DNA of 64,000 nucleotides. It comes from an uncultured Actinomycetes bacterium (GTDB lineage: Bacteria > Actinomycetota > Acidimicrobiia > IMCC26256 > DASPTH01). The stretch spans positions 38,418 to 102,417 of the forward strand of contig CAWELN010000011.1 in NCBI GenBank assembly GCA_963809795.1, given 5' to 3'. The position numbers and the translations under genes are program-made. The notes beneath the pieces were generated by a model. It saw nothing but the letters and a program-made list of their open reading frames with translations, did not search any database and was not told the DNA's origin. Shown here piece after piece: positions 1-64,000 of this stretch (the stretch's first letter is position 1; each line of letters starts with the position of its first letter).

Positions 1-1
1 G

Positions 2-574
2 TCCGACACCTGGAAGCTCGCGCTCGGTCGCACGCTCGACCACACGGTGTCGAACATCCCGGCGCTGGACGGCACGCTCGTCGTCATCGACACGTCGGGC
101 TCGATGCAGGCGCCGGTCTCCAACCGCTCGCGGCTGCAGCGAGTCGAGGTCGCGGCGGTGATGGCGATGGCGACGGCGGCGCGCGCCGATGACGTCGACG
201 TGGTGATCTATGGCGCGGACAACGCGCGGGTCCACGGGCTCCGCGGCGCGTCGGTGCTCTCCGGCGTCGACAAGGTCGTCCGCGCCATCGGCTCGGTCGG
301 GCACGCGACGTACGGGCACACCGCCATCGCGCGCTGGTTCGATCCGCGTCGGCACCGCCGCGCGGTGATCTTCACCGACGACCAGCAGCACGACGCGGGC
401 CGCGTGCGTCTCGACCACGTCCCGGTCGTGTACACGTTCGACCTGGCGGGGTACCGGCCGTCGGCGCTGCCGGCCGGCGAGCGCGGCCGGTACACGCTCG
501 GCGGCTTCACCGACGCCACGTTCACCGCCATGGACGTGCTCGAGCGCGGTCGGAACGCCGGCTGGCCGTTCTGA
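2..574 (+). CDS. vWA-domain C-terminal part of a TROVE/Ro60-like (Rsr-type) protein, 5' truncated by the window edge
   Basis: This frame is open from nt 2; the track ORF merely starts at an internal GTG at 47. MIDAS-type motif VVIDTSGSM, IFTDDQ and the C-terminal GGFTDATFTAMDVLERG resemble the vWA domain that ends Ro60/Rsr proteins. The TROVE part itself would lie upstream of the window. Confidence 0.55.
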   Translation, partial: SDTWKLALGRTLDHTVSNIPALDGTLVVIDTSGSMQAPVSNRSRLQRVEVAAVMAMATAARADDVDVVIYGADNARVHGLRGASVLSGVDKVVRAIGSVGHATYGHTAIARWFDPRRHRRAVIFTDDQQHDAGRVRLDHVPVVYTFDLAGYRPSALPAGERGRYTLGGFTDATFTAMDVLERGRNAGWPF

Positions 575-601
575 CCGCGCCCGCGGCGCCCGGACGCGGC
601 G

Positions 602-1852
602 TCACTCCGGGTCGGAGAGGATCACCCGGTTGCCGTGGTCCCAGCGGACGTAGTTCCAGGCCCAGTTCAGGAGCACCACGGCCCGGTTGCGGAACCCGAT
701 GAGGAACACGAGGTGGAGTCCGAGCCAGCTCAACCAGCCGAGCGTGCCGCCGAACCGGATGCCCAGCGGAAGCTCGGCCACCGCCGAGCGGCGCCCGATG
801 GTGGCCATCGTGCCCTTGTCGACGTAGCGGAAGGGCTTCGTCGACTTCCCCCGCAGCCGGCGCACGATGCCGCGGGCCACGTACCGGCCCTGCTGGATCG
901 CCACCGGCGCCAGCTGCGGGAACGGCTTGCCGTCGGGCCGCTCGACCCCGGCGAGGTCGCCGATGACGAACACCTCGGGGTGTCCGGGCACGCTGAGGTC
1001 GGGCCGGACGACGATCTCGCCGCGCGCGGTCTGGGCCAGCGAGAGGGCGGACGCGACCGGGTTGGCCTTCACGCCCGCGGTCCACAGCACGGTGCGGGTC
1101 GGGATCACGGTGCCGTCGGCGAGCTCCACCCGGTCGTCGGCGACCGCGGCGATCGCCACGCCGAGGCGCACCTCGACGCCACGCTGCGCCAGCTCGACCT
1201 TCGCTTCCGCCCGCGAGCGGGGAGAGAAGGAGCCGAGGACGTGCTCGGTCATCTCGACCAGGATGACCCGCGCCCGGCCGACGTCGAGGCGCTTGAAGTC
1301 CTTCCGGAGCACCAGCGCGATCAGCTCGCCCAGGGCTCCGCAGAGCTCGACCCCGGTGGGACCGCCGCCGGCGACCACGAACGTCAGGGTGCCGTCGTCG
1401 ACGCGCGACGGATCGGCGTCGGCCTCCTCGAAGCGGGCCAGCACCGTGTTGCGGATCTTGCTGGCGTCGGCGAGGGTCTTGAGCGGGATGGCGTGCTCGG
1501 CGGCGCCGGGGACCCCGAAGTCGCTGCTCACCGCGCCCGCGGCGAGGACCAGGTAGTCGTAGGCGAGTGTGGCGTCGCCGTCGACCAGCACCTCACGCCG
1601 CTCGAAGTCGACACCGCGCACGGTGTTCAGGCGGGCCTCGATGTTGGGGTCGTTGCGCACGATGTAACGCAGGTTCGGCGCGATGTCGTCGGGCGCGAGG
1701 CTCGAGGTCGCGACCTGGTACAGGAGGGGCGAGAACGTGTGGAAGTTGTGCTGGTCGACGATCGTGACGTCGACCGGCGTGTCCGCCAGCGCGCGGGCGG
1801 CCGCGATCCCACCGAATCCCGCACCCACGATCACCACCCGAGGCCGATGCAT
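602..1852 (-). CDS. ndh: type II NADH:quinone oxidoreductase (NDH-2)
   Basis: Track ORF 602..1927; start moved to ATG 1852 (MHRPRVVIVGAGFGGIAAA, a Rossmann GxGxxG). Second dinucleotide fold TFVVAGGGPTGVE. Full-length NDH-2-like sequence. Confidence 0.9.
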   Translation of the reverse strand: MHRPRVVIVGAGFGGIAAARALADTPVDVTIVDQHNFHTFSPLLYQVATSSLAPDDIAPNLRYIVRNDPNIEARLNTVRGVDFERREVLVDGDATLAYDYLVLAAGAVSSDFGVPGAAEHAIPLKTLADASKIRNTVLARFEEADADPSRVDDGTLTFVVAGGGPTGVELCGALGELIALVLRKDFKRLDVGRARVILVEMTEHVLGSFSPRSRAEAKVELAQRGVEVRLGVAIAAVADDRVELADGTVIPTRTVLWTAGVKANPVASALSLAQTARGEIVVRPDLSVPGHPEVFVIGDLAGVERPDGKPFPQLAPVAIQQGRYVARGIVRRLRGKSTKPFRYVDKGTMATIGRRSAVAELPLGIRFGGTLGWLSWLGLHLVFLIGFRNRAVVLLNWAWNYVRWDHGNRVILSDPE

Positions 1853-1947
1853 GTTCCCCCAGCGTTGTCGCTGGGCACGCTGCGTGCCAGAGTGCAGCGG
1901 ACGAATTGTGTCGCCGCCTGTGCCCACACCCCCCGGAGGACGGAACC

Positions 1948-2313
1948 ATGGCCCACGAAGGTCTCCACGAGCCCGCCGAGCTCCTCGACGACGCGACCAT
2001 CGATCGCCATCGCGCGCTCGAATCGGTGATCGAGGAGCTGGAGGCGATCGATTGGTACGACCAACGGGTGCGGGCGACCAAGGACCCGGATGTGGCGTCG
2101 ATCCTGGCCCACAACCGCGACGACGAGAAGGAGCACGCCGCGATGGCGCTCGAATGGGTTCGCCGTCAGGATCCGGCGCTCGACGCCCAATTGCGCCAGT
2201 ACCTGTTCACGACGGGCCCGATCGTGTCGGTCGAGGACGAAGGTGGCACGGAGTCGGCGCCGGAGCCGCGTGGGATCGGGTTGGCGATCGGCAGCCTCCG
2301 GAGCGGGTCATGA
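1948..2313 (+). CDS. encapsulated ferritin-like protein (EncFtn-type encapsulin cargo)
   Basis: ATG 1948 (MAHEGLHE). Ferritin-like motifs EELEAIDWYDQR and DDEKEHAAM (ExxH). C-terminal GIGLAIGSLRSGS looks like an encapsulin cargo-loading peptide. Stop overlaps the next start (ATGA at 2310-2313). Confidence 0.85.
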   Translation: MAHEGLHEPAELLDDATIDRHRALESVIEELEAIDWYDQRVRATKDPDVASILAHNRDDEKEHAAMALEWVRRQDPALDAQLRQYLFTTGPIVSVEDEGGTESAPEPRGIGLAIGSLRSGS

Positions 2314-3122
2314 GCGACCACCTGCTGCGCGAGCACGCGCCCATCTCGGACGGCGCGTGGGCGGCCATCGAGGACGACGTCACCCCGAAGCTCAAGACGC
2401 AACTCGCGGCCCGGAAGCTGGTCGACTTCACCGGACCGGGCGGTTGGGACCTCTCGTCGGTGAACAGCGGCCGCGCCCGTCCCATCGCCGAACCGGGCTC
2501 CGGACTGACGGCGTTGCAGCGGGTCGTGATGCCGCTGGTCGAGCTGCGCGCCGAGTTCACGTTGTCGCGGCGTGAGCTCGAGGACGCCGACCGCGGCGCC
2601 CGCGACCTCGACCTGTCGGCGCTCGACGAGGCGGCGGCGGTACTGGCGCGCGCCGAGAACCGTGCCGTCTTCCACGGCTATGCCGACGCCGGCATCCGCG
2701 GGCTCGTCGAGGTCGGGACGCACGATTCGATCTCGCTCGGGAGCGACCCCAACCGGTACCCCGCCGAGATCGCGCGCGCGGTCGACGTCCTGCGCGAGGC
2801 CGGGATCGGCGGACCGTACGGTCTCGCGATCGCGCCGGAGATCTACACCGCGATCGTCGAATCGACCGAGCACGGCGGCTACCCGCTGTTCGAACACCTG
2901 CATCAGATCCTCGAGGGGCCGGTCGTGTGGGCTCCCGGGATCGACTGCGGCGCGGTCCTGAGCCAACGCGGTGACGACTTCGTGTTCGACAGCGGGCAGG
3001 ACATCGCCATCGGCTATCGGAGCCACGACGCCGAGGACGTCACCCTGTACCTGGAAGAGAGCTTCACCTTCCGGGTGCTCGAACCCGACGCCGTCGTCGC
3101 GCTCGACCCGCCGCAGGGTTGA
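2310..3122 (+). CDS. family 1 encapsulin shell protein (linocin M18-like, HK97 fold)
   Basis: 270 aa, colinear with T. maritima-type encapsulin: KLVDFTGPGGW, LVELRAEFTLSRRELED, GGPYGLAI, SQRGDDFVFDSGQDIAIGY, FTFRVLEPDAVVAL. Confidence 0.92.
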   Translation: MSDHLLREHAPISDGAWAAIEDDVTPKLKTQLAARKLVDFTGPGGWDLSSVNSGRARPIAEPGSGLTALQRVVMPLVELRAEFTLSRRELEDADRGARDLDLSALDEAAAVLARAENRAVFHGYADAGIRGLVEVGTHDSISLGSDPNRYPAEIARAVDVLREAGIGGPYGLAIAPEIYTAIVESTEHGGYPLFEHLHQILEGPVVWAPGIDCGAVLSQRGDDFVFDSGQDIAIGYRSHDAEDVTLYLEESFTFRVLEPDAVVALDPPQG

Positions 3123-3198
3123 GCTCGCCGCATCCGCGACGTCCCGTCGTCCGGGTCAAGTTCTGGCATCACTGAACCGACGCGGCGGGGCGATGCCG

Positions 3199-4017
3199 TC
3201 AGGTGCGGGCCATGCCCTCGCCCTGGCGGTACATCTGGGGTGGCTTGTCGCCCGCGAGCTGGCCGCCGTCGATGGGGACGGTCGCGCCGGTCACGAACGA
3301 CGAGCGCTCGGAGCAGAGCCACAGCACCACGTCGGCCACTTCGTCGGTGGTGCCGACGCGGCCCATGGGCACCGACTGTCCGGCGAGTCGTCGCGCTTCC
3401 GGACCGGCCTGCTCGAGGTGGTACGTCAGGATCGGCCCGGGGGCGACGACGTTGACGCGGATGTTGCGGTTCGCGTAGTCGAGCGCGGCGACCTCGGTGA
3501 GCCCGATGATGCCGCCTTTGCCCGCGACGTACGCGGCGAGGTTGGTCACCGCCCGCACGCCGGCGACCGAGGCCATGTTGACGATGGCGCCGCCGCCCGA
3601 GTCGAGCATGGCGGGGATCTCGTACTTCATCCCGAGGAAGGTGCCGCGCACGTTGGTGCGGATGCCGCGGTCGAATTCGTCGGGATCGAGATCGGCGAGC
3701 GGGCCCGGCATCGGTCCGTCGGTGGCGTTGTTGAACGCCGCGTCGAGGCGTCCGTACGTGCTCACCGCGAGGTCGACGAGGGCGCGCATGGAATCGGTGT
3801 CGCCGACGTCGGTGACCGCGGTGACGGCGCGGCCACCGCGCTGCTCGATGTCGGCGGCGACCCCGGCGAGCGCCTCGTGATCGCGCGCGCCGAGCACGAC
3901 GGCGTAGCCGTCCCGGGCGAAGGCCCGGGCGGTGTCGGCGCCGATGCCGCGGCTGGCCCCGGCGACCAGGGCGACCTTGCCGGTCGGGGAGTTGCTGCTG
4001 CTGGTGCTGGTGGTCAT
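3199..4017 (-). CDS. short-chain dehydrogenase/reductase (SDR)
   Basis: Start moved to ATG 4017 (MTTSTSS). VALVAGASRGIG cofactor motif, NNA, and YxxxK region (AAYVAGKGG). Classical SDR length. Confidence 0.85.
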   Translation of the reverse strand: MTTSTSSSNSPTGKVALVAGASRGIGADTARAFARDGYAVVLGARDHEALAGVAADIEQRGGRAVTAVTDVGDTDSMRALVDLAVSTYGRLDAAFNNATDGPMPGPLADLDPDEFDRGIRTNVRGTFLGMKYEIPAMLDSGGGAIVNMASVAGVRAVTNLAAYVAGKGGIIGLTEVAALDYANRNIRVNVVAPGPILTYHLEQAGPEARRLAGQSVPMGRVGTTDEVADVVLWLCSERSSFVTGATVPIDGGQLAGDKPPQMYRQGEGMART

Positions 4018-4041
4018 GCGTCTCCTCCTGGCGAAAAGATT

Positions 4042-4074
4042 GGAGATCAAAACATTAGATGTCAAACGATCTCC
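4042..4074. promoter_or_regulatory. inverted repeat GGAGATC-N19-GATCTCC in the AT-rich SDR/MarR divergent intergenic region (candidate MarR operator)
   Basis: GGAGATC at 4042-4048 and its reverse complement GATCTCC at 4068-4074. It sits in the only AT-rich stretch (aaaacattagatgtcaaac) between divergent starts 4017 and 4090. Confidence 0.5.
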
Positions 4075-4089
4075 GGTTATCATCGGAAG

Positions 4090-4512
4090 GTGCGACCCAC
4101 CCACGAACCCATCGGCCTCGAGCTCACCCGGACCGGGCGGCTCCTGAGCCGGGCCTTCGACGACGAGCTCGTCGCCGCCGGCGCGTCACTGCCCGTCTGG
4201 CTGGTCCTCACCGCGCTGAAGCGGGGTGACCACGCCATGCAGCGCGAGCTGGCGGCCGCGGTCGGGATCGACGACGCCACCCTCACCCATCACCTGCGCC
4301 GGATGGAGGCCGACGGGCTCGTGGTCCGGCACCGGGCGCCCGAGGACCGCCGCCACCAGCTCGTCGAGCTCACCGCCGCGGGCGAGGCGCGGTTCGGGCA
4401 GCTGCTCGGCGTGGTGACCGGGTTCGACCGCCGGCTGCGGGCCGGGTTCGACGCCGACGAGCTCGCGGTGCTGCGGGCCTCCTTGGCCCGATTGCGCGAG
4501 AACGTCGGCTAG
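4090..4512 (+). CDS. MarR family transcriptional regulator
   Basis: In-frame GTG at 4090. Winged-helix core LTALKRGDHAMQRELAAAVGIDDATLTHHLRRMEADGLVVRHRAPEDRRHQLVELTAAG is typical of MarR. Confidence 0.85.
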   Translation: MRPTHEPIGLELTRTGRLLSRAFDDELVAAGASLPVWLVLTALKRGDHAMQRELAAAVGIDDATLTHHLRRMEADGLVVRHRAPEDRRHQLVELTAAGEARFGQLLGVVTGFDRRLRAGFDADELAVLRASLARLRENVG

Positions 4513-4515
4513 GGG

Positions 4516-4680
4516 TCAGCCTTCGTCGGTCTCGTCGCTCGGGATCGTCATCTCCTCCCGGGCCGCGTCGGCGAGCTCGTCGGGCACGTCGTCGGGCTCG
4601 CGGTCGCCCGGCGGCGGCTCGGTCGCGGTCGCGCGCGCACTTGCGGTGGGTGTGGGCAACTCTCTTGCGGCCGTGCTCAT
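4516..4680 (-). CDS. hypothetical small acidic protein (54 aa; alternative start 4740)
   Basis: ORF downstream of the aldo-keto reductase on the same strand (MSTAARELPTPTAS...DELADAAREEMTIPSDETDEG). GC-rich third positions, but no recognisable family. Confidence 0.3.
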   Translation of the reverse strand: MSTAARELPTPTASARATATEPPPGDREPDDVPDELADAAREEMTIPSDETDEG

Positions 4681-4771
4681 GTCACGAGCCTCCTGGTCAC
4701 ACGCGTTGGTGCGCGCGTACCCGGGAAGCGCGGGGCGCACTCGCGCGACGACCGGGGCCGGTGCGCGGGGT

Positions 4772-5629
4772 TCACGCCGCGTGCTGGAGCGCGGCCACCT
4801 CGTCGGGCTCGAGGTGGATGCTCGACGCGGTCACGTTCTCCTCGACGTGGGGGACCGAGCCGGTGCCGGGGATCGGCAGCATCGCCGGCGACCGCGCCAG
4901 GAGCCACGCGAGGACGACCTGCGTGGCGGTGACGCGGTGGTGTGCGGCCACGTCGCCGACCTTCGAGTTTCCCTCGTAGTCCTGGATCGGCGAGTAGGGC
5001 AAGAACGCGAGGTCCTCCTGCTCGCAGAGGTCGAGCATGGCCTCCGACTCGCGGTCGCTCACGTTGTAACGGTTCTGCACCGAGACGACCGGGGTCAGGG
5101 ACTGCGCGGTCCGGAGGTGCGCCTCGGTGACGTTCGAGACGCCGATGTGGCGGATCTTGCCCGCCTCCTTGAGCTCCACCAGCGCGCCGACCGAGTCCTC
5201 GTACGGCACGTTCGGATCGGGCCGGTGCAGCTGGTACAGCGGGATCTCGTCGAGCCGGAGCCGGCGGAGGCTGCCGTCGCAGGCCTCCTTGAGGTGTTCG
5301 GGACGGGCGTTCGACGGCCACCGGTTCGGGCCGGTGCGCTCGAGCCCGCCCTTGGTCGCGATCACGAGATCCTCGGGGTAGGGGTGCAGGGCCTCGGCGA
5401 TCAGCTCCTCGCTCACGTGCGGACCGTACGAGTCGGCGGTGTCGATGAAGTTGACGCCCAGCTCGATGGCCCGGCGGAGCACCGCCTTGGCCTCGTCGCG
5501 ATCGCGGGGTTCGCCCCAGATGCCCGGTCCGGTGATGCGCATCGCGCCGAACCCCAGGCGACGCACCGTGAGGTCGCCGCCGATGTCGATGGTGCCGGAT
5601 CCGGCGTTCGCCAACGAGATGTCGTTCAT
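4772..5629 (-). CDS. aldo/keto reductase
   Basis: Start ATG 5629 preceded by GGAGGA. LGFGAMRITG, INFIDTADSYG, LYQLHRPD and IRHIGVSN are AKR hallmarks. Confidence 0.9.
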   Translation of the reverse strand: MNDISLANAGSGTIDIGGDLTVRRLGFGAMRITGPGIWGEPRDRDEAKAVLRRAIELGVNFIDTADSYGPHVSEELIAEALHPYPEDLVIATKGGLERTGPNRWPSNARPEHLKEACDGSLRRLRLDEIPLYQLHRPDPNVPYEDSVGALVELKEAGKIRHIGVSNVTEAHLRTAQSLTPVVSVQNRYNVSDRESEAMLDLCEQEDLAFLPYSPIQDYEGNSKVGDVAAHHRVTATQVVLAWLLARSPAMLPIPGTGSVPHVEENVTASSIHLEPDEVAALQHAA

Positions 5630-5654
5630 GAGTTCCTCCACACCGAAGCTGCGT

Positions 5655-6437
5655 TCAGTCGACGTTCCCATTCATCGCCGGTCCGCCGTCCACCGCAAAC
5701 GTCTGGCCGCTCACATAGGACGCCGCGTCGCTGGCGAGGAAGAGGATCGGCCAGGCCACCTCCACCGGCCGTCCCGCCCGCCCCAGCGGGACGTTGGTCG
5801 CCATCCGCTCGTGATCGAGGTTCGCGACCTGCCACGCGGCCACCGCCCGCTCCGACCCGACGAGCCCGACCGCCACGCAGTTGCAGCGGATGCCGTGTGG
5901 GCCCCATTCGGCGGCGGTGACCCGGGTGAACATCTGGAGACCCGACTTGGCCGCGCTGTAGTGCGCACCGCCCTTCACGCCGGTGACCCCGGCCCCCGAC
6001 GACACGTTGACGATGGCGCCCGAGCCCTGCTCGATCATGTGCCGGCCGACCTCGCGCGTGCACAGGAACGGGCCGCGCACGTTGAGCTCGAAGATGCTGT
6101 CCCAGCCTCGGGTCGGGAGCTCCTCCAACGGACCGAGGCGCGTGCCGCCCGCGTTGTTCACGAGGATGTCGATCCGCCCGAGCTCCTCCATCGTGCGCTC
6201 GACCATGCGGACGATGTCGTCCTCCTGCTTCACGTCGGTGCGCACGGGCACGCACCGGCGCCCGGTCGCGTCGCGGATCGACAGTGCGACCTGCTCCAGC
6301 TCCGCTTCCGTCCGGCTCGCGATCACCAGGTCGGCGCCGTGCTCGGCGAGCAGGCGCGCGGTCGCGGCGCCGATGCCGGTGCCGCCGCCGGTGACGATCG
6401 CGGTGCGGTCGGTGAGGTCGAGGGGATCCGCGGCCAC
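5655..6437 (-). CDS. short-chain dehydrogenase/reductase (SDR)
   Basis: TAIVTGGGTGIG, NNAG, SSGAG...YSAAK catalytic tetrad region, and C-terminal SYVSGQTFAVDGG. Confidence 0.9.
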   Translation of the reverse strand: MAADPLDLTDRTAIVTGGGTGIGAATARLLAEHGADLVIASRTEAELEQVALSIRDATGRRCVPVRTDVKQEDDIVRMVERTMEELGRIDILVNNAGGTRLGPLEELPTRGWDSIFELNVRGPFLCTREVGRHMIEQGSGAIVNVSSGAGVTGVKGGAHYSAAKSGLQMFTRVTAAEWGPHGIRCNCVAVGLVGSERAVAAWQVANLDHERMATNVPLGRAGRPVEVAWPILFLASDAASYVSGQTFAVDGGPAMNGNVD

Positions 6438-6442
6438 CGGCT

Positions 6443-6847
6443 TCAGACGGTCGGGAGCAGTGTGCGATCGACGTCCTCGCCCGCCATCAGCCGACCGACG
6501 AGGCCCATGTCGAAGTAGTCGCGCCAGGCGACGATCAGTCCGTCGCGCACGTCGAACGCGCCCATCACCGCGATGGGCGCGGCGATGCCGTTGACCTTCA
6601 TGGTGTCGGTGCGTTCGGTGAGCACGGTGTCACCTTCAGCCGCGAGGTGGTGGATCTCGAACCCGAGGGACTCCGACATGTCGAGGAAGCCCTTGATCGA
6701 CGCGATCGACGCGTCCTTGCCCACCGCGGGTTCCATGCCGACGTTGTGGTACACGGCCTTGTCGTCGAGCAGGCGCTCGATCGTCGCCAGGTCCTTGGTG
6801 GCGAAGGCCGAGCAGAACTCGCGGACGACATCACTGGGCGAGGTCAT
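6443..6847 (-). CDS. SnoaL-like / limonene-1,2-epoxide hydrolase family protein
   Basis: Start ATG 6847 after caGGAGAcccc. The 134-aa NTF2-like sequence (VVREFCSAFATKDLATIERLLDDKAVYHNVG...) resembles the LEH family. Confidence 0.65.
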   Translation of the reverse strand: MTSPSDVVREFCSAFATKDLATIERLLDDKAVYHNVGMEPAVGKDASIASIKGFLDMSESLGFEIHHLAAEGDTVLTERTDTMKVNGIAAPIAVMGAFDVRDGLIVAWRDYFDMGLVGRLMAGEDVDRTLLPTV

Positions 6848-6962
6848 GGGGGTCTCCTGTTCGACGGGTCCGGGTCGGGCGTGGGCCGCCTCAACGGGGG
6901 ACCGTACGCCATCGCGGCGATACCCTGCGAAGGCGTAGCTCCCGATGCACCGGAGGACACCC

Positions 6963-8372
6963 ATGGCCACGTCGAAGGACGACCTGATCCTCGTCTCGGT
7001 CGACGACCACATCGCCGAGCCCGCGACGATGTTCGACGCGCACGTGCCCGCGAAGTACCGCGAGCTGGCCCCGCGGGTCGTCGACGAGCCCAACGGCGCG
7101 CAGCAGTGGTACTACGGGGAGATCCGGGGCCGGAACCTGGGGTTGAACGCGGTGGCCGGCAAGCCGCCCGAGATGTTCAACGTCAACCCGAACCGCTACG
7201 AGGACATGCGGCCCGGCTGCTACGACGTCGACGAGCGGGTGCGCGACATGTCCGCCGGCGGCCAGCTCGCAGGGTTGAACTTCCCGAACTGGACCGGCTT
7301 CTCCGGCCAGGTCCTGAACCAGGGGCCCGACCGCGACGTCAACCTGGTGATGATCAAGGCGTACAACGACTGGCACGTCGACGAGTGGTGCGGGGCGCAC
7401 CCCGACCGCTTCATCCCGTGCGGCATCCTGCCGTTGTTCGACGTCGAGGAGGCGGCGAAGGAGGTGCGTCGGCTCGCCGACAAGGGCTGTCACGCGGTCA
7501 CCTTCTCGGAGAACCCCGCCGGGCTCGGCATGCCCAGCATCCACACCCGCGAGTGGGATCCGCTGTTCGCAGCGTGCTCCGACCACGCGACCGTGCTGTG
7601 CTGCCACATCGGGTCGTCGTCGAAGGCGTCGAGCACGTCGCCCGACGCGCCGCCGCCGGTGGCGATGAACCTGTCGTCGGGGATGGCGATCTACACCCTC
7701 GGCGACCTGCTGTGGGCCGAGTTCTGGCACCGGTTCCCGAAGCTGCGGTTCTCGCTCACCGAAGGCGACATCGGGTGGATCCCGTACTTCCTGTGGCGGG
7801 CCGAGCACACCCTCGACCGTCACAACGGGTGGATCCGGCACGACCAACCGCAGGGGCTCTCACCGACCGAGCTGTTCCACGAGCGCATCCTGGTGTGCTT
7901 CATCAACGACCGCGTCGGCGTGAAGCTGCTCGACGAGTTCAGCCTCGACCAGGTGTGCTGGGAGTCCGACTACCCGCACTCCGACAGCTCGTGGCCGGAG
8001 GCGCCGGAGAAGCTGTGGCAGCTCGTGGCCGATCTCGATCCCGACGTCGTCGACCACATCACACACCTCAACGCGATGCGCGCCTACCAGTTCGATCCGT
8101 TCTCGGTCCGCCCACGCGAGCGCTGCACCGCGGCGGCGCTGCGCGCCGAAGCAACCGACGTCGACACGGTGACGCACGTGGGCCGCCTCGCCGACGACAC
8201 CGACCGCGCCGCCTGGCGTCAGATGACCGGCGCCGCCGCGGCGGCGGCCGCGCAGCCAAGTAGGTTCCGCGCTAGGAGCGGGGGCCGCCACGGTCGCCGG
8301 GCCAGCGAGACCCGCCGATGGTGTCCGCGTAGGGCCAGAACGCGATCGGGTCGAGCGCGCCGGCGAGCGTGA
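6963..8372 (+). CDS. amidohydrolase_2 family metal-dependent hydrolase/decarboxylase (paralog 1 of 3)
   Basis: ATG 6963. DDLILVSVDDHIAEP, YNDWHVDEW, CHIGSSS, WESDYPHSDS. Colinear with 54442..55716. The C-terminal ~45 codons are Arg-rich and overlap the convergent gene by 101 nt, so the true stop is uncertain. Confidence 0.8.
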   Translation: MATSKDDLILVSVDDHIAEPATMFDAHVPAKYRELAPRVVDEPNGAQQWYYGEIRGRNLGLNAVAGKPPEMFNVNPNRYEDMRPGCYDVDERVRDMSAGGQLAGLNFPNWTGFSGQVLNQGPDRDVNLVMIKAYNDWHVDEWCGAHPDRFIPCGILPLFDVEEAAKEVRRLADKGCHAVTFSENPAGLGMPSIHTREWDPLFAACSDHATVLCCHIGSSSKASSTSPDAPPPVAMNLSSGMAIYTLGDLLWAEFWHRFPKLRFSLTEGDIGWIPYFLWRAEHTLDRHNGWIRHDQPQGLSPTELFHERILVCFINDRVGVKLLDEFSLDQVCWESDYPHSDSSWPEAPEKLWQLVADLDPDVVDHITHLNAMRAYQFDPFSVRPRERCTAAALRAEATDVDTVTHVGRLADDTDRAAWRQMTGAAAAAAAQPSRFRARSGGRHGRRASETRRWCPRRARTRSGRARRRA

Positions 8373-9030
8373 TCTCGCGGCTCTTGTGGATCGGTGTGAC
8401 GAGACGCGCGGACAGCTGCTCGCGCATCGGGAGCCGCTCGGTGTACGGGTCCCATGGGCTGTCCCGCAGCACCAGGGTGCCCTCGACCGTCTCCTCGAAC
8501 GCGGTGTCGCTGACGCTCGCCACCCGCACCACGTGCGGTGGGAAGTCGTAGCTCTTCTCCACACCGCCGACCGCGCGTGAGGACTTGATCCACCACTCGT
8601 TCTCGGCGTACTCGCCCGACGGGTCGTCGACGACGCCGGTGACGGTCCCGTGGAACTCGAGGAACGTGTAGCCGTGGTGGGTGCAGCGCGCCTCGACCGC
8701 GTCGTCGCGCCGGAAGTAGACGATCGAGCACGGGAACTTCGGCTGGCCGTTGATCTCCTGGCTGATGAAGATCGCCGATTCCTGGTCGATGCCCAGCCCG
8801 ATGCCGTAGTAGCCGGCCATGCCCTCGTAGTTCGCCTCCACCTTGGTGGACACGCCGTATTCCGGTTCGCCCTTCACCGGCACGTTGTAGATGTTCACGT
8901 GGACGTGCGGGTGGGCCCCGGGCTCGATGCCGGGCGGGAGCAGGTCGGCGATCTTGTCGGGGTCGGTCCGGTAGACGAGCTTGAGCAGCGGCCAGCCGGC
9001 GATCTCACCGGGCGTGATGCTTGGGGTCAT
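8272..9030 (-). CDS. acetoacetate decarboxylase (ADC) family protein
   Basis: Start ATG 9030 (MTPSITPGEIAGWPLLKLVYRTDPDKIADLLPPGIEP). N-terminal pattern and ~250 aa length are typical of the ADC family. Confidence 0.7.
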   Translation of the reverse strand: MTPSITPGEIAGWPLLKLVYRTDPDKIADLLPPGIEPGAHPHVHVNIYNVPVKGEPEYGVSTKVEANYEGMAGYYGIGLGIDQESAIFISQEINGQPKFPCSIVYFRRDDAVEARCTHHGYTFLEFHGTVTGVVDDPSGEYAENEWWIKSSRAVGGVEKSYDFPPHVVRVASVSDTAFEETVEGTLVLRDSPWDPYTERLPMREQLSARLVTPIHKSREITLAGALDPIAFWPYADTIGGSRWPGDRGGPRS

Positions 9031-9080
9031 GGTCGTTACGATCGCACCCGGCCCCGGACCGCGCAACCGAAGGAGACGAC

Positions 9081-9536
9081 GTGAGCGACATCGGGATCAA
9101 GGACGTGTCGCACGTGTCGATCGGCGTGTCCGACATGGAACGCTCCATCGCGTTCTACCACGACGTGTTCGGCTGGGAGCAGCTCTTCGACGAGCGTATG
9201 GAGGGCGCGGCGTTCGAGCGCCTCACCGGGGTCACGGGCGCCGCCGGTCAGGCGTGCGGTGGGCGCATCGGCAGCCTGCGCGTCGAGCTGATGCACTTCA
9301 ACTTCATCCCCGAGGTGCCGTCGACGCCCGGTCTCGGCCTCCGCGTGCTCTCGATGGAGGTCGACGACGCGCACGCCGCGCACGCCGAGCTGGTGCGCCG
9401 CGGCGTCCCGGTGTCGGGGCCGCCGGTCGAGGTGTTCGGTGTGCACATGTTCTTCGTGCTCGATCCCGACGGCCAGGGCATCGAGATGTGCGAATACGTC
9501 GCCGGTGGTCCGGCGTGGGGAGGGGCGTACCGATGA
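9081..9536 (+). CDS. VOC (glyoxalase/bleomycin resistance/dioxygenase) family protein
   Basis: GTG 9081 after AGGAGA. IKDVSHVSIGVSDMERSIAFYHDVFGW and a C-terminal FFVLDPDGQGIEM beta-alpha-beta module. Confidence 0.75.
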   Translation: MSDIGIKDVSHVSIGVSDMERSIAFYHDVFGWEQLFDERMEGAAFERLTGVTGAAGQACGGRIGSLRVELMHFNFIPEVPSTPGLGLRVLSMEVDDAHAAHAELVRRGVPVSGPPVEVFGVHMFFVLDPDGQGIEMCEYVAGGPAWGGAYR

Positions 9537-10267
9537 CCGAGGTGGCCGAGTCGTCCCGGTTCGTCGACAACGACGGTGTCCGCATCCACGTGCTCGACAA
9601 CGGCCGGGTGGACGCGCCCCTGCCACCGGTGCTCGTCGTCCCCGGGATGGGGGAGTACGCCGACGAGTACTCCTGGCTGCTCGACTCGCTCGGCGAGCGC
9701 CGGGTCGTGGTCGTCGACGTGCGCGGCCGCGGTCGCAGCGACGTCCCCGACACCGGCTACCGGTGGGAGGACCACATCGGCGACCTGCATGCCGTGGTCG
9801 AAGCCACCGGACTCGACCGCCCCGTCGTCGTCGCGTTCTCACGCGGGTCGTCGTACGCGCTCGGGTACGCGCTCGAGCACCCGACCGGGCTGAGGGGTCT
9901 CGTCGTCGGCGACTACTTCGCCCGGCACGTCGGCCTGCCGGCGGAGTTCGCCGACCAGCAGCTCCGATCGAAGGTGCGCGGCGTCCCGATCTCCGAACGC
10001 ATGCCGGAGCACGCGGTGCGCCAGGTCTTCGCCGAGAGCCGGGAGGTGCCGCTGTGGGGCCGGCTGACCGAGATCCGGTGCCCGGTCCTCGTGATCCGTG
10101 GCGGCCGCAAGGGCGCGATCGTCGGCGACGAGATGGCGGCGCAGTGGCAGGCGGCGCTGCCGTCGGTCGAGCTGGCGATGATCGACGGCGCCGGCCACGA
10201 CCTCTGGAGCCGCGACGTCGACGCCTACCTCGCGGTGCTCTTGCCCTTCGTGGCGAAGTGCTCCTGA
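9533..10267 (+). CDS. alpha/beta hydrolase
   Basis: ATG overlaps the previous stop (ATGA, 9533-9536). PPVLVVPGMGE, nucleophile elbow AFSRGSSY, and C-terminal DGAGHDLW. Confidence 0.8.
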   Translation: MTEVAESSRFVDNDGVRIHVLDNGRVDAPLPPVLVVPGMGEYADEYSWLLDSLGERRVVVVDVRGRGRSDVPDTGYRWEDHIGDLHAVVEATGLDRPVVVAFSRGSSYALGYALEHPTGLRGLVVGDYFARHVGLPAEFADQQLRSKVRGVPISERMPEHAVRQVFAESREVPLWGRLTEIRCPVLVIRGGRKGAIVGDEMAAQWQAALPSVELAMIDGAGHDLWSRDVDAYLAVLLPFVAKCS

Positions 10268-10289
10268 CGCTCCGGCTTCGCGTGTCGGA

Positions 10290-10994
10290 CTACGGCGGCG
10301 TGGCGCGGAACCTGACGCAGCAGTAGCCGTCCTCCGGCTCCAGCGCGGCGTGCAGCCCGGTGCCGTCGACCTCGCCCAGCAACCCGTCGAGGAAGCTCAG
10401 ATTCATCCCGCAGACGAGGTCAGTGTGCGCGAGCGCGAGATGGTGGAACGGGCAATTGTCGAGCACCACCACGCCGTCGTCACGGCGTTCGGGTTCGAAG
10501 CCGAGCGCCGCGAGCTCGTCGAGGAAGCAGGTGCGCCGGGTCCGGGTGCTCGACCGGGCGTCGAGGCGGGGAGCCACGGTGGCGCCGATGGTCGAGGCTT
10601 CGTCGCGCGCGGCCCGGTCGATCGCGGTCGCGATCGGCGTGGCGCCGGATCGGGCCCGCTCGGCCGCGTCGGCGAGGATCCGGGCCGCCAGCTCGTAGGC
10701 GCGGGGCGGCAGGTTCACGCTGATCTCGGCGGAGGTCCGTCGATAGACCTTGGCCGGCCGGCCGGCTCCGGGACCGCGGCGATCGTTGAGCCGCCGGTGC
10801 TCGGACTCGAGCAGCCCCTCGTCCTCGAGGCGGTCGAGATGGTGGGCCGTCACCCCCCGGCCCAGGTCCAGCGCCGCCGCCGCTTGTTCGCGACTGACCC
10901 ACGTCCGCTGCGCGACGACGTAGTCGTAGAGCGCCCGGCGATGGGGCTCCGCCAACGCCCCGACCGCGTCGAGGTCGTGCCCGGGTTCGGTCAT
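10290..10994 (-). CDS. winged-helix (ArsR/TrmB-like) transcriptional regulator with a Cys/His-containing C-terminal domain
   Basis: Start ATG 10994. HRRALYDYVV...VSREQAAAALDLGRGVTAHHLDRLEDEGLL...GRPAKVYRRT is the wHTH part. C-terminal DNCPFHHLALAHTDLVCGMN is a possible sensing site. Confidence 0.75.
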   Translation of the reverse strand: MTEPGHDLDAVGALAEPHRRALYDYVVAQRTWVSREQAAAALDLGRGVTAHHLDRLEDEGLLESEHRRLNDRRGPGAGRPAKVYRRTSAEISVNLPPRAYELAARILADAAERARSGATPIATAIDRAARDEASTIGATVAPRLDARSSTRTRRTCFLDELAALGFEPERRDDGVVVLDNCPFHHLALAHTDLVCGMNLSFLDGLLGEVDGTGLHAALEPEDGYCCVRFRATPP

Positions 10995-11000
10995 TCCGAC

Positions 11001-11072
11001 ATTGTATCGACAATCAAAGCTTGACTTAGAGACGCCGGCCGACGAGAGTAACGACAAGCTCCATTGTCGATA
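11001..11072. promoter_or_regulatory. candidate operator pair: ATTGTATCGACAAT (11001-11014) and ATTGTCGATA (11063-11072), with a TTGACT -35-like box at 11021-11026
   Basis: The 10-mer TATCGACAAT occurs again as its exact reverse complement 49 nt downstream. Both sites lie in the AT-richer divergent region between the regulator (start 10994) and the DUF2231-folE operon (start 11121). Confidence 0.45.
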
Positions 11073-11120
11073 GAGACGGGTCGCCCTCCGGGCGGTGCGA
11101 TCAGCGATCAGGAGGCGCAG

Positions 11121-11687
11121 ATGCGCAGGTTCTCGTTGCGTCCGACGTTCGCGCTCAGCGGGCGGCAGTTCAAGGGCCTGCGCGGCTGGTCGGGCAAGCC
11201 GGCTCACCCGCCGCTGACCGACTTCCCGATCGCCGCCTACCTCTTCGCGGCGGTCTTCGATCTCATCGCGACCTTCGGCCGCCACGAGTCGTGGGCACGC
11301 GACTTCTTCCACGCCGGAACCTTCGTGTTCGTCGGTGGAGCGGCCGTCTCGCTGCTCACTGCGCTGACCGGGTTCTGGGACTGGCTCCGTTCGACCGAGA
11401 AGGGGACGCAGGCACGCCGAACCGCGAACGCCCACGCCTGGGCGATGATCCTCGTCACCGTCCTCGCGTTGACGGACATCGCGCTCCGGATCGATGCGTA
11501 CGACGCCCGGAACCATCCGACCCCGGCGATCCTGATCCTCTCGTTGGTGGTGGCGCTGCTCGTCTCGTTCGGCGCCGCGCTCGGCGGCACGCTGGTGTTC
11601 GACTACGGCTTCAACGTCGAGACGGCCGGGGACAGCCCGGTGTGGCACCCATCCGAGACCGACATCCTGCCGGGAGACGACGCGTGA
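11121..11687 (+). CDS. DUF2231-like integral membrane protein
   Basis: ATG 11121 after AGGAGG. Four hydrophobic helices (FPIAAYLFAAVFDLIA, FVFVGGAAVSLLTALTGFWDW, AWAMILVTVLALTDI, ILILSLVVALLVSFGAALGGTLVF). Pattern resembles DUF2231. Confidence 0.65.
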   Translation: MRRFSLRPTFALSGRQFKGLRGWSGKPAHPPLTDFPIAAYLFAAVFDLIATFGRHESWARDFFHAGTFVFVGGAAVSLLTALTGFWDWLRSTEKGTQARRTANAHAWAMILVTVLALTDIALRIDAYDARNHPTPAILILSLVVALLVSFGAALGGTLVFDYGFNVETAGDSPVWHPSETDILPGDDA

Positions 11688-12286
11688 CCATCGCGCCCCT
11701 GCACGTCGTGCCGGACGGCGGCGCGGTCGATCTCGACGCCGCGACGACCGCGGTGCACGACCTCCTCGTCGCCCTGGGCCAGGAGGCGGACTCCGACGAG
11801 CTCGCGGAGACCCCGCGTCGAGTGGCGACGGCGCTGGCCGAGCTGCTGACGCCCCGGGCATTCACGATGACGACGTTCAGCAACGACGGAAGCTACGACG
11901 AGATGGTCGTGGTCCGGGACATCGCGTTCCATTCTCTCTGCGCGCACCACATGCTGCCGTTCCTGGGGGTCGCGCACGTCGCGTACCTGCCCGGGACTCG
12001 CGTGGTCGGACTCTCCAAGCTGGCGCGCCTCGTCGAGCACTGCTCGCGGGGCCTTCAGACCCAGGAGCGACTCACGACCGAGGTCGCGGACGCGCTCGAC
12101 GAACACCTCGCGCCGCGAGGCGTCGGCGTCGCGATCGAAGCGACGCACCTCTGCATGAGCATCCGTGGGGTCGAAGCTCCCGGCGCGACGACCGTGACCA
12201 CCGCGGTGCGGGGCGCGGTCCGCGACGATCCGTCGACGCGAGCCGAGTTCACCCGCCTGACGACCGCACGCCCTCGCGGCGCGTGA
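11684..12286 (+). CDS. folE: GTP cyclohydrolase I (FolE type IA)
   Basis: GTG overlaps the previous stop (GTGA, 11684-11687). ETPRRVA, FHSLCAHHMLPF, GLSKLARLV, QERLT and ATHLCMSIRGV are FolE signature segments, including the Zn Cys/His residues. Confidence 0.88.
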   Translation: MTIAPLHVVPDGGAVDLDAATTAVHDLLVALGQEADSDELAETPRRVATALAELLTPRAFTMTTFSNDGSYDEMVVVRDIAFHSLCAHHMLPFLGVAHVAYLPGTRVVGLSKLARLVEHCSRGLQTQERLTTEVADALDEHLAPRGVGVAIEATHLCMSIRGVEAPGATTVTTAVRGAVRDDPSTRAEFTRLTTARPRGA

Positions 12287-12298
12287 CCCGGCCGAGCG

Positions 12299-13489
12299 TC
12301 AACGGGGCGTGAACACCAACGGCAGCGGGTCGACGGTGCGGATGGCGACGTTGTTGTACCCCGGTGTGCGATCAGGATCGAGCGCGTAGTCGGGGATGCG
12401 CTCGTGGAGCGCGCCGAGGATCACGGACAGCTCCATGCGCGCCAGGTGCGAGCCCAGGCAGCGGTGGAAGCCGCTGGCGAACGCGATGTGCCGCTTGGCC
12501 TCGCGGTCGAAGTCGACCGCGAGGGGCTGGTCGAAGCCGGCCGGGTCGAGGTTCGCCGCGGCCCAGCACACGCTGATCTCGTCGCCCGCGTGCACGTGCT
12601 CGCCGCCGATCACGAAGTCGGCGGTGGCGTAGCGCCCACCGGCGACGACCGGCGTCTCGAAGCGCATCAGCTCCTCGATGGCGGCCGGGAGGACGGCGGG
12701 ATCGTCGAGGATCCGCCGGCGCTGGTCGGGGTGCCGGGCCAGCCAGTCGACGATGCACGACAACGACGCGGCCACGGTGTCGAGCCCGGCGAGCACGAGC
12801 AGGAAGGTGATGTCGATCACGTCTTCGCGGGTGAGCGTCGCGCCGTCGACCTCGGCGGTGATGAACCCGCCGATGAGGTCGTCGCCGGGGTCGCCGCTCG
12901 CCTCGCGCCGGTCGAGCTCGGCGTACAGGTACTCGATCATCTTCGTGTTGGCGGCGACCCGGTGGTCGTCGTCGGTCGGCCGGATGATCCCGTTCTTGAA
13001 CCAGATGAGGAAGTCGAGGTCGCTGAGGGGCAGCCCGAGCAGCGTGAGGAACACCATCGACGGCAGCGGCTCGCAGAACGAGTTGTAGAGCTCGACCCGG
13101 CCGTCGCCGATGAACCCGTCGATGAGCTCGTCGGCGAGCGCATGCACCCGCGTCGCGAGCTGCGCCACGACCTTGGGCGCGAACAACGGGTCCAGCAGCT
13201 TGCGGTACTTCGTGTGCGCGTCACCGTCGAGCATGAGGGGGATGAGCGGCCGGCCGGCGCCCATGAACGCACCCGCGAGCTCGATCAGCTCCGGGTTCAT
13301 CGAGTGCACGTCGCGGCGCTTGGTGACCTCGAGCACATCGTCGAGCCGGAAGATCGTGACGTGACCCTCCTCGTCGCGACGCACGCGCGGGCCGCCGGTC
13401 ACCAGGTCGAGCAGCGCGGGCTGGATGTCGGGGACACCGTTCTGGAACACCTCGGGGAAGAAGGTCCCCGGGCCGTACTCGTCAGCCAT
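12299..13489 (-). CDS. cytochrome P450
   Basis: 396 aa. I-helix LVLAGLDTVA, EELMRFETP (ExxR), and heme loop FASGFHRCLGSHLA. Confidence 0.92.
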   Translation of the reverse strand: MADEYGPGTFFPEVFQNGVPDIQPALLDLVTGGPRVRRDEEGHVTIFRLDDVLEVTKRRDVHSMNPELIELAGAFMGAGRPLIPLMLDGDAHTKYRKLLDPLFAPKVVAQLATRVHALADELIDGFIGDGRVELYNSFCEPLPSMVFLTLLGLPLSDLDFLIWFKNGIIRPTDDDHRVAANTKMIEYLYAELDRREASGDPGDDLIGGFITAEVDGATLTREDVIDITFLLVLAGLDTVAASLSCIVDWLARHPDQRRRILDDPAVLPAAIEELMRFETPVVAGGRYATADFVIGGEHVHAGDEISVCWAAANLDPAGFDQPLAVDFDREAKRHIAFASGFHRCLGSHLARMELSVILGALHERIPDYALDPDRTPGYNNVAIRTVDPLPLVFTPR

Positions 13490-13641
13490 GTTTCGATCCT
13501 CAGGAGGTCAGCGGCGCGGGCAACGTCCCACGCATCGCAGGCACGAGCGCAGCGTAACCGCCCGGTCGGACGTCTCGACCCCGGTCGGAAGTTGCGCCGC
13601 GGCGGAGTCGCGGGACACTCCACCTGTGTAGGGTCGGCCGC

Positions 13642-14178
13642 GTGGCCCTGGAGTTCCTCACCGCGCACGAGTACGACGTCGTGCGGCAGCTCGCCGACCG
13701 GCTGCTGCCGCCGCAGGGTGAGTTCCCCGGCGCGGGCGCGACCGGCGCCGCCGACTACGTCGATCGCCTCCTCGGCGCGTTCAACGTCGACCCGCCGCGC
13801 ATCTGGGCCGGTGGTCCCTACTCGGGTCGTTACGGCGGGGAGCCCGGATTCGAGCGGTTCCTGCCGCTGTCGCGGATCGAGGAGCTCGCGTGGCGCACGC
13901 GCATCGAGGGTTCGTGTGGCATGCCGGAGCGCGAGTGGAACGGTCCGGTGCGCGGCTGGCAGGAGATCTACCGCGACGGCATCGCCGCCCTCGGTGACGA
14001 TCTCGACCTCGACCCGCAACCGGAGCTGAAGCAGCTGCTGTTCGAGCACGCGTGCGAGGCGACGTACGGGCCGCCCGAGTACGGCGGGAACCGCGGGCTC
14101 GCCGGGTGGCGGGCGATCGGGTACGAGGGCGACGTGCAACCGCGCGGCTGGAGCGACGCGGAGGTCACCGGTGCCTGA
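13642..14178 (+). CDS. gluconate 2-dehydrogenase subunit 3 family small subunit (partner of the GMC flavoprotein)
   Basis: GTG 13642. LTAHEYDVVRQLADRLLP... and C-terminal YGPPEYGGNRGLAGW are typical of this family. No Tat signal visible. Overlaps the next gene by 8 nt. Confidence 0.7.
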   Translation: MALEFLTAHEYDVVRQLADRLLPPQGEFPGAGATGAADYVDRLLGAFNVDPPRIWAGGPYSGRYGGEPGFERFLPLSRIEELAWRTRIEGSCGMPEREWNGPVRGWQEIYRDGIAALGDDLDLDPQPELKQLLFEHACEATYGPPEYGGNRGLAGWRAIGYEGDVQPRGWSDAEVTGA

Positions 14179-15835
14179 GTTCGACGTCGTCGTGGTCGGT
14201 TCCGGGCCGGGAGGTGCCACCGCGGCCGACGTGCTCACCGCCGCCGGGAAGTCGGTCTGCGTCCTCGAGAAGGGCCGCAACCACCTCCTCGCGCTGGTGC
14301 CGCCCTTCGACGGGCTCGGCCACCTGTCGAACGACGAGGTCAAATTCGCCCGGCGCCACTTCCTCGGTCCCGACCCGCTGCTCGAGCCGCGCACCTACCG
14401 GCGCTCGACGGCCGACGGCGAGCGGCTCGCCACCCGCGATCTCAACAACATGCCCTCGACGGTCGGCGGCGCCGGTTTCCACGCCGACGGGAAGCTGCCG
14501 CGCTACCGCGAGGTCGACTTCCGCCTCGCGTCGGAGCTGGGGCCGGTCGAGGGTGCCGAGGTCGCCGACTGGCCGCTCGACTACGACGAGCTCGAGCCGT
14601 TCTACGCGGAGGCCGAACGCGCGATCGGCGTGGCCGGCGACCACACCGGCAACCCGTTCGCCGCGTGGCGCAGCGGTCCGTATCCGATGCCACCGGGCGC
14701 CGACATGTACCTCACGACCCTGACCGCGCCCGCGGCCGCGACGCTCGGATACCACCCGTACCGCGCGCCGACCGGCGCCAACAGCGTGCCCTACGACGGT
14801 CGGCCCGCGTGCAACAACTGCGGGTTCTGCGCCTTCTACGGTTGCCCGATCGACGCCAAGGGCGACCCGGTCGCCATGCTGCGCCGCTCGCTCGGGCGCG
14901 GGCGCTGTGAGCTGCGCCCCGAGAGCATCGCGCTCGAGATCCTGCTCGACCGCGGCGGCGCGCGCAGCACCGGGGTGCGCTACCTCGACGGCGACGGGGT
15001 GGAGCACACGGTGTCGGCGGACGCGGTGGTGGTCGCGTGCGGCGCGTTCGAAACCCCGCGCCTCCTGCTGCGCAGCGGCATCGGGAACTCGTCGGACCTG
15101 GTCGGTCGCTTCCTCATGTTCCACCTGCAGACGATCGTGCTCGGGTTCTTCCCGTTCCGGCTCCACGCCCACAAGGGCCGCGACGTCACGCACCTCATGG
15201 ACGACCCGATCGTCGGCGACGCCGAGAGCGCCGCCGCCGCACGCGCCGCGGGGGTGCCCTACCTGCGCGGCGGCATCGTCGAGCACGGTGGCAACGGCCA
15301 CCCGATCTTGGAGGCGCTCTTCCTCCCACCCGGCCCCGACCACACCGCGCTCATGCTCGACTCGACCACCCGCGACAAGATGGTCGCCTTCACGATGCAG
15401 GGCGAGGATCTGCCCCAGTTCACGAACCGCGTTGATCTCGACGGCGGCGTGCGCGACGTGTGGGGACTCCCGGCGGGCCGGGTGACGTACGCACCCCACG
15501 CGCACGAGGTCGCGTGCGCGCACCACTGGGGGCCGCGGCTCGAGGCCGTGTTGCGAGCGGCGGGCGCGCAGGGCACGTCGTGGGTCACGTCGCCCGGCAC
15601 GCCCGGCACCATCGCGCCCGACATCGAGCCGATGTCGAAGCACTGGATGGGAACCGCGCGCATGGGCACCGATCCCGGGACGTCGGTGTGCGACCCGTGG
15701 CAACGACTGTGGGACGTCGACAACGTCGTCGTCACCGACTCCTCGGTGTTCCCGACGTCGACGGGCTACGGCCCCACCCTCACCCTGGTCGCGCTCGCGC
15801 TACGCGCGGCGGGCGCGCTGGCGGCCTCGTTGTGA
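14171..15835 (+). CDS. GMC family FAD-dependent oxidoreductase
   Basis: FDVVVVGSGPGGATAA FAD fold. 554 aa with C-terminal GTARMG...VVDSSVFPTS, typical of GMC oxidoreductases. Confidence 0.9.
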   Translation: MPEFDVVVVGSGPGGATAADVLTAAGKSVCVLEKGRNHLLALVPPFDGLGHLSNDEVKFARRHFLGPDPLLEPRTYRRSTADGERLATRDLNNMPSTVGGAGFHADGKLPRYREVDFRLASELGPVEGAEVADWPLDYDELEPFYAEAERAIGVAGDHTGNPFAAWRSGPYPMPPGADMYLTTLTAPAAATLGYHPYRAPTGANSVPYDGRPACNNCGFCAFYGCPIDAKGDPVAMLRRSLGRGRCELRPESIALEILLDRGGARSTGVRYLDGDGVEHTVSADAVVVACGAFETPRLLLRSGIGNSSDLVGRFLMFHLQTIVLGFFPFRLHAHKGRDVTHLMDDPIVGDAESAAAARAAGVPYLRGGIVEHGGNGHPILEALFLPPGPDHTALMLDSTTRDKMVAFTMQGEDLPQFTNRVDLDGGVRDVWGLPAGRVTYAPHAHEVACAHHWGPRLEAVLRAAGAQGTSWVTSPGTPGTIAPDIEPMSKHWMGTARMGTDPGTSVCDPWQRLWDVDNVVVTDSSVFPTSTGYGPTLTLVALALRAAGALAASL

Positions 15836-16392
15836 GCGAGCCGTTCGCCGACGTGGACACGCTGTTCGACGCGTTGCGGGCGTCGCGCGACGCCGACGAC
15901 GAAGGTGGTCTCTCGATCCTCGAGCACTGCCTGCAGTGCGCCGAGCTCTTGCGCATCTCGCGCGCCGGCGACGACGCGCTGCAGGTCGCGGGGCTCGTGC
16001 ACGACCTCGGTTGGCTCGAGCGATCGGGCGATGGGTGGACACTGCGGCTCGACGCCGCACACGACGTCGACGGTCGCGCGCTCGTGGAGCCCCTGCTCGG
16101 CGACCGCGTGGCGAGCCTGGTCGGCGGGCACGTCGCCGCCAAGCGGTACCTCCTCACCACGGACCCTGACTACGCCACGCTCCTGTCGCACCGGAGCGAG
16201 GTGACGCTGGGCTTCCAGGGCGGCCTCATGGACGCGGCCGAGGTGGCGGCGTTCGAGCGCCGCTCCGACCGCGCCGACCTGGTCGCGCTCCGCCGGGCCG
16301 ATGACGCGGCGAAGGTCCGGGGCAAGGACGTCGACCCGCTCGAGTCGTGGCTCCCCGTCGTCACCAGCATGTGTCGAACGAGGAGCACATGA
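15832..16392 (+). CDS. HD-domain protein with PhnZ/TmpB/MIOX-like six-ligand pattern (putative mixed-valent diiron oxygenase)
   Basis: GTG shares GTGA with the GMC stop (15832-15835). Candidate ligands, counted from the GTG: H32 (LEHCLQC), H57-D58 (GLVHDLG), H77 (AAHDVDG), H100 (GGHVAAKRYL), D157/D158 (RRADDAAK). QGGLM segment is present. About 186 aa, as for PhnZ-type proteins. Confidence 0.65.
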   Translation: MSEPFADVDTLFDALRASRDADDEGGLSILEHCLQCAELLRISRAGDDALQVAGLVHDLGWLERSGDGWTLRLDAAHDVDGRALVEPLLGDRVASLVGGHVAAKRYLLTTDPDYATLLSHRSEVTLGFQGGLMDAAEVAAFERRSDRADLVALRRADDAAKVRGKDVDPLESWLPVVTSMCRTRST

Positions 16393-16427
16393 CGCACGCA
16401 TTCGCGGCGCGCTCGCCCGGGTAGGGG

Positions 16428-17507
16428 TCAGAGCAGCGAACGACCGGTCGCGCCCGGGAGCTCGAGATCGAGGAGGGCGGCGACGGTCGGGGCCCAGTCG
16501 GCGGCCGTGATCCGACGGTCGCCGAGCGCGTCGACCAGCCGTCCCACGGCGGGGTGGCCGCCGGTGACCACCGCCACCTGGCTGCGGGTGCGGGGGCCGC
16601 CGTGGGTGCCGAGCTCGATGCCCATCTCCTCGAACCCGAAGGCGCGCCCCGCGACCGACCACGCCAGGCAGCACTCGAGACTCGGGTCGGCGACCGGGAA
16701 CGGTGCGGTGCCCTCGATACCGTCGACCTCGGAGAGCCACGCACGCGCGTCGTGCGCACCGGCGCCGCAGACGACGGTGGCGTTGCCTTCGGGGAGCGCG
16801 AACAGATCGACGCCCCGCCGGGCGAACACCGGACGCAGGTCGATGGGCGGCCGGTCGTCGAGCCCCTCCTGGTCGTGGTCGGACACGACGATCCACACGG
16901 TGTCGGCCCAGTCGAGGTGGTCGCGCGCCGCGACCAGCAGCGCGTCGGTCTCGCGGTACACGGCCAGCGCCGCCTCGCTGTCGGGACCGTGCACGTGGGC
17001 CGCGGTGTCCGGCGCGTTCAGCTGGCTGATCACCAGATCGGGACCGGCGTCGAGCGCGGCGACCAGCTCTACGATCGTGTCGCGGTCGTCGATGTAGTCG
17101 TGCGCGTCGCGTCGAGCGCTCGCCGGCGGAACACCGTCGGGCGGCCAGTGGGTGTCGGCGGTGACGGCCCCGGTGACACCCACCAGGCACTGGTCGCCGA
17201 ACACGGCCGCGGAGGACCGCCCCGCGGCACCGCACGCGTCGAAGAGCGTGGGCACGGCCGGTCCGAGCTCCCATGCCGGCACCACCGATCCCGTGACCGG
17301 CACCCAGTTCGTGACGATGCCGTGATCGCGTGGCGGCGCGCCGGTCACGAAGGTGGCGTGGTTGGGATACGTGGCCGAGGTCATGACCGAGCGGGCCCGG
17401 ACGGGCGCACCGCCCACCGCCCGCGCCAGCTCCGCCAGGACCGGGGTGTGCTCCTCGCCGACGTGGCGAAACGGGAGCGCGTCGAGGACGGTCATGACGA
17501 CCTTCAT
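16428..17507 (-). CDS. alkaline-phosphatase-superfamily type I phosphodiesterase/nucleotide pyrophosphatase (NPP)-like enzyme
   Basis: NPP metal/nucleophile motifs are all present: VLDALP, SATYPNHATFVTGAPPRDHGIVTN (Thr nucleophile), APDTAAHVHGPDS, VVSDHDQ, GTHGG. Start ATG overlaps the PhyH stop (ATGA, 17504-17507). Confidence 0.8.
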   Translation of the reverse strand: MKVVMTVLDALPFRHVGEEHTPVLAELARAVGGAPVRARSVMTSATYPNHATFVTGAPPRDHGIVTNWVPVTGSVVPAWELGPAVPTLFDACGAAGRSSAAVFGDQCLVGVTGAVTADTHWPPDGVPPASARRDAHDYIDDRDTIVELVAALDAGPDLVISQLNAPDTAAHVHGPDSEAALAVYRETDALLVAARDHLDWADTVWIVVSDHDQEGLDDRPPIDLRPVFARRGVDLFALPEGNATVVCGAGAHDARAWLSEVDGIEGTAPFPVADPSLECCLAWSVAGRAFGFEEMGIELGTHGGPRTRSQVAVVTGGHPAVGRLVDALGDRRITAADWAPTVAALLDLELPGATGRSLL

Positions 17508-18281
17508 GCCGGCCGACCCTCGAAGTCGCCGATCAGCGACACCAGCGCCCGATCACCGGGATCGGCTCGGGCGAACGCGGCCTGCTTGTGCGCGTAGTAC
17601 TCGGCCCTGCGGTCCCCTTCGGACGCGGCGTTGTAGGTGGGGTAGAGCGCCCGGCGCGGCCGCGACGAGCGATTGGCCGCGCTGCGGTGCGGGGTGCGGC
17701 TGTGGAACCACAGCGTGCTCCCGGCCGGCACCGCCACCGGTAGCCAGTCGAGCGACGCGGCGACGGTGGGCTCGATGCACCCGCGCGCGTCGGTGGGCAA
17801 CACCGCGTCGAAGTGGTCGGACACCACCTCGAGGCCGCCGTTCGTCTCGTCGGCGTCGTCGATCGCGATCAGCGCCGACACGTGCGCGGAGATCATCGGG
17901 TACGCAGGGGCGTCTTGATGCGCCGAGTACCCGGCACCACCGGGCAGCTTGTAGTTGATCTTCTCCTTGTAGAGCACCGCCGGTTCACCGAGCAGCCGGC
18001 CCGCGACGTCGAGGAGGGTTCCGGTGCACAACAGCGTGCGCAACTCGGAGTGCGCGGGGAGGAAGTTCTCGCTGCGGCAGAGCTGCGCCCCGTGGTCGGT
18101 CGCTTCCCGGTGCTGGAGCACGCCGGTCGCGTCGGGCAGCGCGGCGACCTCGTCGGCCCAGCGCGCCAAGGCGCGCGCGTGCGCGTGGTGAGAGCGCGTC
18201 GACCACCACCCACCCGTGATCGGTGAAGTGCGCGGTCGCGGCGTCGAGCTCGGTGCGTGTCACCGAGTTGACAGTAGCCAC
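17504..18281 (-). pseudogene. phytanoyl-CoA dioxygenase (PhyH) family Fe(II)/2OG dioxygenase, interrupted by a 1-nt frameshift at ~18191-18194 (or a sequencing error)
   Basis: The C-terminal 221 codons (17504..18169) carry AHQDAP (HxD) and HSRTPHRS. The expected N-terminus VATVNSVTRTELDAATAHFTDHGWVVVDAL is in another frame starting at GTG 18281 (or 18263). The main frame has a TGA upstream and no start codon before a TTG at 18169. Confidence 0.7.
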
Positions 18282-18300
18282 GGCAACTGTCGCGCTGCGT

Positions 18301-18342
18301 GGGAACCCGGTACGCTCCGCAGCGGCGGGAACCAGCGGTACG
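18301..18342. promoter_or_regulatory. direct repeat GGGAACC(N0/2)CGGTACG x2 in the PhyH / transporter divergent region
   Basis: GGGAACCCGGTACG at 18301-18314 and GGGAACCagCGGTACG at 18327-18342, in the 78-nt gap between divergent starts ~18281 and ~18360. Confidence 0.3.
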
Positions 18343-18359
18343 GTCTGGGGGGAGCGGCG

Positions 18360-20573
18360 TTGACGGAGACGCAGCACGGCGACGCGAGCGCGGCCTCACT
18401 CGCCGCCACCGTGCTCGACGAGGAGGATGCGCGGGAACAGGCGCAGAAGCGCGCGCGGGAGCAGGTCATCTTCCCCGACGACCTGCTGCCCGGCGTCCAC
18501 TCCGAGCCCGTCTCCTTCAAACAGGCGTTCAAGGTCGGCGGCAAGCTCATGTTCGTCGTGCTGCTGCTGCTCTACTCGTTCGACGAGCTCGAGGGCGCGG
18601 CCATCAACGTGCTCGCCCCCGAGATCCGGCGGACGTTCCACATCAGCTCGGGCACGATCGTCTTCATCGCCAGCGCGTCGTCGGCCTTCTTCGTGCTCGG
18701 TGCCGTGCCGATGGGTTGGCTCGCCGACCGGGTGAAGCGGGTACCGATCGTCGGGTGGGCCAGCCTCGCCTTCGGCTTCTTCGTGTTCCTCTCCGGTCTC
18801 GCGGTGAGCGCGTTCATGCTGTTCTGGACGCGCTTCGCCACCGGCATCGCCAAGGCGAACAGCATCCCCGTCCACCAGTCCCTCATCGCCGACAACTACC
18901 CGATCGGGATCCGGGCCCGGATGTCGGCCGCCATCAACATGGGCGGCCACGGCATCGGCCTGGTCAGCCCGGTGCTGTGCGCGGCCATCGCCACGTGGGC
19001 GGGTGGGGTCGAGGGCTGGCGGTGGGCGTGGTTCCTGCTCGGCATCCCGGTGGTGTGCGTCGCCGTCCTCGCGTTCTTCATGAAGGAACCGCCCCGCGGG
19101 CAGTTCGAGAAGCAGGACGTGCTCGGTGAGGTGATCGAGGACGAGCAGCCGGCGCCCATCTCGATGGAGGCCGCCTTCGCCCGCATCAAGCGCATCCGGA
19201 CGATCCGCACCGTCCTCGTCGGTTTCTGTGCCCTGGGGTTCGGCCTGTTCAGCCAGCCCGCGCTCGAATCGCTGTACCTCGACGACAACCTGCACGTGAG
19301 GGGCGTGCTCGAACGCGGGATCATCCTCAGCCTCTCGGGCATCCTCGCCCTGCCGATGCTGCCGTTGGTCGGCCGCTACTTCGACAAGAGGTACCGGGAG
19401 GACCCGGCACGCGCGCTCGCGCTGGTCGGACTGCTGATCCTGCCGTCGGCACTGCTCACCCCGCTGCAATTCAGCGTGCAGAGCTCCACCTGGTTCTGGA
19501 TCTTGAAGATCCCGCAGGCGGTGTTGACCGCGTCCGCGTTCGCGATGGTGGGCCCGGTGCTCCAGGCGGTGGTGCCGTACCGGCTGCGCGGCATGGGCAC
19601 CGCCATGTCGACGCTGTACATCTTCTTCATCGGTGGCTTCATGGGTGGCCTCGTGTCGGGCTTCCTCACCGACGCCATCGGGATCCGGGGCACCGTGATC
19701 TTCCTCGGGGTGCCCAGCGCCATCATCGGCGGGCTGCTGCTGATGAACGGTGCCCGGTACATCCGCAACGACCTCTCGCTCGTGGTCGAGGAGCTGCTCG
19801 AGGAGAAGGACGAGCACGAGAAGCGCTTCGTGCAGAAGACGGCGGTGCCGCTCCTCCAGCTCGCCAACATCGACTTCTCCTACGGACCGGTCCAGGTGCT
19901 CTTCGGGGTCGACTTCGAGGTGCAGAAGGGGGAGACCGTCGCGCTGCTCGGCACCAACGGTGCGGGGAAGTCGACCGCGCTGCGCGTGATCAGCGGCCTC
20001 GCCGTACCCGAGCGCGGTGTGGTCCGCCTCAACGGTCAGAACATCACGTACGTCGCGCCCGAGGGTCGGGCCAAGTACCTGAGCATCATGCAGCTGCCCG
20101 GCGGGCACGGTGTGTTCGGCAACCTCACCGTCGACCAGAACCTGGCGGTGAGCGCTCGGCTCAATGCCGAGAGCCGGAGCCAGGTGCACCAGCGGATGGC
20201 GGCCGTCTACGACCTGTTCCCCGAGCTCGCCGGGAACGGGAAGCAGGTCGCCAGCAGCATGTCGGGCGGGCAGCAGCAGATGCTGGCGCTGGGCCGGGTC
20301 CTGATCCACGAGCCCGAGCTCCTGATGATCGACGAGCTCTCGCTCGGTCTGGCCCCGCTGGTGGTGCAGCGCCTGCTGGAGGTGGTCGAGGAGCTCAAGC
20401 TGCGCGGCCAGACGATGATCATCGTCGAGCAGTCGCTGAACGTCGCGATGGCCCTCGCCGACCGCGCCATCTTCCTGGAGAAGGGCCAGGTGCGGTTCGA
20501 GGGATCGACCGAGGGGCTCCTCGAACGCGGCGACCTCGCCCGGGCGGTGTTCTTCGGGACCGAGGGCGGCTGA
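18360..20573 (+). CDS. fusion protein: 12-TM MFS transporter domain + LivF-like ABC ATPase domain
   Basis: Start uncertain (TTG 18360 after GGGGGGAG; track ORF begins at 18216). MFS motif A GWLADRVKRVPIVG, about 12 hydrophobic helices, acidic linker, then NBD motifs GTNGAGKST, MSGGQQQMLALGR, LLMIDELSLGLAP. Confidence 0.85.
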   Translation: MTETQHGDASAASLAATVLDEEDAREQAQKRAREQVIFPDDLLPGVHSEPVSFKQAFKVGGKLMFVVLLLLYSFDELEGAAINVLAPEIRRTFHISSGTIVFIASASSAFFVLGAVPMGWLADRVKRVPIVGWASLAFGFFVFLSGLAVSAFMLFWTRFATGIAKANSIPVHQSLIADNYPIGIRARMSAAINMGGHGIGLVSPVLCAAIATWAGGVEGWRWAWFLLGIPVVCVAVLAFFMKEPPRGQFEKQDVLGEVIEDEQPAPISMEAAFARIKRIRTIRTVLVGFCALGFGLFSQPALESLYLDDNLHVRGVLERGIILSLSGILALPMLPLVGRYFDKRYREDPARALALVGLLILPSALLTPLQFSVQSSTWFWILKIPQAVLTASAFAMVGPVLQAVVPYRLRGMGTAMSTLYIFFIGGFMGGLVSGFLTDAIGIRGTVIFLGVPSAIIGGLLLMNGARYIRNDLSLVVEELLEEKDEHEKRFVQKTAVPLLQLANIDFSYGPVQVLFGVDFEVQKGETVALLGTNGAGKSTALRVISGLAVPERGVVRLNGQNITYVAPEGRAKYLSIMQLPGGHGVFGNLTVDQNLAVSARLNAESRSQVHQRMAAVYDLFPELAGNGKQVASSMSGGQQQMLALGRVLIHEPELLMIDELSLGLAPLVVQRLLEVVEELKLRGQTMIIVEQSLNVAMALADRAIFLEKGQVRFEGSTEGLLERGDLARAVFFGTEGG

Positions 20574-23426
20574 TGACCCTCGCCACCGTGGTGACGTGGA
20601 ACCTGGTGTTCAAGGGCGTCGTCGGCGGCCTGATCACCGCGCTGGTGGCCATGGGCATCGTCCTCGTGTACCGCTCGTCCCGGGTCATCAACTTCGCGGT
20701 CGGCAGCATCGGCCTCCCGGCCACCGCGCTGTTCGCGGTGATGGTCGGGGTCCACGGCTGGCCGTACTGGCCGTCCCTGTTCGCCGCGTTGGCCGTCGGC
20801 ACGCTCACCGGCGTGCTGGTCGAGCTGGCGGTCATCCGCCGCCTGTTCAAGTCGCCGCGCGTCATCGTGCTGGTCGCCACCATCGGTGTCGCGCAACTGT
20901 GCGAGGCGATCACGCTCTCGCTGCCCGCCTACCGCACCGGCTCCTTGCAGACCCAATTCCCGGTGCCGTTCAGCGGCACGTGGTACCCGGGGCTCGGCAT
21001 CGAGGTCTCCGCCAGCCAGCTCCTCGTACTGATCGTGGTGCCGGTCATCACCGTCGGGCTCTGGTGGCTCCTCGGGCACACCGCGTTCGGCGACGCGGTG
21101 CGCGCGGCCGCGTCGAACTCCGACCTCGCCCGCATGACGGGCATCAACCCCAAGATGGTCTCCACCGGTGTGTGGGCGATCGCCGGCTTCCTGGGCACGG
21201 TCGCGATCCTGCTCACCGCCACCGACCAGACCTCGGCCGATCTCGTGCACATCGGGCCCGACACGCTCCTGCGCGGCATGGCGGCGGCGCTGATCGGGGG
21301 GATGGTGTCGTTCCCCCGCGCCGCGGTCGGTGCCGTGCTGATCGGCATCCTCGACCGGGTGCTCTTCTTCAACTACACCTCGGAGACCGGCCTGGTGCAG
21401 TTCGTGCTGTTCCTCGCGGTGCTGGTGCTGGTGGCACGGGTCAGCCGCAACGAGACCGGCGCGGAAGGCGAGAGCTTCCAGTTCGCGCCGCGGATCGCCG
21501 CGGTGCCGGAGCGGCTGCGCAACATCTGGTGGGTGAAACGGCTCCCCCAACTCGTCGCCGCGCTCACGCTGCTCGTGGCGCTGGTCCTCCCGTTCCTCTC
21601 CGACAAGTCGGAGCGTCACCAGACCTGGGCCACCATCATCGCCTTCGCGCTGTGTGCGATCTCGGTGGTGGTGCTCACCGGCTGGGGTGGTCAGCTCTCA
21701 CTCGGCCAGATGGCGTTCGCCGGTCTGGGCGCGCTCACCGCGGGTGCCCTGATCCGGGGCCTGCAGTTCAACATCGGGTGGCGCGGCACCCGGTTCCTCG
21801 ACGGCGGGCTCCCGAGCATCTCCTTCCCGTGGGCGCTCCTGCTCGGCGCGGCCTTCGCCAGTCTCGTCGCGGTGATCGTCGGCATCGGGGCCTTGCGCGT
21901 CCGCGGGCTGTTGCTCGCGATCAGCACGCTGGCGTTCGCGATCGCGGCGCAGGCCTACATCTTCAGCCGTCCCATCTTCACCGCCGGCAGCACCACGATC
22001 GAGATCCCACGCACGGACCTCGGTCCGCTCGAGCTCACCCACCGCAACCGCGCGTACTACTACTTCGTCTTGTTCGTGCTCGTCCTCGTCTTGGTGCTCG
22101 TCTCGCACCTGAAGCGCACCGGCATCGGTCGCATGATCGTCGGAGTGCGCGAGAACGAGCTCGCCACCTCCGCCATGACGGTGTCGCCGGCGCGGGCGAA
22201 GCTGCTCGCGTTCGCGATGGGCGGGTTCATCGCCGGCCTGGGCGGGGTGCTCCTGGGCGCGGTGAACCTCACGTTCGCGCCGGCCGAGCAGCACTTCTTC
22301 CTGGTCGACGACTCGTTGCGGCTGGTTGCCATCGTCGTGATCGGCGGCCTCGGCAGCCTCGCGGGCGCGGTCGCGGGCGCGGTGTGGGTGATCGGGCTGC
22401 CCGCGTTCTGGCCCGAGCAACACGCTGGTGCCGCTGTTCACGTCGAGCATCGGCCTGCTCATCATCCTGCTCTACATTCCCGGCGGGTTCGTGCAGATCG
22501 GGTACTACGTGCGCGACTCGCTGCTCCGGTGGGTCGACAAACGCCTGGGACCGGTCGACACCACCAAGACGGTCACCGCGCCGCCGGCGTCGCTCCACCG
22601 CGACCTCGCGCTGGAACCGGCGTCGCTCAACGGCGACGGGTCGGTGCTCGCCACCGAGCACCTGACGGTCCAGTTCGGCGGTCTCACCGCGGTCGACGGC
22701 GTCGAGTTCCGGGCCATGCCCGGCGAGGTGATCGGCCTCATCGGCAACAACGGCGCCGGGAAGTCGACGCTGCTGAACGCGATCGGGGGCTACGTGCCGG
22801 CCAAGGGCACCGTGCAGCTCCTGGGCCACGACGTGAGCAGCAAGAAGGCGTACCAGCGTGCCCGCCGCGGGCTCGGCCGAACGTTCCAGTCGGCGCGCCT
22901 CTATCCCGAGCTCACCGTGCGCGACACCGTGCAGCTCGCGCTCGAGGCCCGCCAGTCGACGTCGTTCTGGGGCTCCCTGTTGTGGGTGCCGTCGATCCGG
23001 CCCGAGCGCAAGAAGTACGCGGAGGCGAGCGAGCTCATCGACTTCCTCGGACTCGGTCGCTATGCCGACCGGTACGTCGCCGAGCTCTCGACCGGGACGC
23101 GCCGCATCGTGGAGCTGGCGACGGTCCTCGCGGTCGCGCCGCGCGTCATCTGCCTCGACGAGCCCACGGCGGGGGTGGCCCAGCGTGAGGCCGAGGCGTT
23201 CGGGCCGCTGATCCTGCGGGTGCAGCAGGAGCTCGACGCCACCCTCGTCGTCGTCGAGCACGACCTGCCGCTGATCCTCTCGGTCAGCAGTCGGATCTAC
23301 TGCCTGGAAGCAGGGCGGGTGATCGCGGAGGGCCTCCCGGCCGCGATCCGCGAGGACCCGCGCGTCATCTCGTCGTACCTGGGCACCGACGAGCGCGCCA
23401 TCCAACGGAGCAACGCGCCCGGGTAG
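20573..23426 (+). pseudogene. fused LivH-LivM permease + LivG-like ATPase of a branched-chain-amino-acid-type ABC importer, split by a 1-nt frameshift at ~22416-22421 (or a sequencing error)
   Basis: ATG 20573 overlaps the previous stop (TGATG). Frame A (20573 to ~22418) encodes the LivH then LivM domains and then decays into Arg/Pro/His-rich nonsense. Frame B (track ORF 22428..23426) starts inside the last LivM helix (PLFTSSIGLLIILLYIPGGF) and continues into an NBD (GNNGAGKST, LSTGTRRIVELA, VICLDEPTAGV). Deleting one base in GAGcAACACG gives a continuous ...GLPAFWPENTLVPLFTSS... Confidence 0.8.
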
Positions 23427-23433
23427 GCCTTCG

Positions 23434-24799
23434 TCAACCTGCCTTGGCGCACTTGCCGTTGCTGGCGTCCTTGATCGGGGTCAGCTTCTTCCAGTCACCG
23501 GTCGTGCCGAGGCTCGAGTCGTAGGACACGAGGCGGAAGCTGTCCTCGGCCGCGTACTTGCCCTTGCACAGCGAGGCGAACTTGTCGGGCACGAGTGCGA
23601 TCGGCCCGAAGGTGTCGACCGTCTTCTGCCAGTTCGCCACCGTGAGGTCGGGGCCCACCTTCTTGGCGATGTCCCGGAACATGAACAGCTCCCCGCAGAA
23701 GTCGGTCACGGCCTGGTCGGTGTAGACGGACTTCCCGTTGCTGTCGACCTTCCGCTGGTCCGGACCAGGCACGGTCGTGCCCGTCGCCTTCTGGTAGATG
23801 TCGACGCACTGCTGCAGCAGCGGGCCCTTGTTGGCCCAGCGCTCGGTCGGCGTGAGGCCGGTACCGCTCAGCAATCCCTCGTACGGGTTGGGCTTCTTCC
23901 CCGCCTTCTGCTCGTCCTGGGCCTGTCCGAGCGTGGTGTCGGCGTCGGTCACCAACTGCACCTTGGGCATCGACGCCTTGATGGTCTCGGCGAACTGCTT
24001 CGCCGACGCGTCGTTCCCGGACATGAGCACCATGTTGACGCCCTCGGTCTTCCACTTCTCGATGAAGCTGTCGAGCTGGGCCTGGGCCGCGGTGGTGTCG
24101 GTGCCGGTGATGGTGAGGATGGCGGTCGACCCCGTCTTCGCCTTCACCTTCTTCAGTGCAGGCACGGTGACCTTGTTCACGCTCTCGGCATTGTTCTTGT
24201 CGCCGAGGACGGCCGACCGTCTTGCCCTTGAGCCGGCCGGTCGACGAGAGCAGGTTCACCAGCTCCTCCGAGACGCCCTGCTTGGTGGCGTCGGGGGTGA
24301 GCAGGAGCCCGCCGGGCGCGGCATCGATCCACGGCTGGTCCAGCTCGTGACCGATGTGGATGACCTTGTGCTCCTTGGCGAGGCACAGCTGGCCCTGGCC
24401 GCTGAAGTCGATGAACACGCCGAGCACCGCGAAGACCTTGTCATCCTCGGCCCAGGCCGTGCACAGCGAGAGCGGGTCGGGCGTGCCCCCCGGGATCGGC
24501 GGGTACTTCTTGTACACCGGGATGATCTTCCGGCCGTCGATCCCGCCGTTGTTGTTGATGTAGTCGACGAAGGTCTGCGCGACCTTCTGCGTGTCGCCGA
24601 AGGTGTAGTCGACGAAGTCCTTGATCGCGGTGAAGTCGATGAGGGCGATCCCGACCTTGATCGAGTCCTTGGTGACGCCCTGGGTGCCGCCGCTGCTGGC
24701 GGCGCGGTTCGTCGCCCCCAGCGTGAGCGCGGCGAGCAGGAGTACGACGATGCAGACTGACAGCGTCGCGTGGCGACGCGGGGTTCGCGCGAGTGCCAT
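23434..24799 (-). pseudogene. LivJ-type ABC substrate-binding protein, copy 1, interrupted by a 1-nt insertion at 24213-24214 (or a sequencing error)
   Basis: The N-terminal part from ATG 24799 (MALARTPRRHATLSVCIVVLLLAALTLGA...GRLKGKTV) and the C-terminal part (track ORF 23434..24180) are in different frames. Removing one G from minus-strand ACGGTCGGCCGTC restores KTVAVLGDKNNAESVNKVTVPALKK, colinear with copy 2. Confidence 0.8.
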
Positions 24800-24893
24800 G
24801 GTCCCCCCCGGTTCCTCGGCTGGGTGGACCATACAACGATCGCGACCGCGCCGCCGGTCACCGCCCTCGTGCGGAGCCTGCCGGTTCGCCCGG

Positions 24894-26282
24894 CTAGGTC
24901 CCCGACCCCGCCGCCTTGGCGCACTTGCCGTTGCTGGCGTCCTTGATCGCGGTGACCTTCTTCCAGTCGCCACCGTCGCCCAGGGCGGAGTCGAACGAGA
25001 CCAGCCGGAACCCGTCGTTGGCGGCGTACTTGCCCTTGCACAGCGACGAGATCTGGTTGGGCACCAGCTGGATCGGGCCGAAGGAGTCGACCGTCTTCCG
25101 CCAGGTCTTGGGCGTCAGGTTCGGTCCCACCTTCCGGGCGATGTCGCGGAACATGAAGAGCTCGCCGCAGACGTCGGTGACCGCCACGTCGAGCTGCACC
25201 TTCTTGCCGCTGCTGTCGACCTTCTCCGAGTCGGGGGCGGGGATGGTCTCGCCGGTCGCCTTCTGGTAGATGTCGACGCACTGCTGGAGCAGCGGGTTCT
25301 TGTTGGCCCACCGCTCCGACTGCGTGAGGCCCGTCGCGGTGAGGATCCCTTCGTACGGGTTCGGCTTCGTGCCCGCGGCGGTCTCGTCGCGGCCCTGCGC
25401 GATGGTGGTGTCGGTGTCGGTGACGAGCTGCACCTTCGGCAACGAGTGCTTGATCGTCTCCACGAATTGCTTGGCGGAGACGTCGTTCCCGGCGAGGAAC
25501 ACGGTGTTGACGCCCTCGCTCTTCCACTTCTCGATGAAGCTGTCGAGCTGTGACTGCGCGGCAGTGGTGTCGGTGCCGGTGATGGTCACGATCGCGGTGG
25601 ATCCGGCCTTCGCGCCGGCCTTCTTGACCGCGGGGACCACGATGTCGTTCACCCGGCTCTCGCTGTTCTTGTCGCCCATGACCGCGACCGTCTTGCCCTT
25701 GAGCTTCCCGGTCTGGGCGAGGAGGTTGACGACGACGGCCGCCGCCTGCTCCTTGGTCTCGTCGGGCGTGAGCAGCAGGCCGCCCTTGGCCTCGTCGATC
25801 CACGGCTGGTCGAGCTCGTATCCGATGTGGACGACGTCGTGCTCCTTGGTGAGGCACAGCTGGCCCTGGCCGGTGAAGTCGATGAACACCCCGAGGACCG
25901 CGAACACGTCGTCGTCCTCGGCCCATGAGGTGCACAGGGAGAGCGGGTTGGGCTGGCCGCCCGGGATCGGCGGATACTCCTTGATGTCGGGCACGATCTT
26001 GCGCCCGTCGATGCCGCCGTTCTTGTTGAGGTAGTCGACGAACGTGTTGATGACCTTCTTCTCGTCGCCGAGGTTGTAGTCGACGAAGTCCTTGATGGCG
26101 TCGTAGTCGACGACCGCGAACCCGATCTTGACGGAGTCGGCGGTGACGCCGTGTCCCAGGTCCTGGTTGCCGGCCGCGCCGGGCGTGCTCGTCGTGGCGC
26201 CCAGGGTGAGAGCGGCGACGAGCAGCGTCACCGCGCAGACCACCCAGGTCGAACGTCGGCGGAGAGGAGTACTGAACGACAC
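24894..26282 (-). CDS. LivJ-type (type I periplasmic binding fold) ABC substrate-binding protein, copy 2, intact
   Basis: 462 aa from GTG 26282. Signal peptide RRRSTWVVCAVTLLVAALTLGA. Colinear paralog of 23434..24799. Sequence resembles Leu/Ile/Val-binding-protein-type receptors. Confidence 0.85.
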   Translation of the reverse strand: MSFSTPLRRRSTWVVCAVTLLVAALTLGATTSTPGAAGNQDLGHGVTADSVKIGFAVVDYDAIKDFVDYNLGDEKKVINTFVDYLNKNGGIDGRKIVPDIKEYPPIPGGQPNPLSLCTSWAEDDDVFAVLGVFIDFTGQGQLCLTKEHDVVHIGYELDQPWIDEAKGGLLLTPDETKEQAAAVVVNLLAQTGKLKGKTVAVMGDKNSESRVNDIVVPAVKKAGAKAGSTAIVTITGTDTTAAQSQLDSFIEKWKSEGVNTVFLAGNDVSAKQFVETIKHSLPKVQLVTDTDTTIAQGRDETAAGTKPNPYEGILTATGLTQSERWANKNPLLQQCVDIYQKATGETIPAPDSEKVDSSGKKVQLDVAVTDVCGELFMFRDIARKVGPNLTPKTWRKTVDSFGPIQLVPNQISSLCKGKYAANDGFRLVSFDSALGDGGDWKKVTAIKDASNGKCAKAAGSGT

Positions 26283-26381
26283 GTGCGATGCCCCCGGTCA
26301 GTCGGTCGCGGGAAGAGTATGGCGGTGGCGTGCGCCTGTCCCGTCATCTCGGCGTACGGTGGGCGCGGGGGAGGGCGCCGG

Positions 26382-27764
26382 ATGGGACCACGGATCACGA
26401 TCATCGGCGGGGGCAGCTACCAGTGGACGCCGAAGCTGCTCGTCGACTTCGTCAACACGCCCGCGCTGCAGGACGCGCACGTGGTCTTGCACGACATCGA
26501 TCCCACCGCGCTTCCACGCATGGTCGATCTCGCACACCATCTCGCCGACATCCGCGGCATCACGCTGACTGCATCCGGGACGACCGACCGCGGTGCCGCG
26601 CTCGATGGCGCCGACTTCATCGTGGTGAACATCTCCACCGGCGGCTTCGCGTCGATGCGCCACGACCTCGAGATCCCCGAGCGTCACGGCGTGCGTCAGA
26701 CCGTCGGTGACAGCGTCGGACCGGGCGGCGTGCTCCGGGCGTTGCGGAACATCCCGGTCTTCCTCGATCTCGCGACCGACGTCGCCGAGCGGTGCCCGGA
26801 CGCGTGGTTGCTGAACCTCACCAACCCCATGACGACGATCTGCCGGGCGCTGACCCGCGAGACACCGCTGAAGGCCGTGGGCCTCTGCCACGAGGTCACG
26901 ATCACGCAGTTCCTCCTCAGCCTCCTGCTCGACGTCGGGTTCATGGACCTCACGCTCACGGTCGGTGGGGTCAACCACCTGCCGTTCGTGACCGCCGTCG
27001 ACGTCGCCGGTGACGACGGGTTGGAGCTGCTGCGGGCGGTGGTGGGCGACGCGGAGGCCCGCCGCGACGAGCCCCTGGCGATGGCGATCCCCGACGGCCT
27101 CGACTTCGAGAAGGTGTCGGAGGGACCCGACTGGACGAAGGGCGACCTGTTGCGGCACTGGCGGGTGAAGCTCGAGCTCTTCGACCGCTTCGGCGTGCTG
27201 CCGGGCGCCGGCGACCGCCACGTCGCCGAGTTCTTCCCCAACTTCCTCACCGAGGAGTCCGGGTGGGGGACGCGGTGGGGCGTCGGCCTCACGACCATCG
27301 AAGACCGCGAGCGTGACCAGGAGGCGCACGTGGCCGCGCTCGACGCGATGCTGGCCTGCCGCGAGGTCGAGTCGTTGCCGTCGGGGGAGATGGTGGCGCC
27401 GGTGATCCAGTGTCTCCTTCTCGACCAGCCGGGGAGCTTCCCGCTCAACGTGCCCAACGACGGTCAGGTCGCCGACCTGCCGCTCGGGGCCACCGTCGAG
27501 AGCATGTGCCTCGTGAGCGCCAACGGCGTGCACGGTCGCGACAGCGTCGCGCTGCCGGCACCTCTCGCAGAGTGCCTGCGCCGCGTGTCGGCGTCGCAGG
27601 AGCTCACCGTCGACGCCGCGATGAGCGGCGACCGTGACGCCGCGTTCGCGGCGATGCTGCTGGACCCGCTCACGAGCCGGCTCGACTACGACGCCATCGC
27701 GGTCATGACCGACGAGATGCTCGACGCCACCGCGGCGTGGCTGCCGCAGTTCTCGAAGCTGTGA
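26382..27764 (+). CDS. glycoside hydrolase family 4 (NAD+/Mn2+-dependent) enzyme
   Basis: ATG 26382. RITIIGGGSYQWTPKLL, LNLTNPMTTICRAL and VGLCHEV are GH4 hallmarks. 460 aa. Confidence 0.85.
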   Translation: MGPRITIIGGGSYQWTPKLLVDFVNTPALQDAHVVLHDIDPTALPRMVDLAHHLADIRGITLTASGTTDRGAALDGADFIVVNISTGGFASMRHDLEIPERHGVRQTVGDSVGPGGVLRALRNIPVFLDLATDVAERCPDAWLLNLTNPMTTICRALTRETPLKAVGLCHEVTITQFLLSLLLDVGFMDLTLTVGGVNHLPFVTAVDVAGDDGLELLRAVVGDAEARRDEPLAMAIPDGLDFEKVSEGPDWTKGDLLRHWRVKLELFDRFGVLPGAGDRHVAEFFPNFLTEESGWGTRWGVGLTTIEDRERDQEAHVAALDAMLACREVESLPSGEMVAPVIQCLLLDQPGSFPLNVPNDGQVADLPLGATVESMCLVSANGVHGRDSVALPAPLAECLRRVSASQELTVDAAMSGDRDAAFAAMLLDPLTSRLDYDAIAVMTDEMLDATAAWLPQFSKL

Positions 27765-27840
27765 GCGCGCGTCACTGACCGCCGGGTGGGGTCGGCCGCG
27801 CCGGTGCGCGAGACTGCCCGCCCGCGAGCGAGGGAGACGC

Positions 27841-29400
27841 GTGGAGGAGCAGGTGCCGAGGGGGTTCTGGGTCGCAGCGCGGGAGGAGCCCACGCGCGTC
27901 GCGTTGATCGACGCCGAGGAGCGGGCGTGGACCGCGGGCGAGCTGCTCTCGGGGGCCGACCGCCTCGTGCACGCCCTGCGGGCGCGCGGCGTGCAGCTCC
28001 TCGATCCGGTTGCCACCCTGACCCGCAACTCGGTCGAGCTGTTCCAGACGTTGCTCGCGGTGTTCCAGGCCGGCTGGCAGTACGTGCCGCTGAACACCCA
28101 CCTCACCGCGGCGGAGGTCGGGTACATCCTCGGTGACTCGGGCGCGGCGGTGCTGGTCGCCGACGCCGAGTTCGGCGCGGTCGCGCTGGCGGCCGCGGAC
28201 GCGGCGGGCGTCCCGCCGGCCGGTCGGATCTCGGTGGGTGGGGAGATCCCCGGCTTCACGCCGCTCGCGGCGCTGCTCGCCGACCAGCCCGACACGCCGC
28301 CCGGGCACCGCGTCGCCGGGCAGTTCCTGCAGTACACCTCGGGCACCACCGGGCGCCCGAAGGCGGTCCAGCGGGACCTGCCGCAGTTCGATCCCGAGTC
28401 CTGGGTCGCCGCCTACAGCGCCAACCTCACCCGCTACGACATCGAGCCCGGGGGCGACGCGGTGCACCTCGTCACCTCGCCGATGTACCACCTGTCGCCA
28501 CTCAACTTCGGGTACTTCTCGCTGCACCTCGAGCACACCGTCGTGCTGATGGAACGGTGGGACGCCGAGCGCGCGTTGCAGCTCATCCAGCAGTACCGCG
28601 TCACCGACGTGGCGATGGTGCCGACGCAGATGCACCGCCTCATGGCGCTCCCCGAAGCCGTGCGCGCGGAGTACGACGTGTCGTCACTGCGCCAACTGAT
28701 CCACGCGGCGGCGCCGTGTCCGATCGAGCTCAAGCGCCGGCTGTTCGAGTGGCTCGGCCCCGTCATCTACGAGTTCTACGGCGCTTCGGAGGGCGGCGGC
28801 ACGCTGGCGAGGCCCGCGGACTGGCTGGCGCACCCGGGCACCGTCGGGCGCCCCTGGGTCGGGGCCGACGTGAAGGTGCTCGACGACGACGGCAACGAGG
28901 TCGCGCCCGGCACCGTGGGCACGGTGTACCTGAAGCTCATGGGCGAGTTCGCCTACAAGGGCGACCCCGAGAAGACCGCCGCCAACCGCCACGGCGAGTA
29001 CTTCACCGTCGGTGACATGGGTGAGCTCGACGACGAGGGCTTCCTCTACCTGCGCGACCGCAAGATCGACATGATCGTGTCGGGTGGCGTGAACATCTAC
29101 CCCGCGGAGGTGGAGGCGGCCTTGCTGTCGCACCCTGCGGTGGGCGACGCTGCCGTCTTCGGCATCCCGCACGACGACTGGGGCGAGGAGGTGAAGGCGG
29201 TGGTCGAACCGGCTGCGGGCGTCGCGCCGTCGCCTGAGCTCGCCGCCGACCTGCTCGCCCACTGCGAGGGCGTGCTGGCCCGGTACAAGCTGCCCCGCAG
29301 CGTCGACTTCGTCGACGCGATGCCCCGCGACCCCAACGGCAAGCTCTACAAGCGCACGCTGCGTGACCCGTACTGGGTCGGGCGGGCGCGCGCGATCTGA
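27841..29400 (+). CDS. AMP-dependent acyl-CoA synthetase/ligase
   Basis: YTSGTTGRPKAV (AMP motif), EFYGASEGGG, TVGDMGELDDEGFLYLRDRKIDMIVSGGVNIYP, and C-terminal PRDPNGKLYKRTLRDPYW. Paralog of 45171..46745. Confidence 0.88.
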   Translation: MEEQVPRGFWVAAREEPTRVALIDAEERAWTAGELLSGADRLVHALRARGVQLLDPVATLTRNSVELFQTLLAVFQAGWQYVPLNTHLTAAEVGYILGDSGAAVLVADAEFGAVALAAADAAGVPPAGRISVGGEIPGFTPLAALLADQPDTPPGHRVAGQFLQYTSGTTGRPKAVQRDLPQFDPESWVAAYSANLTRYDIEPGGDAVHLVTSPMYHLSPLNFGYFSLHLEHTVVLMERWDAERALQLIQQYRVTDVAMVPTQMHRLMALPEAVRAEYDVSSLRQLIHAAAPCPIELKRRLFEWLGPVIYEFYGASEGGGTLARPADWLAHPGTVGRPWVGADVKVLDDDGNEVAPGTVGTVYLKLMGEFAYKGDPEKTAANRHGEYFTVGDMGELDDEGFLYLRDRKIDMIVSGGVNIYPAEVEAALLSHPAVGDAAVFGIPHDDWGEEVKAVVEPAAGVAPSPELAADLLAHCEGVLARYKLPRSVDFVDAMPRDPNGKLYKRTLRDPYWVGRARAI

Positions 29401-29421
29401 CTCGGAGAGGAGTCGAGACCC

Positions 29422-29847
29422 ATGGCCCGAGTGCCCATCGAACCGGGGTACTTCCGCATCCCCGATGATCCCGGCGCGTCGCCGGTCCTGCTCGGGAGCC
29501 GGTGCCCGAACTGCGGCGAGGTGTTCTTCCCCCGCCGCATGGTCTGTGCCCAGTGCCTGCACGAGGGCACCGACGACGTCGACCTGTCGACGCGGGGACG
29601 GCTCTGGACCTGGACGTACTGTCACGTGCCGCTGTTCGGGAAGAAGGACGCCGACGTGCCGGGGTACGGCGTGGGCCAGGTCGACCTGCCGGAGGGCCCC
29701 CGCATCCAGGCGATCCTGATGGGGGACGCCGCCGACTTCGAGATCGGCATGGAGCTCGAGACCGACCTCGAGACGCTGCGGACGAACTCCGACGGCGACG
29801 ACGTCGTGATCTACCGGTTCCGGCCTCTGGAAGGGAGCGCGCGCTGA
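29422..29847 (+). CDS. DUF35 Zn-ribbon/OB-fold protein (thiolase-associated)
   Basis: CPNCGEVFFPRRMVCAQC zinc ribbon followed by an OB-fold segment (GRLWTWTY...YGVGQVDLPEG). Stop overlaps the next start (TGATG). Confidence 0.85.
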   Translation: MARVPIEPGYFRIPDDPGASPVLLGSRCPNCGEVFFPRRMVCAQCLHEGTDDVDLSTRGRLWTWTYCHVPLFGKKDADVPGYGVGQVDLPEGPRIQAILMGDAADFEIGMELETDLETLRTNSDGDDVVIYRFRPLEGSAR

Positions 29848-31022
29848 TGCGCCACGGTCTGAAGTTCGACGGCGTCGCGGTCGCCGGCATCGGGATGGTC
29901 CGCTTCGGGATGCTGCGCGACTACCCGCTCATGCACATGGCGCGTGACGCCGGGCTCCTCGCCCTGCACGATGCCGGGATGACGCTGGCCGACGTCGACG
30001 AGGCGATGGTGGGGTACATCGCGCCGACGTCGATGATCGGGATCAAGGCGATGAAGGAGCTGGGGTTGACCGGCCTCCCGGTCACCCACATCGAGAACGC
30101 ATCGGCGACCGGCCTGGTCGCGTTCCGGGAGGCCGCGTGGGCGGTGTCGTCGGGGCGGGCCGACGTCGCGATGGCGCTGTGCTTCGACAAGTTCACCGAG
30201 ATGTCGGGCACCGGTGGGCGCGGCGGCGGTCGCGACGTGATCGACGCGCCGATCCTCCCCGCGTCGTACTTCGCGCTCTGGGCGCAGCGACGTATGCACG
30301 AGCGCGGCACCACGCCCGAGCACTTCGCCAAGGTCGCGGCCAAGAACTGGAACTACGGCGCCGCGTGCCCGGTGTCGCACCGCCGGCCGGATCATGTGGT
30401 CACGCCGGAGGAGGTGCTCGCCTCGCGCATGATCGCCGAACCCCTCACCGCGATGATGTGCTGCCCGGCCGACGACGGCGCCGCGTGCGTGATCCTGGCG
30501 CGCGACGACATCGTGCGGCAACGTCGTCCCGATCGCCCGCTCGTGCGCCCGTTGGCGTCGGCCTTGCAGTCCGAGACCTACGCGCGTGGGCACACGTTCG
30601 TCGGGCCGGTGGTCGGGCCGTCGACGATGACCCGCGACACCGCACGTGAGTGCTACGACGCGGCCGGCCTCGGGCCCGACGACGTGAGCGTCGCCTACTG
30701 CCACGACGCGTTCGTGAACGAGGAGATCGAGTACTACGAGCTGCTGGGCTTCTGCGGCGAGGGTGAGGGCGACAAGCTGGTCGAGACGGGGGAGACCGGT
30801 CCGGGGGGCCGGATCCCGTTCAACACCGACGGTGGGCTCACCGCGCGCGGACACCCGGGCGGGCCCACCGGACTCGCCATCGTGCACGAATGCGTGCAGC
30901 AGCTCCGGGGCGAGGCCGCCGGCCGCCAGGTCGACGGCGCCCGCGTCGCGCTCGCGCACCTCGTGGGCGGCGGCAGCGTCTGCACGGTCAACCTGCTCGG
31001 CACCGACGGAAAGGCTGGATGA
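29847..31022 (+). CDS. SCP-x-type thiolase-like protein (lipid-transfer protein family)
   Basis: VAVAGIGMVRFG, ENASATG (position of the thiolase nucleophile region), and C-terminal NTDGGLTARGHPGGPTG...VGGGS. Confidence 0.85.
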   Translation: MRHGLKFDGVAVAGIGMVRFGMLRDYPLMHMARDAGLLALHDAGMTLADVDEAMVGYIAPTSMIGIKAMKELGLTGLPVTHIENASATGLVAFREAAWAVSSGRADVAMALCFDKFTEMSGTGGRGGGRDVIDAPILPASYFALWAQRRMHERGTTPEHFAKVAAKNWNYGAACPVSHRRPDHVVTPEEVLASRMIAEPLTAMMCCPADDGAACVILARDDIVRQRRPDRPLVRPLASALQSETYARGHTFVGPVVGPSTMTRDTARECYDAAGLGPDDVSVAYCHDAFVNEEIEYYELLGFCGEGEGDKLVETGETGPGGRIPFNTDGGLTARGHPGGPTGLAIVHECVQQLRGEAAGRQVDGARVALAHLVGGGSVCTVNLLGTDGKAG

Positions 31023-31408
31023 TGGCGACGAACGACGACCTCCGCGCCGCGGGCAAGGAGATCCAGGGCCAGCTGTGGCCCGCCACCCGCACCGCACCCG
31101 CGGGGCAGTTCCCGGCGGCGACGCTGGCCCCGGACTTCTTCGACTACGTCCAGCAGACCGCGTTCGGGATGATCTGGACGCGGCCGGGGCTGCCGACACG
31201 CGACCGGTCGATGATCACCGTCGCCATGCTGGCGGCGCTCGGACACCACGAGGAGCTGCGCGCCCATCTCGCGGGCGCGCTGAGCGTCGGGCTGTCTCGC
31301 GAGGAGCTCGTCGAGGTGCTCATGCAGGTCGCGGTCTACGCCGGCGTCCCCGCCGCGGTCAGCGCCCTGCGTGCCGCCGCCGACGTCCTCGGCACCCCGG
31401 ACTCGTAG
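31019..31408 (+). CDS. carboxymuconolactone decarboxylase (AhpD-like) family protein
   Basis: ATG overlaps the previous stop (ATGA). FGMIWTRPGLPTRDRSMITVAMLAALGHHEELRAHL...GLSREELVEVLMQVAVYAGVPAA is typical of the CMD family. Confidence 0.75.
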   Translation: MMATNDDLRAAGKEIQGQLWPATRTAPAGQFPAATLAPDFFDYVQQTAFGMIWTRPGLPTRDRSMITVAMLAALGHHEELRAHLAGALSVGLSREELVEVLMQVAVYAGVPAAVSALRAAADVLGTPDS

Positions 31409-31439
31409 CGCCACTCCACCCAACCCATTCCGGTTCGTC

Positions 31440-32318
31440 CTAGGGGGCGGCCCAGCGCAGCTCGACGTCGCCCTGGCGTTCGGCGGCCGCGACGAGGTCG
31501 CCCCAGTCGTGGTCGCCGAGGCCGCCGGCGATGGCGCCGACCAGCACCTGCAGCACCGCGGCGCCGGCGGGCGTGGGCACGCCGAGGGCGCGGCCGGTCT
31601 CGACGATCAAGCCCGCGTCCTTCGCCGCCAGCCCGAGCGCGAACTGCGTGGGCGCGTTCCGGGTGTCGATGCTCTCGACCATCCGGTCGAGGTAGAAGTT
31701 GGCGACGCCGTTCGTGCGCAGCACCTCGACCGCCTGCTGCACGGGAACGCCCGACTTCGCCGCCAGCGACAGCCCCTCGAGGCTCACCCAGGTGGTGGTG
31801 AACGCGATCAGGCTGTTGACCAGCTTCATGGTGTTGCCGAGCCCGAGCGGGCCCAGGTGCACGAACGCGCGCCCGAGGGGCTCGAGCACCGGTTGCACGC
31901 GCGCGACGGCGTCGTCGGCACCGCCGACCATGAACGACAGCGCGCGCCGCTCGGCGCCGATCGCGCCGCCGGTCAGTGGCGCCTCGACGAGGTGGTGACC
32001 GGTCGCGGTGAGCCGAGTGCCGAGCTCGCGGACGACCTCGGGACTGTTCGTCGACAGGTCGACGAGCACGGAACCCGGCGCCGCGGTGGTCGCCCACTCG
32101 TCGGCGACCTGGCGGACGACCGTCGGCGTCGGGAGCGACATCACCGTCACCTCGCTCGCGGCGCCGACGTCGCCGACCGACTTCACCGGGCGTGCACCGG
32201 TGATTCCCTCGGCCCGCCCCGCGTCGACGTCGAACACGACGACGTCGTGGCCGTCGGCCACCAGGTTCGCCGCGACGTGGCCACCGATGTTGCCCAGCCC
32301 GATGACGCCCACCTGCAT
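31440..32318 (-). CDS. NAD(P)-dependent 3-hydroxyisobutyrate dehydrogenase-like oxidoreductase
   Basis: MQVGVIGLGNIGGHVAANL Rossmann start, VEAPLTGG, GLGNTMKLVNS. 292 aa. Confidence 0.85.
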   Translation of the reverse strand: MQVGVIGLGNIGGHVAANLVADGHDVVVFDVDAGRAEGITGARPVKSVGDVGAASEVTVMSLPTPTVVRQVADEWATTAAPGSVLVDLSTNSPEVVRELGTRLTATGHHLVEAPLTGGAIGAERRALSFMVGGADDAVARVQPVLEPLGRAFVHLGPLGLGNTMKLVNSLIAFTTTWVSLEGLSLAAKSGVPVQQAVEVLRTNGVANFYLDRMVESIDTRNAPTQFALGLAAKDAGLIVETGRALGVPTPAGAAVLQVLVGAIAGGLGDHDWGDLVAAAERQGDVELRWAAP

Positions 32319-32410
32319 CTGGTTCCCCCTCGGTGTGGGGCCCGCTCCCGAGCCCGGCGCCGCACCGTACCCCGTGGCGCGCCCGGCGCGACAAGGGTTA
32401 GGTTGCCGCG

Positions 32411-33580
32411 ATGAGCCTTCGCGACCACGTGATCTGCGACAGCGACCTGCACGTCATGGAGCCGCCGGACCTCTGGGAGCGCTACATCGACCCGGCGTAC
32501 GCGCACGCCGCGCCGCGCGGCTTGTCGGAGCTCCCGCGCGACATGCGCGTCCGGGTGAAGAACCACACGATGCTGCGCATGGGCACCGTGCGCGCCATGC
32601 ACATCGAGGGTCGCAAGACCGGCTGGCGTGAGGAGCACGACAACGTGTACGCCGCGTCGGAGGCGGCGGGCTGGGACGCCGAGTCGCAGGTGGCGGCCAT
32701 GGACGCCGAAGGCCTCGATCTCGCCGTGCTCTACCCGTCGCGTGGCCTGTTCGTCCTGGGGCTCGACAGCGTCGAGCAGATCGGTACCGACGGCCTCGAG
32801 CCCGCGTACGCGACCGCCATCGCACGCGCGTACAACGACTGGATGAAGGACTTCTGCGACGTCGCCCCCGACCGCATGTTCGGCGCGGGCATGGTCGCGC
32901 CGCACGACGTCGAGGGCGCAGTCATCGAGGCTCGCCGCTGCGTGGAGGAGCTCGGGTTCAAGGCCGTCTTCCTCGCGCCCGCGGCGGTCAACCGCCGCCC
33001 GTGGCACCACCCGGCATACGACCCGTTGTGGGCCGAGGTCGAGCGGCTCGACGTGCCCATCGCGTTCCACGGCGGCGGCCAGACCTACCTGAAGCCCGAC
33101 TTCAGCCTCGAGGTGCTCGACACGCTGATGTTGTGGCACACCTTCAGCCAGCCGCTCGGCATCCAGTTCGTCACCGCGTGCCTCTGTGGTGGCGGAGTGC
33201 TCGAGCGGTTCCCGGACCTGCGCGTCGCGTTGCTCGAGGGCAACTGCTCGTGGGCGCCGTGGTTCCTCTACCGGCTCGACGAGCACTACGAGTGGACGGG
33301 CTGGTACGAGGCCCCGAGTCTCACGATGCGCCCGTCCGACTACTTCCGCCGCAACTGCTGGATCTCGGTGGAGGCCGATGAGGAGACGGTGCCGCAGTTC
33401 ATCGATCGCTTCGGCGACGATCGGCTGATCTTCTCGACCGACTACCCGCACGGCGACTCGAAGTTCCCGCACGCGGTCGACACGTTCGACAAGCTGCCGA
33501 TGAGCGACGAGGCCAAGGCGCGTGCGGTCGGCACCAACTGGTCCGACCTCTACAAGATCCGGCTGGTGAAGAAGGTCTGA
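32411..33580 (+). CDS. amidohydrolase_2 family metal-dependent hydrolase (paralog 2 of 3, more divergent)
   Basis: ICDSDLHVMEP, AYNDWMKDF, FSTDYPHGDS. 389 aa. Confidence 0.8.
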   Translation: MSLRDHVICDSDLHVMEPPDLWERYIDPAYAHAAPRGLSELPRDMRVRVKNHTMLRMGTVRAMHIEGRKTGWREEHDNVYAASEAAGWDAESQVAAMDAEGLDLAVLYPSRGLFVLGLDSVEQIGTDGLEPAYATAIARAYNDWMKDFCDVAPDRMFGAGMVAPHDVEGAVIEARRCVEELGFKAVFLAPAAVNRRPWHHPAYDPLWAEVERLDVPIAFHGGGQTYLKPDFSLEVLDTLMLWHTFSQPLGIQFVTACLCGGGVLERFPDLRVALLEGNCSWAPWFLYRLDEHYEWTGWYEAPSLTMRPSDYFRRNCWISVEADEETVPQFIDRFGDDRLIFSTDYPHGDSKFPHAVDTFDKLPMSDEAKARAVGTNWSDLYKIRLVKKV

Positions 33581-33590
33581 CCTCACCCTG

Positions 33591-34687
33591 GTGATCGACC
33601 ACCCCGACGACCTCACCGCGGAGTGGCTCACCGGCGTCCTGCGCGCCACGAACGCCGCGGCCCGGGTCCATTCGCTCACGGTCGAGCCGATCGGCACCGG
33701 GCAGACGGGCGCGAGCTTCCGCCTCCACCTCGACGGCGACGGCGGTGTCCCGAACACCCTGGTCGCCAAGACCGCGGCCGGCGATCGGGCCGCCCGCGAG
33801 CGCGTCGCCGCCGGGTACCGCAACGAGGTGGGGTTCTACACCGTGTTCCAGGACCGGGTCCGGATCCGTACCCCGCGCTGCTGGCACGCGGAGATCAGTG
33901 AGGACGCGTGCTCGTTCGTGCTCCTGCTCGACGACCTCGCTCCGGCGCGCCCCGGCGTGCAGGCAGACGGGTGCACGGTCGACCAGGCGGCCGACGCGGC
34001 GCGCAACCTCGCCGGTCTGCACGCGCCGGTGTGGAACGACCCGTCGCTGTTCGACCACCGCGCCTGGCTGACCGCGATGTCGGGGAGCGCGCCGCGTTCC
34101 TGGGCGGGATCACCGAGGGCGCGGCCGAGCGGTTCCTGGCGCGCTACGGCCCCGAGCTGGGTGACGACGCCGAGACACTCCGCCGAGCCGCCGCGCTCAC
34201 CGGGCGCTGGGTGGCGATCGACACCGGCGTCCAGGGCCTCGTGCACGGCGACTACCGCCTCGACAACCTCATGTTCCCGGAGCACGGCGACGGCGTCGTG
34301 GCCGTCGACTGGCAGACCCTCGCCATCGGGCCGCCGGGGCGCGACCTCGCCTACTTCCTCGCCACCAGCGTCCTGGTCGACGATCGGCGCGAGCACGAAT
34401 CGGCGCTGGTCGCCGAGTACCTCGACGAGCTCCGGCGCATCGGGGTCGAGGACTACTCGTTCGAGCAGTGCTTCGCCGACTACCGGCTCGGCGTGCTGCA
34501 AGGCCCGATGATCACGATGCTCGGCTGGGCGTACGCCACCGCGACGCCGTCCGCGAGCGCCGACGCGATGTTCCTCGCCATGGCGACCCGGTCGTGCGCC
34601 GCGCTGCGCGACCTCGGCTCGCTCGAGCTGGTCGCGGCGCGCGTGAAGCGCGGGGAGGGCCGACTCAGGCCTCGAGCTGCTCCTTGA
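33591..34687 (+). pseudogene. aminoglycoside/choline-kinase-like phosphotransferase family protein, interrupted by a frameshift near 34060-34085 (or a sequencing error)
   Basis: The N-terminal 160-odd codons are protein-like from GTG 33591. The rest is in the frame of track ORF 33908..34687 (LVHGDYRLDNLMF catalytic loop, AVDWQT). The G4 run at 34082-34085 is a candidate site; G5 would join ...WLTAMSGERAAFLGG... Confidence 0.7.
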
Positions 34688-35045
34688 GCGCGGTGAGGGC
34701 GCCGACGTAGGCCCCCTGCATCGCTTCCACCATGGCGTCGTCGGCCTCGACGTCCCACGTGACGAAGGATCCGCTGCCCGCCGGCATCACCGTGATCGTC
34801 GCCCGGTGCAGCTCCGGCTGGACGTCGCCGTCGACGATCCCGTACGTGAGCGTGCGCTGCTCGTCGTCACGCGAGTACTGGTGCTCCACGAGGCGCATGC
34901 CGACCGTCCGCACCACTCGGTCGTCGCCGTCGAGCTCGCTCGTCTCGACACCGGGCATCCACGTGACGTCGCCGAAGTTGCCGACCGTCGCCCACACGTC
35001 GTCGGCCGACCGGTTGATCGTGATCTCTGCGCGTCCCTCACCCAT
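34665..35045 (-). CDS. SRPBCC (polyketide cyclase/START-like) family protein
   Basis: ATG 35045. 126 aa: AEITINRSADDVWATVGNFGDVTWMPGV... is typical of SRPBCC. The 3' end overlaps the convergent gene by 23 nt. Confidence 0.65.
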   Translation of the reverse strand: MGEGRAEITINRSADDVWATVGNFGDVTWMPGVETSELDGDDRVVRTVGMRLVEHQYSRDDEQRTLTYGIVDGDVQPELHRATITVMPAGSGSFVTWDVEADDAMVEAMQGAYVGALTALKEQLEA

Positions 35046-35124
35046 GCGGTCGACTCCTTGGTGCGTCCGGGACGCGGCGGGATACCGTCGTCGGCCACGA
35101 AGGTCTACCCGAAACGAGGTCCCC

Positions 35125-35895
35125 GTGCCGTCACCCGCCGAACTCTTCGACCTCTCCGGACGCGTCGCCGTCGTCACCGGGGGGAGCCGCGGCATCGGTC
35201 GTGCGGTGTGCTTCGCGTTGGCGCAGGCCGGGGCCGATGTGGTCGTGGCGAGTCGCAAGCTCGACAACTGCGAGAGCACCGCGGCCGAGATCCGCGCCGC
35301 GACCGGGCGGACCGTGGTGCCGATGGCACTCAACGTCAGCCACTGGGACGAGTGCGGTGAGCTCGTCGACCGGGTGTACGCGGAGCTCGGTCACTGCGAG
35401 GTGCTCATCAACAACGCGGGGCTGTCGCCGCTGTACCCCGATCTCGCCTCGGTGACCGAGGAGCTCTACGACAAGACGCACGCGGTGAACGCCAAGGGCC
35501 CGTTCCGGCTGGCCGCGCTGTTCGCCACCCGCATGTTCGAGGGTGACGGCGGGTCGATCATCAACGTCTCGACCGCGGGGTCGTGGCGTCCCGACGAGCA
35601 CGACCTGCCGTACGCGATGGCGAAGGCGGGGCTCAACGCGCTGACGCTCGGGTTGGCCGGCGCGTACAACCCGAAGGTGCGGGCCAACACCGTGCTCCCC
35701 GGCCCGTTCGAGACCGACATCACCAAGGCCTGGGCCGCAGGCACGATGGACACCGTCCGGGCGACCAACCCGATGCGGCGCATGGGCCAGCCCGAGGACA
35801 TGGCCGGGGTGTGCGTCTTCCTCGCCAGCGACGCGTCGAGCTACGTGAACGGCGCGCAGATCCTCTGCGACGGCGGCTCCTTCCGCACGCTCTGA
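35125..35895 (+). CDS. short-chain dehydrogenase/reductase (SDR)
   Basis: GTG 35125. VAVVTGGSRGIG, NNAG, YAMAKAG, and C-terminal SYVNGAQILCDGG. Confidence 0.85.
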   Translation: MPSPAELFDLSGRVAVVTGGSRGIGRAVCFALAQAGADVVVASRKLDNCESTAAEIRAATGRTVVPMALNVSHWDECGELVDRVYAELGHCEVLINNAGLSPLYPDLASVTEELYDKTHAVNAKGPFRLAALFATRMFEGDGGSIINVSTAGSWRPDEHDLPYAMAKAGLNALTLGLAGAYNPKVRANTVLPGPFETDITKAWAAGTMDTVRATNPMRRMGQPEDMAGVCVFLASDASSYVNGAQILCDGGSFRTL

Positions 35896-35920
35896 CTCGC
35901 CGGATGTTCCGGACCCTGAG

Positions 35921-36772
35921 CTACGACATGGTGTGCGGACGCATCACGTGCTCCTGCGCGATCGACGCCAGCAGCCGGCCGGCGCCGTCGTGCACGGTGC
36001 CGGTGTAGTAGCCGCGGGCGCCGGCCGCGGCCATCGGCACGAGGTCGACGAGCACCCAGTCGTCCATCCGGCCGGCGTGGTGGAACCAGACCGAGTGGTC
36101 GAGGCTCGGACCCATCCACGGCGGGTCGCCGGGCGGCAGCTTGGCCAGTCCGGTCCCGACGTCGGACAGGTACGCGAGCACGCACGCGTGGAGCGGTGGG
36201 TCCTCGGGGAGCGGGCCCCGCGCCCGGGCCCAGAACCGGTGCGGGCTCCCGGGGAAGTCGCCGCGCGGTTCGCCGCGTCCGACGATGCGGAGATCGAAGA
36301 TCGACGCGTGCGGGGTGACCGTGGGCGCGGGCACGGCCTCCGGCGGCGGCACTCCGTCGGGCATGGCCAGCGCCTGGAACTCGGGGCCGTCCTCGTCGGC
36401 GTGGAACGACACCAGCACGCTCATGATCACCTCGCCGTCCTGCACCGCGGCGACGTGCCGGGCGGAGTACGACCCGCCGTCGCGGTCGCGGTCGACGTGC
36501 AGGATCGTCGGGCGGTCGGCGCGGCCGGCGCGCAGGAAGTAGCCGTGCAACGAGTGGAGGCTGCGATCGTCGGGCACGGTCAAGCTCGCGGCGCGGGCCG
36601 CCTGCGCCGCCACCTGACCGCCGAAGAGCCGCGGACGCCGCCGGTCACCTTCGGGATTCACCCCGCGGAAGATGTCACGATCGAGCTCCTCGAGATCGAG
36701 CACCCGCAACAGCTCGGCGACGTCACGCGACTCGGCCTCGCCCCGCTCGGGTGCCGCCGGCTGCTCGGTCAT
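35921..36772 (-). CDS. tesB: acyl-CoA thioesterase II
   Basis: Colinear with E. coli TesB (LLRVLDLEELDRDIFRG, LFGGQVAAQA, HSLHGYFLRAG, DGGSYSARHVAAVQDG, DHSVWFH). An in-frame ATG at 36922, 5 nt after the amidase stop, is an alternative start. Confidence 0.85.
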   Translation of the reverse strand: MTEQPAAPERGEAESRDVAELLRVLDLEELDRDIFRGVNPEGDRRRPRLFGGQVAAQAARAASLTVPDDRSLHSLHGYFLRAGRADRPTILHVDRDRDGGSYSARHVAAVQDGEVIMSVLVSFHADEDGPEFQALAMPDGVPPPEAVPAPTVTPHASIFDLRIVGRGEPRGDFPGSPHRFWARARGPLPEDPPLHACVLAYLSDVGTGLAKLPPGDPPWMGPSLDHSVWFHHAGRMDDWVLVDLVPMAAAGARGYYTGTVHDGAGRLLASIAQEHVMRPHTMS

Positions 36773-36926
36773 CGCCGGAACCGTAGACGGCACCACCGCC
36801 ACGGCCGTGCCCCGCTCGCCGAGGCGGCCCTGGGCGCGCCGCGTCACCAGCGCGGCGGTGGGGTCCTCCCGCTCGCGCGCTTTGAACGGGTCCGGCAACG
36901 TCTTCCGGGCCTGGGTGTCCATCGGG

Positions 36927-38411
36927 TCATCCGCGTCCGGTGGTGGGTCGGGCAGGCGATGCGACCGGGGCCGCGAGCGCGGAGATCGGGGGCACCCGGT
37001 CGGCCCAGGGCCGGGCCCGCTCGAGCTGCCCCGCGAGCTGCAGCAACGTCGCCTCGTCCCCGAACCGCCCGAGGAACTGCACGCCGATCGGGAGACCGGC
37101 GGCGTTCCACCACAGCGGCACCGACATCGCCGGGTTGCCGGTGAAGTTGGCGATGACCCCCGAGTACGCGATGGTACGGCTACCGCGTTCGAGTGCGCGC
37201 GTCGGTGCGTCGGGGGTCGACGTGATCTCGCCGATGCGAGCCGGTGGCTCCGACAGCGTGGGAGTGAGCACGGAGTCGAACCCGTCGAGGAAGTGGGCGA
37301 TCCGCCGTGACAGGCGCTGGAGCTCCTCGACCGCGATGAGGTAGGCGGAGGCCGGGACCGCGCGGCCCTGCTCCCAGAAGTGCCGGGTGAGCGGTTCGAG
37401 CTCGCCGACCTGTGGCTCGCGACCGAGCTCACGCACCCAGTACGCCACGATCCACGCCGTCGCGGAGTCGAAGACCGTGCCGATCGCGCTCCCGGTCACC
37501 TCGTCGAACGCCGGCACGTCAGCCTCCACCATCTCGTGACCGAGCTCGTCGAGCAGCGCGACCGCGTCGTCGAGCGCGGCGATGCAGTCGTCGTGGCCAG
37601 GTTCACCAGACGCGGTGCGGGGGCTGTACGCGATGCGCAATCGGCGGGGTTCGGTCTCGAGCTCGGCCGAGAAGGCGCGCACGGGCGGTGGTGCCACGTA
37701 CGGATCCCCCGGTGCCGGGCCCGCGACCGCGTCGAGCAGCGCGGCCGCGTCGCGTACCGAGCGGGTCACGGCGAACTCGCACCCCCACCCGTGCACGATG
37801 TCGCCGTATCGGGGCGCGTACGACACCCGGGCCCGGGTGGGCTTCAAGCCGAACAGTCCGCACGCCGATGCCGGATAGCGGATCGAGCCGCCGAGGTCGT
37901 CGGCGTGCGCCATGGGCACCATGCGGGAGGCGACGGCGGCGGCGGAGCCCCCGCTCGAGCCGCTCGTCGACCGGTCGGGATCCCACGGGTTGCGGGTCGG
38001 GCCGAACCGCTCCGGTTCGCATGCCGGCGCCATGCCGAACTCGGGCGTGTTGGTCTTGCCGAGGATCACCAAGCCCGCACGCCGGAATCGCGTCACCAGC
38101 TCGGACTCGTACGTGGAGACGTGTTCGCCGAGGAAGCGCGAGCCCTCGCAGAACCGCACACCTTCCATCTCCACCGCGAGGTCCTTCAGCAGGAACGGCA
38201 CGCCGGCGAACGGTCCGGTCACCCCCACGCGGGCGGCATCCAGGGCACGCTCGAAGGTCGGTGTGATCACCGCATTCAGCGTCGGGTTCAGCGCCTCGAT
38301 GCGCTCGATGCCCGCCTGCACGAGCTCGACCGCGTCGACCTCACCGGTGCGGACCAGCGCAGCCTGCGCGGTGGCATCGAGCCCGGCGACGTCCTCGGCC
38401 ACCGTGCTCAT
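36927..38411 (-). CDS. amidase (amidase signature family)
   Basis: ATG 38411. GKTNTPEFG and [12 protein letters not shown] signature. 494 aa. Start overlaps the amine oxidase stop by 1 nt (TGATG). Confidence 0.9.
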
Positions 38412-40321
38412 CAGTCGGCGTGACAGCTGGTGCTGCTCGCCGTCGGCGCGACGTCGAGCGCGGGGTTGCGGTCGAAGAAGCCGAACGGCGAGAGCACGAA
38501 CCCCGTGTACTCGACCGGCATCACCGGCCAGTCTTCGGGGCGCACGAAGTGGGTGACGCCGAACGTGTACCAGAGCACGACGTCGGTGTCGACGAGCGAC
38601 CGGTCGGCGGCGGTCCACCGCGGCAGGCCGTCGCCACCTTCGTGCTGGTTGGGGAACTCGCCCGCGGCGCGTCGCTCGTCGGCGCGGTACGGCGTGACCC
38701 ACAGGTTGTGACGGGCGAAGCCGGCGCGCCGGCCCACGCTCGAGTCCGGTGCCGCCAGCATCGTCGGGGTCGACGCGGTGGGGACGAGCCGGTAGCCGAC
38801 GGGCTGGTCGAGCCCGTTGCGGCTGGCTTCGTTCACCACGCGCCACGCACGGCTGGTCGCGGCGTTGGTGTCGCGCCGGGCCGCCAGCTCGCTCGCCAGC
38901 GGCGTGACACGCGAGCGGAACGCGTTGCCCCACGGGTTGTCGGGGCCGGGGGGCACCGCTTCCGCCTCGACCTCGTAGACCGAGTTCACCGGGCCGTCGA
39001 CGTCGAGGTCGAGCCGGGCCGAGAAGAGGTGCTGGTGGTGCGGCGCGGCGATGCCGGGCGCGATCACGTTGGCGAACTCGGGCTGCATACCGGGCTCGAT
39101 GGCCATCGGCGACACGATCCCGGTGAGCTTCACCTCCAGTTGGATGTTGCCGTCGAGGTAGAAGTACCAGTAGAAGCCGTACTCGTAGTTGCCGACGGTG
39201 GCGATGAAGCTGACGACCAGCCGACGCGATCGCCGCGTCTCGTCGGTGCCGCCGTGCAGGTCGTGGTGCTTCCAGAGGATCCCGTAGTCCTCCTCGTGGA
39301 GGCACACCGCGTTCGGGACCGTGTAGGGCTGTCCCTGCTCGGTGCTCAGCACCGCGTCGAAGTAGTGGATGACGCCCAGGCAGTCGCAGCCGAGTTGGAG
39401 CGAGTTGCCCATGCGGCCGAGGCCCCACTCGCCGGCGTCGAACGCGTTCTTCCACCCGTGCATCGGGCCGGGGTCGCCGTAGGGCACGACCATCTCGGAG
39501 ATCGACGCCCGGTACAGCACCGGCCGGACCCGGTCGCCGTCGTGGTAGCCGACGGTGTGCAGGACGAGGCCCTCGTACGGGTCGAAGCCGACGCGGAACG
39601 ACCACCGCGACCAGCGCACGTGGTTGCCGTCGACCACGAAGCTCGCACCGTCGGGCTGCACGATCTCCAGCGGCTGGAGGTCGTCGCGCATCGGCCCGAT
39701 GTCGTCGGCGAGGTACGCGCCCCGGTCGGTCGGCATGGGCACGACGCCGAGGTCGACCACCTCGAGCACCTCGCCCGCACCCTGGTCGAAGAACGCGATG
39801 ACGCCCTCGATCGGTTGGGCGTATCCGTTGTCCTGCGGTCGCGCCCGCAGGTAGGAGATGCAGCGGCTGATCCGCCGGCCGTCCTCGTGGGCGACACCGA
39901 ACGATCCCGCCGGCCACGGGTCGATCTGCACGCGGTCGAAGTCGTCGATGCCGCGCCGCCGCAGCGCGGCCTGCCACTCCGGGTGCTCCTTCACCTTCAC
40001 GATGGCCGACATCGACTCGCCGAAGAGCAGCGCGGGCCGCATGTCGGGATGCACCGCCCACGAACGGACCTCGCCCTTCGTGACCGAGACGACGACCTCG
40101 GTCACCTCCAGGCGCCCGGGCGGCACGAGCAGCGCCTCCAGCTCCCGGTCGACGGGGGCGCCCGGTTCGTGTCCGAGCACCGTGGTCTTGTCCGGCTCGT
40201 GCAGGCGCACGTGGACGAACGCGGCGTCGACCTCGAAGCGGGGATCGGCGGTGATCACCGCGACCGCGCGGCTGACCTCGTCGGACGTGAGGGCGTCGAG
40301 CGGGTGCGCCGCCGCGGGCAT
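38411..40321 (-). CDS. copper-containing primary amine oxidase (topaquinone enzyme)
   Basis: 636 aa. TPQ consensus [11 protein letters not shown], Cu ligand region APHHQHLF, and C-terminal [19 protein letters not shown]. No signal peptide visible. Confidence 0.93.
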
Positions 40322-41116
40322 TCAGCCGCCCGCGGTCTGCTGGCGCATGTACTCGGCGGTGCCGGACACGAAGCCTTCCACGTTGTTCGCCTTCCCCGTG
40401 GCGAACTCCTTGAAGTACTCGGGGATGTACACCTCGATCGCCCCGCGGTCGAGCGCGTCGAAGGTCGCGTCGACGAGCTCGCCGACGGTGATGAACTCGA
40501 CCGGTGCGGTGAACGGATCGTTGTCGGGCATCTGGAAGAGCGGGGTGTCGACCACCCCGGGATAGACGACGAGCACCTTGACCCCGCTGTCCCAGAGGTC
40601 GATCGCCATCGCCTCCGAGAACACCGCCAGCGCCGACTTCGACGCGTCGTACGCCGCCTCGCCCGGCGACGAGAGGGTGGCGGCGACAGACGAGACGTTG
40701 ACGATGTGCCCGGCGCCGCGCTCGATCATCTGCGGGAGCAGCGCCAGGGTCAGGCGGGTCGGTCCGAGGAAGTTCACCTGCATCACCGTGTCGACGGTGG
40801 CGGCGTCGAGGGCCCGGACGTTGCGCCGCTTGGGGATGCCGGCGTTGTTGACCAGCACGTCGACGCCGCCCATGGCGGCCACCGCGTCGGTGGCGAGGCG
40901 GTCGACGGCGTCGGCGTCGCCCAGATCGGCGGGCAGCTCGTGCACCGTCGCGCCGTGGCTGCGGCACAGCTCGGCGGTGGCGCCGAGCCGGCCCTCGTCG
41001 CGGCCGTTGAGCGCCACGATCGCACCCCGGATGGCGAACTGCTCGGCCAATCCGGCGCCGATGCCCGACGACGCCCCCGTGACCAGGACGCGACTTCCTT
41101 GCCAATCGATCCCCAT
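40322..41116 (-). CDS. short-chain dehydrogenase/reductase (SDR)
   Basis: ATG 41116. VLVTGASSGIG, NNAG, YDASKSA. The stop abuts the amine oxidase start. Confidence 0.85.
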   Translation of the reverse strand: MGIDWQGSRVLVTGASSGIGAGLAEQFAIRGAIVALNGRDEGRLGATAELCRSHGATVHELPADLGDADAVDRLATDAVAAMGGVDVLVNNAGIPKRRNVRALDAATVDTVMQVNFLGPTRLTLALLPQMIERGAGHIVNVSSVAATLSSPGEAAYDASKSALAVFSEAMAIDLWDSGVKVLVVYPGVVDTPLFQMPDNDPFTAPVEFITVGELVDATFDALDRGAIEVYIPEYFKEFATGKANNVEGFVSGTAEYMRQQTAGG

Positions 41117-41200
41117 AGGTCCGGCACGGTAGGTCACGCACCGAAGGGGGGTCCACCGCGTCGTACGCTCGTGTCCCGCGACGCATGGCGAGGAGGCACG

Positions 41201-42766
41201 ATGCCGCTCCAGGGACGCCCACTCGACGCGCCCGTCGATCTCCGGGACGTGTTGCGGGTGGGGCTCGACACCGGACCCGACGCGGTCGCGATCGGCAGTG
41301 CGGTCGATCGGATGACGTGGCGCGAGCTGGACGAGACCAGCGACCGGTTGGCTCGCAACTACCTCGCGCTCGGCCTGCAGCCGGGCGACCGGCTCGCGTC
41401 GCTGTTGCCCAACCGCACCTACCTGGTGGTGCACTACCTGGCCTGCATCAAGGCCGGACTCGTCGCCACGCCCTTGAACTACCGCTACGCGCCACCCGAG
41501 ATCGACCACGCGCTCGGCGTCAGCGGGGCGGCGGCGCTCGTGGCCCACGGCGAGCGCGGCGACGACCTCGCCGCCTGCGCGCTCGCGTCCGAGCTGCGGC
41601 ACGGGATCATCGCGCTCGAAGGTCTCGTCGGTGACGGTCCGACGCTCGAGCAGCTGTGTCGTGAAGAGCACGGCGCGGTGACCCTGCCCGACGTCGCGCC
41701 GTCCGATCCCGCCGCGATCTTCTTCACGTCCGGGAGCACCGGGCCCGCGAAGGGCGTGACCCACAGCCTCGAGACGCTGGGCTGGATGTGCGCGAGCGCG
41801 GCCGACGCGTTCGAGCTCACCGCGGCCGACACGTTCCTGCCCGGGTCCTCGATGTCGCACGTCGGATCGTTCCTGTGGGCCCTGGCGTCGCTCTCGGTCG
41901 GGGCGCGTGTGGTCGTGGCCCGGACGTTCGACGCCGGCGAGATCCTCCCGCTGTTGCGGGAGCACCGCCCCACCGTGCTGGCCATGCTCCCGGCGGCCCT
42001 CACCGCACTGGTGCGCCATCCCGGGGTCACCGCAGCCGACTTCGCCTCGTTGCGGGTGTGCCGCGCCGGTTCCGACTCGGTGTCGCTCGAGCTCGAACGC
42101 GAGTTCTCCCATCTCGTCGGCTTCCTCATCGACGAGGGCTACGGCATGACCGAGGTGGGCCTGGCCACGCTGAACCCGCCGTCCGGGCCGATCAAGCAGG
42201 GATCGATCGGCCGTCCGATCGCGGGCTTCGACATCTGCGTGCGCGACGACGACCACGTCGAGTGCGAGCTCGGCACCGTCGGCCGGGTGTGGATCCGGAC
42301 CCGCAGCCAGACCATCGGCTACTGGGAGAACCCCGACGCCACCGCCGAGATCCTGCGCGCCGGCTGGCTCGACTCCGGGGATCTCGCGCACGCCGACGAC
42401 GACGGTTACCTGTGGTTCTTCGGGCGCAAGAAGCAGATCATCGTCCACGACGGCTCGAACATCAGCCCGATGGAGGTGGAGGACGCGCTCGCCGAGCACC
42501 CGGCGGTCTCGCTGGTCGGCGTGATCGGCATCCGTGACGAGGTGCACGGCGAGAACGTGCGTGCCTACGTGACGGTCAAGGACGGCGCGGAACCGCCCTC
42601 GAGCCAGGAGCTGATCGACTTCGCCCGGGCGCGGGTCGGGTACAAGGCGCCGGAGGAGGTGGTGTTCCTGGACGAGATGCCCGTGAACCCCACCGGGAAG
42701 CTGGACCGGGTCGGGCTCAAGCGGATGGCCGAGGAGCACCTGCACCCGCACGGTCTGCCCGCGTGA
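41201..42766 (+). CDS. AMP-dependent acyl-CoA ligase
   Basis: ATG 41201 after AGGAGG. FTSGSTGPAKGV, GYGMTE, SGDLAHADDDGYLWFFGRKKQIIV, NPTGKLDR. Confidence 0.88.
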   Translation: MPLQGRPLDAPVDLRDVLRVGLDTGPDAVAIGSAVDRMTWRELDETSDRLARNYLALGLQPGDRLASLLPNRTYLVVHYLACIKAGLVATPLNYRYAPPEIDHALGVSGAAALVAHGERGDDLAACALASELRHGIIALEGLVGDGPTLEQLCREEHGAVTLPDVAPSDPAAIFFTSGSTGPAKGVTHSLETLGWMCASAADAFELTAADTFLPGSSMSHVGSFLWALASLSVGARVVVARTFDAGEILPLLREHRPTVLAMLPAALTALVRHPGVTAADFASLRVCRAGSDSVSLELEREFSHLVGFLIDEGYGMTEVGLATLNPPSGPIKQGSIGRPIAGFDICVRDDDHVECELGTVGRVWIRTRSQTIGYWENPDATAEILRAGWLDSGDLAHADDDGYLWFFGRKKQIIVHDGSNISPMEVEDALAEHPAVSLVGVIGIRDEVHGENVRAYVTVKDGAEPPSSQELIDFARARVGYKAPEEVVFLDEMPVNPTGKLDRVGLKRMAEEHLHPHGLPA

Positions 42767-42776
42767 CCCGGGCTGC

Positions 42777-42807
42777 TTGACTCTCCCCCGGCGGGAGAGT
42801 GCACGAT
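42777..42807 (+). promoter_or_regulatory. MerR-type promoter: TTGACT - 19-nt spacer containing inverted repeat CTCTCCC/GGGAGAG - CACGAT
   Basis: TTGACT 42777-42782. IR arms at 42781-42787 and 42793-42799. Spacer exactly 19 nt (42783-42801). -10-like CACGAT 42802-42807. Located immediately upstream of, and overlapping, the annotated MerR start. Confidence 0.45.
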
Positions 42808-43662
42808 CACCCGGTGGACGACGACCTCCTGCCGATCGGCATGTTCTCCCGGGCGAGCTCGCTCTCGATCAAGACCCTGCGCGCCTACCACGAGTCGGGC
42901 ATCCTGGTGCCGGCACGCGTCGATCCACAGACCGGGTACCGCAGCTACACCGTCGACCAGCTCGCCGACGCGGCCATCGTGCAGCGACTCCGCCGACTCG
43001 ACCTGCCGCTCGAGCAGGTGCGGGCGGTGCTGGAGGCGCGCGACCCGGAGACCACGCGACGCGTCCTCGGGGAGCACCGGCGGGAGATGCAGCTGCGGCT
43101 GGAGGAGACGGAGCGGATCGTCGCCGAGCTGCAGTCGGTCGTCGCGCCGACCACGCACACCCCGGTGCACCTGCGCACCGAGGCGGCGACGCAGTCGGTG
43201 CGGATCACCGGCCTGGTCGAGCCGGACGAGTTCAGTGACTGGCTGGCGTGGGCCTACGGCGAGCTCGGCGCGTTCCTCGACCGGCACGGCGTGGCGCCCA
43301 GCGGCGCGCCGGGCGGTCTCTACGCGGCAGAGCTGGCCGACGACGGTCCCGAGACCGCGGAGGCGTTCCTCCCCGTCGCCGCGCCCGTCGTCGTGCCCGC
43401 GCGCGAACGCCACGTGACCGTCGGCGAGGTGCCGGCGGCGCGGGTCGCGGTGCTCGTCCACGCCGGCGACTACGACACCATCGGCGACACGTACCGCACG
43501 CTCGGGGCCTGGGTGGCGCGTCACGCCGAGCACGCCGGCGAGCGCGTGCGCGAGTGGTACGTGATCGGCCCGCTCGACGCGGCCGACGTCTCCGAGTACC
43601 GCACCGAGATCTCGTGGCCGATCCGAACGGCCACGTCCCCCACCGAAGGAGCACCCTCGTGA
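42799..43662 (+). CDS. MerR family transcriptional regulator with GyrI-like effector-binding domain
   Basis: IGMFSRASSLSIKTLRAYHESGIL HTH, coiled-coil region, and a C-terminal GyrI/BmrR-like domain (YRTEISWPI). The in-frame GTG 42814 may be the true (possibly leaderless) start. Confidence 0.85.
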   Translation: MHDHPVDDDLLPIGMFSRASSLSIKTLRAYHESGILVPARVDPQTGYRSYTVDQLADAAIVQRLRRLDLPLEQVRAVLEARDPETTRRVLGEHRREMQLRLEETERIVAELQSVVAPTTHTPVHLRTEAATQSVRITGLVEPDEFSDWLAWAYGELGAFLDRHGVAPSGAPGGLYAAELADDGPETAEAFLPVAAPVVVPARERHVTVGEVPAARVAVLVHAGDYDTIGDTYRTLGAWVARHAEHAGERVREWYVIGPLDAADVSEYRTEISWPIRTATSPTEGAPS

Positions 43663-44003
43663 GCATCGAACTGGGCAACGTGACCCTCGACTGTGACGAC
43701 CCCGGAACCGTGGCCGCGTTCTGGTCGGCCGCCCTCGACCGGCCCGTCGACGACGGGGGCAGCGAGTTCTTCGTGTCGATCGGCATGCACGACACCTCCC
43801 GGCCCGGGTGGTTCTTCATCAAGGTGCCCGAGCACAAGCAGGTGAAGAACCGCGCGCACTTCGACCTCCACGCCGACGACCGTGACGCCGAGGTCGCGCG
43901 CCTGCTGGGTCTGGGTGCGACCAAGGTCGGGGACTACGACGAGTACGGCACCCGTTGGACGACGCTGCAGGACGTCGAGGGCAACGAGTTCTGCGTCGCA
44001 TGA
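43659..44003 (+). CDS. VOC/glyoxalase-like domain protein
   Basis: GTG overlaps the MerR stop (GTGA) and is preceded by GAAGGAG. NRAHFDLHADDRDAEVARLLGLGA...LQDVEGNEFCV is typical of the short glyoxalase-like family. Confidence 0.75.
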   Translation: MSIELGNVTLDCDDPGTVAAFWSAALDRPVDDGGSEFFVSIGMHDTSRPGWFFIKVPEHKQVKNRAHFDLHADDRDAEVARLLGLGATKVGDYDEYGTRWTTLQDVEGNEFCVA

Positions 44004-45148
44004 CCACGTTCACGCTCTTCGACACGCCCATCGGCCGCTGCGGGATCGCGTGGGACGGCGAGATGGTCGTCGGCGTCCAGTTGCCGGAGGCGCGGGTGGC
44101 CGACACCCGGACGCGCTTGCGCGAGCGCTTCGACGGTGCGCGGGCGGGCACACCACCGCCCCCGGTGCAGTCGGCGATCGACCGGATCGTTTCCTCGTTG
44201 CGGGGCCGGGCCGACGACCTGGTCGACATCCCGCTCGACCTCGCGTCGCTCCCGCCCTTCCAACGGAAGGTGTACGAGGTGGTGCGCACCATCCCCGCCG
44301 GCGAGACGATGTCGTACTCGGAGGTGGCGGCGGAGGTCGGGTCGCCCGGCGCGGCGCGTGCCGTCGGCCAGGCGCTCGGCCGGAACCCCTACGCGATCGT
44401 CGTGCCGTGCCATCGCGTGCTGGCGGCCGGAGGGCGGACGGGCGGGTTCTCGGCGACGGGCGGGGTGGCCACGAAGCTGCGGATGCTCGCGATCGAAGGG
44501 GTGCGCACCGTCGACGGCGACACGGGGTTCCCGTTCGATCGGAACGCGGCGGTCGACTACCTGCGCGCGTCCGACGCGGCGCTGGCGCGGTTGATCGACC
44601 GGGTCGGGCCGTTCACGCTCGAGCTCGAGCCCACGCCGAGCGTGTTCGGCAGCTTGGCGCAGGCGATCGTCCACCAACAGCTCAGCGTCAAAGCCGCGGC
44701 GACGATCTACCGGCGTCTCGGCGACCTGTTCCCGCGGACCCGGCACGGGTTCACCGCTCCCGATGTGCTGCGCGCCTCGGAGGAGCAGTTGCGGGGCGTC
44801 GGCCTGTCACGGGCGAAGGTGCTCGCGCTGCGCGACCTGGCACAGCGGACGGTCGACGGGACGCTGCCCACCCTCGCGGAGATCAGACGGCTCGACGACG
44901 ACGCGATCGTCGACCGGCTCTCCGCGGTACGGGGCATCGGGCGCTGGAGCGCGGAGATGTTCCTGATCACCCACCTCGGTCGCGCCGACGTGTTGCCGGT
45001 CGACGACTTCGGCCTGCGGCGCGGCTTCCAGCGCGCGTTCCGGACCAAGGTGGTGCCGTCCCCGCACGAGGTCGCACGCCGCGGCGAGCGCTGGCGACCG
45101 TTCCGCACCGTCGCCGCCTGGTACCTCTGGCGGGCGCTCGAGCTCTGA
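44000..45148 (+). CDS. fusion: methylated-DNA-protein-cysteine methyltransferase (Ogt) + DNA-3-methyladenine glycosylase II (AlkA, HhH-GPD)
   Basis: ATG overlaps the previous stop (ATGA). N-terminal half has the PCHRV active site and RAVGQALGRNP. C-terminal half has HhH-GPD features (LSRAKVLALRDLA, VRGIGRWSAEMFL, LPVDDFGLRRG). Confidence 0.88.
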   Translation: MTTFTLFDTPIGRCGIAWDGEMVVGVQLPEARVADTRTRLRERFDGARAGTPPPPVQSAIDRIVSSLRGRADDLVDIPLDLASLPPFQRKVYEVVRTIPAGETMSYSEVAAEVGSPGAARAVGQALGRNPYAIVVPCHRVLAAGGRTGGFSATGGVATKLRMLAIEGVRTVDGDTGFPFDRNAAVDYLRASDAALARLIDRVGPFTLELEPTPSVFGSLAQAIVHQQLSVKAAATIYRRLGDLFPRTRHGFTAPDVLRASEEQLRGVGLSRAKVLALRDLAQRTVDGTLPTLAEIRRLDDDAIVDRLSAVRGIGRWSAEMFLITHLGRADVLPVDDFGLRRGFQRAFRTKVVPSPHEVARRGERWRPFRTVAAWYLWRALEL

Positions 45149-45170
45149 GGACGCGTACCGGTATCGGGGA

Positions 45171-46745
45171 TCAGATGGCGCGCTCGCGGCCTTCCCAGTA
45201 CGGGTCGCGCAGCTTGCGCTTGTAGAGCTTGCCGTTGGGGTCGCGGGGCATCTCGTCGGTGAAGTCGATGCTCCTGGGCGTCTTGAACCTCGCCAGGCGC
45301 GTGCTCGCCCAGCCGAGGATCTCGGCCTCGAGCTCGGGCCCCGGCTCGGCGCCCTCCACCGGCTCGACGACCGCCTTGACCTCCTCACCCCAGTCGTCGT
45401 GGGGGATCCCGAACACCGCCACGTCGGCGACCTTCGGGTGCATGATCAGCTCGCTCTCGATCTCGGCCGGGTAGATGTTCGCCCCACCGGAGATGATCAT
45501 GTCGATCTTGCGGTCGGACAGGAAGAGCCAGCCGTCCTCGTCGAGGTAGCCGGCGTCGCCGACGGTGAAGAACTTGCCGCGGAAGCTCTTGTCGGTCTTC
45601 TCCTTGTCCTTGAAGTACTCGAAGTTGCCCGTGTGCATGTGCATGTAGACGGTGCCGATCTGCCCGGGCGGGAGCTCGTTGCCGTCGTCGTCGAGGATCA
45701 CGACCTCGGAGAACGGCCACTTGCGGCCGACGGTCCCCTGGTGCTCGAGCCACTCCTCGGCGAAGACGTAGGTGCCGCCACCTTCGCTCGCGGCGTAGTA
45801 CTCGTCGATCACCGGACCCCACCAGTCCAGCATCTGGCGCTTCACGTCGGGCGGGCACGGAGCCGCCGCGTGGATCATGTGCCGCAGCGACGAGACGTCG
45901 TACTTCGCGCGCTCGTCCTCGGGCACCCCCAACAGCCGCACGAACTGGGTCGGCACCATGTGCGTGTTGGTCACGCGGTACTTGTCGATGAGGTGGAGCA
46001 TCTGCTGCGGCGTCCACTTGTCCATCACCACGACCGTGTGGCCGATGTGCATGGCCGCGCCGGAGAACACCAGCACCGCGGTGTGGTACAGCGGCGAACC
46101 GACGATGTGCACGTTGTCGTCGAACGGTTGCAACCCGAAGAGGTAGAGCATCCCGCCGAACGAGCCGCCCCCGGTCTCGGGGTCGACGTCCTGCAGCGCG
46201 CGCCGCACGCCCTTCGGGCGCCCGGTCGTGCCCGACGTGTAGTTCATCACCAGGCCCATCTGGCGATCGGCGGGTGCGTTCGTCGGCTGGCCGTCCTTCA
46301 GCTGCTCGTACGCGCTGAACGTGTCGATGCCGCCGCCGACGGCGAACCGGCCCTCCTCGGGGAACGAGATCTCGTCGGCCGCGGCCTGGGCATGCTCGGC
46401 GAACCGGGCGTGGGCGACGAACACCTTCGCCTCGCAGTCCTGCACGATGTACGCGATCTCGGGGCCGACGAGGTGCCAGTTGATGGGGATGAGGTAGAAG
46501 CCGGCCTGACCGACGGCGAGGTAGAGCTCGAACACCTCGGCGCTGTTGGGCAGCAGCATCGCGATCGCGTCCCCGGGCTCGAGCCCCAGGGCGCGCAGCC
46601 CGTGGACGAGCTGGTTGCAGGACGCCACCAGCTCACCGGCCGAGATCTCGCGCTCGTCGGGGTCGACCAGCGCGAGGTGATCCGGGAAGGTCTCCGCGAT
46701 CTTCCAGAACCCGAGCGGCGGCGCGTCGGTGGGCGCGGCGGTCAT
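45171..46745 (-). CDS. AMP-dependent acyl-CoA synthetase
   Basis: ATG 46745 after GAGGAGGA. YTSGTTGRPKGV, EYYAASEGGG, TVGDAGYLDEDGWLFLSDRKIDMIISGGANIYP, PRDPNGKLYKRKLRDPYW. Confidence 0.88.
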   Translation of the reverse strand: MTAAPTDAPPLGFWKIAETFPDHLALVDPDEREISAGELVASCNQLVHGLRALGLEPGDAIAMLLPNSAEVFELYLAVGQAGFYLIPINWHLVGPEIAYIVQDCEAKVFVAHARFAEHAQAAADEISFPEEGRFAVGGGIDTFSAYEQLKDGQPTNAPADRQMGLVMNYTSGTTGRPKGVRRALQDVDPETGGGSFGGMLYLFGLQPFDDNVHIVGSPLYHTAVLVFSGAAMHIGHTVVVMDKWTPQQMLHLIDKYRVTNTHMVPTQFVRLLGVPEDERAKYDVSSLRHMIHAAAPCPPDVKRQMLDWWGPVIDEYYAASEGGGTYVFAEEWLEHQGTVGRKWPFSEVVILDDDGNELPPGQIGTVYMHMHTGNFEYFKDKEKTDKSFRGKFFTVGDAGYLDEDGWLFLSDRKIDMIISGGANIYPAEIESELIMHPKVADVAVFGIPHDDWGEEVKAVVEPVEGAEPGPELEAEILGWASTRLARFKTPRSIDFTDEMPRDPNGKLYKRKLRDPYWEGRERAI

Positions 46746-46773
46746 GGCGTGTCCTCCTCGTGGTACGGGGTGT

Positions 46774-47712
46774 TCAGGCGTCGGTGCGTCCGGCCGCGGC
46801 GCGGAACGCACCCACGAGCTCGCTCAGCTCCTCGACCGCGGCCGACTCGTCCTCGGGCAGTCGGACGCCGGCACGGACGTCGGTGAGACCGGCGGCCGCG
46901 AGCGCGGGGACCGCCTCCATCGTGCGGTCGAGATCGAGCGAGCCGTCGTCGGCCCTCACCATTCGCAGCGCGCCCGTGACCTGGAGGCCCTCGGGATCGC
47001 GGCCGGCGTCGGCGAGCAGCGTGCGCATCTCGGCGATCCCGGCGACGGGGTCGGCGGCCGCGGGACCCCACGGGATCCAACCGCTCCCGAAGCGGGCCAG
47101 GCGCCGGACCACCCGCGGGTTGATGGTGCCGCTGACCCAGATCGGCACGCCGCCGGCCTGGAGGGGCTTCGGCATCATGTGGATGGCCTCGAACTGCAGC
47201 TCGGGCGAGTCGTAGGCCGCCCGCGGCTCGCGCCAGAGCGTCTGGAGCACCTCGAGGGTGTGGTCGAGCAGGCGTCCGCGCCGGTCGAAGTCGAGGCCGG
47301 CGGCCTCGTACTCCTCCCGCTGCCAGCCGACCCCGACGCCGAGGTCGAGGCGGCCGCCCGACAGCACGTCGAGCGTCGCGGTCGACTTCGCCAGCACCGC
47401 GGGCCGGCGCAGCGCGGCGACCAGGATGTTGGTGCCGAGGCGGATGCGCGAGGTCATGCCCGCGAGCACCGACAACGTGGTGAGCGGCTCCAGCCAGTGG
47501 CCGTCGGGCCCGGTCGGCTGCTTGCCGCCCGCCTGACCGCCGATCTCGGGGCGGCCGTACTCCTCCAATCGTTCGCCGAACACCACGTGGTCGGACACGA
47601 CGAGACGGTCGACGCCCGCCCGGTCCGCGACCCGTGCGGCGCGGAACAGCGGCTCCCACGTGCCGGGATCCTCGGCGGCGAACGACGTGACTCCGATCGA
47701 GAGCTGGATCAT
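46774..47712 (-). CDS. LLM-class (luciferase-like) flavin/F420-dependent oxidoreductase
   Basis: 312 aa. VSDHVVF, LGTNILVAALRRPAVLAK, GGRLDLGVGVGWQREEY are typical of F420-dependent LLM enzymes. Confidence 0.85.
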   Translation of the reverse strand: MIQLSIGVTSFAAEDPGTWEPLFRAARVADRAGVDRLVVSDHVVFGERLEEYGRPEIGGQAGGKQPTGPDGHWLEPLTTLSVLAGMTSRIRLGTNILVAALRRPAVLAKSTATLDVLSGGRLDLGVGVGWQREEYEAAGLDFDRRGRLLDHTLEVLQTLWREPRAAYDSPELQFEAIHMMPKPLQAGGVPIWVSGTINPRVVRRLARFGSGWIPWGPAAADPVAGIAEMRTLLADAGRDPEGLQVTGALRMVRADDGSLDLDRTMEAVPALAAAGLTDVRAGVRLPEDESAAVEELSELVGAFRAAAGRTDA

Positions 47713-47756
47713 GGCGCGGAGCCTACGCTGCGTCGGGTGACATCACCCCGGGGGAA

Positions 47757-50246
47757 GTGATGCAGCGATTCTGGTCCTACATCGCGGTGCAGCTCGGCAA
47801 GCACGCGGTCGTGGTGACCGTGGTGGGGCTCCTGGTCACGATCGCCCTCGGTCTCGGGATCACCCAGCTCAACTTCGCCACGGGGCAGGACAGCTACCTC
47901 AACAAGGATTCCCAGGTCTACAAGGACAACGTCGTCTACCAACGCCTGTTCGGTGGCGAGGCGATGCTCACCGTGATCTCGATGGATCCCGGTCACAAGA
48001 TCGACGAGCTCTTCACCGGTGACGGTGCCCAGCAGCTGAAGAACTTCCACGACCGGCTGAAGGCGAGCGGCGAGGTCGAGTCGGTGGTGAGCCCGCTCAC
48101 CATCCTCCAATTCTCCGACTCCCTGGTGTCGAGCCCCGACGGCAACCCGACCAACAGCGTCGCGGCCAAGGCGCTGCTCGCGGCGCAGGCGAAGGAGCAA
48201 CCCGGGTCGCCCGCCGCGGTCGCACGCGGCGAGGACGCGGTGAAGACGCTCGGCCGCCTGACCGCGATCCCGGCGGCCGAGCGCACGTTCGACAACCCGG
48301 AGTGGGTGAAGTTCCTCCTCTACAACAACGAGGGTGAGGTGCGGAAGGCCCTGCGCTCGGTCTTCGTCAACGACCACACCGCGCAGATCGTCACCCGGCT
48401 CCCGGGGAACGCGTCCATCGAGAACGAGGGCAAGGCGTCGGTGCTCGTGCAGCGGGAGGCGGCGAAGCTCCACTTCGACAACGCGACGACCGTCACCACC
48501 GGTGCCGCGGTGCTGCTCAAGGACATCAACGACTACCTGCGCGGCGGGATGCTGACCCTCGGCGGCATCGCGGTCGTGATCATGGTGGTCATCCTCCTGG
48601 TGCTCTTCCAGGTGCGATGGCGGCTGCTCCCCCTGCTCGTGGTGCTCGTCGGCGTCGTCTGGGCCTTCGGCCTGGCGGGCTACCTCGGCATCCCACTCAC
48701 CATCGTGACCATCGCCGGGCTCCCGGTGATGCTCGGCATCGGGATCGACTACGCGATCCAGATGCACGCGCGCGTCGAGGAGGAGGTGGTGATCGACCGC
48801 GCCGAGCACCCGATCCAGGAGACCGCCCGCAACCTCGGCCCCGCCCTGCTCGTGGTGACCTTCGACGCCATCTTCGCCTTCGCCGCGCTCCACTTCGCCA
48901 AGGTGCCGATGCTGCGCGACTTCGGACTGCTGCTCGCGGTCGGCATCGCCGCCATCTGCATCGGCTCGATCATCCTGCCGCTCGCCATCCTCGGCATCCG
49001 CGAGTTCAAGTCGCCCACGCGGGGACGCGACTTCCGCGCCGGCCCGTTGGGACGCCTCGTGGTGTGGCTGGGGAGCATCCCGTCCCGGGCGGCAGTGCTG
49101 TTCGCGGTGGCCAGCGTCGGCATCTTCATCGGTGGCGTGGCGGTGGAGGACAAGCTCACCCTGCAGACCGACCCGGTGCAGTGGGTCAACCAGGACAGCC
49201 AGACCATCAAGGACATCCACAAGGTCGAGAAGCTGACGGGCGGATCGAGCGAGCTCGGCGTCTTCGCCACGAGCAACGACGTCTTCTCCGACAAGTTCGC
49301 GACCTTCGCGCACGACTTCACCACCGACACGCTGCGGCAGTACCCCAAGAAGCTGCTCACCGGCTCGAGCATCGAGACGGCCATCGGCGACATCGTCAAC
49401 GACGTGCCCGGTGGGTCCGACCTCGCGCCCCGCGGGATCGACGTCCGCAACACCTACGACGTCGCGCCGAGCGACGTGCGGGCGTCTGCCGTGACCGACC
49501 ACGGCCGTGCGTTCAACATCCTGTTCCGCACCGGCCCCGGCTCGTTGGAGGCGCGTGCGCCGGTCGTGCGCGGCATCCGCGCCGACACGCATCCCCCCGC
49601 CGGGATCCGGGCCACCCCTTCGGGGCTCGCCGTCGTCGGCGTCGGGCTCCTCGACAACCTCGAAGCCAACCGGATCGAGCTCACCTACCTCGCGATCCTC
49701 TTCGTCTTCCTGTTCCTCGCCGTCCGGCTGCGCTCCGTCATCCGCGCGCTGCTGTCGCTGGTGCCGGTGCTCATCGCGGTCGGGATCTCCTCCCTGGTCG
49801 CGTACGCCTTCAACATCGAGCTCAGCCCGTTGACCGCGGTCGGCGGGCCGCTCGTGGTCGCGGCGTGTACCGAGTTCACGTCGCTCATCCTGTTGCGGTA
49901 CGTGGAGGAGCGACGACGCGGGTACACGCCGCGGGAGGCGGTCGACGTCGCCGCGTCGCGGACGGGACGCGCCTTCGTCGTCTCCGCCCTCACCGCCATC
50001 GCCGGCGTCGCCGTGCTCTCGTTCTCGTCGCTGCCGCTGTTGCGCGACTTCGGCCGCATCGTCGCGATGAACGTCGCCGTCGCGCTGCTCAGCGCGCTCG
50101 TCGTGCTGCCGCCCATGCTGGTCTGGGCGGACAAGCGCAACTGGGTGTCGCGCGGTCTCATCGACAAGGAACCGGAGCCCTACATCCCGACGCCACCGTT
50201 GGGTGGGGGTGGGGCCGAGGGGGCGGGCGTGCCCGCCGAGACCTGA
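47757..50246 (+). CDS. MMPL/RND-superfamily membrane transporter
   Basis: 829 aa (GTG 47757 or ATG 47760). Two 6-TM bundles, each followed by a large extracytoplasmic domain. DYAIQMHARVEEE and CTEFTSLILLRYVEERRRG segments are typical of MMPL/HpnN-like proteins. Confidence 0.88.
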   Translation: MMQRFWSYIAVQLGKHAVVVTVVGLLVTIALGLGITQLNFATGQDSYLNKDSQVYKDNVVYQRLFGGEAMLTVISMDPGHKIDELFTGDGAQQLKNFHDRLKASGEVESVVSPLTILQFSDSLVSSPDGNPTNSVAAKALLAAQAKEQPGSPAAVARGEDAVKTLGRLTAIPAAERTFDNPEWVKFLLYNNEGEVRKALRSVFVNDHTAQIVTRLPGNASIENEGKASVLVQREAAKLHFDNATTVTTGAAVLLKDINDYLRGGMLTLGGIAVVIMVVILLVLFQVRWRLLPLLVVLVGVVWAFGLAGYLGIPLTIVTIAGLPVMLGIGIDYAIQMHARVEEEVVIDRAEHPIQETARNLGPALLVVTFDAIFAFAALHFAKVPMLRDFGLLLAVGIAAICIGSIILPLAILGIREFKSPTRGRDFRAGPLGRLVVWLGSIPSRAAVLFAVASVGIFIGGVAVEDKLTLQTDPVQWVNQDSQTIKDIHKVEKLTGGSSELGVFATSNDVFSDKFATFAHDFTTDTLRQYPKKLLTGSSIETAIGDIVNDVPGGSDLAPRGIDVRNTYDVAPSDVRASAVTDHGRAFNILFRTGPGSLEARAPVVRGIRADTHPPAGIRATPSGLAVVGVGLLDNLEANRIELTYLAILFVFLFLAVRLRSVIRALLSLVPVLIAVGISSLVAYAFNIELSPLTAVGGPLVVAACTEFTSLILLRYVEERRRGYTPREAVDVAASRTGRAFVVSALTAIAGVAVLSFSSLPLLRDFGRIVAMNVAVALLSALVVLPPMLVWADKRNWVSRGLIDKEPEPYIPTPPLGGGGAEGAGVPAET

Positions 50247-50286
50247 CCTACCCTGCAACCACACACCTCGACGGGGAGTCGACGAC

Positions 50287-51951
50287 ATGGCCAACCAGCT
50301 GGTGATCAAGGGCGGAACCGTCCACGACGGGAGCGGGGCGGCCGGGACCCGTGCCGACGTCGGCATCGCCGACGGGCGCATCACGGAGGTGGGGCCGAAC
50401 CTCGAGGGTGACCGCGTCCTCGACGCCGGCGACTGCGTGGTGGCACCCGGCTTCATCGACATCCACACGCACTACGACGCGCAGGTGTTCTGGGACCCCG
50501 CGCTCACGCCGTCGTGCTACCACGGCGTCACGACGGTGGTCGCCGGCAACTGCGGGTTCTCGATCGCGCCGACGCGCGCGGAGCACCACGAGCTCATCGC
50601 CCGCACGCTGGAGAACGTCGAGGACATGGACGTCGCCGCGCTGGCCGCGGGCATCCCCTGGGACTTCGCGACCTTCCCCGAGTACCTGGCGTCGGTGGCG
50701 AACCACGGCGTCGGCATCAACTTCGCCGCCTACATCGGTCACACCGCGCTGCGTCTGTTCGTGATGGGCGACGACGCCTACGAGCGCACCGCCACCGCAG
50801 AGGAGATCGCGGCGATGCAGCAGGTGCTGCGGGAGGCGATGGACGCGGGTGCCGCCGGCTTCGCCACGAGCTTCGCGTTCCCGCACCGCGGGATCGACGG
50901 CAAGCCGGTGCCCAGCCGGTTCGCCGACCGGGCCGAGCTGGAGGCGCTGCTCGAGACGATGGGGGAGGTCGGCCGGGGTGTGGTGTCGATCGCGCCCGGC
51001 GAGCAGTGCGGGCCGGCCGACATGTTCGACCTCCAGATGAAGGTCGGCGTGCCGTTCACGTGGGGCGCGCTCCTCACGTCGCCCACCGGGTACCACCACC
51101 AGGCGATCGAGGCGAACCGGGCCGGGTGGGAGCGCGGCTCCGAGGTGTGGCCGCAGGTGACGCCGCGGCCGCTCACCTTCCAGTTCACCCTCGACTCGCC
51201 GTACCCGCTCGCGGTCAACGAGCACTTCGCCGCGCTGCAGAACGCGTCGATCGACGAGCGCACTCGGGCCTACGCCGACCCCGCGTGGCGCGCGCGCATG
51301 ATGAGCGGCTGGAGCGCGAGCGGCACCTTCGGTCTCCGCTGGGACACCTACACCATCGGCCAGAGCGAAGTGCACCCCGACCTCGTCGACCGGAAGCTCG
51401 TCGACGTCGCCGCCGAGCGCGGCACGGAACCGCTCGACTGCCTGCTCGACCTCGCGCTGGAGGAGCCCGGACTCGGGTTGCGGGTACGTACCGTGATCGC
51501 CAACGACGACGAGGAGGGGGTCGCCGATCTCCTGGTGGAGGAGCACGTCGTGCTCGGCCTCTCGGACGCGGGTGCGCACGCGGGCCAGCTGTGCGACGCG
51601 CCGCAGGCCACCGACCTGCTCGGCAAGTGGGTGCGCGACAAGGGCGTGGTGCCGATGGAGCAGGCCATCCGCATGCTCAGCGGGCGGCAGGCCGACGTCT
51701 TCGGCTTCGCCGACCGCGGCTACCTGCGGCCCGGGATGTGCGCCGACGTCGCGGTCTTCGACCCGGCGACGGTGGCACCCGGGCCGGTGCGGCGGGTGCG
51801 CGACTTCCCGGCCGACGCCGAGCGCCTCACCGCCGACCAGCCGGTCGGGATGCAGCACGTCGTGGTGAACGGCACCCCGATCCAGGTCGACGGCGCCCGC
51901 ACCGACGCCGGCAACGTCGGGCGGGTCGTGGGCCCGTCGGCCCGGCCGTGA
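50287..51951 (+). CDS. N-acyl-D-amino-acid deacylase (D-aminoacylase) family amidohydrolase
   Basis: ATG 50287. LVIKGGTVHDGSG...ADVGIADGRI...VAPGFIDIHTHYD. Later LSDAGAH and ADVAVFDP. Confidence 0.85.
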   Translation: MANQLVIKGGTVHDGSGAAGTRADVGIADGRITEVGPNLEGDRVLDAGDCVVAPGFIDIHTHYDAQVFWDPALTPSCYHGVTTVVAGNCGFSIAPTRAEHHELIARTLENVEDMDVAALAAGIPWDFATFPEYLASVANHGVGINFAAYIGHTALRLFVMGDDAYERTATAEEIAAMQQVLREAMDAGAAGFATSFAFPHRGIDGKPVPSRFADRAELEALLETMGEVGRGVVSIAPGEQCGPADMFDLQMKVGVPFTWGALLTSPTGYHHQAIEANRAGWERGSEVWPQVTPRPLTFQFTLDSPYPLAVNEHFAALQNASIDERTRAYADPAWRARMMSGWSASGTFGLRWDTYTIGQSEVHPDLVDRKLVDVAAERGTEPLDCLLDLALEEPGLGLRVRTVIANDDEEGVADLLVEEHVVLGLSDAGAHAGQLCDAPQATDLLGKWVRDKGVVPMEQAIRMLSGRQADVFGFADRGYLRPGMCADVAVFDPATVAPGPVRRVRDFPADAERLTADQPVGMQHVVVNGTPIQVDGARTDAGNVGRVVGPSARP

Positions 51952-52787
51952 GCGACGCGCGCGACGCCCCGGTCATCCTCGAAGCCGCCATCAACGGGGC
52001 CAATCCGAACGCGCCGCGGCTCCCGGAGGACATCAGTGCCACCGCGCTTGCGTGCTTCGACGCCGGCGCCGCCATCGTGCACAACCACATCGACCTCACC
52101 GGCGACGGGACGGAGGTCGCGGCCCGCTACCGCGAGGGGTGGGAGCCGGTGGTCGCGCAGCGGCCGGACGCGCTCCTGTACCCGACGATCAACGGGATCG
52201 GGACGGTGGAGGAGCGGTACTCACACGTCACACCGCTGGCCGAGTCGTTCCCGCTGCGCATCGGCACCATCGATCCCGGTTCGGTGAACCTCGGCGAGCG
52301 GTTCGCGTACGTGAACTCCGGGTCCGACATCGAGCACCAGTGGCAGCTCTGCGACCGCAACGGGCTCGTGCCCACCATCGCGGTGTTCGAGCCGGGGTTC
52401 CTCCGCGCCACCCTCGCGTACTGGCGCGCCGGCAAGCTGGCCCCGGGCACGATGGTGCGCCTCTACTTCGGCGGCACCGAGCTCGAGGCCGACGGCGGGT
52501 TCTGGTTCGGCCTGCAGCCGACCGAGGCTGCGCTCGACGCGTACCTCGAGCTGCTCGGCGACTGCCCGCTGGCGTGGTCGGTGGCGGTGCTCGGGGGCGA
52601 CATCTTCGAGTCCGATCTCCCCGCCCTCGCGCTCGAGCGCGGCGGCCACCTGCGGGTGGGGCTCGAGGACCACCAGGGCCGCACCGTCACCAACGAGGAG
52701 CTCGTGGCCGAGGCGGTCGCCGTCATCGAGAAGTCCGGCCGCCCGCTCGCGTCGTGCGCCGAGACCACGGCGTTGCTCGGGCTGTAG
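51948..52787 (+). CDS. BKACE (3-keto-5-aminohexanoate cleavage enzyme, DUF849) family protein
   Basis: GTG overlaps the previous stop (GTGA, 51948-51951). PVILEAAINGA...LPEDISATALACFDAGAAIVHNHI and GGHLRVGLED match the TIM-barrel BKACE pattern. Confidence 0.78.
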   Translation: MSDARDAPVILEAAINGANPNAPRLPEDISATALACFDAGAAIVHNHIDLTGDGTEVAARYREGWEPVVAQRPDALLYPTINGIGTVEERYSHVTPLAESFPLRIGTIDPGSVNLGERFAYVNSGSDIEHQWQLCDRNGLVPTIAVFEPGFLRATLAYWRAGKLAPGTMVRLYFGGTELEADGGFWFGLQPTEAALDAYLELLGDCPLAWSVAVLGGDIFESDLPALALERGGHLRVGLEDHQGRTVTNEELVAEAVAVIEKSGRPLASCAETTALLGL

Positions 52788-52790
52788 CCC

Positions 52791-53699
52791 TCAGCTCGAC
52801 ATCGAGTTGGCGCGCGGGTCGGGCTCCATGCCGCGGGACTCCGCCAGCGAGCCGCTCCCGTAGCCGTGTCGCCGCACGAACGGTTGCCAGCGCGGCGTGC
52901 CGCCCACCGGCGGGTCACCGATCACCGTGACCCGCTCGATGATGCGACGCTCCTCGTAGTCGGGGACCGCGTAGTGCTGCGTGCAGCGGTTGTCCCAGAT
53001 GCCGATGGTGCCCTCGCTCCACGAGTAGCGGCACTGGAAGCGAGGCTGCTCCGACCACGTGTAGAGGTACTCGAGCAGTGCGTCGCTCTCGGAGCGCTGC
53101 AACTCGACGATGTGCGACGTGAACGTGCGGTTGACGAACAGCGATCGGCGCCCGGTGTCGGGATGGGCGCGGATCACGGGGTGCGCCGCGTGCTGCTCGG
53201 GGTGGCCGAACGGCGCGGCGTGGTGCACCGCGGTGAGGCCCTCGAGCAGGTCGCGAATCGGGTCGGACAGCATCTCGTACGCGAGGTACTGGTTGGTGAA
53301 GATGGTGTCGCCACCCCGTGCCGGGTTCATGACCATCTGCAGGATCGACGCCATCGGGGGCGTCGGGCTGAAGGTGACGTCGGTGTGCCAGAACTCGGCC
53401 CCGCCCCCGACCGTGTCGATCACGACGATCTCCGGGTGCTCGTCGTCGCGCTTGGGGATGTAGGGGTGGATCTCCGGCGTGCCGAACCGCCGGCCGAGGG
53501 CGACGTGGGCGTCGGCACCGAGGGACTGCCCCGGGAAGAAGAGCACGAGGTGCTCGAGCCAGGTCGCGTAGAGCGCGTCCCACTGCGCATCGTCGAGGCG
53601 GGTGAGGTCGACGCCCAGGACCTCGGCCCCGAGGGCGCCGGTGAGCGGGCGCACCTCGCCGAGCCCGGGGACCGTCGCGCTGATCGACGTTGCCGACAT
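52791..53699 (-). CDS. TauD/TfdA family Fe(II)/2-oxoglutarate dioxygenase
   Basis: FWHTDVTF (HxD), GGDTIFTN, IWDNRCTQHYA. 302 aa. Confidence 0.88.
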   Translation of the reverse strand: MSATSISATVPGLGEVRPLTGALGAEVLGVDLTRLDDAQWDALYATWLEHLVLFFPGQSLGADAHVALGRRFGTPEIHPYIPKRDDEHPEIVVIDTVGGGAEFWHTDVTFSPTPPMASILQMVMNPARGGDTIFTNQYLAYEMLSDPIRDLLEGLTAVHHAAPFGHPEQHAAHPVIRAHPDTGRRSLFVNRTFTSHIVELQRSESDALLEYLYTWSEQPRFQCRYSWSEGTIGIWDNRCTQHYAVPDYEERRIIERVTVIGDPPVGGTPRWQPFVRRHGYGSGSLAESRGMEPDPRANSMSS

Positions 53700-53711
53700 G
53701 TCGCCTCCTCG

Positions 53712-54323
53712 CTACCGGGCCGGGAGCCCGGTCAGGATCGATGTGATGGTGCCGACGACCTCGTCGCGGTACTCGTCGGCGTCGAGCCGCCCGGCGTAGC
53801 GGTCGGCGCTCGCCAGCATGTGCAGGAGCGTGGCGCCGGCGACGCCGAGCCGGAGGATGCGTCGCGCCTCGTCGAGGTCGGGCGTGGCGCGCGCCAGCAC
53901 CGGCAGCAGCCGCGCCAGTTGTGGCGCGAACGCATCGTCGAGGAGGTGCAACCACTCACCGCCGCTCCGGTCGAGGGCGGAGAGGAAGCGCACGTAGTCG
54001 AGACCGGTGTCCTCGCGCGAGAGGTCGAGCAAGGGGAGCGCGAACACCTCCGCCACCTGCCGGGGCGACGGCGTCGCGTCGTGCTCCAGGGGCCCGAGCC
54101 GCGCGTAGCGCTCCTCGGCGAGGACCGACATCCGACGCGCGAGCACCGCCCGCACCAGGCTCTCCTTGGAGCCGAAGTGGTAGTGCGCGGCCGCGACGTT
54201 GCTGCCCGCTTCGGCGTTGATGGCCCGCAGCGAGACCCCTTCGACCCCGCGGGCGCCGATCAGCCGCTCGGCCGCGTCGAGCAGCCGCACCTGGGTCGGC
54301 TCGAGGATCGCGGTGGGCGTCAC
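53712..54323 (-). CDS. TetR family transcriptional regulator
   Basis: GTG 54323. LLDAAERLIGARGVEGVSLRAINAEAGSNVAAAHYHFGSKESL is the TetR N-terminal HTH. Confidence 0.88.
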   Translation of the reverse strand: MTPTAILEPTQVRLLDAAERLIGARGVEGVSLRAINAEAGSNVAAAHYHFGSKESLVRAVLARRMSVLAEERYARLGPLEHDATPSPRQVAEVFALPLLDLSREDTGLDYVRFLSALDRSGGEWLHLLDDAFAPQLARLLPVLARATPDLDEARRILRLGVAGATLLHMLASADRYAGRLDADEYRDEVVGTITSILTGLPAR

Positions 54324-54338
54324 ACCGTCGACCCTATC

Positions 54339-54359
54339 TCAATCGACTGATTGAATCAA
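54339..54359. promoter_or_regulatory. palindromic operator candidate TCAATCgactGATTGAaTCAA
   Basis: TCAATC (54339-54344) and GATTGA (54349-54354) are perfect inverted arms, overlapped by TTGAaTCAA (54351-54359). The site is in the 118-nt divergent region between TetR (start 54323) and the amidohydrolase (start 54442). Confidence 0.5.
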
Positions 54360-54441
54360 GTGATGGGACGGTCGGGGACGGGCTGGGGTCGACGGTCGCG
54401 CCGGGATACCGTGAGGTCTCGCCGCACTCCCGGGAGGAACC

Positions 54442-55716
54442 ATGCAGCTCGACGACCTGATCCTCGTCAGCATCGACGACCACGTCGTCGAACCGCCGGA
54501 CATGTTCGAGCGTCATGCGCCGGCCAGGTACCGCGACCGGGTCCCGCACGTCGAGATGAGCGACGACGGCACCGAGAAGTGGTTGTTCGAGGGCCAGACC
54601 GTCGGGTCGATGGGCCTGAACGCGGTGGTCACGTGGCCCAAGGAGGAGTGGGGCTTCGACCCGGTCGGGTTCGCGGAGATGCGCCCGGGCGCGTACGACA
54701 TCCACGAACGCGTGCGCGACATGAACCGCAACGGCGTGCTCGCGTCGATGTGCTTCCCGACCTTCGCCGGGTTCGCGGGCGGCATGTTCCAGGAGGCGCA
54801 GGACAAGGACCTCGCGCTCGCCACCGTCCAGGCGTACAACGACTGGCACATCGACGAGTGGTGCGCGGCGTACCCCGACCGGTTCATCCCGCTCGCCATC
54901 CCGCCGGTCTGGGACCCGCAGCTGATCGCCGACGAGGTACGCCGGGTCGCGGCGAAGGGTTGCCGCGCCATCACCATGCCGGAGTTGCCGCACATCCAGG
55001 GCCTGCCCAGCTACATCGACCTCGACTATTGGGCCCCGTTCTTCCGCGCGGTGTCGGAGGAAGGTGTCGTGATGTGCCTGCACATCGGGCAGGGCTTCAA
55101 CGCCATCAAGAGCGCGCCCGACGCGCCCATCGACAACCTCATCATCCTCGCGACCCAGGTGTCGGCCCTCGCCGCACAAGACCTGTTGTGGGGTGGTGCG
55201 ATGCACAACTATCCCGACCTCAAGGTCGCGTGGTCGGAGGCCGGGATCGGCTGGATCCCCTTCTACCTCGACCGCTGCGATCGCCACTACACGAACCAGC
55301 GGTGGCTGGGTCACGACTTCGGCGACAAGATGCCGAGCGACATCTTCCGCGAGCACTCGCTGGCCTGTTACGTCACCGATCCCGTCTCGCTGAAGGTGCG
55401 CCACGACATCGGGATCGACATCATCGCGTGGGAGTGCGACTACCCCCACTCCGATTCGATCTGGCCCGACGCACCCGAAGTGGTGCTGTCGGAGCTGGAC
55501 AACGCCGGTGCCTCCGACGAGGACATCCACAAGATCACGTGGGAGAACTCGTGCCGGCACTTCGACTACGACCCGTTCAAGCACATCGACCGCAAGGATT
55601 CGACCGTCGGCGCGCTGCGGGCGCAGGCGCCCGACGTCGACATCTCGACGAAGTCGCGTGCTGAGTGGCGCAAGCTGTACGAGGCGCGCGAGACCGCCGC
55701 GCACGCAGTCGGGTAG
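54442..55716 (+). CDS. amidohydrolase_2 family metal-dependent hydrolase/decarboxylase (paralog 3 of 3)
   Basis: DDLILVSIDDHVVEP, YNDWHIDEW, CLHIGQG, WECDYPHSDS. 424 aa. Confidence 0.82.
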   Translation: MQLDDLILVSIDDHVVEPPDMFERHAPARYRDRVPHVEMSDDGTEKWLFEGQTVGSMGLNAVVTWPKEEWGFDPVGFAEMRPGAYDIHERVRDMNRNGVLASMCFPTFAGFAGGMFQEAQDKDLALATVQAYNDWHIDEWCAAYPDRFIPLAIPPVWDPQLIADEVRRVAAKGCRAITMPELPHIQGLPSYIDLDYWAPFFRAVSEEGVVMCLHIGQGFNAIKSAPDAPIDNLIILATQVSALAAQDLLWGGAMHNYPDLKVAWSEAGIGWIPFYLDRCDRHYTNQRWLGHDFGDKMPSDIFREHSLACYVTDPVSLKVRHDIGIDIIAWECDYPHSDSIWPDAPEVVLSELDNAGASDEDIHKITWENSCRHFDYDPFKHIDRKDSTVGALRAQAPDVDISTKSRAEWRKLYEARETAAHAVG

Positions 55717-55769
55717 CGCGCTTCCCGCCGTCCACGACCGCGATGGCGCGGCCAGGACTCAGACGGTGG

Positions 55770-56927
55770 TTACGGAAGTGGTGCGCCGAGTTGGGCTCCT
55801 ACGAGGCCGATGGCAGCCGCGAGCAACAGGGTGGCCACGACGCCGCGTCGAACGGCGAGGAGTAGGACGGCCGCGGCGGCGAGCACGCCGAACTGCCACG
55901 CCTCCTGGAGCGCGAGCGCGAGTGGGATCGCCACACCGATGATGGCTCCGATCGCGGCGGGTCCGGCTCCGTCGAGGAATGCCCGGACGCTCGTGTTGTG
56001 TCGGAGCGAGTCGAAGTGTCGGGCACCGAAGAGCACGAAGAGGAACGAGGGCGAGAACGCGATGAGGGCGGCGAGGAGTCCGCCCGCGACGCCTGCGGCC
56101 GCGTAGCCGACGACTGCGACGGTGTGCACGACGGGTCCGGGGGTGACTTGACCGAGCGCGACGGCGCTGAGGAACTGGGTGTTGGTCATCCAGTGGTAGT
56201 GGTCCACCGCGTCGTTCTGCATCATGGGAATGATCACGAACCCACCGCCGTACGACAGTGCACCGACCTTGACCGCCGTCCAGGAGAGTGCGAAGAGACC
56301 GCCTGCTGCGGGACCGGCCGCGGCGAGAGCGAATGGCGTCAGATGCAGCCCGAGATGGTGATCACGCCCGAAGCGTCGACATCCCATCTCGACGAAGCCG
56401 CACCCCAGCAGCACGGCCACCAGCCAGGGGCCGACCGACGCCGCGGCCGCGCCCCCGACCACGGCATATGCGATCCATCGCCAGTGCGGCTCCGAGAACC
56501 GCTGCCAACTCGCAGGGATCAGCCCCACCCCGGCGCTGACGGCGACGGCGACCACGGCCGCTCCGGCCCCCGCGGCTGCCCCGAGCACCCAGGTCGGTGG
56601 TGACGCCGCGAGGAACACGCGGGCGAGCCCCAGGATGGCGACGAGACCGGGGACGATGAATGCGAGGCCTCCGACGAAGGCGCCGCTCGCACCAGCCACG
56701 CGCCACGCACAGAAGAGCGCGAGTTGTGTCGAAGCCGGACCGGGGAGCAGGTTGCACGCCGCGATCCCGTCCTCGAACTCGCTCGCCGACAGCCATCGGT
56801 TCTTGGTGACGCACAGCTCGCGCAGGAGCGCGATGTGCGCAGGTGGGCCGCCGAAGCCGATGCAGCCGATGCGTCCCCATTGACGGGCGACCGTCACCAA
56901 CGATGGGCGTGACGGAACGTCGTTCAT
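55770..56927 (-). CDS. chrA: chromate ion transporter (two fused CHR domains)
   Basis: GCIGFGGPPAHIALL...NLLPGPASTQLA in the first half, and GALSYGGGFVIIPMM...GQVTPGPVVHT in the second half. Confidence 0.88.
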   Translation of the reverse strand: MNDVPSRPSLVTVARQWGRIGCIGFGGPPAHIALLRELCVTKNRWLSASEFEDGIAACNLLPGPASTQLALFCAWRVAGASGAFVGGLAFIVPGLVAILGLARVFLAASPPTWVLGAAAGAGAAVVAVAVSAGVGLIPASWQRFSEPHWRWIAYAVVGGAAAASVGPWLVAVLLGCGFVEMGCRRFGRDHHLGLHLTPFALAAAGPAAGGLFALSWTAVKVGALSYGGGFVIIPMMQNDAVDHYHWMTNTQFLSAVALGQVTPGPVVHTVAVVGYAAAGVAGGLLAALIAFSPSFLFVLFGARHFDSLRHNTSVRAFLDGAGPAAIGAIIGVAIPLALALQEAWQFGVLAAAAVLLLAVRRGVVATLLLAAAIGLVGAQLGAPLP

Positions 56928-56960
56928 CGCGTCCCCGTCAGGTTGCTCCTCTGATTCGGG

Positions 56961-57347
56961 TCAGCGTCCGGCCGGCTGGAACAGCTCGACGACATTCCCA
57001 GAAGGGTCGAGGAGGAGAATCTGCTTCCCGCCGGGCCCTTCCACGATGTCGTTGCGGAACGTGGCACCCGCGCCGCGCAGGCGGGCAGCTTCGGTCTCGA
57101 TGTCGTCGACGATGAAGTGGATGCGGTTCCAGCCCCCCGGTCCCGGTTTGGTGCCGTCCGTCATCGGTCGGCCGGCGGAGCTCGCGGGTCCGGCGAGGAG
57201 CAGGCGCAGATTGCCTCGCTTGACGTCTGCGAACGCGGGCGACGCACTGCTCAAGACCTCGAAGCCGAGATGCTCGGTGTAGAACGCGACTGACTCGTCG
57301 ACGTCGTCGACCATGTAGCGAACATTGACTGTCTCATCACTCAGCAT
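56961..57347 (-). CDS. VOC (glyoxalase/bleomycin resistance) family protein
   Basis: VRYMVDDVDESVAFYTEHLGFEV and ILLLDPSGNVVELFQ. Start overlaps the upstream gene end by 11 nt. Confidence 0.8.
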   Translation of the reverse strand: MLSDETVNVRYMVDDVDESVAFYTEHLGFEVLSSASPAFADVKRGNLRLLLAGPASSAGRPMTDGTKPGPGGWNRIHFIVDDIETEAARLRGAGATFRNDIVEGPGGKQILLLDPSGNVVELFQPAGR

Positions 57348-58146
57348 GCGTTGACCTCCTGGTCGCTGATTCGTCCAACAGATGGAGCAGGAACCCGATC
57401 CGCGTCTCGAGCTCCGTGGCGAGGTTCTCGAAGGCCGGCAGGGTGGCCCGATCGTTCGGCCCCTCGAGCGCCGGATCCGGGATGCTCCAGTGGACGAGCT
57501 CCGGGTGCGACGGGAACTCCGGGCACACCTCTCGGAACCGATCGCACAGCGTGATCACGAGGTCAAAGCGCTGCCCGACGAACTCGTCCACATGTTTGGT
57601 GCGGTTCCCGCTGATGTCGATCCCGCGTTTCCTCATGACCCGGACTGCATTCGGATGCAACACCTTCGGATGGCTCCCGGCCGACGCGGCGACGACCGCA
57701 CCCTCCGACATCGACCCGATCAGCGCCTCCGCGATCTGCGACCGCGCGCTGTTCCCGGTGCACAAGAACAAGACCCGCGGCCTTCGACGCCGGGCATCCT
57801 CGGTGCGGCGTCGTGGTGGGAGCGCGGCGGTGAGCCACAGACCGGGATGCAGCGCACCGCCGGCAGCTTGCAGCTGGTCCCGGCAGCCCGCGAGATCGAT
57901 GGTGTAGTAGCTGTCCCGTCCATCGGCTGAGCTGCGACGCGTGCGCACCAGGCCGCACTCGCGCAGACGACTCAGGTGGTACGAGACCAAGCTCTGCCGC
58001 TCGCCGAGGAGCTCGGTCAGCTCACGAACCGCGCGGTCGCTGCGCACGAGCTCGCGCAGCAGGCGCCACCGCAGCGGATTGGCCAGCAGTCGCACGAATG
58101 CCGGTGGGCCGGCAGGGGTTCGGTGTGACCCAACAGTCGCCGGCAC
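57337..58146 (-). CDS. fusion: ArsR/SmtB-type HTH regulator + LMW-PTPase-type (thioredoxin-coupled) arsenate reductase ArsC
   Basis: N-terminal LANPLRWRLLRELVRSDRAVRELTELLGERQSLVSYHLSRLRECGLV. C-terminal VLFLCTGNSARS (CX5R P-loop) plus the TLCDRFREVCP Cys pair spaced as in pI258 ArsC. Confidence 0.85.
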   Translation of the reverse strand: MPATVGSHRTPAGPPAFVRLLANPLRWRLLRELVRSDRAVRELTELLGERQSLVSYHLSRLRECGLVRTRRSSADGRDSYYTIDLAGCRDQLQAAGGALHPGLWLTAALPPRRRTEDARRRRPRVLFLCTGNSARSQIAEALIGSMSEGAVVAASAGSHPKVLHPNAVRVMRKRGIDISGNRTKHVDEFVGQRFDLVITLCDRFREVCPEFPSHPELVHWSIPDPALEGPNDRATLPAFENLATELETRIGFLLHLLDESATRRSTHAE

Positions 58147-58178
58147 GGCTGCGACCCTACCGCCGATCCCTCTATCGC

Positions 58179-58194
58179 ATCAAGCCAGATTGAT
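58179..58194. promoter_or_regulatory. inverted repeat ATCAA-N6-TTGAT upstream of the ArsR-ArsC gene (candidate ArsR operator)
   Basis: ATCAA 58179-58183 and TTGAT 58190-58194, in an AT-richer patch 33-48 nt upstream of the start at 58146. Confidence 0.4.
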
Positions 58195-58215
58195 GTATTT
58201 CGGAGCGCCGCCCCG

Positions 58216-59262
58216 TCAGGCGTCGTGCACCCGCACCACGATCCGGCCGACGGTCTGCCGTCGTTCCATGGCGTCGAGCGCGGTCGGGAGCTCGGAGAAC
58301 GGCACGTCGAGGCCGACGATCGGCCGTACGTCGCCGCGTGAGATGAGGTCGAGGATCTCGGCGTGGAGCGCCTCCGCGTCGGCGCGTGAGAGGAAGTTCG
58401 CACCCGCGGCCTGCTTGACCGCGATCGGGTCGTCGACGTAGGCGAGGCAGACGCCGACGAGTGAGAAGTTGCCGAACAGGATCGGACGCGGCACCAGGCC
58501 ACCCTCGTCCTCGGCCTCGATGCCGGACGCGAACCCCGCGAGCACGTGCCGACCGTTGAACGCCATGCACCCGAAGGTGCGGGTCGTGATCTCACCGCCG
58601 ATGGTGTCGAAGGCGACGTCGACGCCGCGCCCGCCCGTCGCCTCGAGCGCGGCGGCGACGAAGTCGGCCGCGCTGGTGTCGACGGCGACGTCGGCCCCGA
58701 GCTCCTGGGCGCAGAACCGGGCCTTCTCGGGTGAGCTCGCCAACGCGATCACGTGGGCCCCGGCCGCCCGGACCAGCTGCACCGCGGCGGACCCGACCCC
58801 GCCGGCGGCGGCGTGGATCAGCACCGTCTCGCCCGGCTGCACCCCGGCCCGCCGGAAGAGCGACAGCGCGGCGAGGTGGAAGGGCATGAGGACCGCGGCG
58901 GCGTCCGGCAGCGGGACCGACTCGGGCATGGGGAAGGTCATGGTTGCGGGCGCCACCGCCACCTCGGCGTAGCCGCCGTGGGCGCCGCTCGGGATCGCGA
59001 CCACGCGGGTGCCCACCACCGACCCGTCGACGCCGTCGCCGACTGCGACCGCGGTGCCGAGCACCTCCATGCCGGGCACGTACGGGGCGGGGACCGGCAC
59101 CGTGCGGTAGCGCCCGTGGATCCCGTCGATGTCGTTGAAGTTCAGCGTGACCGCGTCGACCCGGACCTGCACCTCACCGGGTCCGGGCGTGGGCTCGTCG
59201 ACCTCGTCGAGGCGCAGGACGTCGCGCGGCGCGCCGTGCTCGACCGCTCGCCAGGCGCGCAC
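58216..59262 (-). CDS. zinc-type alcohol dehydrogenase / quinone oxidoreductase (MDR superfamily)
   Basis: GTG 59262. LNFNDIDGIHGRY, IHAAAGGVGSAAVQL, C-terminal GRIVV. Confidence 0.88.
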   Translation of the reverse strand: MRAWRAVEHGAPRDVLRLDEVDEPTPGPGEVQVRVDAVTLNFNDIDGIHGRYRTVPVPAPYVPGMEVLGTAVAVGDGVDGSVVGTRVVAIPSGAHGGYAEVAVAPATMTFPMPESVPLPDAAAVLMPFHLAALSLFRRAGVQPGETVLIHAAAGGVGSAAVQLVRAAGAHVIALASSPEKARFCAQELGADVAVDTSAADFVAAALEATGGRGVDVAFDTIGGEITTRTFGCMAFNGRHVLAGFASGIEAEDEGGLVPRPILFGNFSLVGVCLAYVDDPIAVKQAAGANFLSRADAEALHAEILDLISRGDVRPIVGLDVPFSELPTALDAMERRQTVGRIVVRVHDA

Positions 59263-59268
59263 GGCCGC

Positions 59269-60492
59269 TCAGGCGGCGGGCTCGAGCGCGAGCGGGAGGT
59301 TGGAGAGCCCCCGCACGTTGCTCGAGTAGGCGCGGACCATCGGCTGGCGGACCTCGTAGTTCGGGTAGCGCGCGAGCAGCTCCTCGAAGGCGATGCGCGT
59401 CTCGAGCCGGGCGAGCGCGGCGCCGATGCACAGGTGGATCCCGAACCCGAAGCCGACGTGGCGTTCGATCTCGCGGTGGATGTCGAAGTACTCGGCGTCG
59501 GGGAAGGCGCGCTCGTCGTGGTTGGCCGCGCCGGTGACGAGGATCACCCGCGAATCGGCGGGGATGGTGACGCCGTGCAGGGTGACGTCGCGTTCGACCC
59601 AGCGCCCCTGGTAGTGCGACGGCGGGTCCCACCGCAGCATCTCCTCGACCGCGTTCGGGATCAACGACGGGTCGGCGACGAGCTCGGCGCGCTGGTCGGG
59701 GTACCACGTGAGCGCGACGACGCCGTTGGCGATCAGCTTGGCGGTGGTCTCGTGCCCGGCGATGGTCATCTCGAGCAGGCGGGACGCGACCTGCGCGTGC
59801 GTGAGCGCGACCTCGTTGCCGTCGTCGTCGGCGACGCGGGCGCCCAGCAGCATCGAGGCGATGTCGTCGCCGAGGTGCTTGGACTTGTCGTCGACGATCT
59901 CGGTGAGGAGCGTCATCATCTCGATCATCGCCAGCTGCGAGTCGTCGGTCGTGTTCCCGAGCTCGTCGGCCTCGGCGCGGTCGAGGATGCGGTCGGAGGT
60001 GCGACGGAGGTCGGCGCGAGTCTCGGGTGGCAGTCCCAGCATCTCGGCGATGACCATCATCGGCAGGTGGGTGGAGAACTCGGCGACGATGTCGATCTCG
60101 CCGCGGTCGCGCGCGCCGTCGAGCACCTCGGCCGCGATGGCACGCACCTTGGGCTCGAGGTCGGCGATGGCGCGCGGGGTGAACAGCCGCGAGACGAGCT
60201 TGCGGTGCCAGTTGTGCCGGGGCTCGTCACTCGTGATGAGGAGGTCCTGGCCCTGGTCGTAGCCCTCGATGGTCACGCCGTGCGAAGACACGAACGTGAC
60301 GGGGTCGAGGTGGGCCTGGAGCACGTCGTCGAAGCGGGACAGCGCGTAGAAGCCGACCTCGGCGTTGTGGTAGACGGGCGCCTCGTCGCGCAGCCAGCGG
60401 TACACCGGGAACGGGTTCGTCTGTGTGTCACGAGCGAACGGGTTGTACTCCACGGTCGTGTCCCCCTGGACGGAATCGGGTGGAGGTGTCAC
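59269..60492 (-). CDS. cytochrome P450
   Basis: 407 aa. AGHETTA (I-helix), EEMLRWDPP (ExxR), and heme loop FGFGIHLCIGAALA. Confidence 0.92.
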   Translation of the reverse strand: MTPPPDSVQGDTTVEYNPFARDTQTNPFPVYRWLRDEAPVYHNAEVGFYALSRFDDVLQAHLDPVTFVSSHGVTIEGYDQGQDLLITSDEPRHNWHRKLVSRLFTPRAIADLEPKVRAIAAEVLDGARDRGEIDIVAEFSTHLPMMVIAEMLGLPPETRADLRRTSDRILDRAEADELGNTTDDSQLAMIEMMTLLTEIVDDKSKHLGDDIASMLLGARVADDDGNEVALTHAQVASRLLEMTIAGHETTAKLIANGVVALTWYPDQRAELVADPSLIPNAVEEMLRWDPPSHYQGRWVERDVTLHGVTIPADSRVILVTGAANHDERAFPDAEYFDIHREIERHVGFGFGIHLCIGAALARLETRIAFEELLARYPNYEVRQPMVRAYSSNVRGLSNLPLALEPAA

Positions 60493-60517
60493 CGTACGTC
60501 ACCCCCGCCCCACCGAA

Positions 60518-60560
60518 CATCCGGCAGTTGACCCCCAATGCGACAGGGAACTGCCGGATG
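60518..60560 (-). terminator. perfect 12-bp stem / 19-nt loop hairpin between the adenosine deaminase and P450 genes
   Basis: CATCCGGCAGTT (60518-60529) and AACTGCCGGATG (60549-60560) are exact reverse complements. It starts 30 nt downstream of the add stop on the minus strand. Only a weak T tract follows (TTCGG). Confidence 0.5.
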
Positions 60561-60589
60561 CTCAGGACGGGTGCGGAGTGCGTGGGCGT

Positions 60590-61594
60590 TCAGGCCGTCG
60601 CGAGCCAGTCGTCGATCCCCAGCCGCGCCGACGACTTGAGCTCGTCGGGCGCGCCCGAACCGTCGATCGAGGCCCGGGCGATCGTCGCCATGGCACTGTC
60701 GTCGAGCCCCATCTCGGTGCGCACGAGCTCGTACTCCGCCAGCAGGCCGGGCCCGAACAGCAGCGGGTCGTCGCCGTTGAGGCTGCACTGGATCCCCGCG
60801 TCGAGCAGCTGGGGGAGCGGGTGCTCGGCGAGCGACGGGTACACCGAGAGCAGCAGGTTCGAGGTGGGGCACACGTCGAGCACGATGTCGCTGTCGGCGA
60901 GGCGTTTCACCAGCTCCGGGTCCTCGATCGCGCGGACCCCGTGCTGGAGCCGGTCGGGGTCGAGGGTGTCGAGCGCGCCGCGCACCGATGCCGGCCCCGC
61001 CAGCTCGCCGGCATGCGGCGTCGAGAGGAGGCCGGCCTCCTTGGCGATGGCGAACGCTTCCGCGTAGGGCTCCGGCGGCCCGATCGCCTCGTCGTTGGCG
61101 AGCCCGAAGGAGACCACGCCCGCGTCGGCGCGGCTGGCGGCGATGCGGGCCTGCTCGACCGCGATCGCCGGTTCGACGGTCCGGTCCGCCGCCACCATCA
61201 CCCCGACGCCCACGCCGAGCTTGTCGGCCGCGGTGGCGGCGGCGTCGAGGACCATGTCGATGATGGCCTCGTCGGTGCCGAAGCGGTCGCGGTGGTGGGG
61301 GGCGTAGAACGACGGCTCCACCCACACCGCTCCATCGAGGACGCCGTCCTCCACCACTTCGTAGACCAGGCGGGCGAAGTCCTCGGGGGTCTGGAGCACC
61401 TGGCAGGCGGCCAGGTAGGTGGCCGAGAACGCGGTGAACGACCCGTAGCCCCGGATCTCGGGCACGGGGATCCCGGCCCGCTCGGCGAGCTCGGAGAGGG
61501 TCGACGGGCGCATCGCGCCCTCGAGATGAACGTGGAGGTGACCCTTCGGGAGCGCGCGGAGGTCGCGGGTCGTGGGAGGCGTCATGGGGAGCAT
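60590..61594 (-). CDS. add: adenosine deaminase family protein
   Basis: LPKGHLHVHLEGA (HxH metal motif), later HAGE, and C-terminal SLNGDDPLLFG. Start ATG 61594 (or 61585). Confidence 0.85.
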   Translation of the reverse strand: MLPMTPPTTRDLRALPKGHLHVHLEGAMRPSTLSELAERAGIPVPEIRGYGSFTAFSATYLAACQVLQTPEDFARLVYEVVEDGVLDGAVWVEPSFYAPHHRDRFGTDEAIIDMVLDAAATAADKLGVGVGVMVAADRTVEPAIAVEQARIAASRADAGVVSFGLANDEAIGPPEPYAEAFAIAKEAGLLSTPHAGELAGPASVRGALDTLDPDRLQHGVRAIEDPELVKRLADSDIVLDVCPTSNLLLSVYPSLAEHPLPQLLDAGIQCSLNGDDPLLFGPGLLAEYELVRTEMGLDDSAMATIARASIDGSGAPDELKSSARLGIDDWLATA

Positions 61595-61682
61595 CGTCGC
61601 GCACGCTCGGCGCCCCGCGGTTCCCGAGGCGCTACGAGACGCTTCCCTCAGGGGCGAGTCTCGGCGATCGAGAAGATCGCCG

Positions 61683-62480
61683 TCAGCGGCGGGCGTTCTT
61701 GACGAAGTCGTCGACGCCGTGATTGGGCGGGAGGCGCTCGCCGCCGTACCACCCGCCACGTACGTGACGCCGGATGGCGCCGTCGCCGTCGTCGGTGGCC
61801 CGGGCGGCGCTGTGCCAGAGATCGGAGTGGTGGAGGAGCACGTCGCCGCGCTCGCAGTAGACCGCCATCTCGCCGGGGACGTGCTCGAAGCCGAGCGGCA
61901 TCTCGTCGGTGCTGCCCCGATGCGAGCCGGGCACGATGCGGAGGAAGCCGTTGCACGGCGACGTGGCATCGACGTGGATGGTGCAGGCGACCGACGGCCA
62001 CACGCGGAGGTTCGGCCCCGACTGCACGTCGGAGTGCCACCCGATGCGGGAATAGCCCGACTGCGCGCCGGGACGGGCGTCCTGGTACACCACGCCGAAG
62101 CGGTCGTCCTCCAGCAGCCACGCCTCCGGCCCGAGCAGGCGCGACATCATGGCGACGAGCGAGGGGTGGTACGCGGCGTCGCGCGTGAGTGGCGACACCT
62201 CGGTGATGTGGCACACGTAGTGCGCGAACGCCTCGCCGTCGATCACCGCGTCGGGGTCGTCGAGGATCACCGTGCCGCAGACCTCGGGCAGCTCGCCGGC
62301 GAGCAGCCGTTGCTGCTGGTGCTCCAGCTCGACCTCGAGGTTGCGCAGGTCCTCGTCGGTGTAGATGCCGCGCATGATCGCGAAGCCGTGTTCGGCGAAG
62401 AACGGCTCGAGCCCGTCGTACTCGGGCGCGACGAAGACGCCGATCTCGCGGGCGAGGGAGCTCCTGGTGGGTGCGGTCAC
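61683..62480 (-). CDS. phytanoyl-CoA dioxygenase (PhyH) family Fe(II)/2OG dioxygenase
   Basis: GTG 62480. WHSDVQ (HxD), NGFLRIVPGSH, LLHHSDLWHSA. Confidence 0.8.
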   Translation of the reverse strand: MTAPTRSSLAREIGVFVAPEYDGLEPFFAEHGFAIMRGIYTDEDLRNLEVELEHQQQRLLAGELPEVCGTVILDDPDAVIDGEAFAHYVCHITEVSPLTRDAAYHPSLVAMMSRLLGPEAWLLEDDRFGVVYQDARPGAQSGYSRIGWHSDVQSGPNLRVWPSVACTIHVDATSPCNGFLRIVPGSHRGSTDEMPLGFEHVPGEMAVYCERGDVLLHHSDLWHSAARATDDGDGAIRRHVRGGWYGGERLPPNHGVDDFVKNARR

Positions 62481-62520
62481 GACGAACTTCCGGAGACGGC
62501 GGTGTCCTCGAGGTCGGGGC

Positions 62521-62880
62521 TCAGACCGGCGCCCGCGACTGGGTGAAGACCTCGACCCGTCGGATGCGGCCGTCGTCGGCGAGCTCGAAGGTGAGGCACT
62601 CGGGGGTGCGGAGTGGGGTGCCGTCGACCGCGACCGTCTCCGCCAGCTCGGCGAACGCCATGTCGTCGCCCGCGTACGTGACGCGCGTGACCTCCATCTC
62701 GTAGCCGGCCAACGTCGGCATCAGCTCGGAGAGGAACGACACGTAGTCGGCCTTGGTCGAGTACGTGTCGCCGTACGGCCCGACGCGCGTGAAGCCGTCG
62801 TCGGCGAGGCACGACGCGAACGTCGTCCAGTCGCCGTCCACCAGGGCCTGCAGGTACCGCTCGATCACACCGTCGCCCAT
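62521..62880 (-). CDS. SnoaL-like/NTF2-fold protein
   Basis: ATG 62880. 119 aa: IERYLQALVDGDWTTFASCLADDGFTRVGPYGDTY... is an NTF2-like pattern. No obvious SD sequence. Confidence 0.65.
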   Translation of the reverse strand: MGDGVIERYLQALVDGDWTTFASCLADDGFTRVGPYGDTYSTKADYVSFLSELMPTLAGYEMEVTRVTYAGDDMAFAELAETVAVDGTPLRTPECLTFELADDGRIRRVEVFTQSRAPV

Positions 62881-62881
62881 T

Positions 62882-62913
62882 CGGGGCAGCGTACGTGCGG
62901 GGCAGCGTACGTG
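62882..62913. repeat. perfect tandem duplication of a 16-mer (CGGGGCAGCGTACGTG x2)
   Basis: Unit at 62882-62897 is repeated exactly at 62898-62913, directly abutting the SnoaL start codon. Each unit contains the palindrome CGTACG. Confidence 0.9.
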
Positions 62914-63028
62914 AGCACGTAAAGGTGCGCGGTACAGCTCACCGGCCCGCGCTTGCGCCGTGAATCCCACCGTGATTACGGTGTCATTCGATGCGCGGAG
63001 GGACGACCGATCGCGGTGGGGGCGCCTG

Positions 63029-64000
63029 ATGCGCGCCTGGCAGGTGCAGGGCGCGGGCGAGCCGGCCGCGGTGCTGCACCTGGTCGAGCGGGAGCCCCCG
63101 GAGCCGGGTCCCGGCGAGGTCCGGATCCGCGTCACCGCGGCCGGGCTCGGGCTGCCCGACGTGTTCATGTGCCGCGGCACCTACCCGCTCACGCCGCCGT
63201 TGCCGTTCACCTCCGGGCAGGAGGCGACCGGCACCGTCACCGCGGTGGGCGAGGGCGTCCGCCTCTCGGTGGGTGACCGCATCATGTGCGTCACGTCGTT
63301 CATCGGCGGCAACGGGTCGTTCGCCGAGGAGTGCCTGGCGGCGGCGGACGGTGCGTTCCCCGTTCCGGAGGGGCTCACCGACGCCGAGGCGGCCGGCTTC
63401 TGGATCCCACACCTCACCGGCTGGATCGGGCTCGTCGACCGGGGCCGGCTGGTCGAGGGTGACTGGTTGGCCGTGCTCGGTGCGGGCGGAGGGAGCGGGA
63501 TCGCCGCGGTCCAGCTCGGCCGCGCGCTCGGCGCCCGCGTCGTCGCCATCGTGAGCGACGAGGAGCGGGCCGCGTTCTGCCGCCGCCTCGGTGCCGAGGC
63601 GACGATCAACCACCGCGACGGGCCCCTCGCGCCCGCGCTCCGCGACCTCACCGATGGGCGCGGCATCGACCTGCTCTACGACCCGGTCGGTGGTCCGCTC
63701 GCCGAGGACGCGACCCGGGCGCTCGCGCGCTACGGCCGCCTGCTCGCGGTCGGCTTCGCCAGCGGCGAGTGGCCACGGCCGGCGACCCACGACCTGGTGA
63801 TCACCAACACGTCGCTGGTGGGTGTGTTCGCGGGTGGCTACTCCCGCCGCGAGCTCGACGCCATCCACGCGCACCTCGCCGACCTCGTGCGCGACGGTCG
63901 GCTCCGCAACGCGGTCACCGCCGAGGTCCCGTTCGCGGAGCTGCCGCAGGCGCTCCAGCGTCTGGCCGACCGGGAAGTGGTCGGCAAGCTCGTGATGGTG
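63029..64000 (+). CDS. quinone oxidoreductase/zinc-type alcohol dehydrogenase (MDR superfamily), 3' truncated by the window edge
   Basis: Not in the ORF track because no stop is reached. ATG 63029: MRAWQVQGAGEP...PGPGEVRIRVTAAGLGLPDVFMCRGTYP...VLGAGGGSGIAAVQL...EVVGKLVMV. Open to nt 64000. Confidence 0.85.
   Translation, partial: MRAWQVQGAGEPAAVLHLVEREPPEPGPGEVRIRVTAAGLGLPDVFMCRGTYPLTPPLPFTSGQEATGTVTAVGEGVRLSVGDRIMCVTSFIGGNGSFAEECLAAADGAFPVPEGLTDAEAAGFWIPHLTGWIGLVDRGRLVEGDWLAVLGAGGGSGIAAVQLGRALGARVVAIVSDEERAAFCRRLGAEATINHRDGPLAPALRDLTDGRGIDLLYDPVGGPLAEDATRALARYGRLLAVGFASGEWPRPATHDLVITNTSLVGVFAGGYSRRELDAIHAHLADLVRDGRLRNAVTAEVPFAELPQALQRLADREVVGKLVMV

Follow-up and report, generated by a model that had tools for sequence, protein, structure and literature searches.

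The closest described systems are two-enzyme oxidative pathways. In the PhnY*/PhnZ pathway for 2-aminoethylphosphonate, a PhyH-type 2-oxoglutarate (2OG) hydroxylase works with a six-ligand HD diiron oxygenase (PhnZ, structures 4MLM and 4N71), both genes lie in one operon, and PhnZ carries a YxxE loop (Y24/E27) and His62. The Gimesia maris pair GmPhnY*/GmPhnZ1 converts methylphosphonate, via hydroxymethylphosphonate, to formate and phosphate. The TmpA/TmpB pathway for trimethyl-AEP (TmpB structure 6NPA) follows the same two-step logic; TmpA is a gamma-butyrobetaine-hydroxylase-like 2OG enzyme, not a member of the PhyH family. TmpB has the YxxE loop and a His equivalent to PhnZ His62 (PMC8177086). 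SmaO/SmaX, which converts Asp to aminomalonate, likewise uses a 2OG hydroxylase and an HD oxygenase in succession; SmaX holds one iron, is without the second-site ligands and breaks a C-C bond within a peptide (PMC12186529).

The window analysed here, 64,000 nucleotides from an uncultured Acidimicrobiia bacterium, contains the following features:

13642..14178, plus strand: small Gluconate_2-dh3-like gene, 178 aa (Pfam PF13618, 1e-8), without a twin-arginine signal
14171..15835, plus strand: GMC-family FAD oxidoreductase, 554 aa (Pfam GMC_oxred_N/C)
15832..16392, plus strand: HD-domain protein, 186 aa, GTG start, candidate PhnZ-family mixed-valent diiron oxygenase
16428..17507, minus strand: NPP-type metallo-phosphodiesterase of the alkaline phosphatase (AP) superfamily, 359 aa (Pfam PF01663 Phosphodiest, 2e-27)
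17504..18263, minus strand: PhyH-family Fe(II)/2OG dioxygenase, PhnY*-like (Pfam PhyH, 1.8e-20), frameshifted
18270..18291, no strand: perfect inverted repeat GACAGT-N10-ACTGTC, candidate operator and promoter

The gene coordinates agree with those of an earlier, sequence-only reading of the same DNA, whose domain assignments were borne out by Pfam and whose quoted NPP and PhyH motifs were all found. The three overlaps that it described were also confirmed: 8 nt between the end of the small gene and the GMC start at 14171, GTGA at 15832-15835 (GMC stop and HD start), and ATGA at 17504-17507, which translationally couples PhyH and NPP. The HD gene lies tail-to-tail with a PhyH-NPP pair on the opposite strand. 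The inverted repeat matches only once in the whole window and overlaps TACTGT, a -10-like hexamer 7 nt 5' of the PhyH GTG; across related loci its half-sites are kept and its spacer is variable. It is a candidate operator/promoter of what may be a leaderless PhyH-NPP transcript.

In both fold and family the HD protein is of the PhnZ/TmpB type, within which it forms a distinct subfamily. All six diiron ligands are present, and H32, H57-D58, H77, H100 and D157/D158, at the positions given by the sequence-only reading, are invariant in 27 orthologues. Sequence matches in the PDB were PhnZ (1e-19) and TmpB (9e-17). The predicted model (pLDDT 91.8) superposed in Foldseek on PhnZ (4mlm, TM 0.85, 32-34% identity) and TmpB (6npa, TM 0.80, 27-28% identity), whereas TM to MIOX was 0.5 and to hydrolytic HD proteins below 0.4. 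The six ligands, together with these sequence and fold matches, support the earlier placement with the PhnZ/TmpB-type oxygenases and not with hydrolytic HD proteins. The protein is best described as a candidate mixed-valent diiron oxygenase of the PhnZ family. The positions matching PhnZ K108, S126, T129, Q133 and R158, which, going by the PhnZ structures, would be phosphonate binders, are invariant. By contrast, the gating loop YxxE of PhnZ and TmpB is absent, being replaced by an invariant ADDEGG that is one residue shorter, and the His62 position is occupied by Trp61, implying a substrate or gating mode unlike that of the characterised enzymes. The protein also fell below all three curated NCBIfam equivalog cut-offs (TIGR03276, 130 bits against 214.6; PhnZ1, the second-best match, 98 bits against 300; TmpB, 89 bits). 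Given these missed cut-offs and the lost YxxE loop and His62, its chemistry could differ from that of the known enzymes.

The PhyH protein had a single strong curated match, which was also its best: the methylphosphonate hydroxylase PhnY* of G. maris (NF052437, 223 bits, 4e-66, cut-off 500). These matches support its assignment as a PhnY*-like Fe(II)/2OG dioxygenase. No TmpA chain occurred among the solved PDB structures that it matched, consistent with TmpA lying outside the PhyH family; the earlier statement that PhnZ and TmpB both act after PhyH-family hydroxylases holds for the PhnY* type, but not for TmpA. In the NPP protein, D9, T46, D167, H171, D210 and H211 align with the metal ligands and nucleophile of Xanthomonas (Xac) NPP, the nucleophile being Thr46, and H302 is invariant. 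The protein has no signal peptide. Its predicted model (pLDDT 93) reached TM 0.70-0.75 to Xac NPP, ENPP7, ENPP5 and PhnA.

The trio of HD, PhyH and NPP is a real unit, recurring across many genomes beyond chance. Among 19 species-level genomes with an HD protein of at least 64% identity, NPP was present in 18/18 and PhyH in 17/17 where the contig allowed the count; HD was tail-to-tail with the PhyH-NPP pair in 17 to 18 genomes, a strong conservation of this arrangement. The trio was also found in loci L108 and L110 and on metagenome contigs. The 4-nt ATGA overlap was kept wherever the genes were called (L001, L002, L003, L108 and L110). Homologues of NPP were part of the trio as far down as 56% identity; one at 53% lay outside it. 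The flanks varied by locus: GMC, tRNA-His, Usp, an NRPS-like gene, or PhoU_div-PHO4. The examples are all from a single lineage (Acidimicrobiia/Actinomycetota MAGs), so part of this conservation reflects shared ancestry.

Carried by uncultured soil Acidimicrobiia, the trio looks like the two-enzyme oxidative C-P cleavage pathway with an NPP added. Our main reading, to which we give a probability of roughly 0.55, takes the trio as a variant PhnY*/PhnZ pathway in which NPP frees esterified phosphonates and GMC is not needed; the data show the families and folds and the conservation of residues and gene order, and from these we infer the substrates, the order of the steps and the regulation. The cytoplasmic NPP-type binuclear metallo-esterase, with its Thr46 nucleophile, would hydrolyse an esterified or anhydride-linked phosphonate and so set the phosphonate free. 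It might act on a nucleotide-phosphonate, or on a phosphonate monoester formed with a sugar, glycerol or a lipid head group. The PhnY*-like dioxygenase, judging from its family, would then hydroxylate C1, and the PhnZ-like diiron oxygenase, to judge from its fold, ligands and pocket residues, would use O2 to cleave the 1-hydroxyalkylphosphonate, with inorganic phosphate and a carboxylic acid as products. Neither a recognisable PHO box nor a known phosphonate transporter is present, and gene context provided a link to phosphorus at a single locus, L002, where a phosphate transporter and a PhoU-like gene lie immediately upstream and PPK2 is nearby.

The strongest alternative, which we regard as possible and clearly less probable, keeps the trio in phosphonate metabolism and removes NPP from the first step: NPP would cleave the phosphate ester that remains once an esterified phosphonate has undergone oxidative C-P cleavage, or act as a PhnA-like C-P hydrolase on a parallel substrate. 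The present data do not fix in which order the steps occur, the NPP model is as near to the phosphonoacetate hydrolase PhnA (1ei6, TM 0.71-0.75) as it is to ENPP7 and Xac NPP, and PhnA also gave weak sequence matches. However, the profile match favoured Xac NPP (6e-16) over PhnA (1e-9), and the NCBIfam PhnA model covered just 50 residues (21 bits, cut-off 408). Moreover, the HD protein keeps every pocket position shared family-wide with PhnZ, which would fit a free phosphonate better than an ester.

It is unlikely that the module is decaying in this genome, with the pathway inactive here whatever its role elsewhere. The PhyH frameshift, already noticed in the sequence-only reading, is one extra C at about position 18175 relative to the orthologues of L003 and L005. 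The true start is the GTG at 18263 and intact orthologues have 252 aa, of which the longest in-frame ORF here lacks the first ~31 residues. However, the insertion sits in a CGCGCG tract, and PhyH is otherwise free of lesions and 88% identical to L003. A transporter gene 4 kb away, intact in L003, carries a second frameshift, and split genes are numerous on related long-read MAG contigs. Together these observations fit assembly indel errors.

The sequence-only reading had included GMC and the small subunit in the module. Such a five-gene module, in which the pair might for example oxidise the hydroxylated phosphonate or a released alcohol, is improbable. It would account for the GTGA overlap in the window, for the gapless GMC-HD junctions in L003, L004, L005 and L028, and for GMC upstream of HD in 15/19 species-level genomes; the alcohol dehydrogenases PhpC and PbfG, ancillary enzymes in phosphonate clusters, offer a precedent (PMC13576164). 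However, six trios have a tRNA-His gene in place of GMC, and of 64 GMC orthologue loci just 8, all from the closest clade, had HD downstream (0/54 below 80% GMC identity, 8/10 at 80% or more, the two exceptions being orthologues at 82-83%). The neighbourhood comparison proposed earlier upheld the HD/PhyH/NPP adjacency and did not support HD-GMC. GMC and the small gene form an independent, widespread two-gene unit, the small subunit being an obligate GMC partner: it was upstream of GMC in 65/65 loci with enough sequence, and in more distant genomes hydantoinase B/A genes precede the pair. Where identity within the trio is only 64-78%, the genes around it, GMC among them, reach 84-96%, which points to synteny of a whole block in close relatives. 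GMC is probably a mere neighbour of HD, outside the module; a rearrangement within one Acidimicrobiia clade may have brought the pair in front of HD, with which it would be co-transcribed here while the module stayed independent of it.

Least probable of all is that PhyH and HD act on a non-phosphonate by hydroxylation and oxidative C-C cleavage, like SmaO/SmaX or MIOX, with NPP serving an unrelated phosphoester: SmaO/SmaX shows such cleavage to be feasible and the HD protein misses YxxE, His62 and the equivalog cut-offs, but SmaX belongs to other Pfam families (PMC12186529), HD has all six ligands and the PhnZ-wide K/S/T/Q/R positions, its fold matches PhnZ/TmpB far better than MIOX, a phosphoryl-transfer enzyme always accompanies it, and PhyH is closest, among curated proteins, to a phosphonate hydroxylase.

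Compared with known systems, the trio on our main reading shares with PhnY*/PhnZ the PhyH-type hydroxylase and the H..HD..H..H..D motif, but the PhyH and HD genes are convergent instead of lying in one operon. The G. maris pair includes the nearest curated relative of PhyH, yet the window proteins score far under both equivalog cut-offs. TmpB resembles the HD protein in fold and differs in having both YxxE and the His62 equivalent. SmaX has a single iron, whereas the window HD protein retains the complete diiron ligand set. Xanthomonas NPP (2GSN) and PhnA have the same AP-superfamily fold as the window NPP, together with its binuclear metal ligands and Thr nucleophile, at only 14-20% identity; by fold the window protein is equidistant from diesterases and PhnA. 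In our literature search no paper described an NPP partner for PhnY*/PhnZ, in line with the earlier claim, nor was one reported for GmPhnY*/GmPhnZ1. The trio differs from the two-enzyme systems in its obligatory third gene, an NPP-family member that is fixed beside PhnY*/PhnZ-like partners, and, if our reading is true, this phosphodiesterase would be the addition to the known two-enzyme oxidative C-P pathway.

The genes around the HD-domain protein (HD) in the window are arranged as follows.

13642-14178, plus strand: Gluconate_2-dh3-like small subunit
14171-15835, plus strand: GMC, an FAD oxidoreductase
15832-16392, plus strand: HD, 186 aa
16428-17507, minus strand: NPP, a phosphodiesterase-family protein of 359 aa
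17504-18263, minus strand: PhyH, a PhnY*-like Fe(II)/2-oxoglutarate dioxygenase (start codon GTG at 18263)
18270-18291: perfect inverted repeat GACAGT-N10-ACTGTC directly upstream of the PhyH GTG, the sole such site in the window
about 18360-20573, divergent from PhyH: MFS_1 domain fused to a LivF-like ABC ATPase
20573-23426: LivH/LivM permease fused to an ATPase; Peripla_BP_6 binding-protein genes follow downstream

The sequence-only reading had joined the first five genes into one candidate phosphonate C-P cleavage module. The gene contacts that it described were present: the small subunit gene overlaps the GMC start (14171) by 8 nt, the stop codon of GMC and the start GTG of HD overlap in a GTGA at 15832-15835, and the NPP start and PhyH stop overlap in an ATGA at 17504-17507. 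The family calls (Gluconate_2-dh3, GMC_oxred_N/C, Phosphodiest and PhyH) were all matched by Pfam.

Scanning the HD subfamily alignment against one genome per species gave 23 loci. Among the 19 loci with an HD of at least 64% identity, NPP was found in 18/18 and PhyH in 17/17 of those with sufficient contig, and the proposed arrangement of a PhyH-NPP pair facing HD was conserved, with PhyH approximately 1.1 kb from HD. HD and NPP were always oriented tail-to-tail, and the 4-nt PhyH-NPP overlap was kept wherever the genes were called. NPP homologues were still in the trio (HD, NPP and PhyH) at identities as low as 56% (loci L108 and L110), and one at 53% lay outside it. The flanks varied by locus: on the side away from HD and its tRNA-His gene, L002 carried PHO4, PhoU_div and PPK2 genes, L014 an NRPS-like gene and L022 HlyD/ABC genes, and GMC was absent from six trios (L002, L014, L018, L022, L108 and L110). 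As the trio is kept while its flanks vary, and some trios do without GMC, the trio is the conserved unit. It is so far confined to uncultured Acidimicrobiia and Actinomycetota; the window (G+C about 0.71) has its closest matches in MAGs carrying one of these two labels.

Some loci had particular features. In L002, the PHO4-type phosphate transporter and PhoU_div genes (12607-15175) share the strand of PhyH-NPP and immediately precede it, with PPK2 further out, the only direct phosphorus-metabolism context found beside the trio. Some loci had additional genes inserted between HD and NPP, namely an ammonium-transporter-family gene in L010 (11793-13790) and, after HD in L008 (10613-11638), a PF00107 zinc alcohol dehydrogenase, the Pfam family of the recently described HEP dehydrogenase PbfG (PMC13576164).

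GMC and its small subunit did not survive as module members. When the GMC protein was searched in reverse against metagenome contigs, the small subunit preceded GMC in 65/65 loci with enough sequence, and HD was downstream of GMC in 8/10 loci whose GMC was at least 80% identical and in 0/54 below 80%; these counts, with the six GMC-less trios, led us to drop GMC as a pathway member. Where GMC is present, in a single clade, identity is 84-96% for the flanking genes compared to 64-78% for the trio, the pattern of whole-block synteny among relatives. The GMC-HD junction is therefore a lineage-specific rearrangement boundary. GMC and HD are probably co-transcribed in the window, and their translational coupling is a warning that coupling arising from recent rearrangement need not mean common function. 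The GMC and Gluconate_2-dh3 pair is widespread in soil metagenomes (59-96% identity, always together; L028-L107, with L047, L058, L059 and L083 among them), and in more distant loci it sits behind hydantoinase/oxoprolinase B and A genes. Export signals were absent from both proteins. The pair is an uncharacterised conserved unit on its own.

On the HD side, all of the GMC-less trios had a gene for tRNA-His(GTG). In five loci it was some 100 nt from the start of HD, and in L022 the distance was 2.6 kb. A tRNA-Lys(CTT) gene was further out in all of them except L014, and tRNA genes were not found in the window.

tRNA-His(GTG) genes on the HD side of GMC-less trios
L002: 9828-9904
L014: 9625-9701
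L018: 9828-9904
L108: 7782-7858
L110: 7780-7856
L022: 7337-7413

Adjacency to a tRNA gene might mark an integrated island. This is unlikely, since it is the 5' end of the tRNA, not the 3' end, that faces HD; for the same reason the adjacency looks like ancestral synteny.

We then come to the HD protein, for which the sequence-only reading had recognised a six-ligand H...HD...H...H...D motif. The motif aligned to the ligands of PhnZ (H34, H58, D59, H80, H104 and D161, matching HD H32, H57, D58, H77, H100 and D157) and was invariant in 27 orthologues. The AlphaFold model of HD (pLDDT 91.8) superposed on PhnZ (4mlm) with a TM of 0.85, on TmpB (6npa) with 0.80 and on MIOX with about 0.5, while the hydrolytic HD proteins RelH, SpoT, dNTPase and YpgQ gave 0.4 or less. 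HD therefore did not cluster with nucleotidase-type HD hydrolases; such clustering was what the sequence-only reading had named as counting against its proposal. PhnZ and TmpB were also its only sequence relatives in the PDB, and in NCBIfam it falls among the HD oxygenases of phosphonate degradation. This placement and the fold comparison led us to reject a hydrolytic role for HD as nucleotidase or dNTPase. HD scored under all three equivalog cut-offs (TIGR03276, 129.8 against 214.6 bits; PhnZ1 NF052439, 98.2 against 300; TmpB NF049941, 88.9 against 300), as did the nearest 50%-identity clusters. A family alignment was built from 121 sequences (114 representatives of 50%-identity clusters and 7 others, among them PhnZ and the window HD). 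The metal ligands and the positions matching PhnZ K108, S126, T129, Q133 and R158, which we take to be the phosphonate-binding residues of PhnZ, were near-universal in it.

Two hallmarks of PhnZ and TmpB were missing from HD. Both enzymes have a transient YxxE substrate-gating loop (Y24/E27 in PhnZ, Y30/E33 in TmpB), whose Tyr caps Fe2 and whose Glu binds the substrate amine (PMC8177086). In the alignment, HD has D22-D23-E24-G25-G26 at this site, one residue shorter and without the Tyr, and this ADDEGG stretch is invariant across the HD subfamily. Four residues past the HD dyad, where PhnZ has His62 (HDLGH) and TmpB a His as well (HDIGH), HD has an invariant Trp61 (HDLGW). This position is variable in the 121 family sequences (His in 69, Trp in 16 and others in 36). 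The retained fold and ligands, taken with the missing loop and His62, point to a putative PhnZ-like oxygenase within an uncharacterised subfamily that has a different substrate/gating region. It is predicted to carry a Fe(II)/Fe(III) cofactor and to cleave C-P bonds with O2.

A sister HD clade (51-57% identity; L020, L021 and L024, at about 8500-12400) that retains Trp61 was found in MAGs of freshwater Actinomycetota, where NPP is lacking. The order in L021 is aldehyde dehydrogenase, HD and a PhnY*-like PhyH gene (40% identity), and L020 has a CMD-family gene immediately after HD. This clade may represent another uncharacterised PhnZ-type pathway.

The Phosphodiest domain of NPP scored 97.1 bits against a cut-off of 23 (2e-27). 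D9, T46, D167, H171, D210 and H211 aligned to the metal ligands and Thr nucleophile of the Xanthomonas (Xac) NPP. With H302, which is taken as a ligand only from its invariance and the GTHGG motif, NPP has six metal ligands (3 Asp, 3 His) and the nucleophile. A signal peptide was not found in NPP. By fold, the C-P hydrolase PhnA is about as near to it as Xac NPP, ENPP7 and ENPP5 (model pLDDT 93; Foldseek TM 0.70-0.75 to all of them alike, at 14-20% identity), but the sequence profile favoured Xac NPP (6e-16, versus 1e-9 for PhnA).

PhyH matched PF05721 (1.8e-20), and its HQD and the His of TPH aligned with the HxD...H iron triad of a solved PhyH protein. Its sole strong curated match was the Gimesia maris methylphosphonate hydroxylase PhnY* (NF052437, 223 bits, 4e-66). 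This is under the 500-bit cut-off, and the intact L003 orthologue also scored 223 bits. The frameshift previously noticed in the window gene was traced to a 1-nt insertion, an extra C at about 18175 in a CGCGCG tract, relative to the orthologues in the close loci L003 and L005 (92-96% identical); the gene is intact in these and in others. A second frameshift at about 22400 (approximately 22395-22430) splits the LivH/LivM-ABC fusion gene, whose L003 counterpart is one ORF of 949 aa. Such a pair of frameshifts less than 5 kb apart points to assembly indel errors. Split genes are numerous on related long-read MAG contigs, which makes assembly error no less likely than genuine decay.

Upstream of PhyH, the inverted repeat overlaps a TACTGT -10-like hexamer located 7 nt upstream of the GTG. 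The GACAGT/ACTGTC half-sites are conserved among about a dozen related loci, with a variable spacer. The palindrome is a candidate operator over the -10 element of what would be a leaderless PhyH-NPP transcript, and it may serve the divergent transporter promoter as well. For the conserved GCGGAGCGTACCGGGTTC upstream of PhyH, the better reading is that it contains, as TACGCT on the opposite strand, the -10 region from which the divergent transporter gene is read. Neither a sigma-70-like promoter nor a terminator turned up in 13300-18500, and 13000-19000 gave no Rfam match; Streptomyces-type PHO repeats were not seen by eye, with a consensus that may not be the Acidimicrobiia PhoP motif. The Liv-type ABC transporter, in which MFS and ABC domains are unusually fused, lies divergent from PhyH both where the locus is of the window type and in L108 and L110, which lack GMC; it is absent from L002, L014 and L022. 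It is an older neighbour of the trio than GMC, and it could be the importer of the module.

The trio, whose families, folds, residues and gene order were observed, may serve phosphorus scavenging, and we infer its substrate and order of steps as follows. NPP would hydrolyse an esterified or anhydride-linked phosphonate, the PhnY*-like enzyme would hydroxylate C1, and the PhnZ-like enzyme would use O2 to cleave the C-P bond, with a carboxylate and phosphate as products. That PhyH and NPP are tightly coupled, and that HD retains all the pocket positions it has in common with PhnZ, favours NPP acting first, on the ester, to give free phosphonate, over alternative roles for NPP. Candidate substrates would be glycan or lipid esters of methylphosphonate or aminoethylphosphonate, and nucleotide-phosphonates. 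Other phosphonate genes (PhnW, PhnX, PhnA, C-P lyase and PhnD) were not found among the approximately 40 window ORFs scanned. We give a probability of about one in three to the full reading, namely that the trio forms an oxidative route of three enzymes, not described so far, in which an NPP-family phosphonate esterase feeds a PhnY*/PhnZ pair, that soil Acidimicrobiia use it for mining esterified phosphonates, and that the ADDEGG/Trp61 pocket reflects a new substrate specificity and tyrosine-independent gating.

Much of the phosphonate in nature occurs as esters in lipids and glycans, and little is known of how bacteria link these pools to C-P cleavage. The missing first step from esterified phosphonates would be provided by a conserved NPP partner, which would also extend the range of the pathway to abundant uncultured soil Actinomycetota. 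For enzymologists, the ADDEGG/Trp61 subfamily would be useful as a natural PhnZ variant without the Tyr gate and His62.

A 2023 review describes oxidative C-P cleavage in four forms (AEP, methylphosphonate in G. maris, trimethyl-AEP via TmpA/TmpB and the fungal fusion PhoF); each is a hydroxylase-oxygenase pair or fusion that takes a free phosphonate as substrate, and none has an NPP or GMC partner (PMC10574752). Our literature search likewise found no description of such a partner for PhnY*/PhnZ, in agreement with the sequence-only reading. The sequence features given in that reading held, and its interpretation was supported in part, for HD, PhyH and NPP; GMC-coupled chemistry was not supported. 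The same enzyme pairing can cleave C-C bonds, as in SmaO/SmaX, but SmaX carries a single iron and is without the ligands of the second site (PMC12186529), whereas the window HD has all six. Compared to these systems, the trio is a variant of a known pathway type, with the NPP partner and the ADDEGG/Trp61 pocket as its new features, both open to experimental test.

Follow-up and report, generated by a model that had tools for sequence, protein, structure and literature searches.

Among transporters, the ABC and MFS superfamilies are the largest two, and they are regarded as mechanistically separate. The locus described here lies in a 64,000-nucleotide stretch of DNA (hereafter, the window, meaning the whole stretch that was analysed) and joins a complete MFS carrier to the ATPase of an ABC importer, an arrangement selected in at least 80 actinobacterial species. 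The question raised by this locus is what the carrier does on the ATPase: whether it forms a second pathway, regulates the importer, works as an independent transporter or reflects an artefact of assembly.

Anatomy of the two transporter genes

Gene 1 (18360..20573, + strand) encodes a 737-aa protein in which, according to Pfam, homologues and an AF2 model (pLDDT 80, pTM 0.71), a Spinster-like MFS domain is fused to a LivF-type ATPase. The gene starts with a TTG at 18360, with the RBS GGGGAG ahead of it, and its TGA stop (20571-20573) overlaps the ATG of gene 2 (20573-20575), which confirms the TGATG overlap of the original prediction. Scans of 18100-18500 and 23300-23600 for promoters and terminators found none. 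Pfam matched gene 1 to both MFS_1 (E 7.9e-38) and ABC_tran (E 1.1e-24), and in the ORF map of the window its translation includes GWLADRVKRVPIVG, EELLEEKDEHEKR, GTNGAGKST, MSGGQQQMLALGR and LLMIDELSLGLAP. The best 120 database matches are full-length MFS plus ABC_tran proteins of about 735 aa, showing 71-93% identity to gene 1.

The protein begins with a cytoplasmic segment (residues 11-46; 18390..18497, +) consisting of a predicted helix (residues 11-34 in the AF2 model) with an A-x-V-L-x-E-E-x-x-R motif, which is also present in distant members, followed by FPDDLLPGV. Behind the 12-helix MFS domain (residues 55-468; 18522..19763, +) comes a connector (residues 469-497; 19764..19850, +), in which, by AF2 secondary structure, TM12 extends as an acidic cytoplasmic helix to about residue 491, with about 7 further residues before the NBD begins with its first strand. 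At least 90% of members keep D471 of this connector, and in 73 of 76 it lies 58-61 aa from Walker A. The LivF-type NBD (residues 498-737; 19851..20570, +) carries Walker A GTNGAGKST, signature SGGQQ and Walker B IDELSLGLAP, thus reading DELS where HAAT importers have DEPS. It was matched by the NCBIfam models LivF (E 3.6e-51) and UrtE (E 6.6e-50) and by PDB 1JI0 (E 8e-45, TM 0.91). The 64-kb window contains two NBDs only, and the transporter system has no second LivF.

Gene 2 (20573..23426, +) encodes LivH (~20573-21472), LivM (~21473-22492) and a LivG NBD (22644-23423), which form one 950-aa chain when an extra base is left out, as assigned with Pfam, NCBIfam, tblastn and orthologues. Two BPD_transp_2 stretches (PF02653, E 2e-52) were found in 20573-22420, and ABC_tran together with BCA_ABC_TP_C (PF12399, E 1.9e-10) in 22428-23426. 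The best NCBIfam matches were UrtB/LivH for residues 11-287, UrtC/LivM for residues 331-607 and LivG/UrtD for the second NBD (LivG E 2.8e-59); comparison of the permease with solved structures gave no sequence match. The frames downstream of gene 1 contain GNNGAGKST, LSTGTRRIVELA and VICLDEPTAGV. All the motifs quoted in the original prediction were present in the ORF translations, and its anatomy of MFS, LivF, LivH, LivM and LivG was borne out by Pfam and NCBIfam.

Gene 2 is broken by an extra C at 22418 (gag-C-aac, +), where orthologues read FWPDNQLVPLF and the window reads FWPE and NTLVPLF on the two sides of the break. This base is missing in the orthologues, whose products are uninterrupted at 949-950 aa, and in a 99.27%-identical contig, which has other single-base indels of its own. 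Compared with an intact orthologue of 950 aa, the halves of gene 2 show 86-88% identity each (tblastn), and the chain of about 950 aa predicted on bridging the 1-nt frameshift has its intact counterparts. Because the 99.3%-identical contig lacks the extra base, we attribute it to an assembly or consensus error and not to biology; a pseudogene and a programmed shift were both rejected on account of this contig and the unbroken orthologues.

Judged by its permeases, its LivG and LivF NBDs and a LivJ-like binding protein nearby, the system is classified as a HAAT-type ABC importer. Like E. coli LivJ/K-HMGF and UrtABCDE (TC 3.A.1.4), it has two BPD_transp_2 domains, a LivG-type NBD with BCA_ABC_TP_C, a LivF-type NBD and a type-1 (Peripla_BP_6) binding protein; unlike them, its LivF bears a 12-TM MFS domain, and its LivH, LivM and LivG are one chain. 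All the NCBIfam equivalog cut-offs were missed (score/cut-off: LivF 173.9/441, UrtE 169.7/285.8, LivG 200.5/362, UrtB 109.5/250.3), and specificity for branched-chain amino acids or for urea should not be assumed for the transporter.

Spread of the MFS-LivF unit and its genomic neighbours

Related loci were retrieved with a full-length alignment through the conserved stretch IDELSLGLA, which returned 80 species-level genomes. In all 80, the MFS domain lies directly N-terminal to LivF. The order of the window was found in 52 genomes (41 of these loci are intact, the others being frame-broken or cut by contig ends), the order [LivH-LivM][MFS-LivF-LivG] in 22, and split variants in 6; the earlier statement that all remaining modules are fused is therefore right for the window and wrong for the family. 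The MFS-LivF-LivG form of about 1000 aa (type B) is a large family itself. The hosts are mainly Acidimicrobiia, but also include the cultured genera Embleya, Yinghuangia, Dactylosporangium and Kribbella, and Microthrix, sponge symbionts and soil actinomycetes are among the fusion-bearing lineages. MFS-LivF is a constant unit across two actinobacterial classes, while the remaining fusions differ, giving at least three gene arrangements built around this common core. Hundreds of independent assemblies, finished isolate genomes among them, read through the MFS-NBD junction in frame. With the fusion in every returned genome and full-length proteins as the best 120 matches, the misassembly at this junction that the original prediction had allowed for was not found, and we consider it confirmed by these comparisons that the arrangement is far beyond chance and that the fusion is no misassembly.

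A search with the MFS domain alone gave 221 clusters at E<1e-30, with an NBD present in every full-length member. Reading the C-termini of 15 hits of ~450-860 aa showed that most have Arg-rich wrong-frame tails or are cut or anomalous. As candidates for stand-alone MFS proteins of the subfamily they were mostly rejected, at most one or two being doubtful. A single chain of LivH-LivM-MFS-LivF-LivG in the L056 locus (a 1789-aa ORF) was likewise rejected, as a DNA alignment with its relative L082 revealed one inserted nucleotide and, at the junction, a wrong-frame stretch rich in Arg; we assign L056 to type B and its single ORF to an assembly artefact. The literature on MFS-ABC fusions, Spinster proteins and ABC transporters was searched, and no description of the MFS-LivF architecture was found. 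The system is thus widely conserved without a characterised example found, in line with the original prediction, which knew of none; of its proviso that the family might prove common and already characterised, the former half holds and the latter does not.

Two binding-protein genes lie on the opposite strand beyond gene 2. SBP-a (23434..24799, -), a LivJ-type substrate-binding protein orthologous to the single SBP of relative L004, is broken by an extra C at 24213; its reading frame switches at ~24215-24228 (tblastn), and the L086 version is intact with 454 aa. SBP-b (24894..26282, -), an intact tandem paralogue of 462 aa with about 70% identity to SBP-a, is a type-1 periplasmic binding protein (Pfam Peripla_BP_6 E 1e-11; AF2 pLDDT 85.7). 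The Foldseek matches of SBP-b (TM 0.6-0.73) include LivJ and SBPs for aromatic acids and urea, by which the type-1 binding-protein fold was confirmed at the level of the predicted model; searching the PDB with the SBP by sequence gave no match. A LivJ-type SBP is a usual neighbour of the transporter: one adjoins it in 28 loci (BLAST), and 15 further loci carry a remote homologue. It is present with both forms, and the partner of type B is only remotely homologous (hhalign 99.7%, E 1.5e-25).

Reading the substrate from the SBP was rejected, since Foldseek gave similar scores to binders of aromatic acids, Leu, urea, amides and fatty acids and the SBP of the window is only 11-17% identical to solved SBPs. 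COG0683-type SBPs often take aromatic, fatty or dicarboxylic acids as their ligands in place of branched-chain amino acids (PMC3223731). On the other side of the transporter, Pfam and NCBIfam identified a PhnZ-like HD oxygenase (15832-16392, +), a type I phosphodiesterase (16428-17507, -) and a PhnY*-like 2OG dioxygenase (17504-18259, -). The NCBIfam matches in this cluster (NF052437, E 5.5e-67; TIGR03276, E 7.6e-38) are both under cut-off. The cluster (15832-18259) is divergent to the transporter genes and constitutes a clade-only context, not a part of the transporter: the PhnY*/PhnZ-like neighbours occur only in the three or four closest genomes (L001, L004 and L047 among them), and clustering of the flanking ORFs of the 80 loci revealed no conserved neighbour other than the SBP. 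A substrate call from the neighbours was rejected on these grounds, and within the clade of the window they give a hint of a phosphonate-containing substrate.

Spinster affiliation and key residues of the MFS domain

A profile search of the PDB with the MFS domain returned HnSpns (6E8J) as the best match (E 3.9e-33), together with SPNS1 (E 1e-27) and SPNS2 (E 2e-20). The REPPRG, EGWRW and DxYPxxxR motifs of Spns proteins align with the domain, and the AF2 model shows its helices. With this 12-TM fold, best profile match and set of hallmarks, we assign the domain to the Spinster family (TC 2.A.1.49). It shares with HnSpns, SPNS1/SPNS2 and MsSpns an L-x-P-D-I after TM1, motif A (LADRVKR in gene 1), an R in TM4, D-x-Y-P-x-x-x-R, E-G-W-R-W, R-E-P-P-R-G and the charge relay D87-R91-D142. 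The relay corresponds to D123/R127/D178 in gene 1, and its residues are conserved in 71, 75 and all of 76 members, respectively; the MFS/Spinster intracellular gating network of a D-R-D charge relay and motif A' is thus kept.

In HnSpns, D87-R91-D142 is the intracellular charge relay, and E129 is a proton switch that pairs with the substrate Arg R42 (PMC9440201). The position of E129 is occupied by K165 in gene 1 and, among the 76 members, by K (35), Q (14), R (14), T (6) or other non-acidic residues, with D or E in none, which sets the family apart from Spinster carriers, as does the joining of the domain to an ABC ATPase. The R42 position also differs: it is R in only 24 of the 76 members, variable in type A and G79 in the window, while type B members retain a pair resembling Spinster D41/R42 (20/20 and 14/20). 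Loss of the proton switch could equal loss of transport.

The MFS domain evolves under purifying selection (dN/dS 0.12-0.14, compared with 0.07-0.09 for the NBD) and is gap-free across members at 31-53% identity. Nearly all of its strongly conserved positions lie on the cytoplasmic side; conservation stays below 90% at every cavity position and throughout TM1, TM7 and TM10. Such a pattern would fit diverging substrates and, equally well, a non-transporting role. The purifying selection and the retained charge relay disfavour an inert anchor, one of the roles suggested in the original prediction. Another, simple dual energisation, is weakened together with the canonical proton-driven carrier that it presupposes: the proton-switch Glu is replaced by non-acidic residues in 76/76 members.

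Possible roles of the MFS domain

In the HAAT family, an extracellular LivJ-type protein hands the solute to the LivH/LivM channel, and ATP hydrolysis by the LivG/LivF heterodimer drives import. By family knowledge, SBP-a and SBP-b would deliver solute to LivH/LivM in the same way. The MFS domain, which a predicted helical connector of fixed length joins to the N-terminus of the system's single LivF-type ATPase, would be located within this HAAT (LivHMGF/Urt) complex and may keep alternating access, with a cycle allosterically linked to the NBD dimer as this closes and opens. Its most likely function would then be that of a second gated pathway for solutes of the same, probably amphipathic, class, for instance as a relief valve or as a parallel route of low affinity, rather than that of an inert anchor. 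The reading we tentatively prefer, giving it somewhat less than an even chance, is accordingly that of a HAAT importer that depends on a binding protein and has a Spinster-like domain as its obligatory fifth module, likely a gated second pathway coupled to the ATPase. The MFS domain is probably a working alternating-access domain, and its contact with LivH/LivM or the NBD dimer is predicted from the fusion itself. By Rosetta-stone logic, keeping the fusion across species and arrangements argues that the two parts work together.

A possible but less probable reading is that the MFS domain does not transport and acts as a regulatory, sensing or scaffold module, such as a transceptor, a membrane-state sensor tuning the ATPase or a docking platform for LivF. 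Regulatory domains are common on the NBDs of ABC importers (MetN, MalK, OpuA), and here the conserved positions cluster by the NBD, further conserved residues lie in the connector and the N-terminal segment, and both the proton switch and a constant substrate Arg are missing; yet twelve gap-free helices, an intact relay and a dN/dS near that of the NBD exceed the needs of a tether, and the D41/R42-like pair kept in type B suggests that ligand handling persists. Both a coupled second pathway and a regulatory module are plausible on sequence data. More doubtful is the view that two independent transporters are simply co-translated, the fusion ensuring 1:1 expression and co-localisation of uptake and efflux. 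The intact gating motifs, the role of bacterial Spinster homologues as efflux pumps for amphipathic compounds (PMC9440201) and the 'coupled uptake/efflux device' of the original prediction agree with it, but an operon would suffice for co-expression, whereas the fusion occurs in 80/80 returned genomes, the connector length is fixed, stand-alone members are few if any, and the missing switch is what would have energised a separate Spinster carrier.

It also seems rather unlikely that the Spinster-like domain traded the proton for mechanical coupling, so that LivF/LivG closure gates or drives the MFS domain via the TM12-NBD helix; if true, one ATPase pair would run both a type-I-like importer channel and an MFS pathway, a hybrid of primary and secondary architecture. 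Quite unlikely, in our view, is an ATP-driven or ATP-gated MFS in which NBD dimerisation replaces protons and the MFS-LivF-LivG form is a 12-TM plus 2-NBD unit. Loss of the Glu in every member, a rigid helical connector similar in length to the TMD-NBD link of ABC exporters and the presence of both NBDs on the MFS chain in type B would suit it; against this, no MFS coupled to an NBD is known, no coupling-helix-like element was identified among the MFS loops, and ordinary LivF/LivG NBDs need the coupling helices of LivH/LivM, which, like the SBP, are always present. It is highly improbable that the locus is decaying or an artefact. The assemblies from which the window and its relatives come are prone to indels, with 45 single-base indel differences in 21 kb between the window and the 99.3%-identical contig and the 1-nt artefact behind the L056 chain; however, the in-frame junction recurs in hundreds of assemblies, including finished isolate genomes, the near-identical contig lacks the indels at both 22418 and 24213, and the gene 2 halves have kept their identity to orthologues.

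Several known systems resemble the preferred coupled importer in part. LplT-Aas, an MFS lysophospholipid flippase-acyltransferase, ties a carrier to a cytoplasmic enzyme acting on the same cargo. A sensor kinase-MFS family is listed as TC 2.A.1.34 (PMC3924187). In both, as here, an MFS carrier is covalently bound to a cytoplasmic catalytic domain, but the partner here is half of an ABC ATPase already serving another permease pair. The extra NBD domains of MetNI (C2), MalK, ModC and OpuA (CBS) are small, soluble and C-terminal; an additional domain could gate transport in a comparable manner here, although this one is N-terminal and embedded in the membrane with 12 TM helices. Half-size ABC exporters (type IV fold) likewise lead from membrane domain through a helical extension to the NBD, with similar connector geometry in the AF2 model; unlike them, gene 1 has an MFS fold as its membrane domain, and Foldseek aligns well only the NBD (TM normalised by target ~0.35 for whole exporters vs 0.91 for the isolated NBD 1JI0).

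The mode of cooperation may reveal a new regulation or extension of ABC import, whether the MFS domain proves to be an ATP-gated carrier, a sensor, a relief valve or a second, parallel route, and could give a bacterial Spinster branch its first assigned function. The host lineages are abundant and little studied, and the cultured, sequenced hosts (Embleya, Yinghuangia, Dactylosporangium and Kribbella) make the question testable. Beyond the original prediction, the analysis added the Spinster type of the MFS domain, the invariant MFS-LivF unit, the cultivable hosts and the attribution of the frameshift to assembly error. Current annotations name MFS-LivF proteins either 'MFS transporter' or 'branched-chain amino acid ATP-binding protein', each of which conceals half of the protein.

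The MFS-LivF fusion and its spread

Gene 1, lying in a window of ~70% G+C, was mapped on the plus strand from a TTG at 18360, the likely start, to 20573; GGGGAG stands five bases 5' of the TTG, and the encoded 737 aa equal the length of the homologues. Pfam placed MFS_1 (E 7.9e-38) ahead of ABC_tran (E 1.1e-24). The nucleotide-binding domain (NBD) was best matched by the NCBIfam models LivF (E 3.6e-51) and UrtE (E 6.6e-50), with the Thermotoga LivF-like ATPase 1JI0 as the closest solved structure (E 8e-45; TM 0.91). Every motif cited in the original prediction was found in the translation, and the stop/start overlap it described was located at the TGA of gene 1 (20571-20573) and the ATG of gene 2 (20573-20575). 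Since just two NBDs, this LivF and the LivG of gene 2, occur in the 64-kb window, the MFS-linked LivF is the sole partner for LivG. Read from the translation alone, the LivG NBD (22644-23423) has the signature LSTGT instead of LSGGQ, and the LivF H-loop position is Q (IVEQS). By these readings, one ATP site would be degenerate and the other consensus, a pairing that may be a general trait of the HAAT (LivHMGF/Urt) importer family.

The gene 1 protein is represented by at least 120 full-length database clusters (71-93% identity), all with MFS_1 and ABC_tran. Searching the MFS domain alone against 1.84 billion cluster representatives (E<1e-30) returned 221 matches. The full-length ones, some 700-750 aa long and as little as 30% identical, all carried a C-terminal Walker A or signature motif; of the 15 shorter ones whose C-termini were read, most had wrong-frame tails or were otherwise cut. 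In the family alignment, the MFS domain was gap-free over 12 helices at 31-53% identity, compared with 46-63% for the NBD; the dN/dS values against close relatives were 0.12-0.14 and 0.07-0.09, respectively. When each GTDB species was scanned through a single genome, at least 80 loci were obtained, and in all 80 listed the MFS domain was directly N-terminal to LivF. By these sequence comparisons, the MFS-NBD fusion is genuine, and it is both conserved and widespread; an artefact at the fusion/frameshift locus is hardly credible as an explanation.

The MFS-LivF unit is thus a constant core, around which the gene architecture varies. With square brackets denoting one polypeptide chain, 41 of the 80 loci listed were intact [MFS-LivF][LivH-LivM-LivG] and another 11 had this order but were frame-broken or cut by contig ends; 22 were [LivH-LivM][MFS-LivF-LivG] (type B), four [MFS-LivF][LivH-LivM][LivG], and two had other gene orders. 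The original prediction that all remaining modules share one chain therefore holds for the window but not for other loci, such as those with [LivH-LivM][LivG] or type B. The MFS-LivF-LivG chain (~1000 aa) forms a large family of its own (at least 120 clusters), usually named plain "MFS transporter" by NCBI. Hosts among the loci listed were mainly Acidimicrobiia (Ilumatobacteraceae, Microthrixaceae, Iamiaceae, and the sponge-associated Ca. Poriferisocius), and cultured Actinomycetes hosts were Embleya sp. NBC_00888, two Yinghuangia, Dactylosporangium sp. CA-233914, and Kribbella pittospori. Some records with the system bear the label Burkholderiales, Bifidobacterium breve, or Ca. Angelobacter (loci L006 and L072; records P0378 and P0383), probably through mis-binning or mislabelling of MAG contigs.

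As for whether this is a common and already characterised family, it is common in genomes by the cluster and locus counts, but no literature description of an MFS-ABC or Spinster-LivF fusion was found, although a database-only entry (InterPro, TCDB) is possible. A Streptomyces transporter census lists both families with no mention of such a fusion (PMC3924187). The system is known so far through machine annotation.

Gene 2, its frameshift, and the binding proteins

Gene 2 (20573-23426, plus strand) encodes LivH/UrtB-like and LivM/UrtC-like permease domains (PF02653, E 2e-52), for which a sequence search of solved structures gave no match, and, past the frame change, a LivG-type NBD with a BCA_ABC_TP_C tail. 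The ABC part has the structural features of the HAAT family but missed every NCBIfam equivalog cut-off; judged by its sequence, it is a HAAT member, a class assignment that carries no specificity. When an intact 950-aa orthologue was compared with the window by tblastn, the first frame covered its residues 1-617 (88% identity) and the following frame residues 608-948 (86%). The switch lies at gag-C-aac (FWPE/NTLVPLF in the window, FWPDNQLVPLF in the orthologue), which places the predicted 1-nt frameshift as one extra base at 22418. Orthologues of gene 2 (74-93% identity) are unbroken at 949-950 aa. A related contig, L086, is 99.27% identical to the window over 21.3 kb and lacks the extra base near 22418 as well as another at 24213, while its own extra C at 23141 splits gene 2 at a different point. 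In total, window 14894-36202 differs from L086 by 45 single-base indels, about 40 of them beyond these three. Because they are single-base and not common to two near-identical assemblies, the indels are attributed to consensus errors, and the comparison identifies the frameshift at 22418 as an assembly error. The indels are densest at 32.2-35.5 kb, mostly as extra bases in L086, a contig with many split genes; further ORFs of the window, especially at 32-36 kb, may also contain consensus errors. Separately, an apparent 1789-aa LivH-LivM-MFS-LivF-LivG chain at related locus L056 (3688-9057) was rejected as an artefact, its 1-nt insertion being revealed by alignment with locus L082. This false single chain calls for caution when fusions are inferred from long-read MAGs.

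Downstream on the minus strand lies a tandem pair of LivJ-type binding-protein genes that share about 70% identity: SBP-a (23434-24799), convergent with gene 2, broken by the extra C at 24213 and intact (454 aa) in L086, and SBP-b (24894-26282), intact at 462 aa. The relative L004 has the proximal copy only. Clustering of flanking ORFs across the 80 loci listed gave the binding protein as the sole recurrent neighbour class, and BLAST detected a Peripla_BP_6 neighbour of roughly 460-500 aa in 28 of them. At type B loci, the neighbour is a protein of about 570-620 aa (L084, 3856-5727; L085, 3957-5663; L056, 9112-10860) with a hydrophobic anchor at the N-terminus and a long linker rich in Gly, Ser, and Asp. 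These three proteins had no Pfam match even at E 1; profile-profile comparison with hhalign identified a remote, highly divergent LivJ-type homologue (99.7%, E 1.5e-25), and all forms of the system therefore look like binding-protein-dependent importers. SBP-b was modelled by AF2 (pLDDT 85.7) with the fold of a type-1 periplasmic binding protein, and the top Foldseek matches of the model are the R. palustris aromatic-acid binders 4EY3, 4EYG, and 4EVS. Because leucine, urea, amide, and fatty-acid binders score nearly alike, all at 11-17% identity, the ligand is not readable from the fold. For most R. palustris COG0683 proteins, the ligands were aromatic, fatty, or dicarboxylic acids (PMC3223731), and the annotation "branched-chain amino acid" is unsafe for binding proteins of this type.

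Spinster character and possible role of the MFS domain

The best match of the MFS-domain profile was HnSpns, a bacterial Spinster homologue (6E8J, E 3.9e-33), followed by human SPNS1 and SPNS2, and the Spinster hallmarks aligned (L-x-P-D-I after TM1, motif A, TM4 Arg, D-x-Y-P-x-x-x-R, E-G-W-R-W, and R-E-P-P-R-G). In HnSpns, D87-R91-D142 form a charge relay closing the inner gate, substrate binding falls to R42 and the role of proton master switch to E129, and D41 and R122 assist (PMC9440201). Over 76 family members, the relay residues were kept in 71 (window D123), 75 (R127), and all 76 (D178), and R122 (window R158) in 62. The position of D41 (window 78) was acidic in 56, and that of R42 (window 79) was Arg in 24 and is Gly in the window; among type B proteins, this TM1 pair retained D in 20/20 and R in 14/20. 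At the E129 position (window 165), no member was acidic (K35, Q14, R14, T6, others 7). Hence, the gating machinery is kept and the Spinster proton switch is gone. By sequence and motifs the domain belongs to the Spinster family but lacks the proton switch, and its mechanism therefore probably differs from that of HnSpns or SPNS2. Positions kept in at least 90% of the 76 members lie nearly all on the cytoplasmic face. In the AF2 model of the gene 1 protein (pLDDT 80, pTM 0.71), TM12 runs on as a cytoplasmic helix to ~residue 491, seven residues short of the first NBD strand. In 73/76 members, 58-61 residues separate the conserved D471 from Walker A, pointing to a connector of constant length that is predicted to be helical.

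In HAAT importers, the binding protein hands solute to LivH/LivM, and ATP hydrolysis by the LivG/LivF heterodimer leads to import. Here the MFS-LivF unit is invariant, under selection, and the sole LivF of the system. The MFS domain would be a physical part of the complex and would continue to alternate between states, its cycle being coupled to the nucleotide state of the NBD dimer. We tentatively favour, at somewhat short of even chances, a gated second pathway for the same solute class, acting as a relief valve or a parallel route. A somewhat less probable reading is a regulatory or scaffold domain that transports nothing; a regulatory role would agree with the non-conserved cavity residues and the absent proton switch, but an inert anchor fits poorly with a charge relay that is intact, a low dN/dS, and a D-R pair retained in type B. 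It is improbable that the MFS and ABC parts, despite this invariant association, are independent carriers merely co-translated. An ATP-driven or ATP-gated MFS is a long shot, but if the ATPase were shown to gate or drive the MFS domain, the system would be categorically new.

Neighbouring genes and substrate

Divergent from the transporter across a 100-bp gap is a three-gene cluster (15832-18259) encoding a PhnZ-like HD oxygenase (TIGR03276, E 7.6e-38), a type I phosphodiesterase, and a PhnY*-like 2-oxoglutarate dioxygenase (NF052437, E 5.5e-67); both model scores are under the curated NCBIfam cut-offs. The cluster resembles an oxidative C-P cleavage (phosphonate) pathway and adjoins the transporter only here and in the three relatives closest to the window (L001, L004, and L047). 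A phosphonate-containing substrate is thus a lead for the window clade, not for the whole family. A GH4 alpha-galactosidase-like gene (26370-27764) adjoins the binding-protein genes, and is also beside the system in these three relatives and farther off in L052, L055, and L058. The region 27841-51951 is rich in catabolic genes, including two acyl-CoA synthetase-like genes, a thiolase-like gene, several Amidohydro_2 genes, and P450s; a copper amine oxidase lies at 38411-40321 and an MMPL transporter at 47691-50246.
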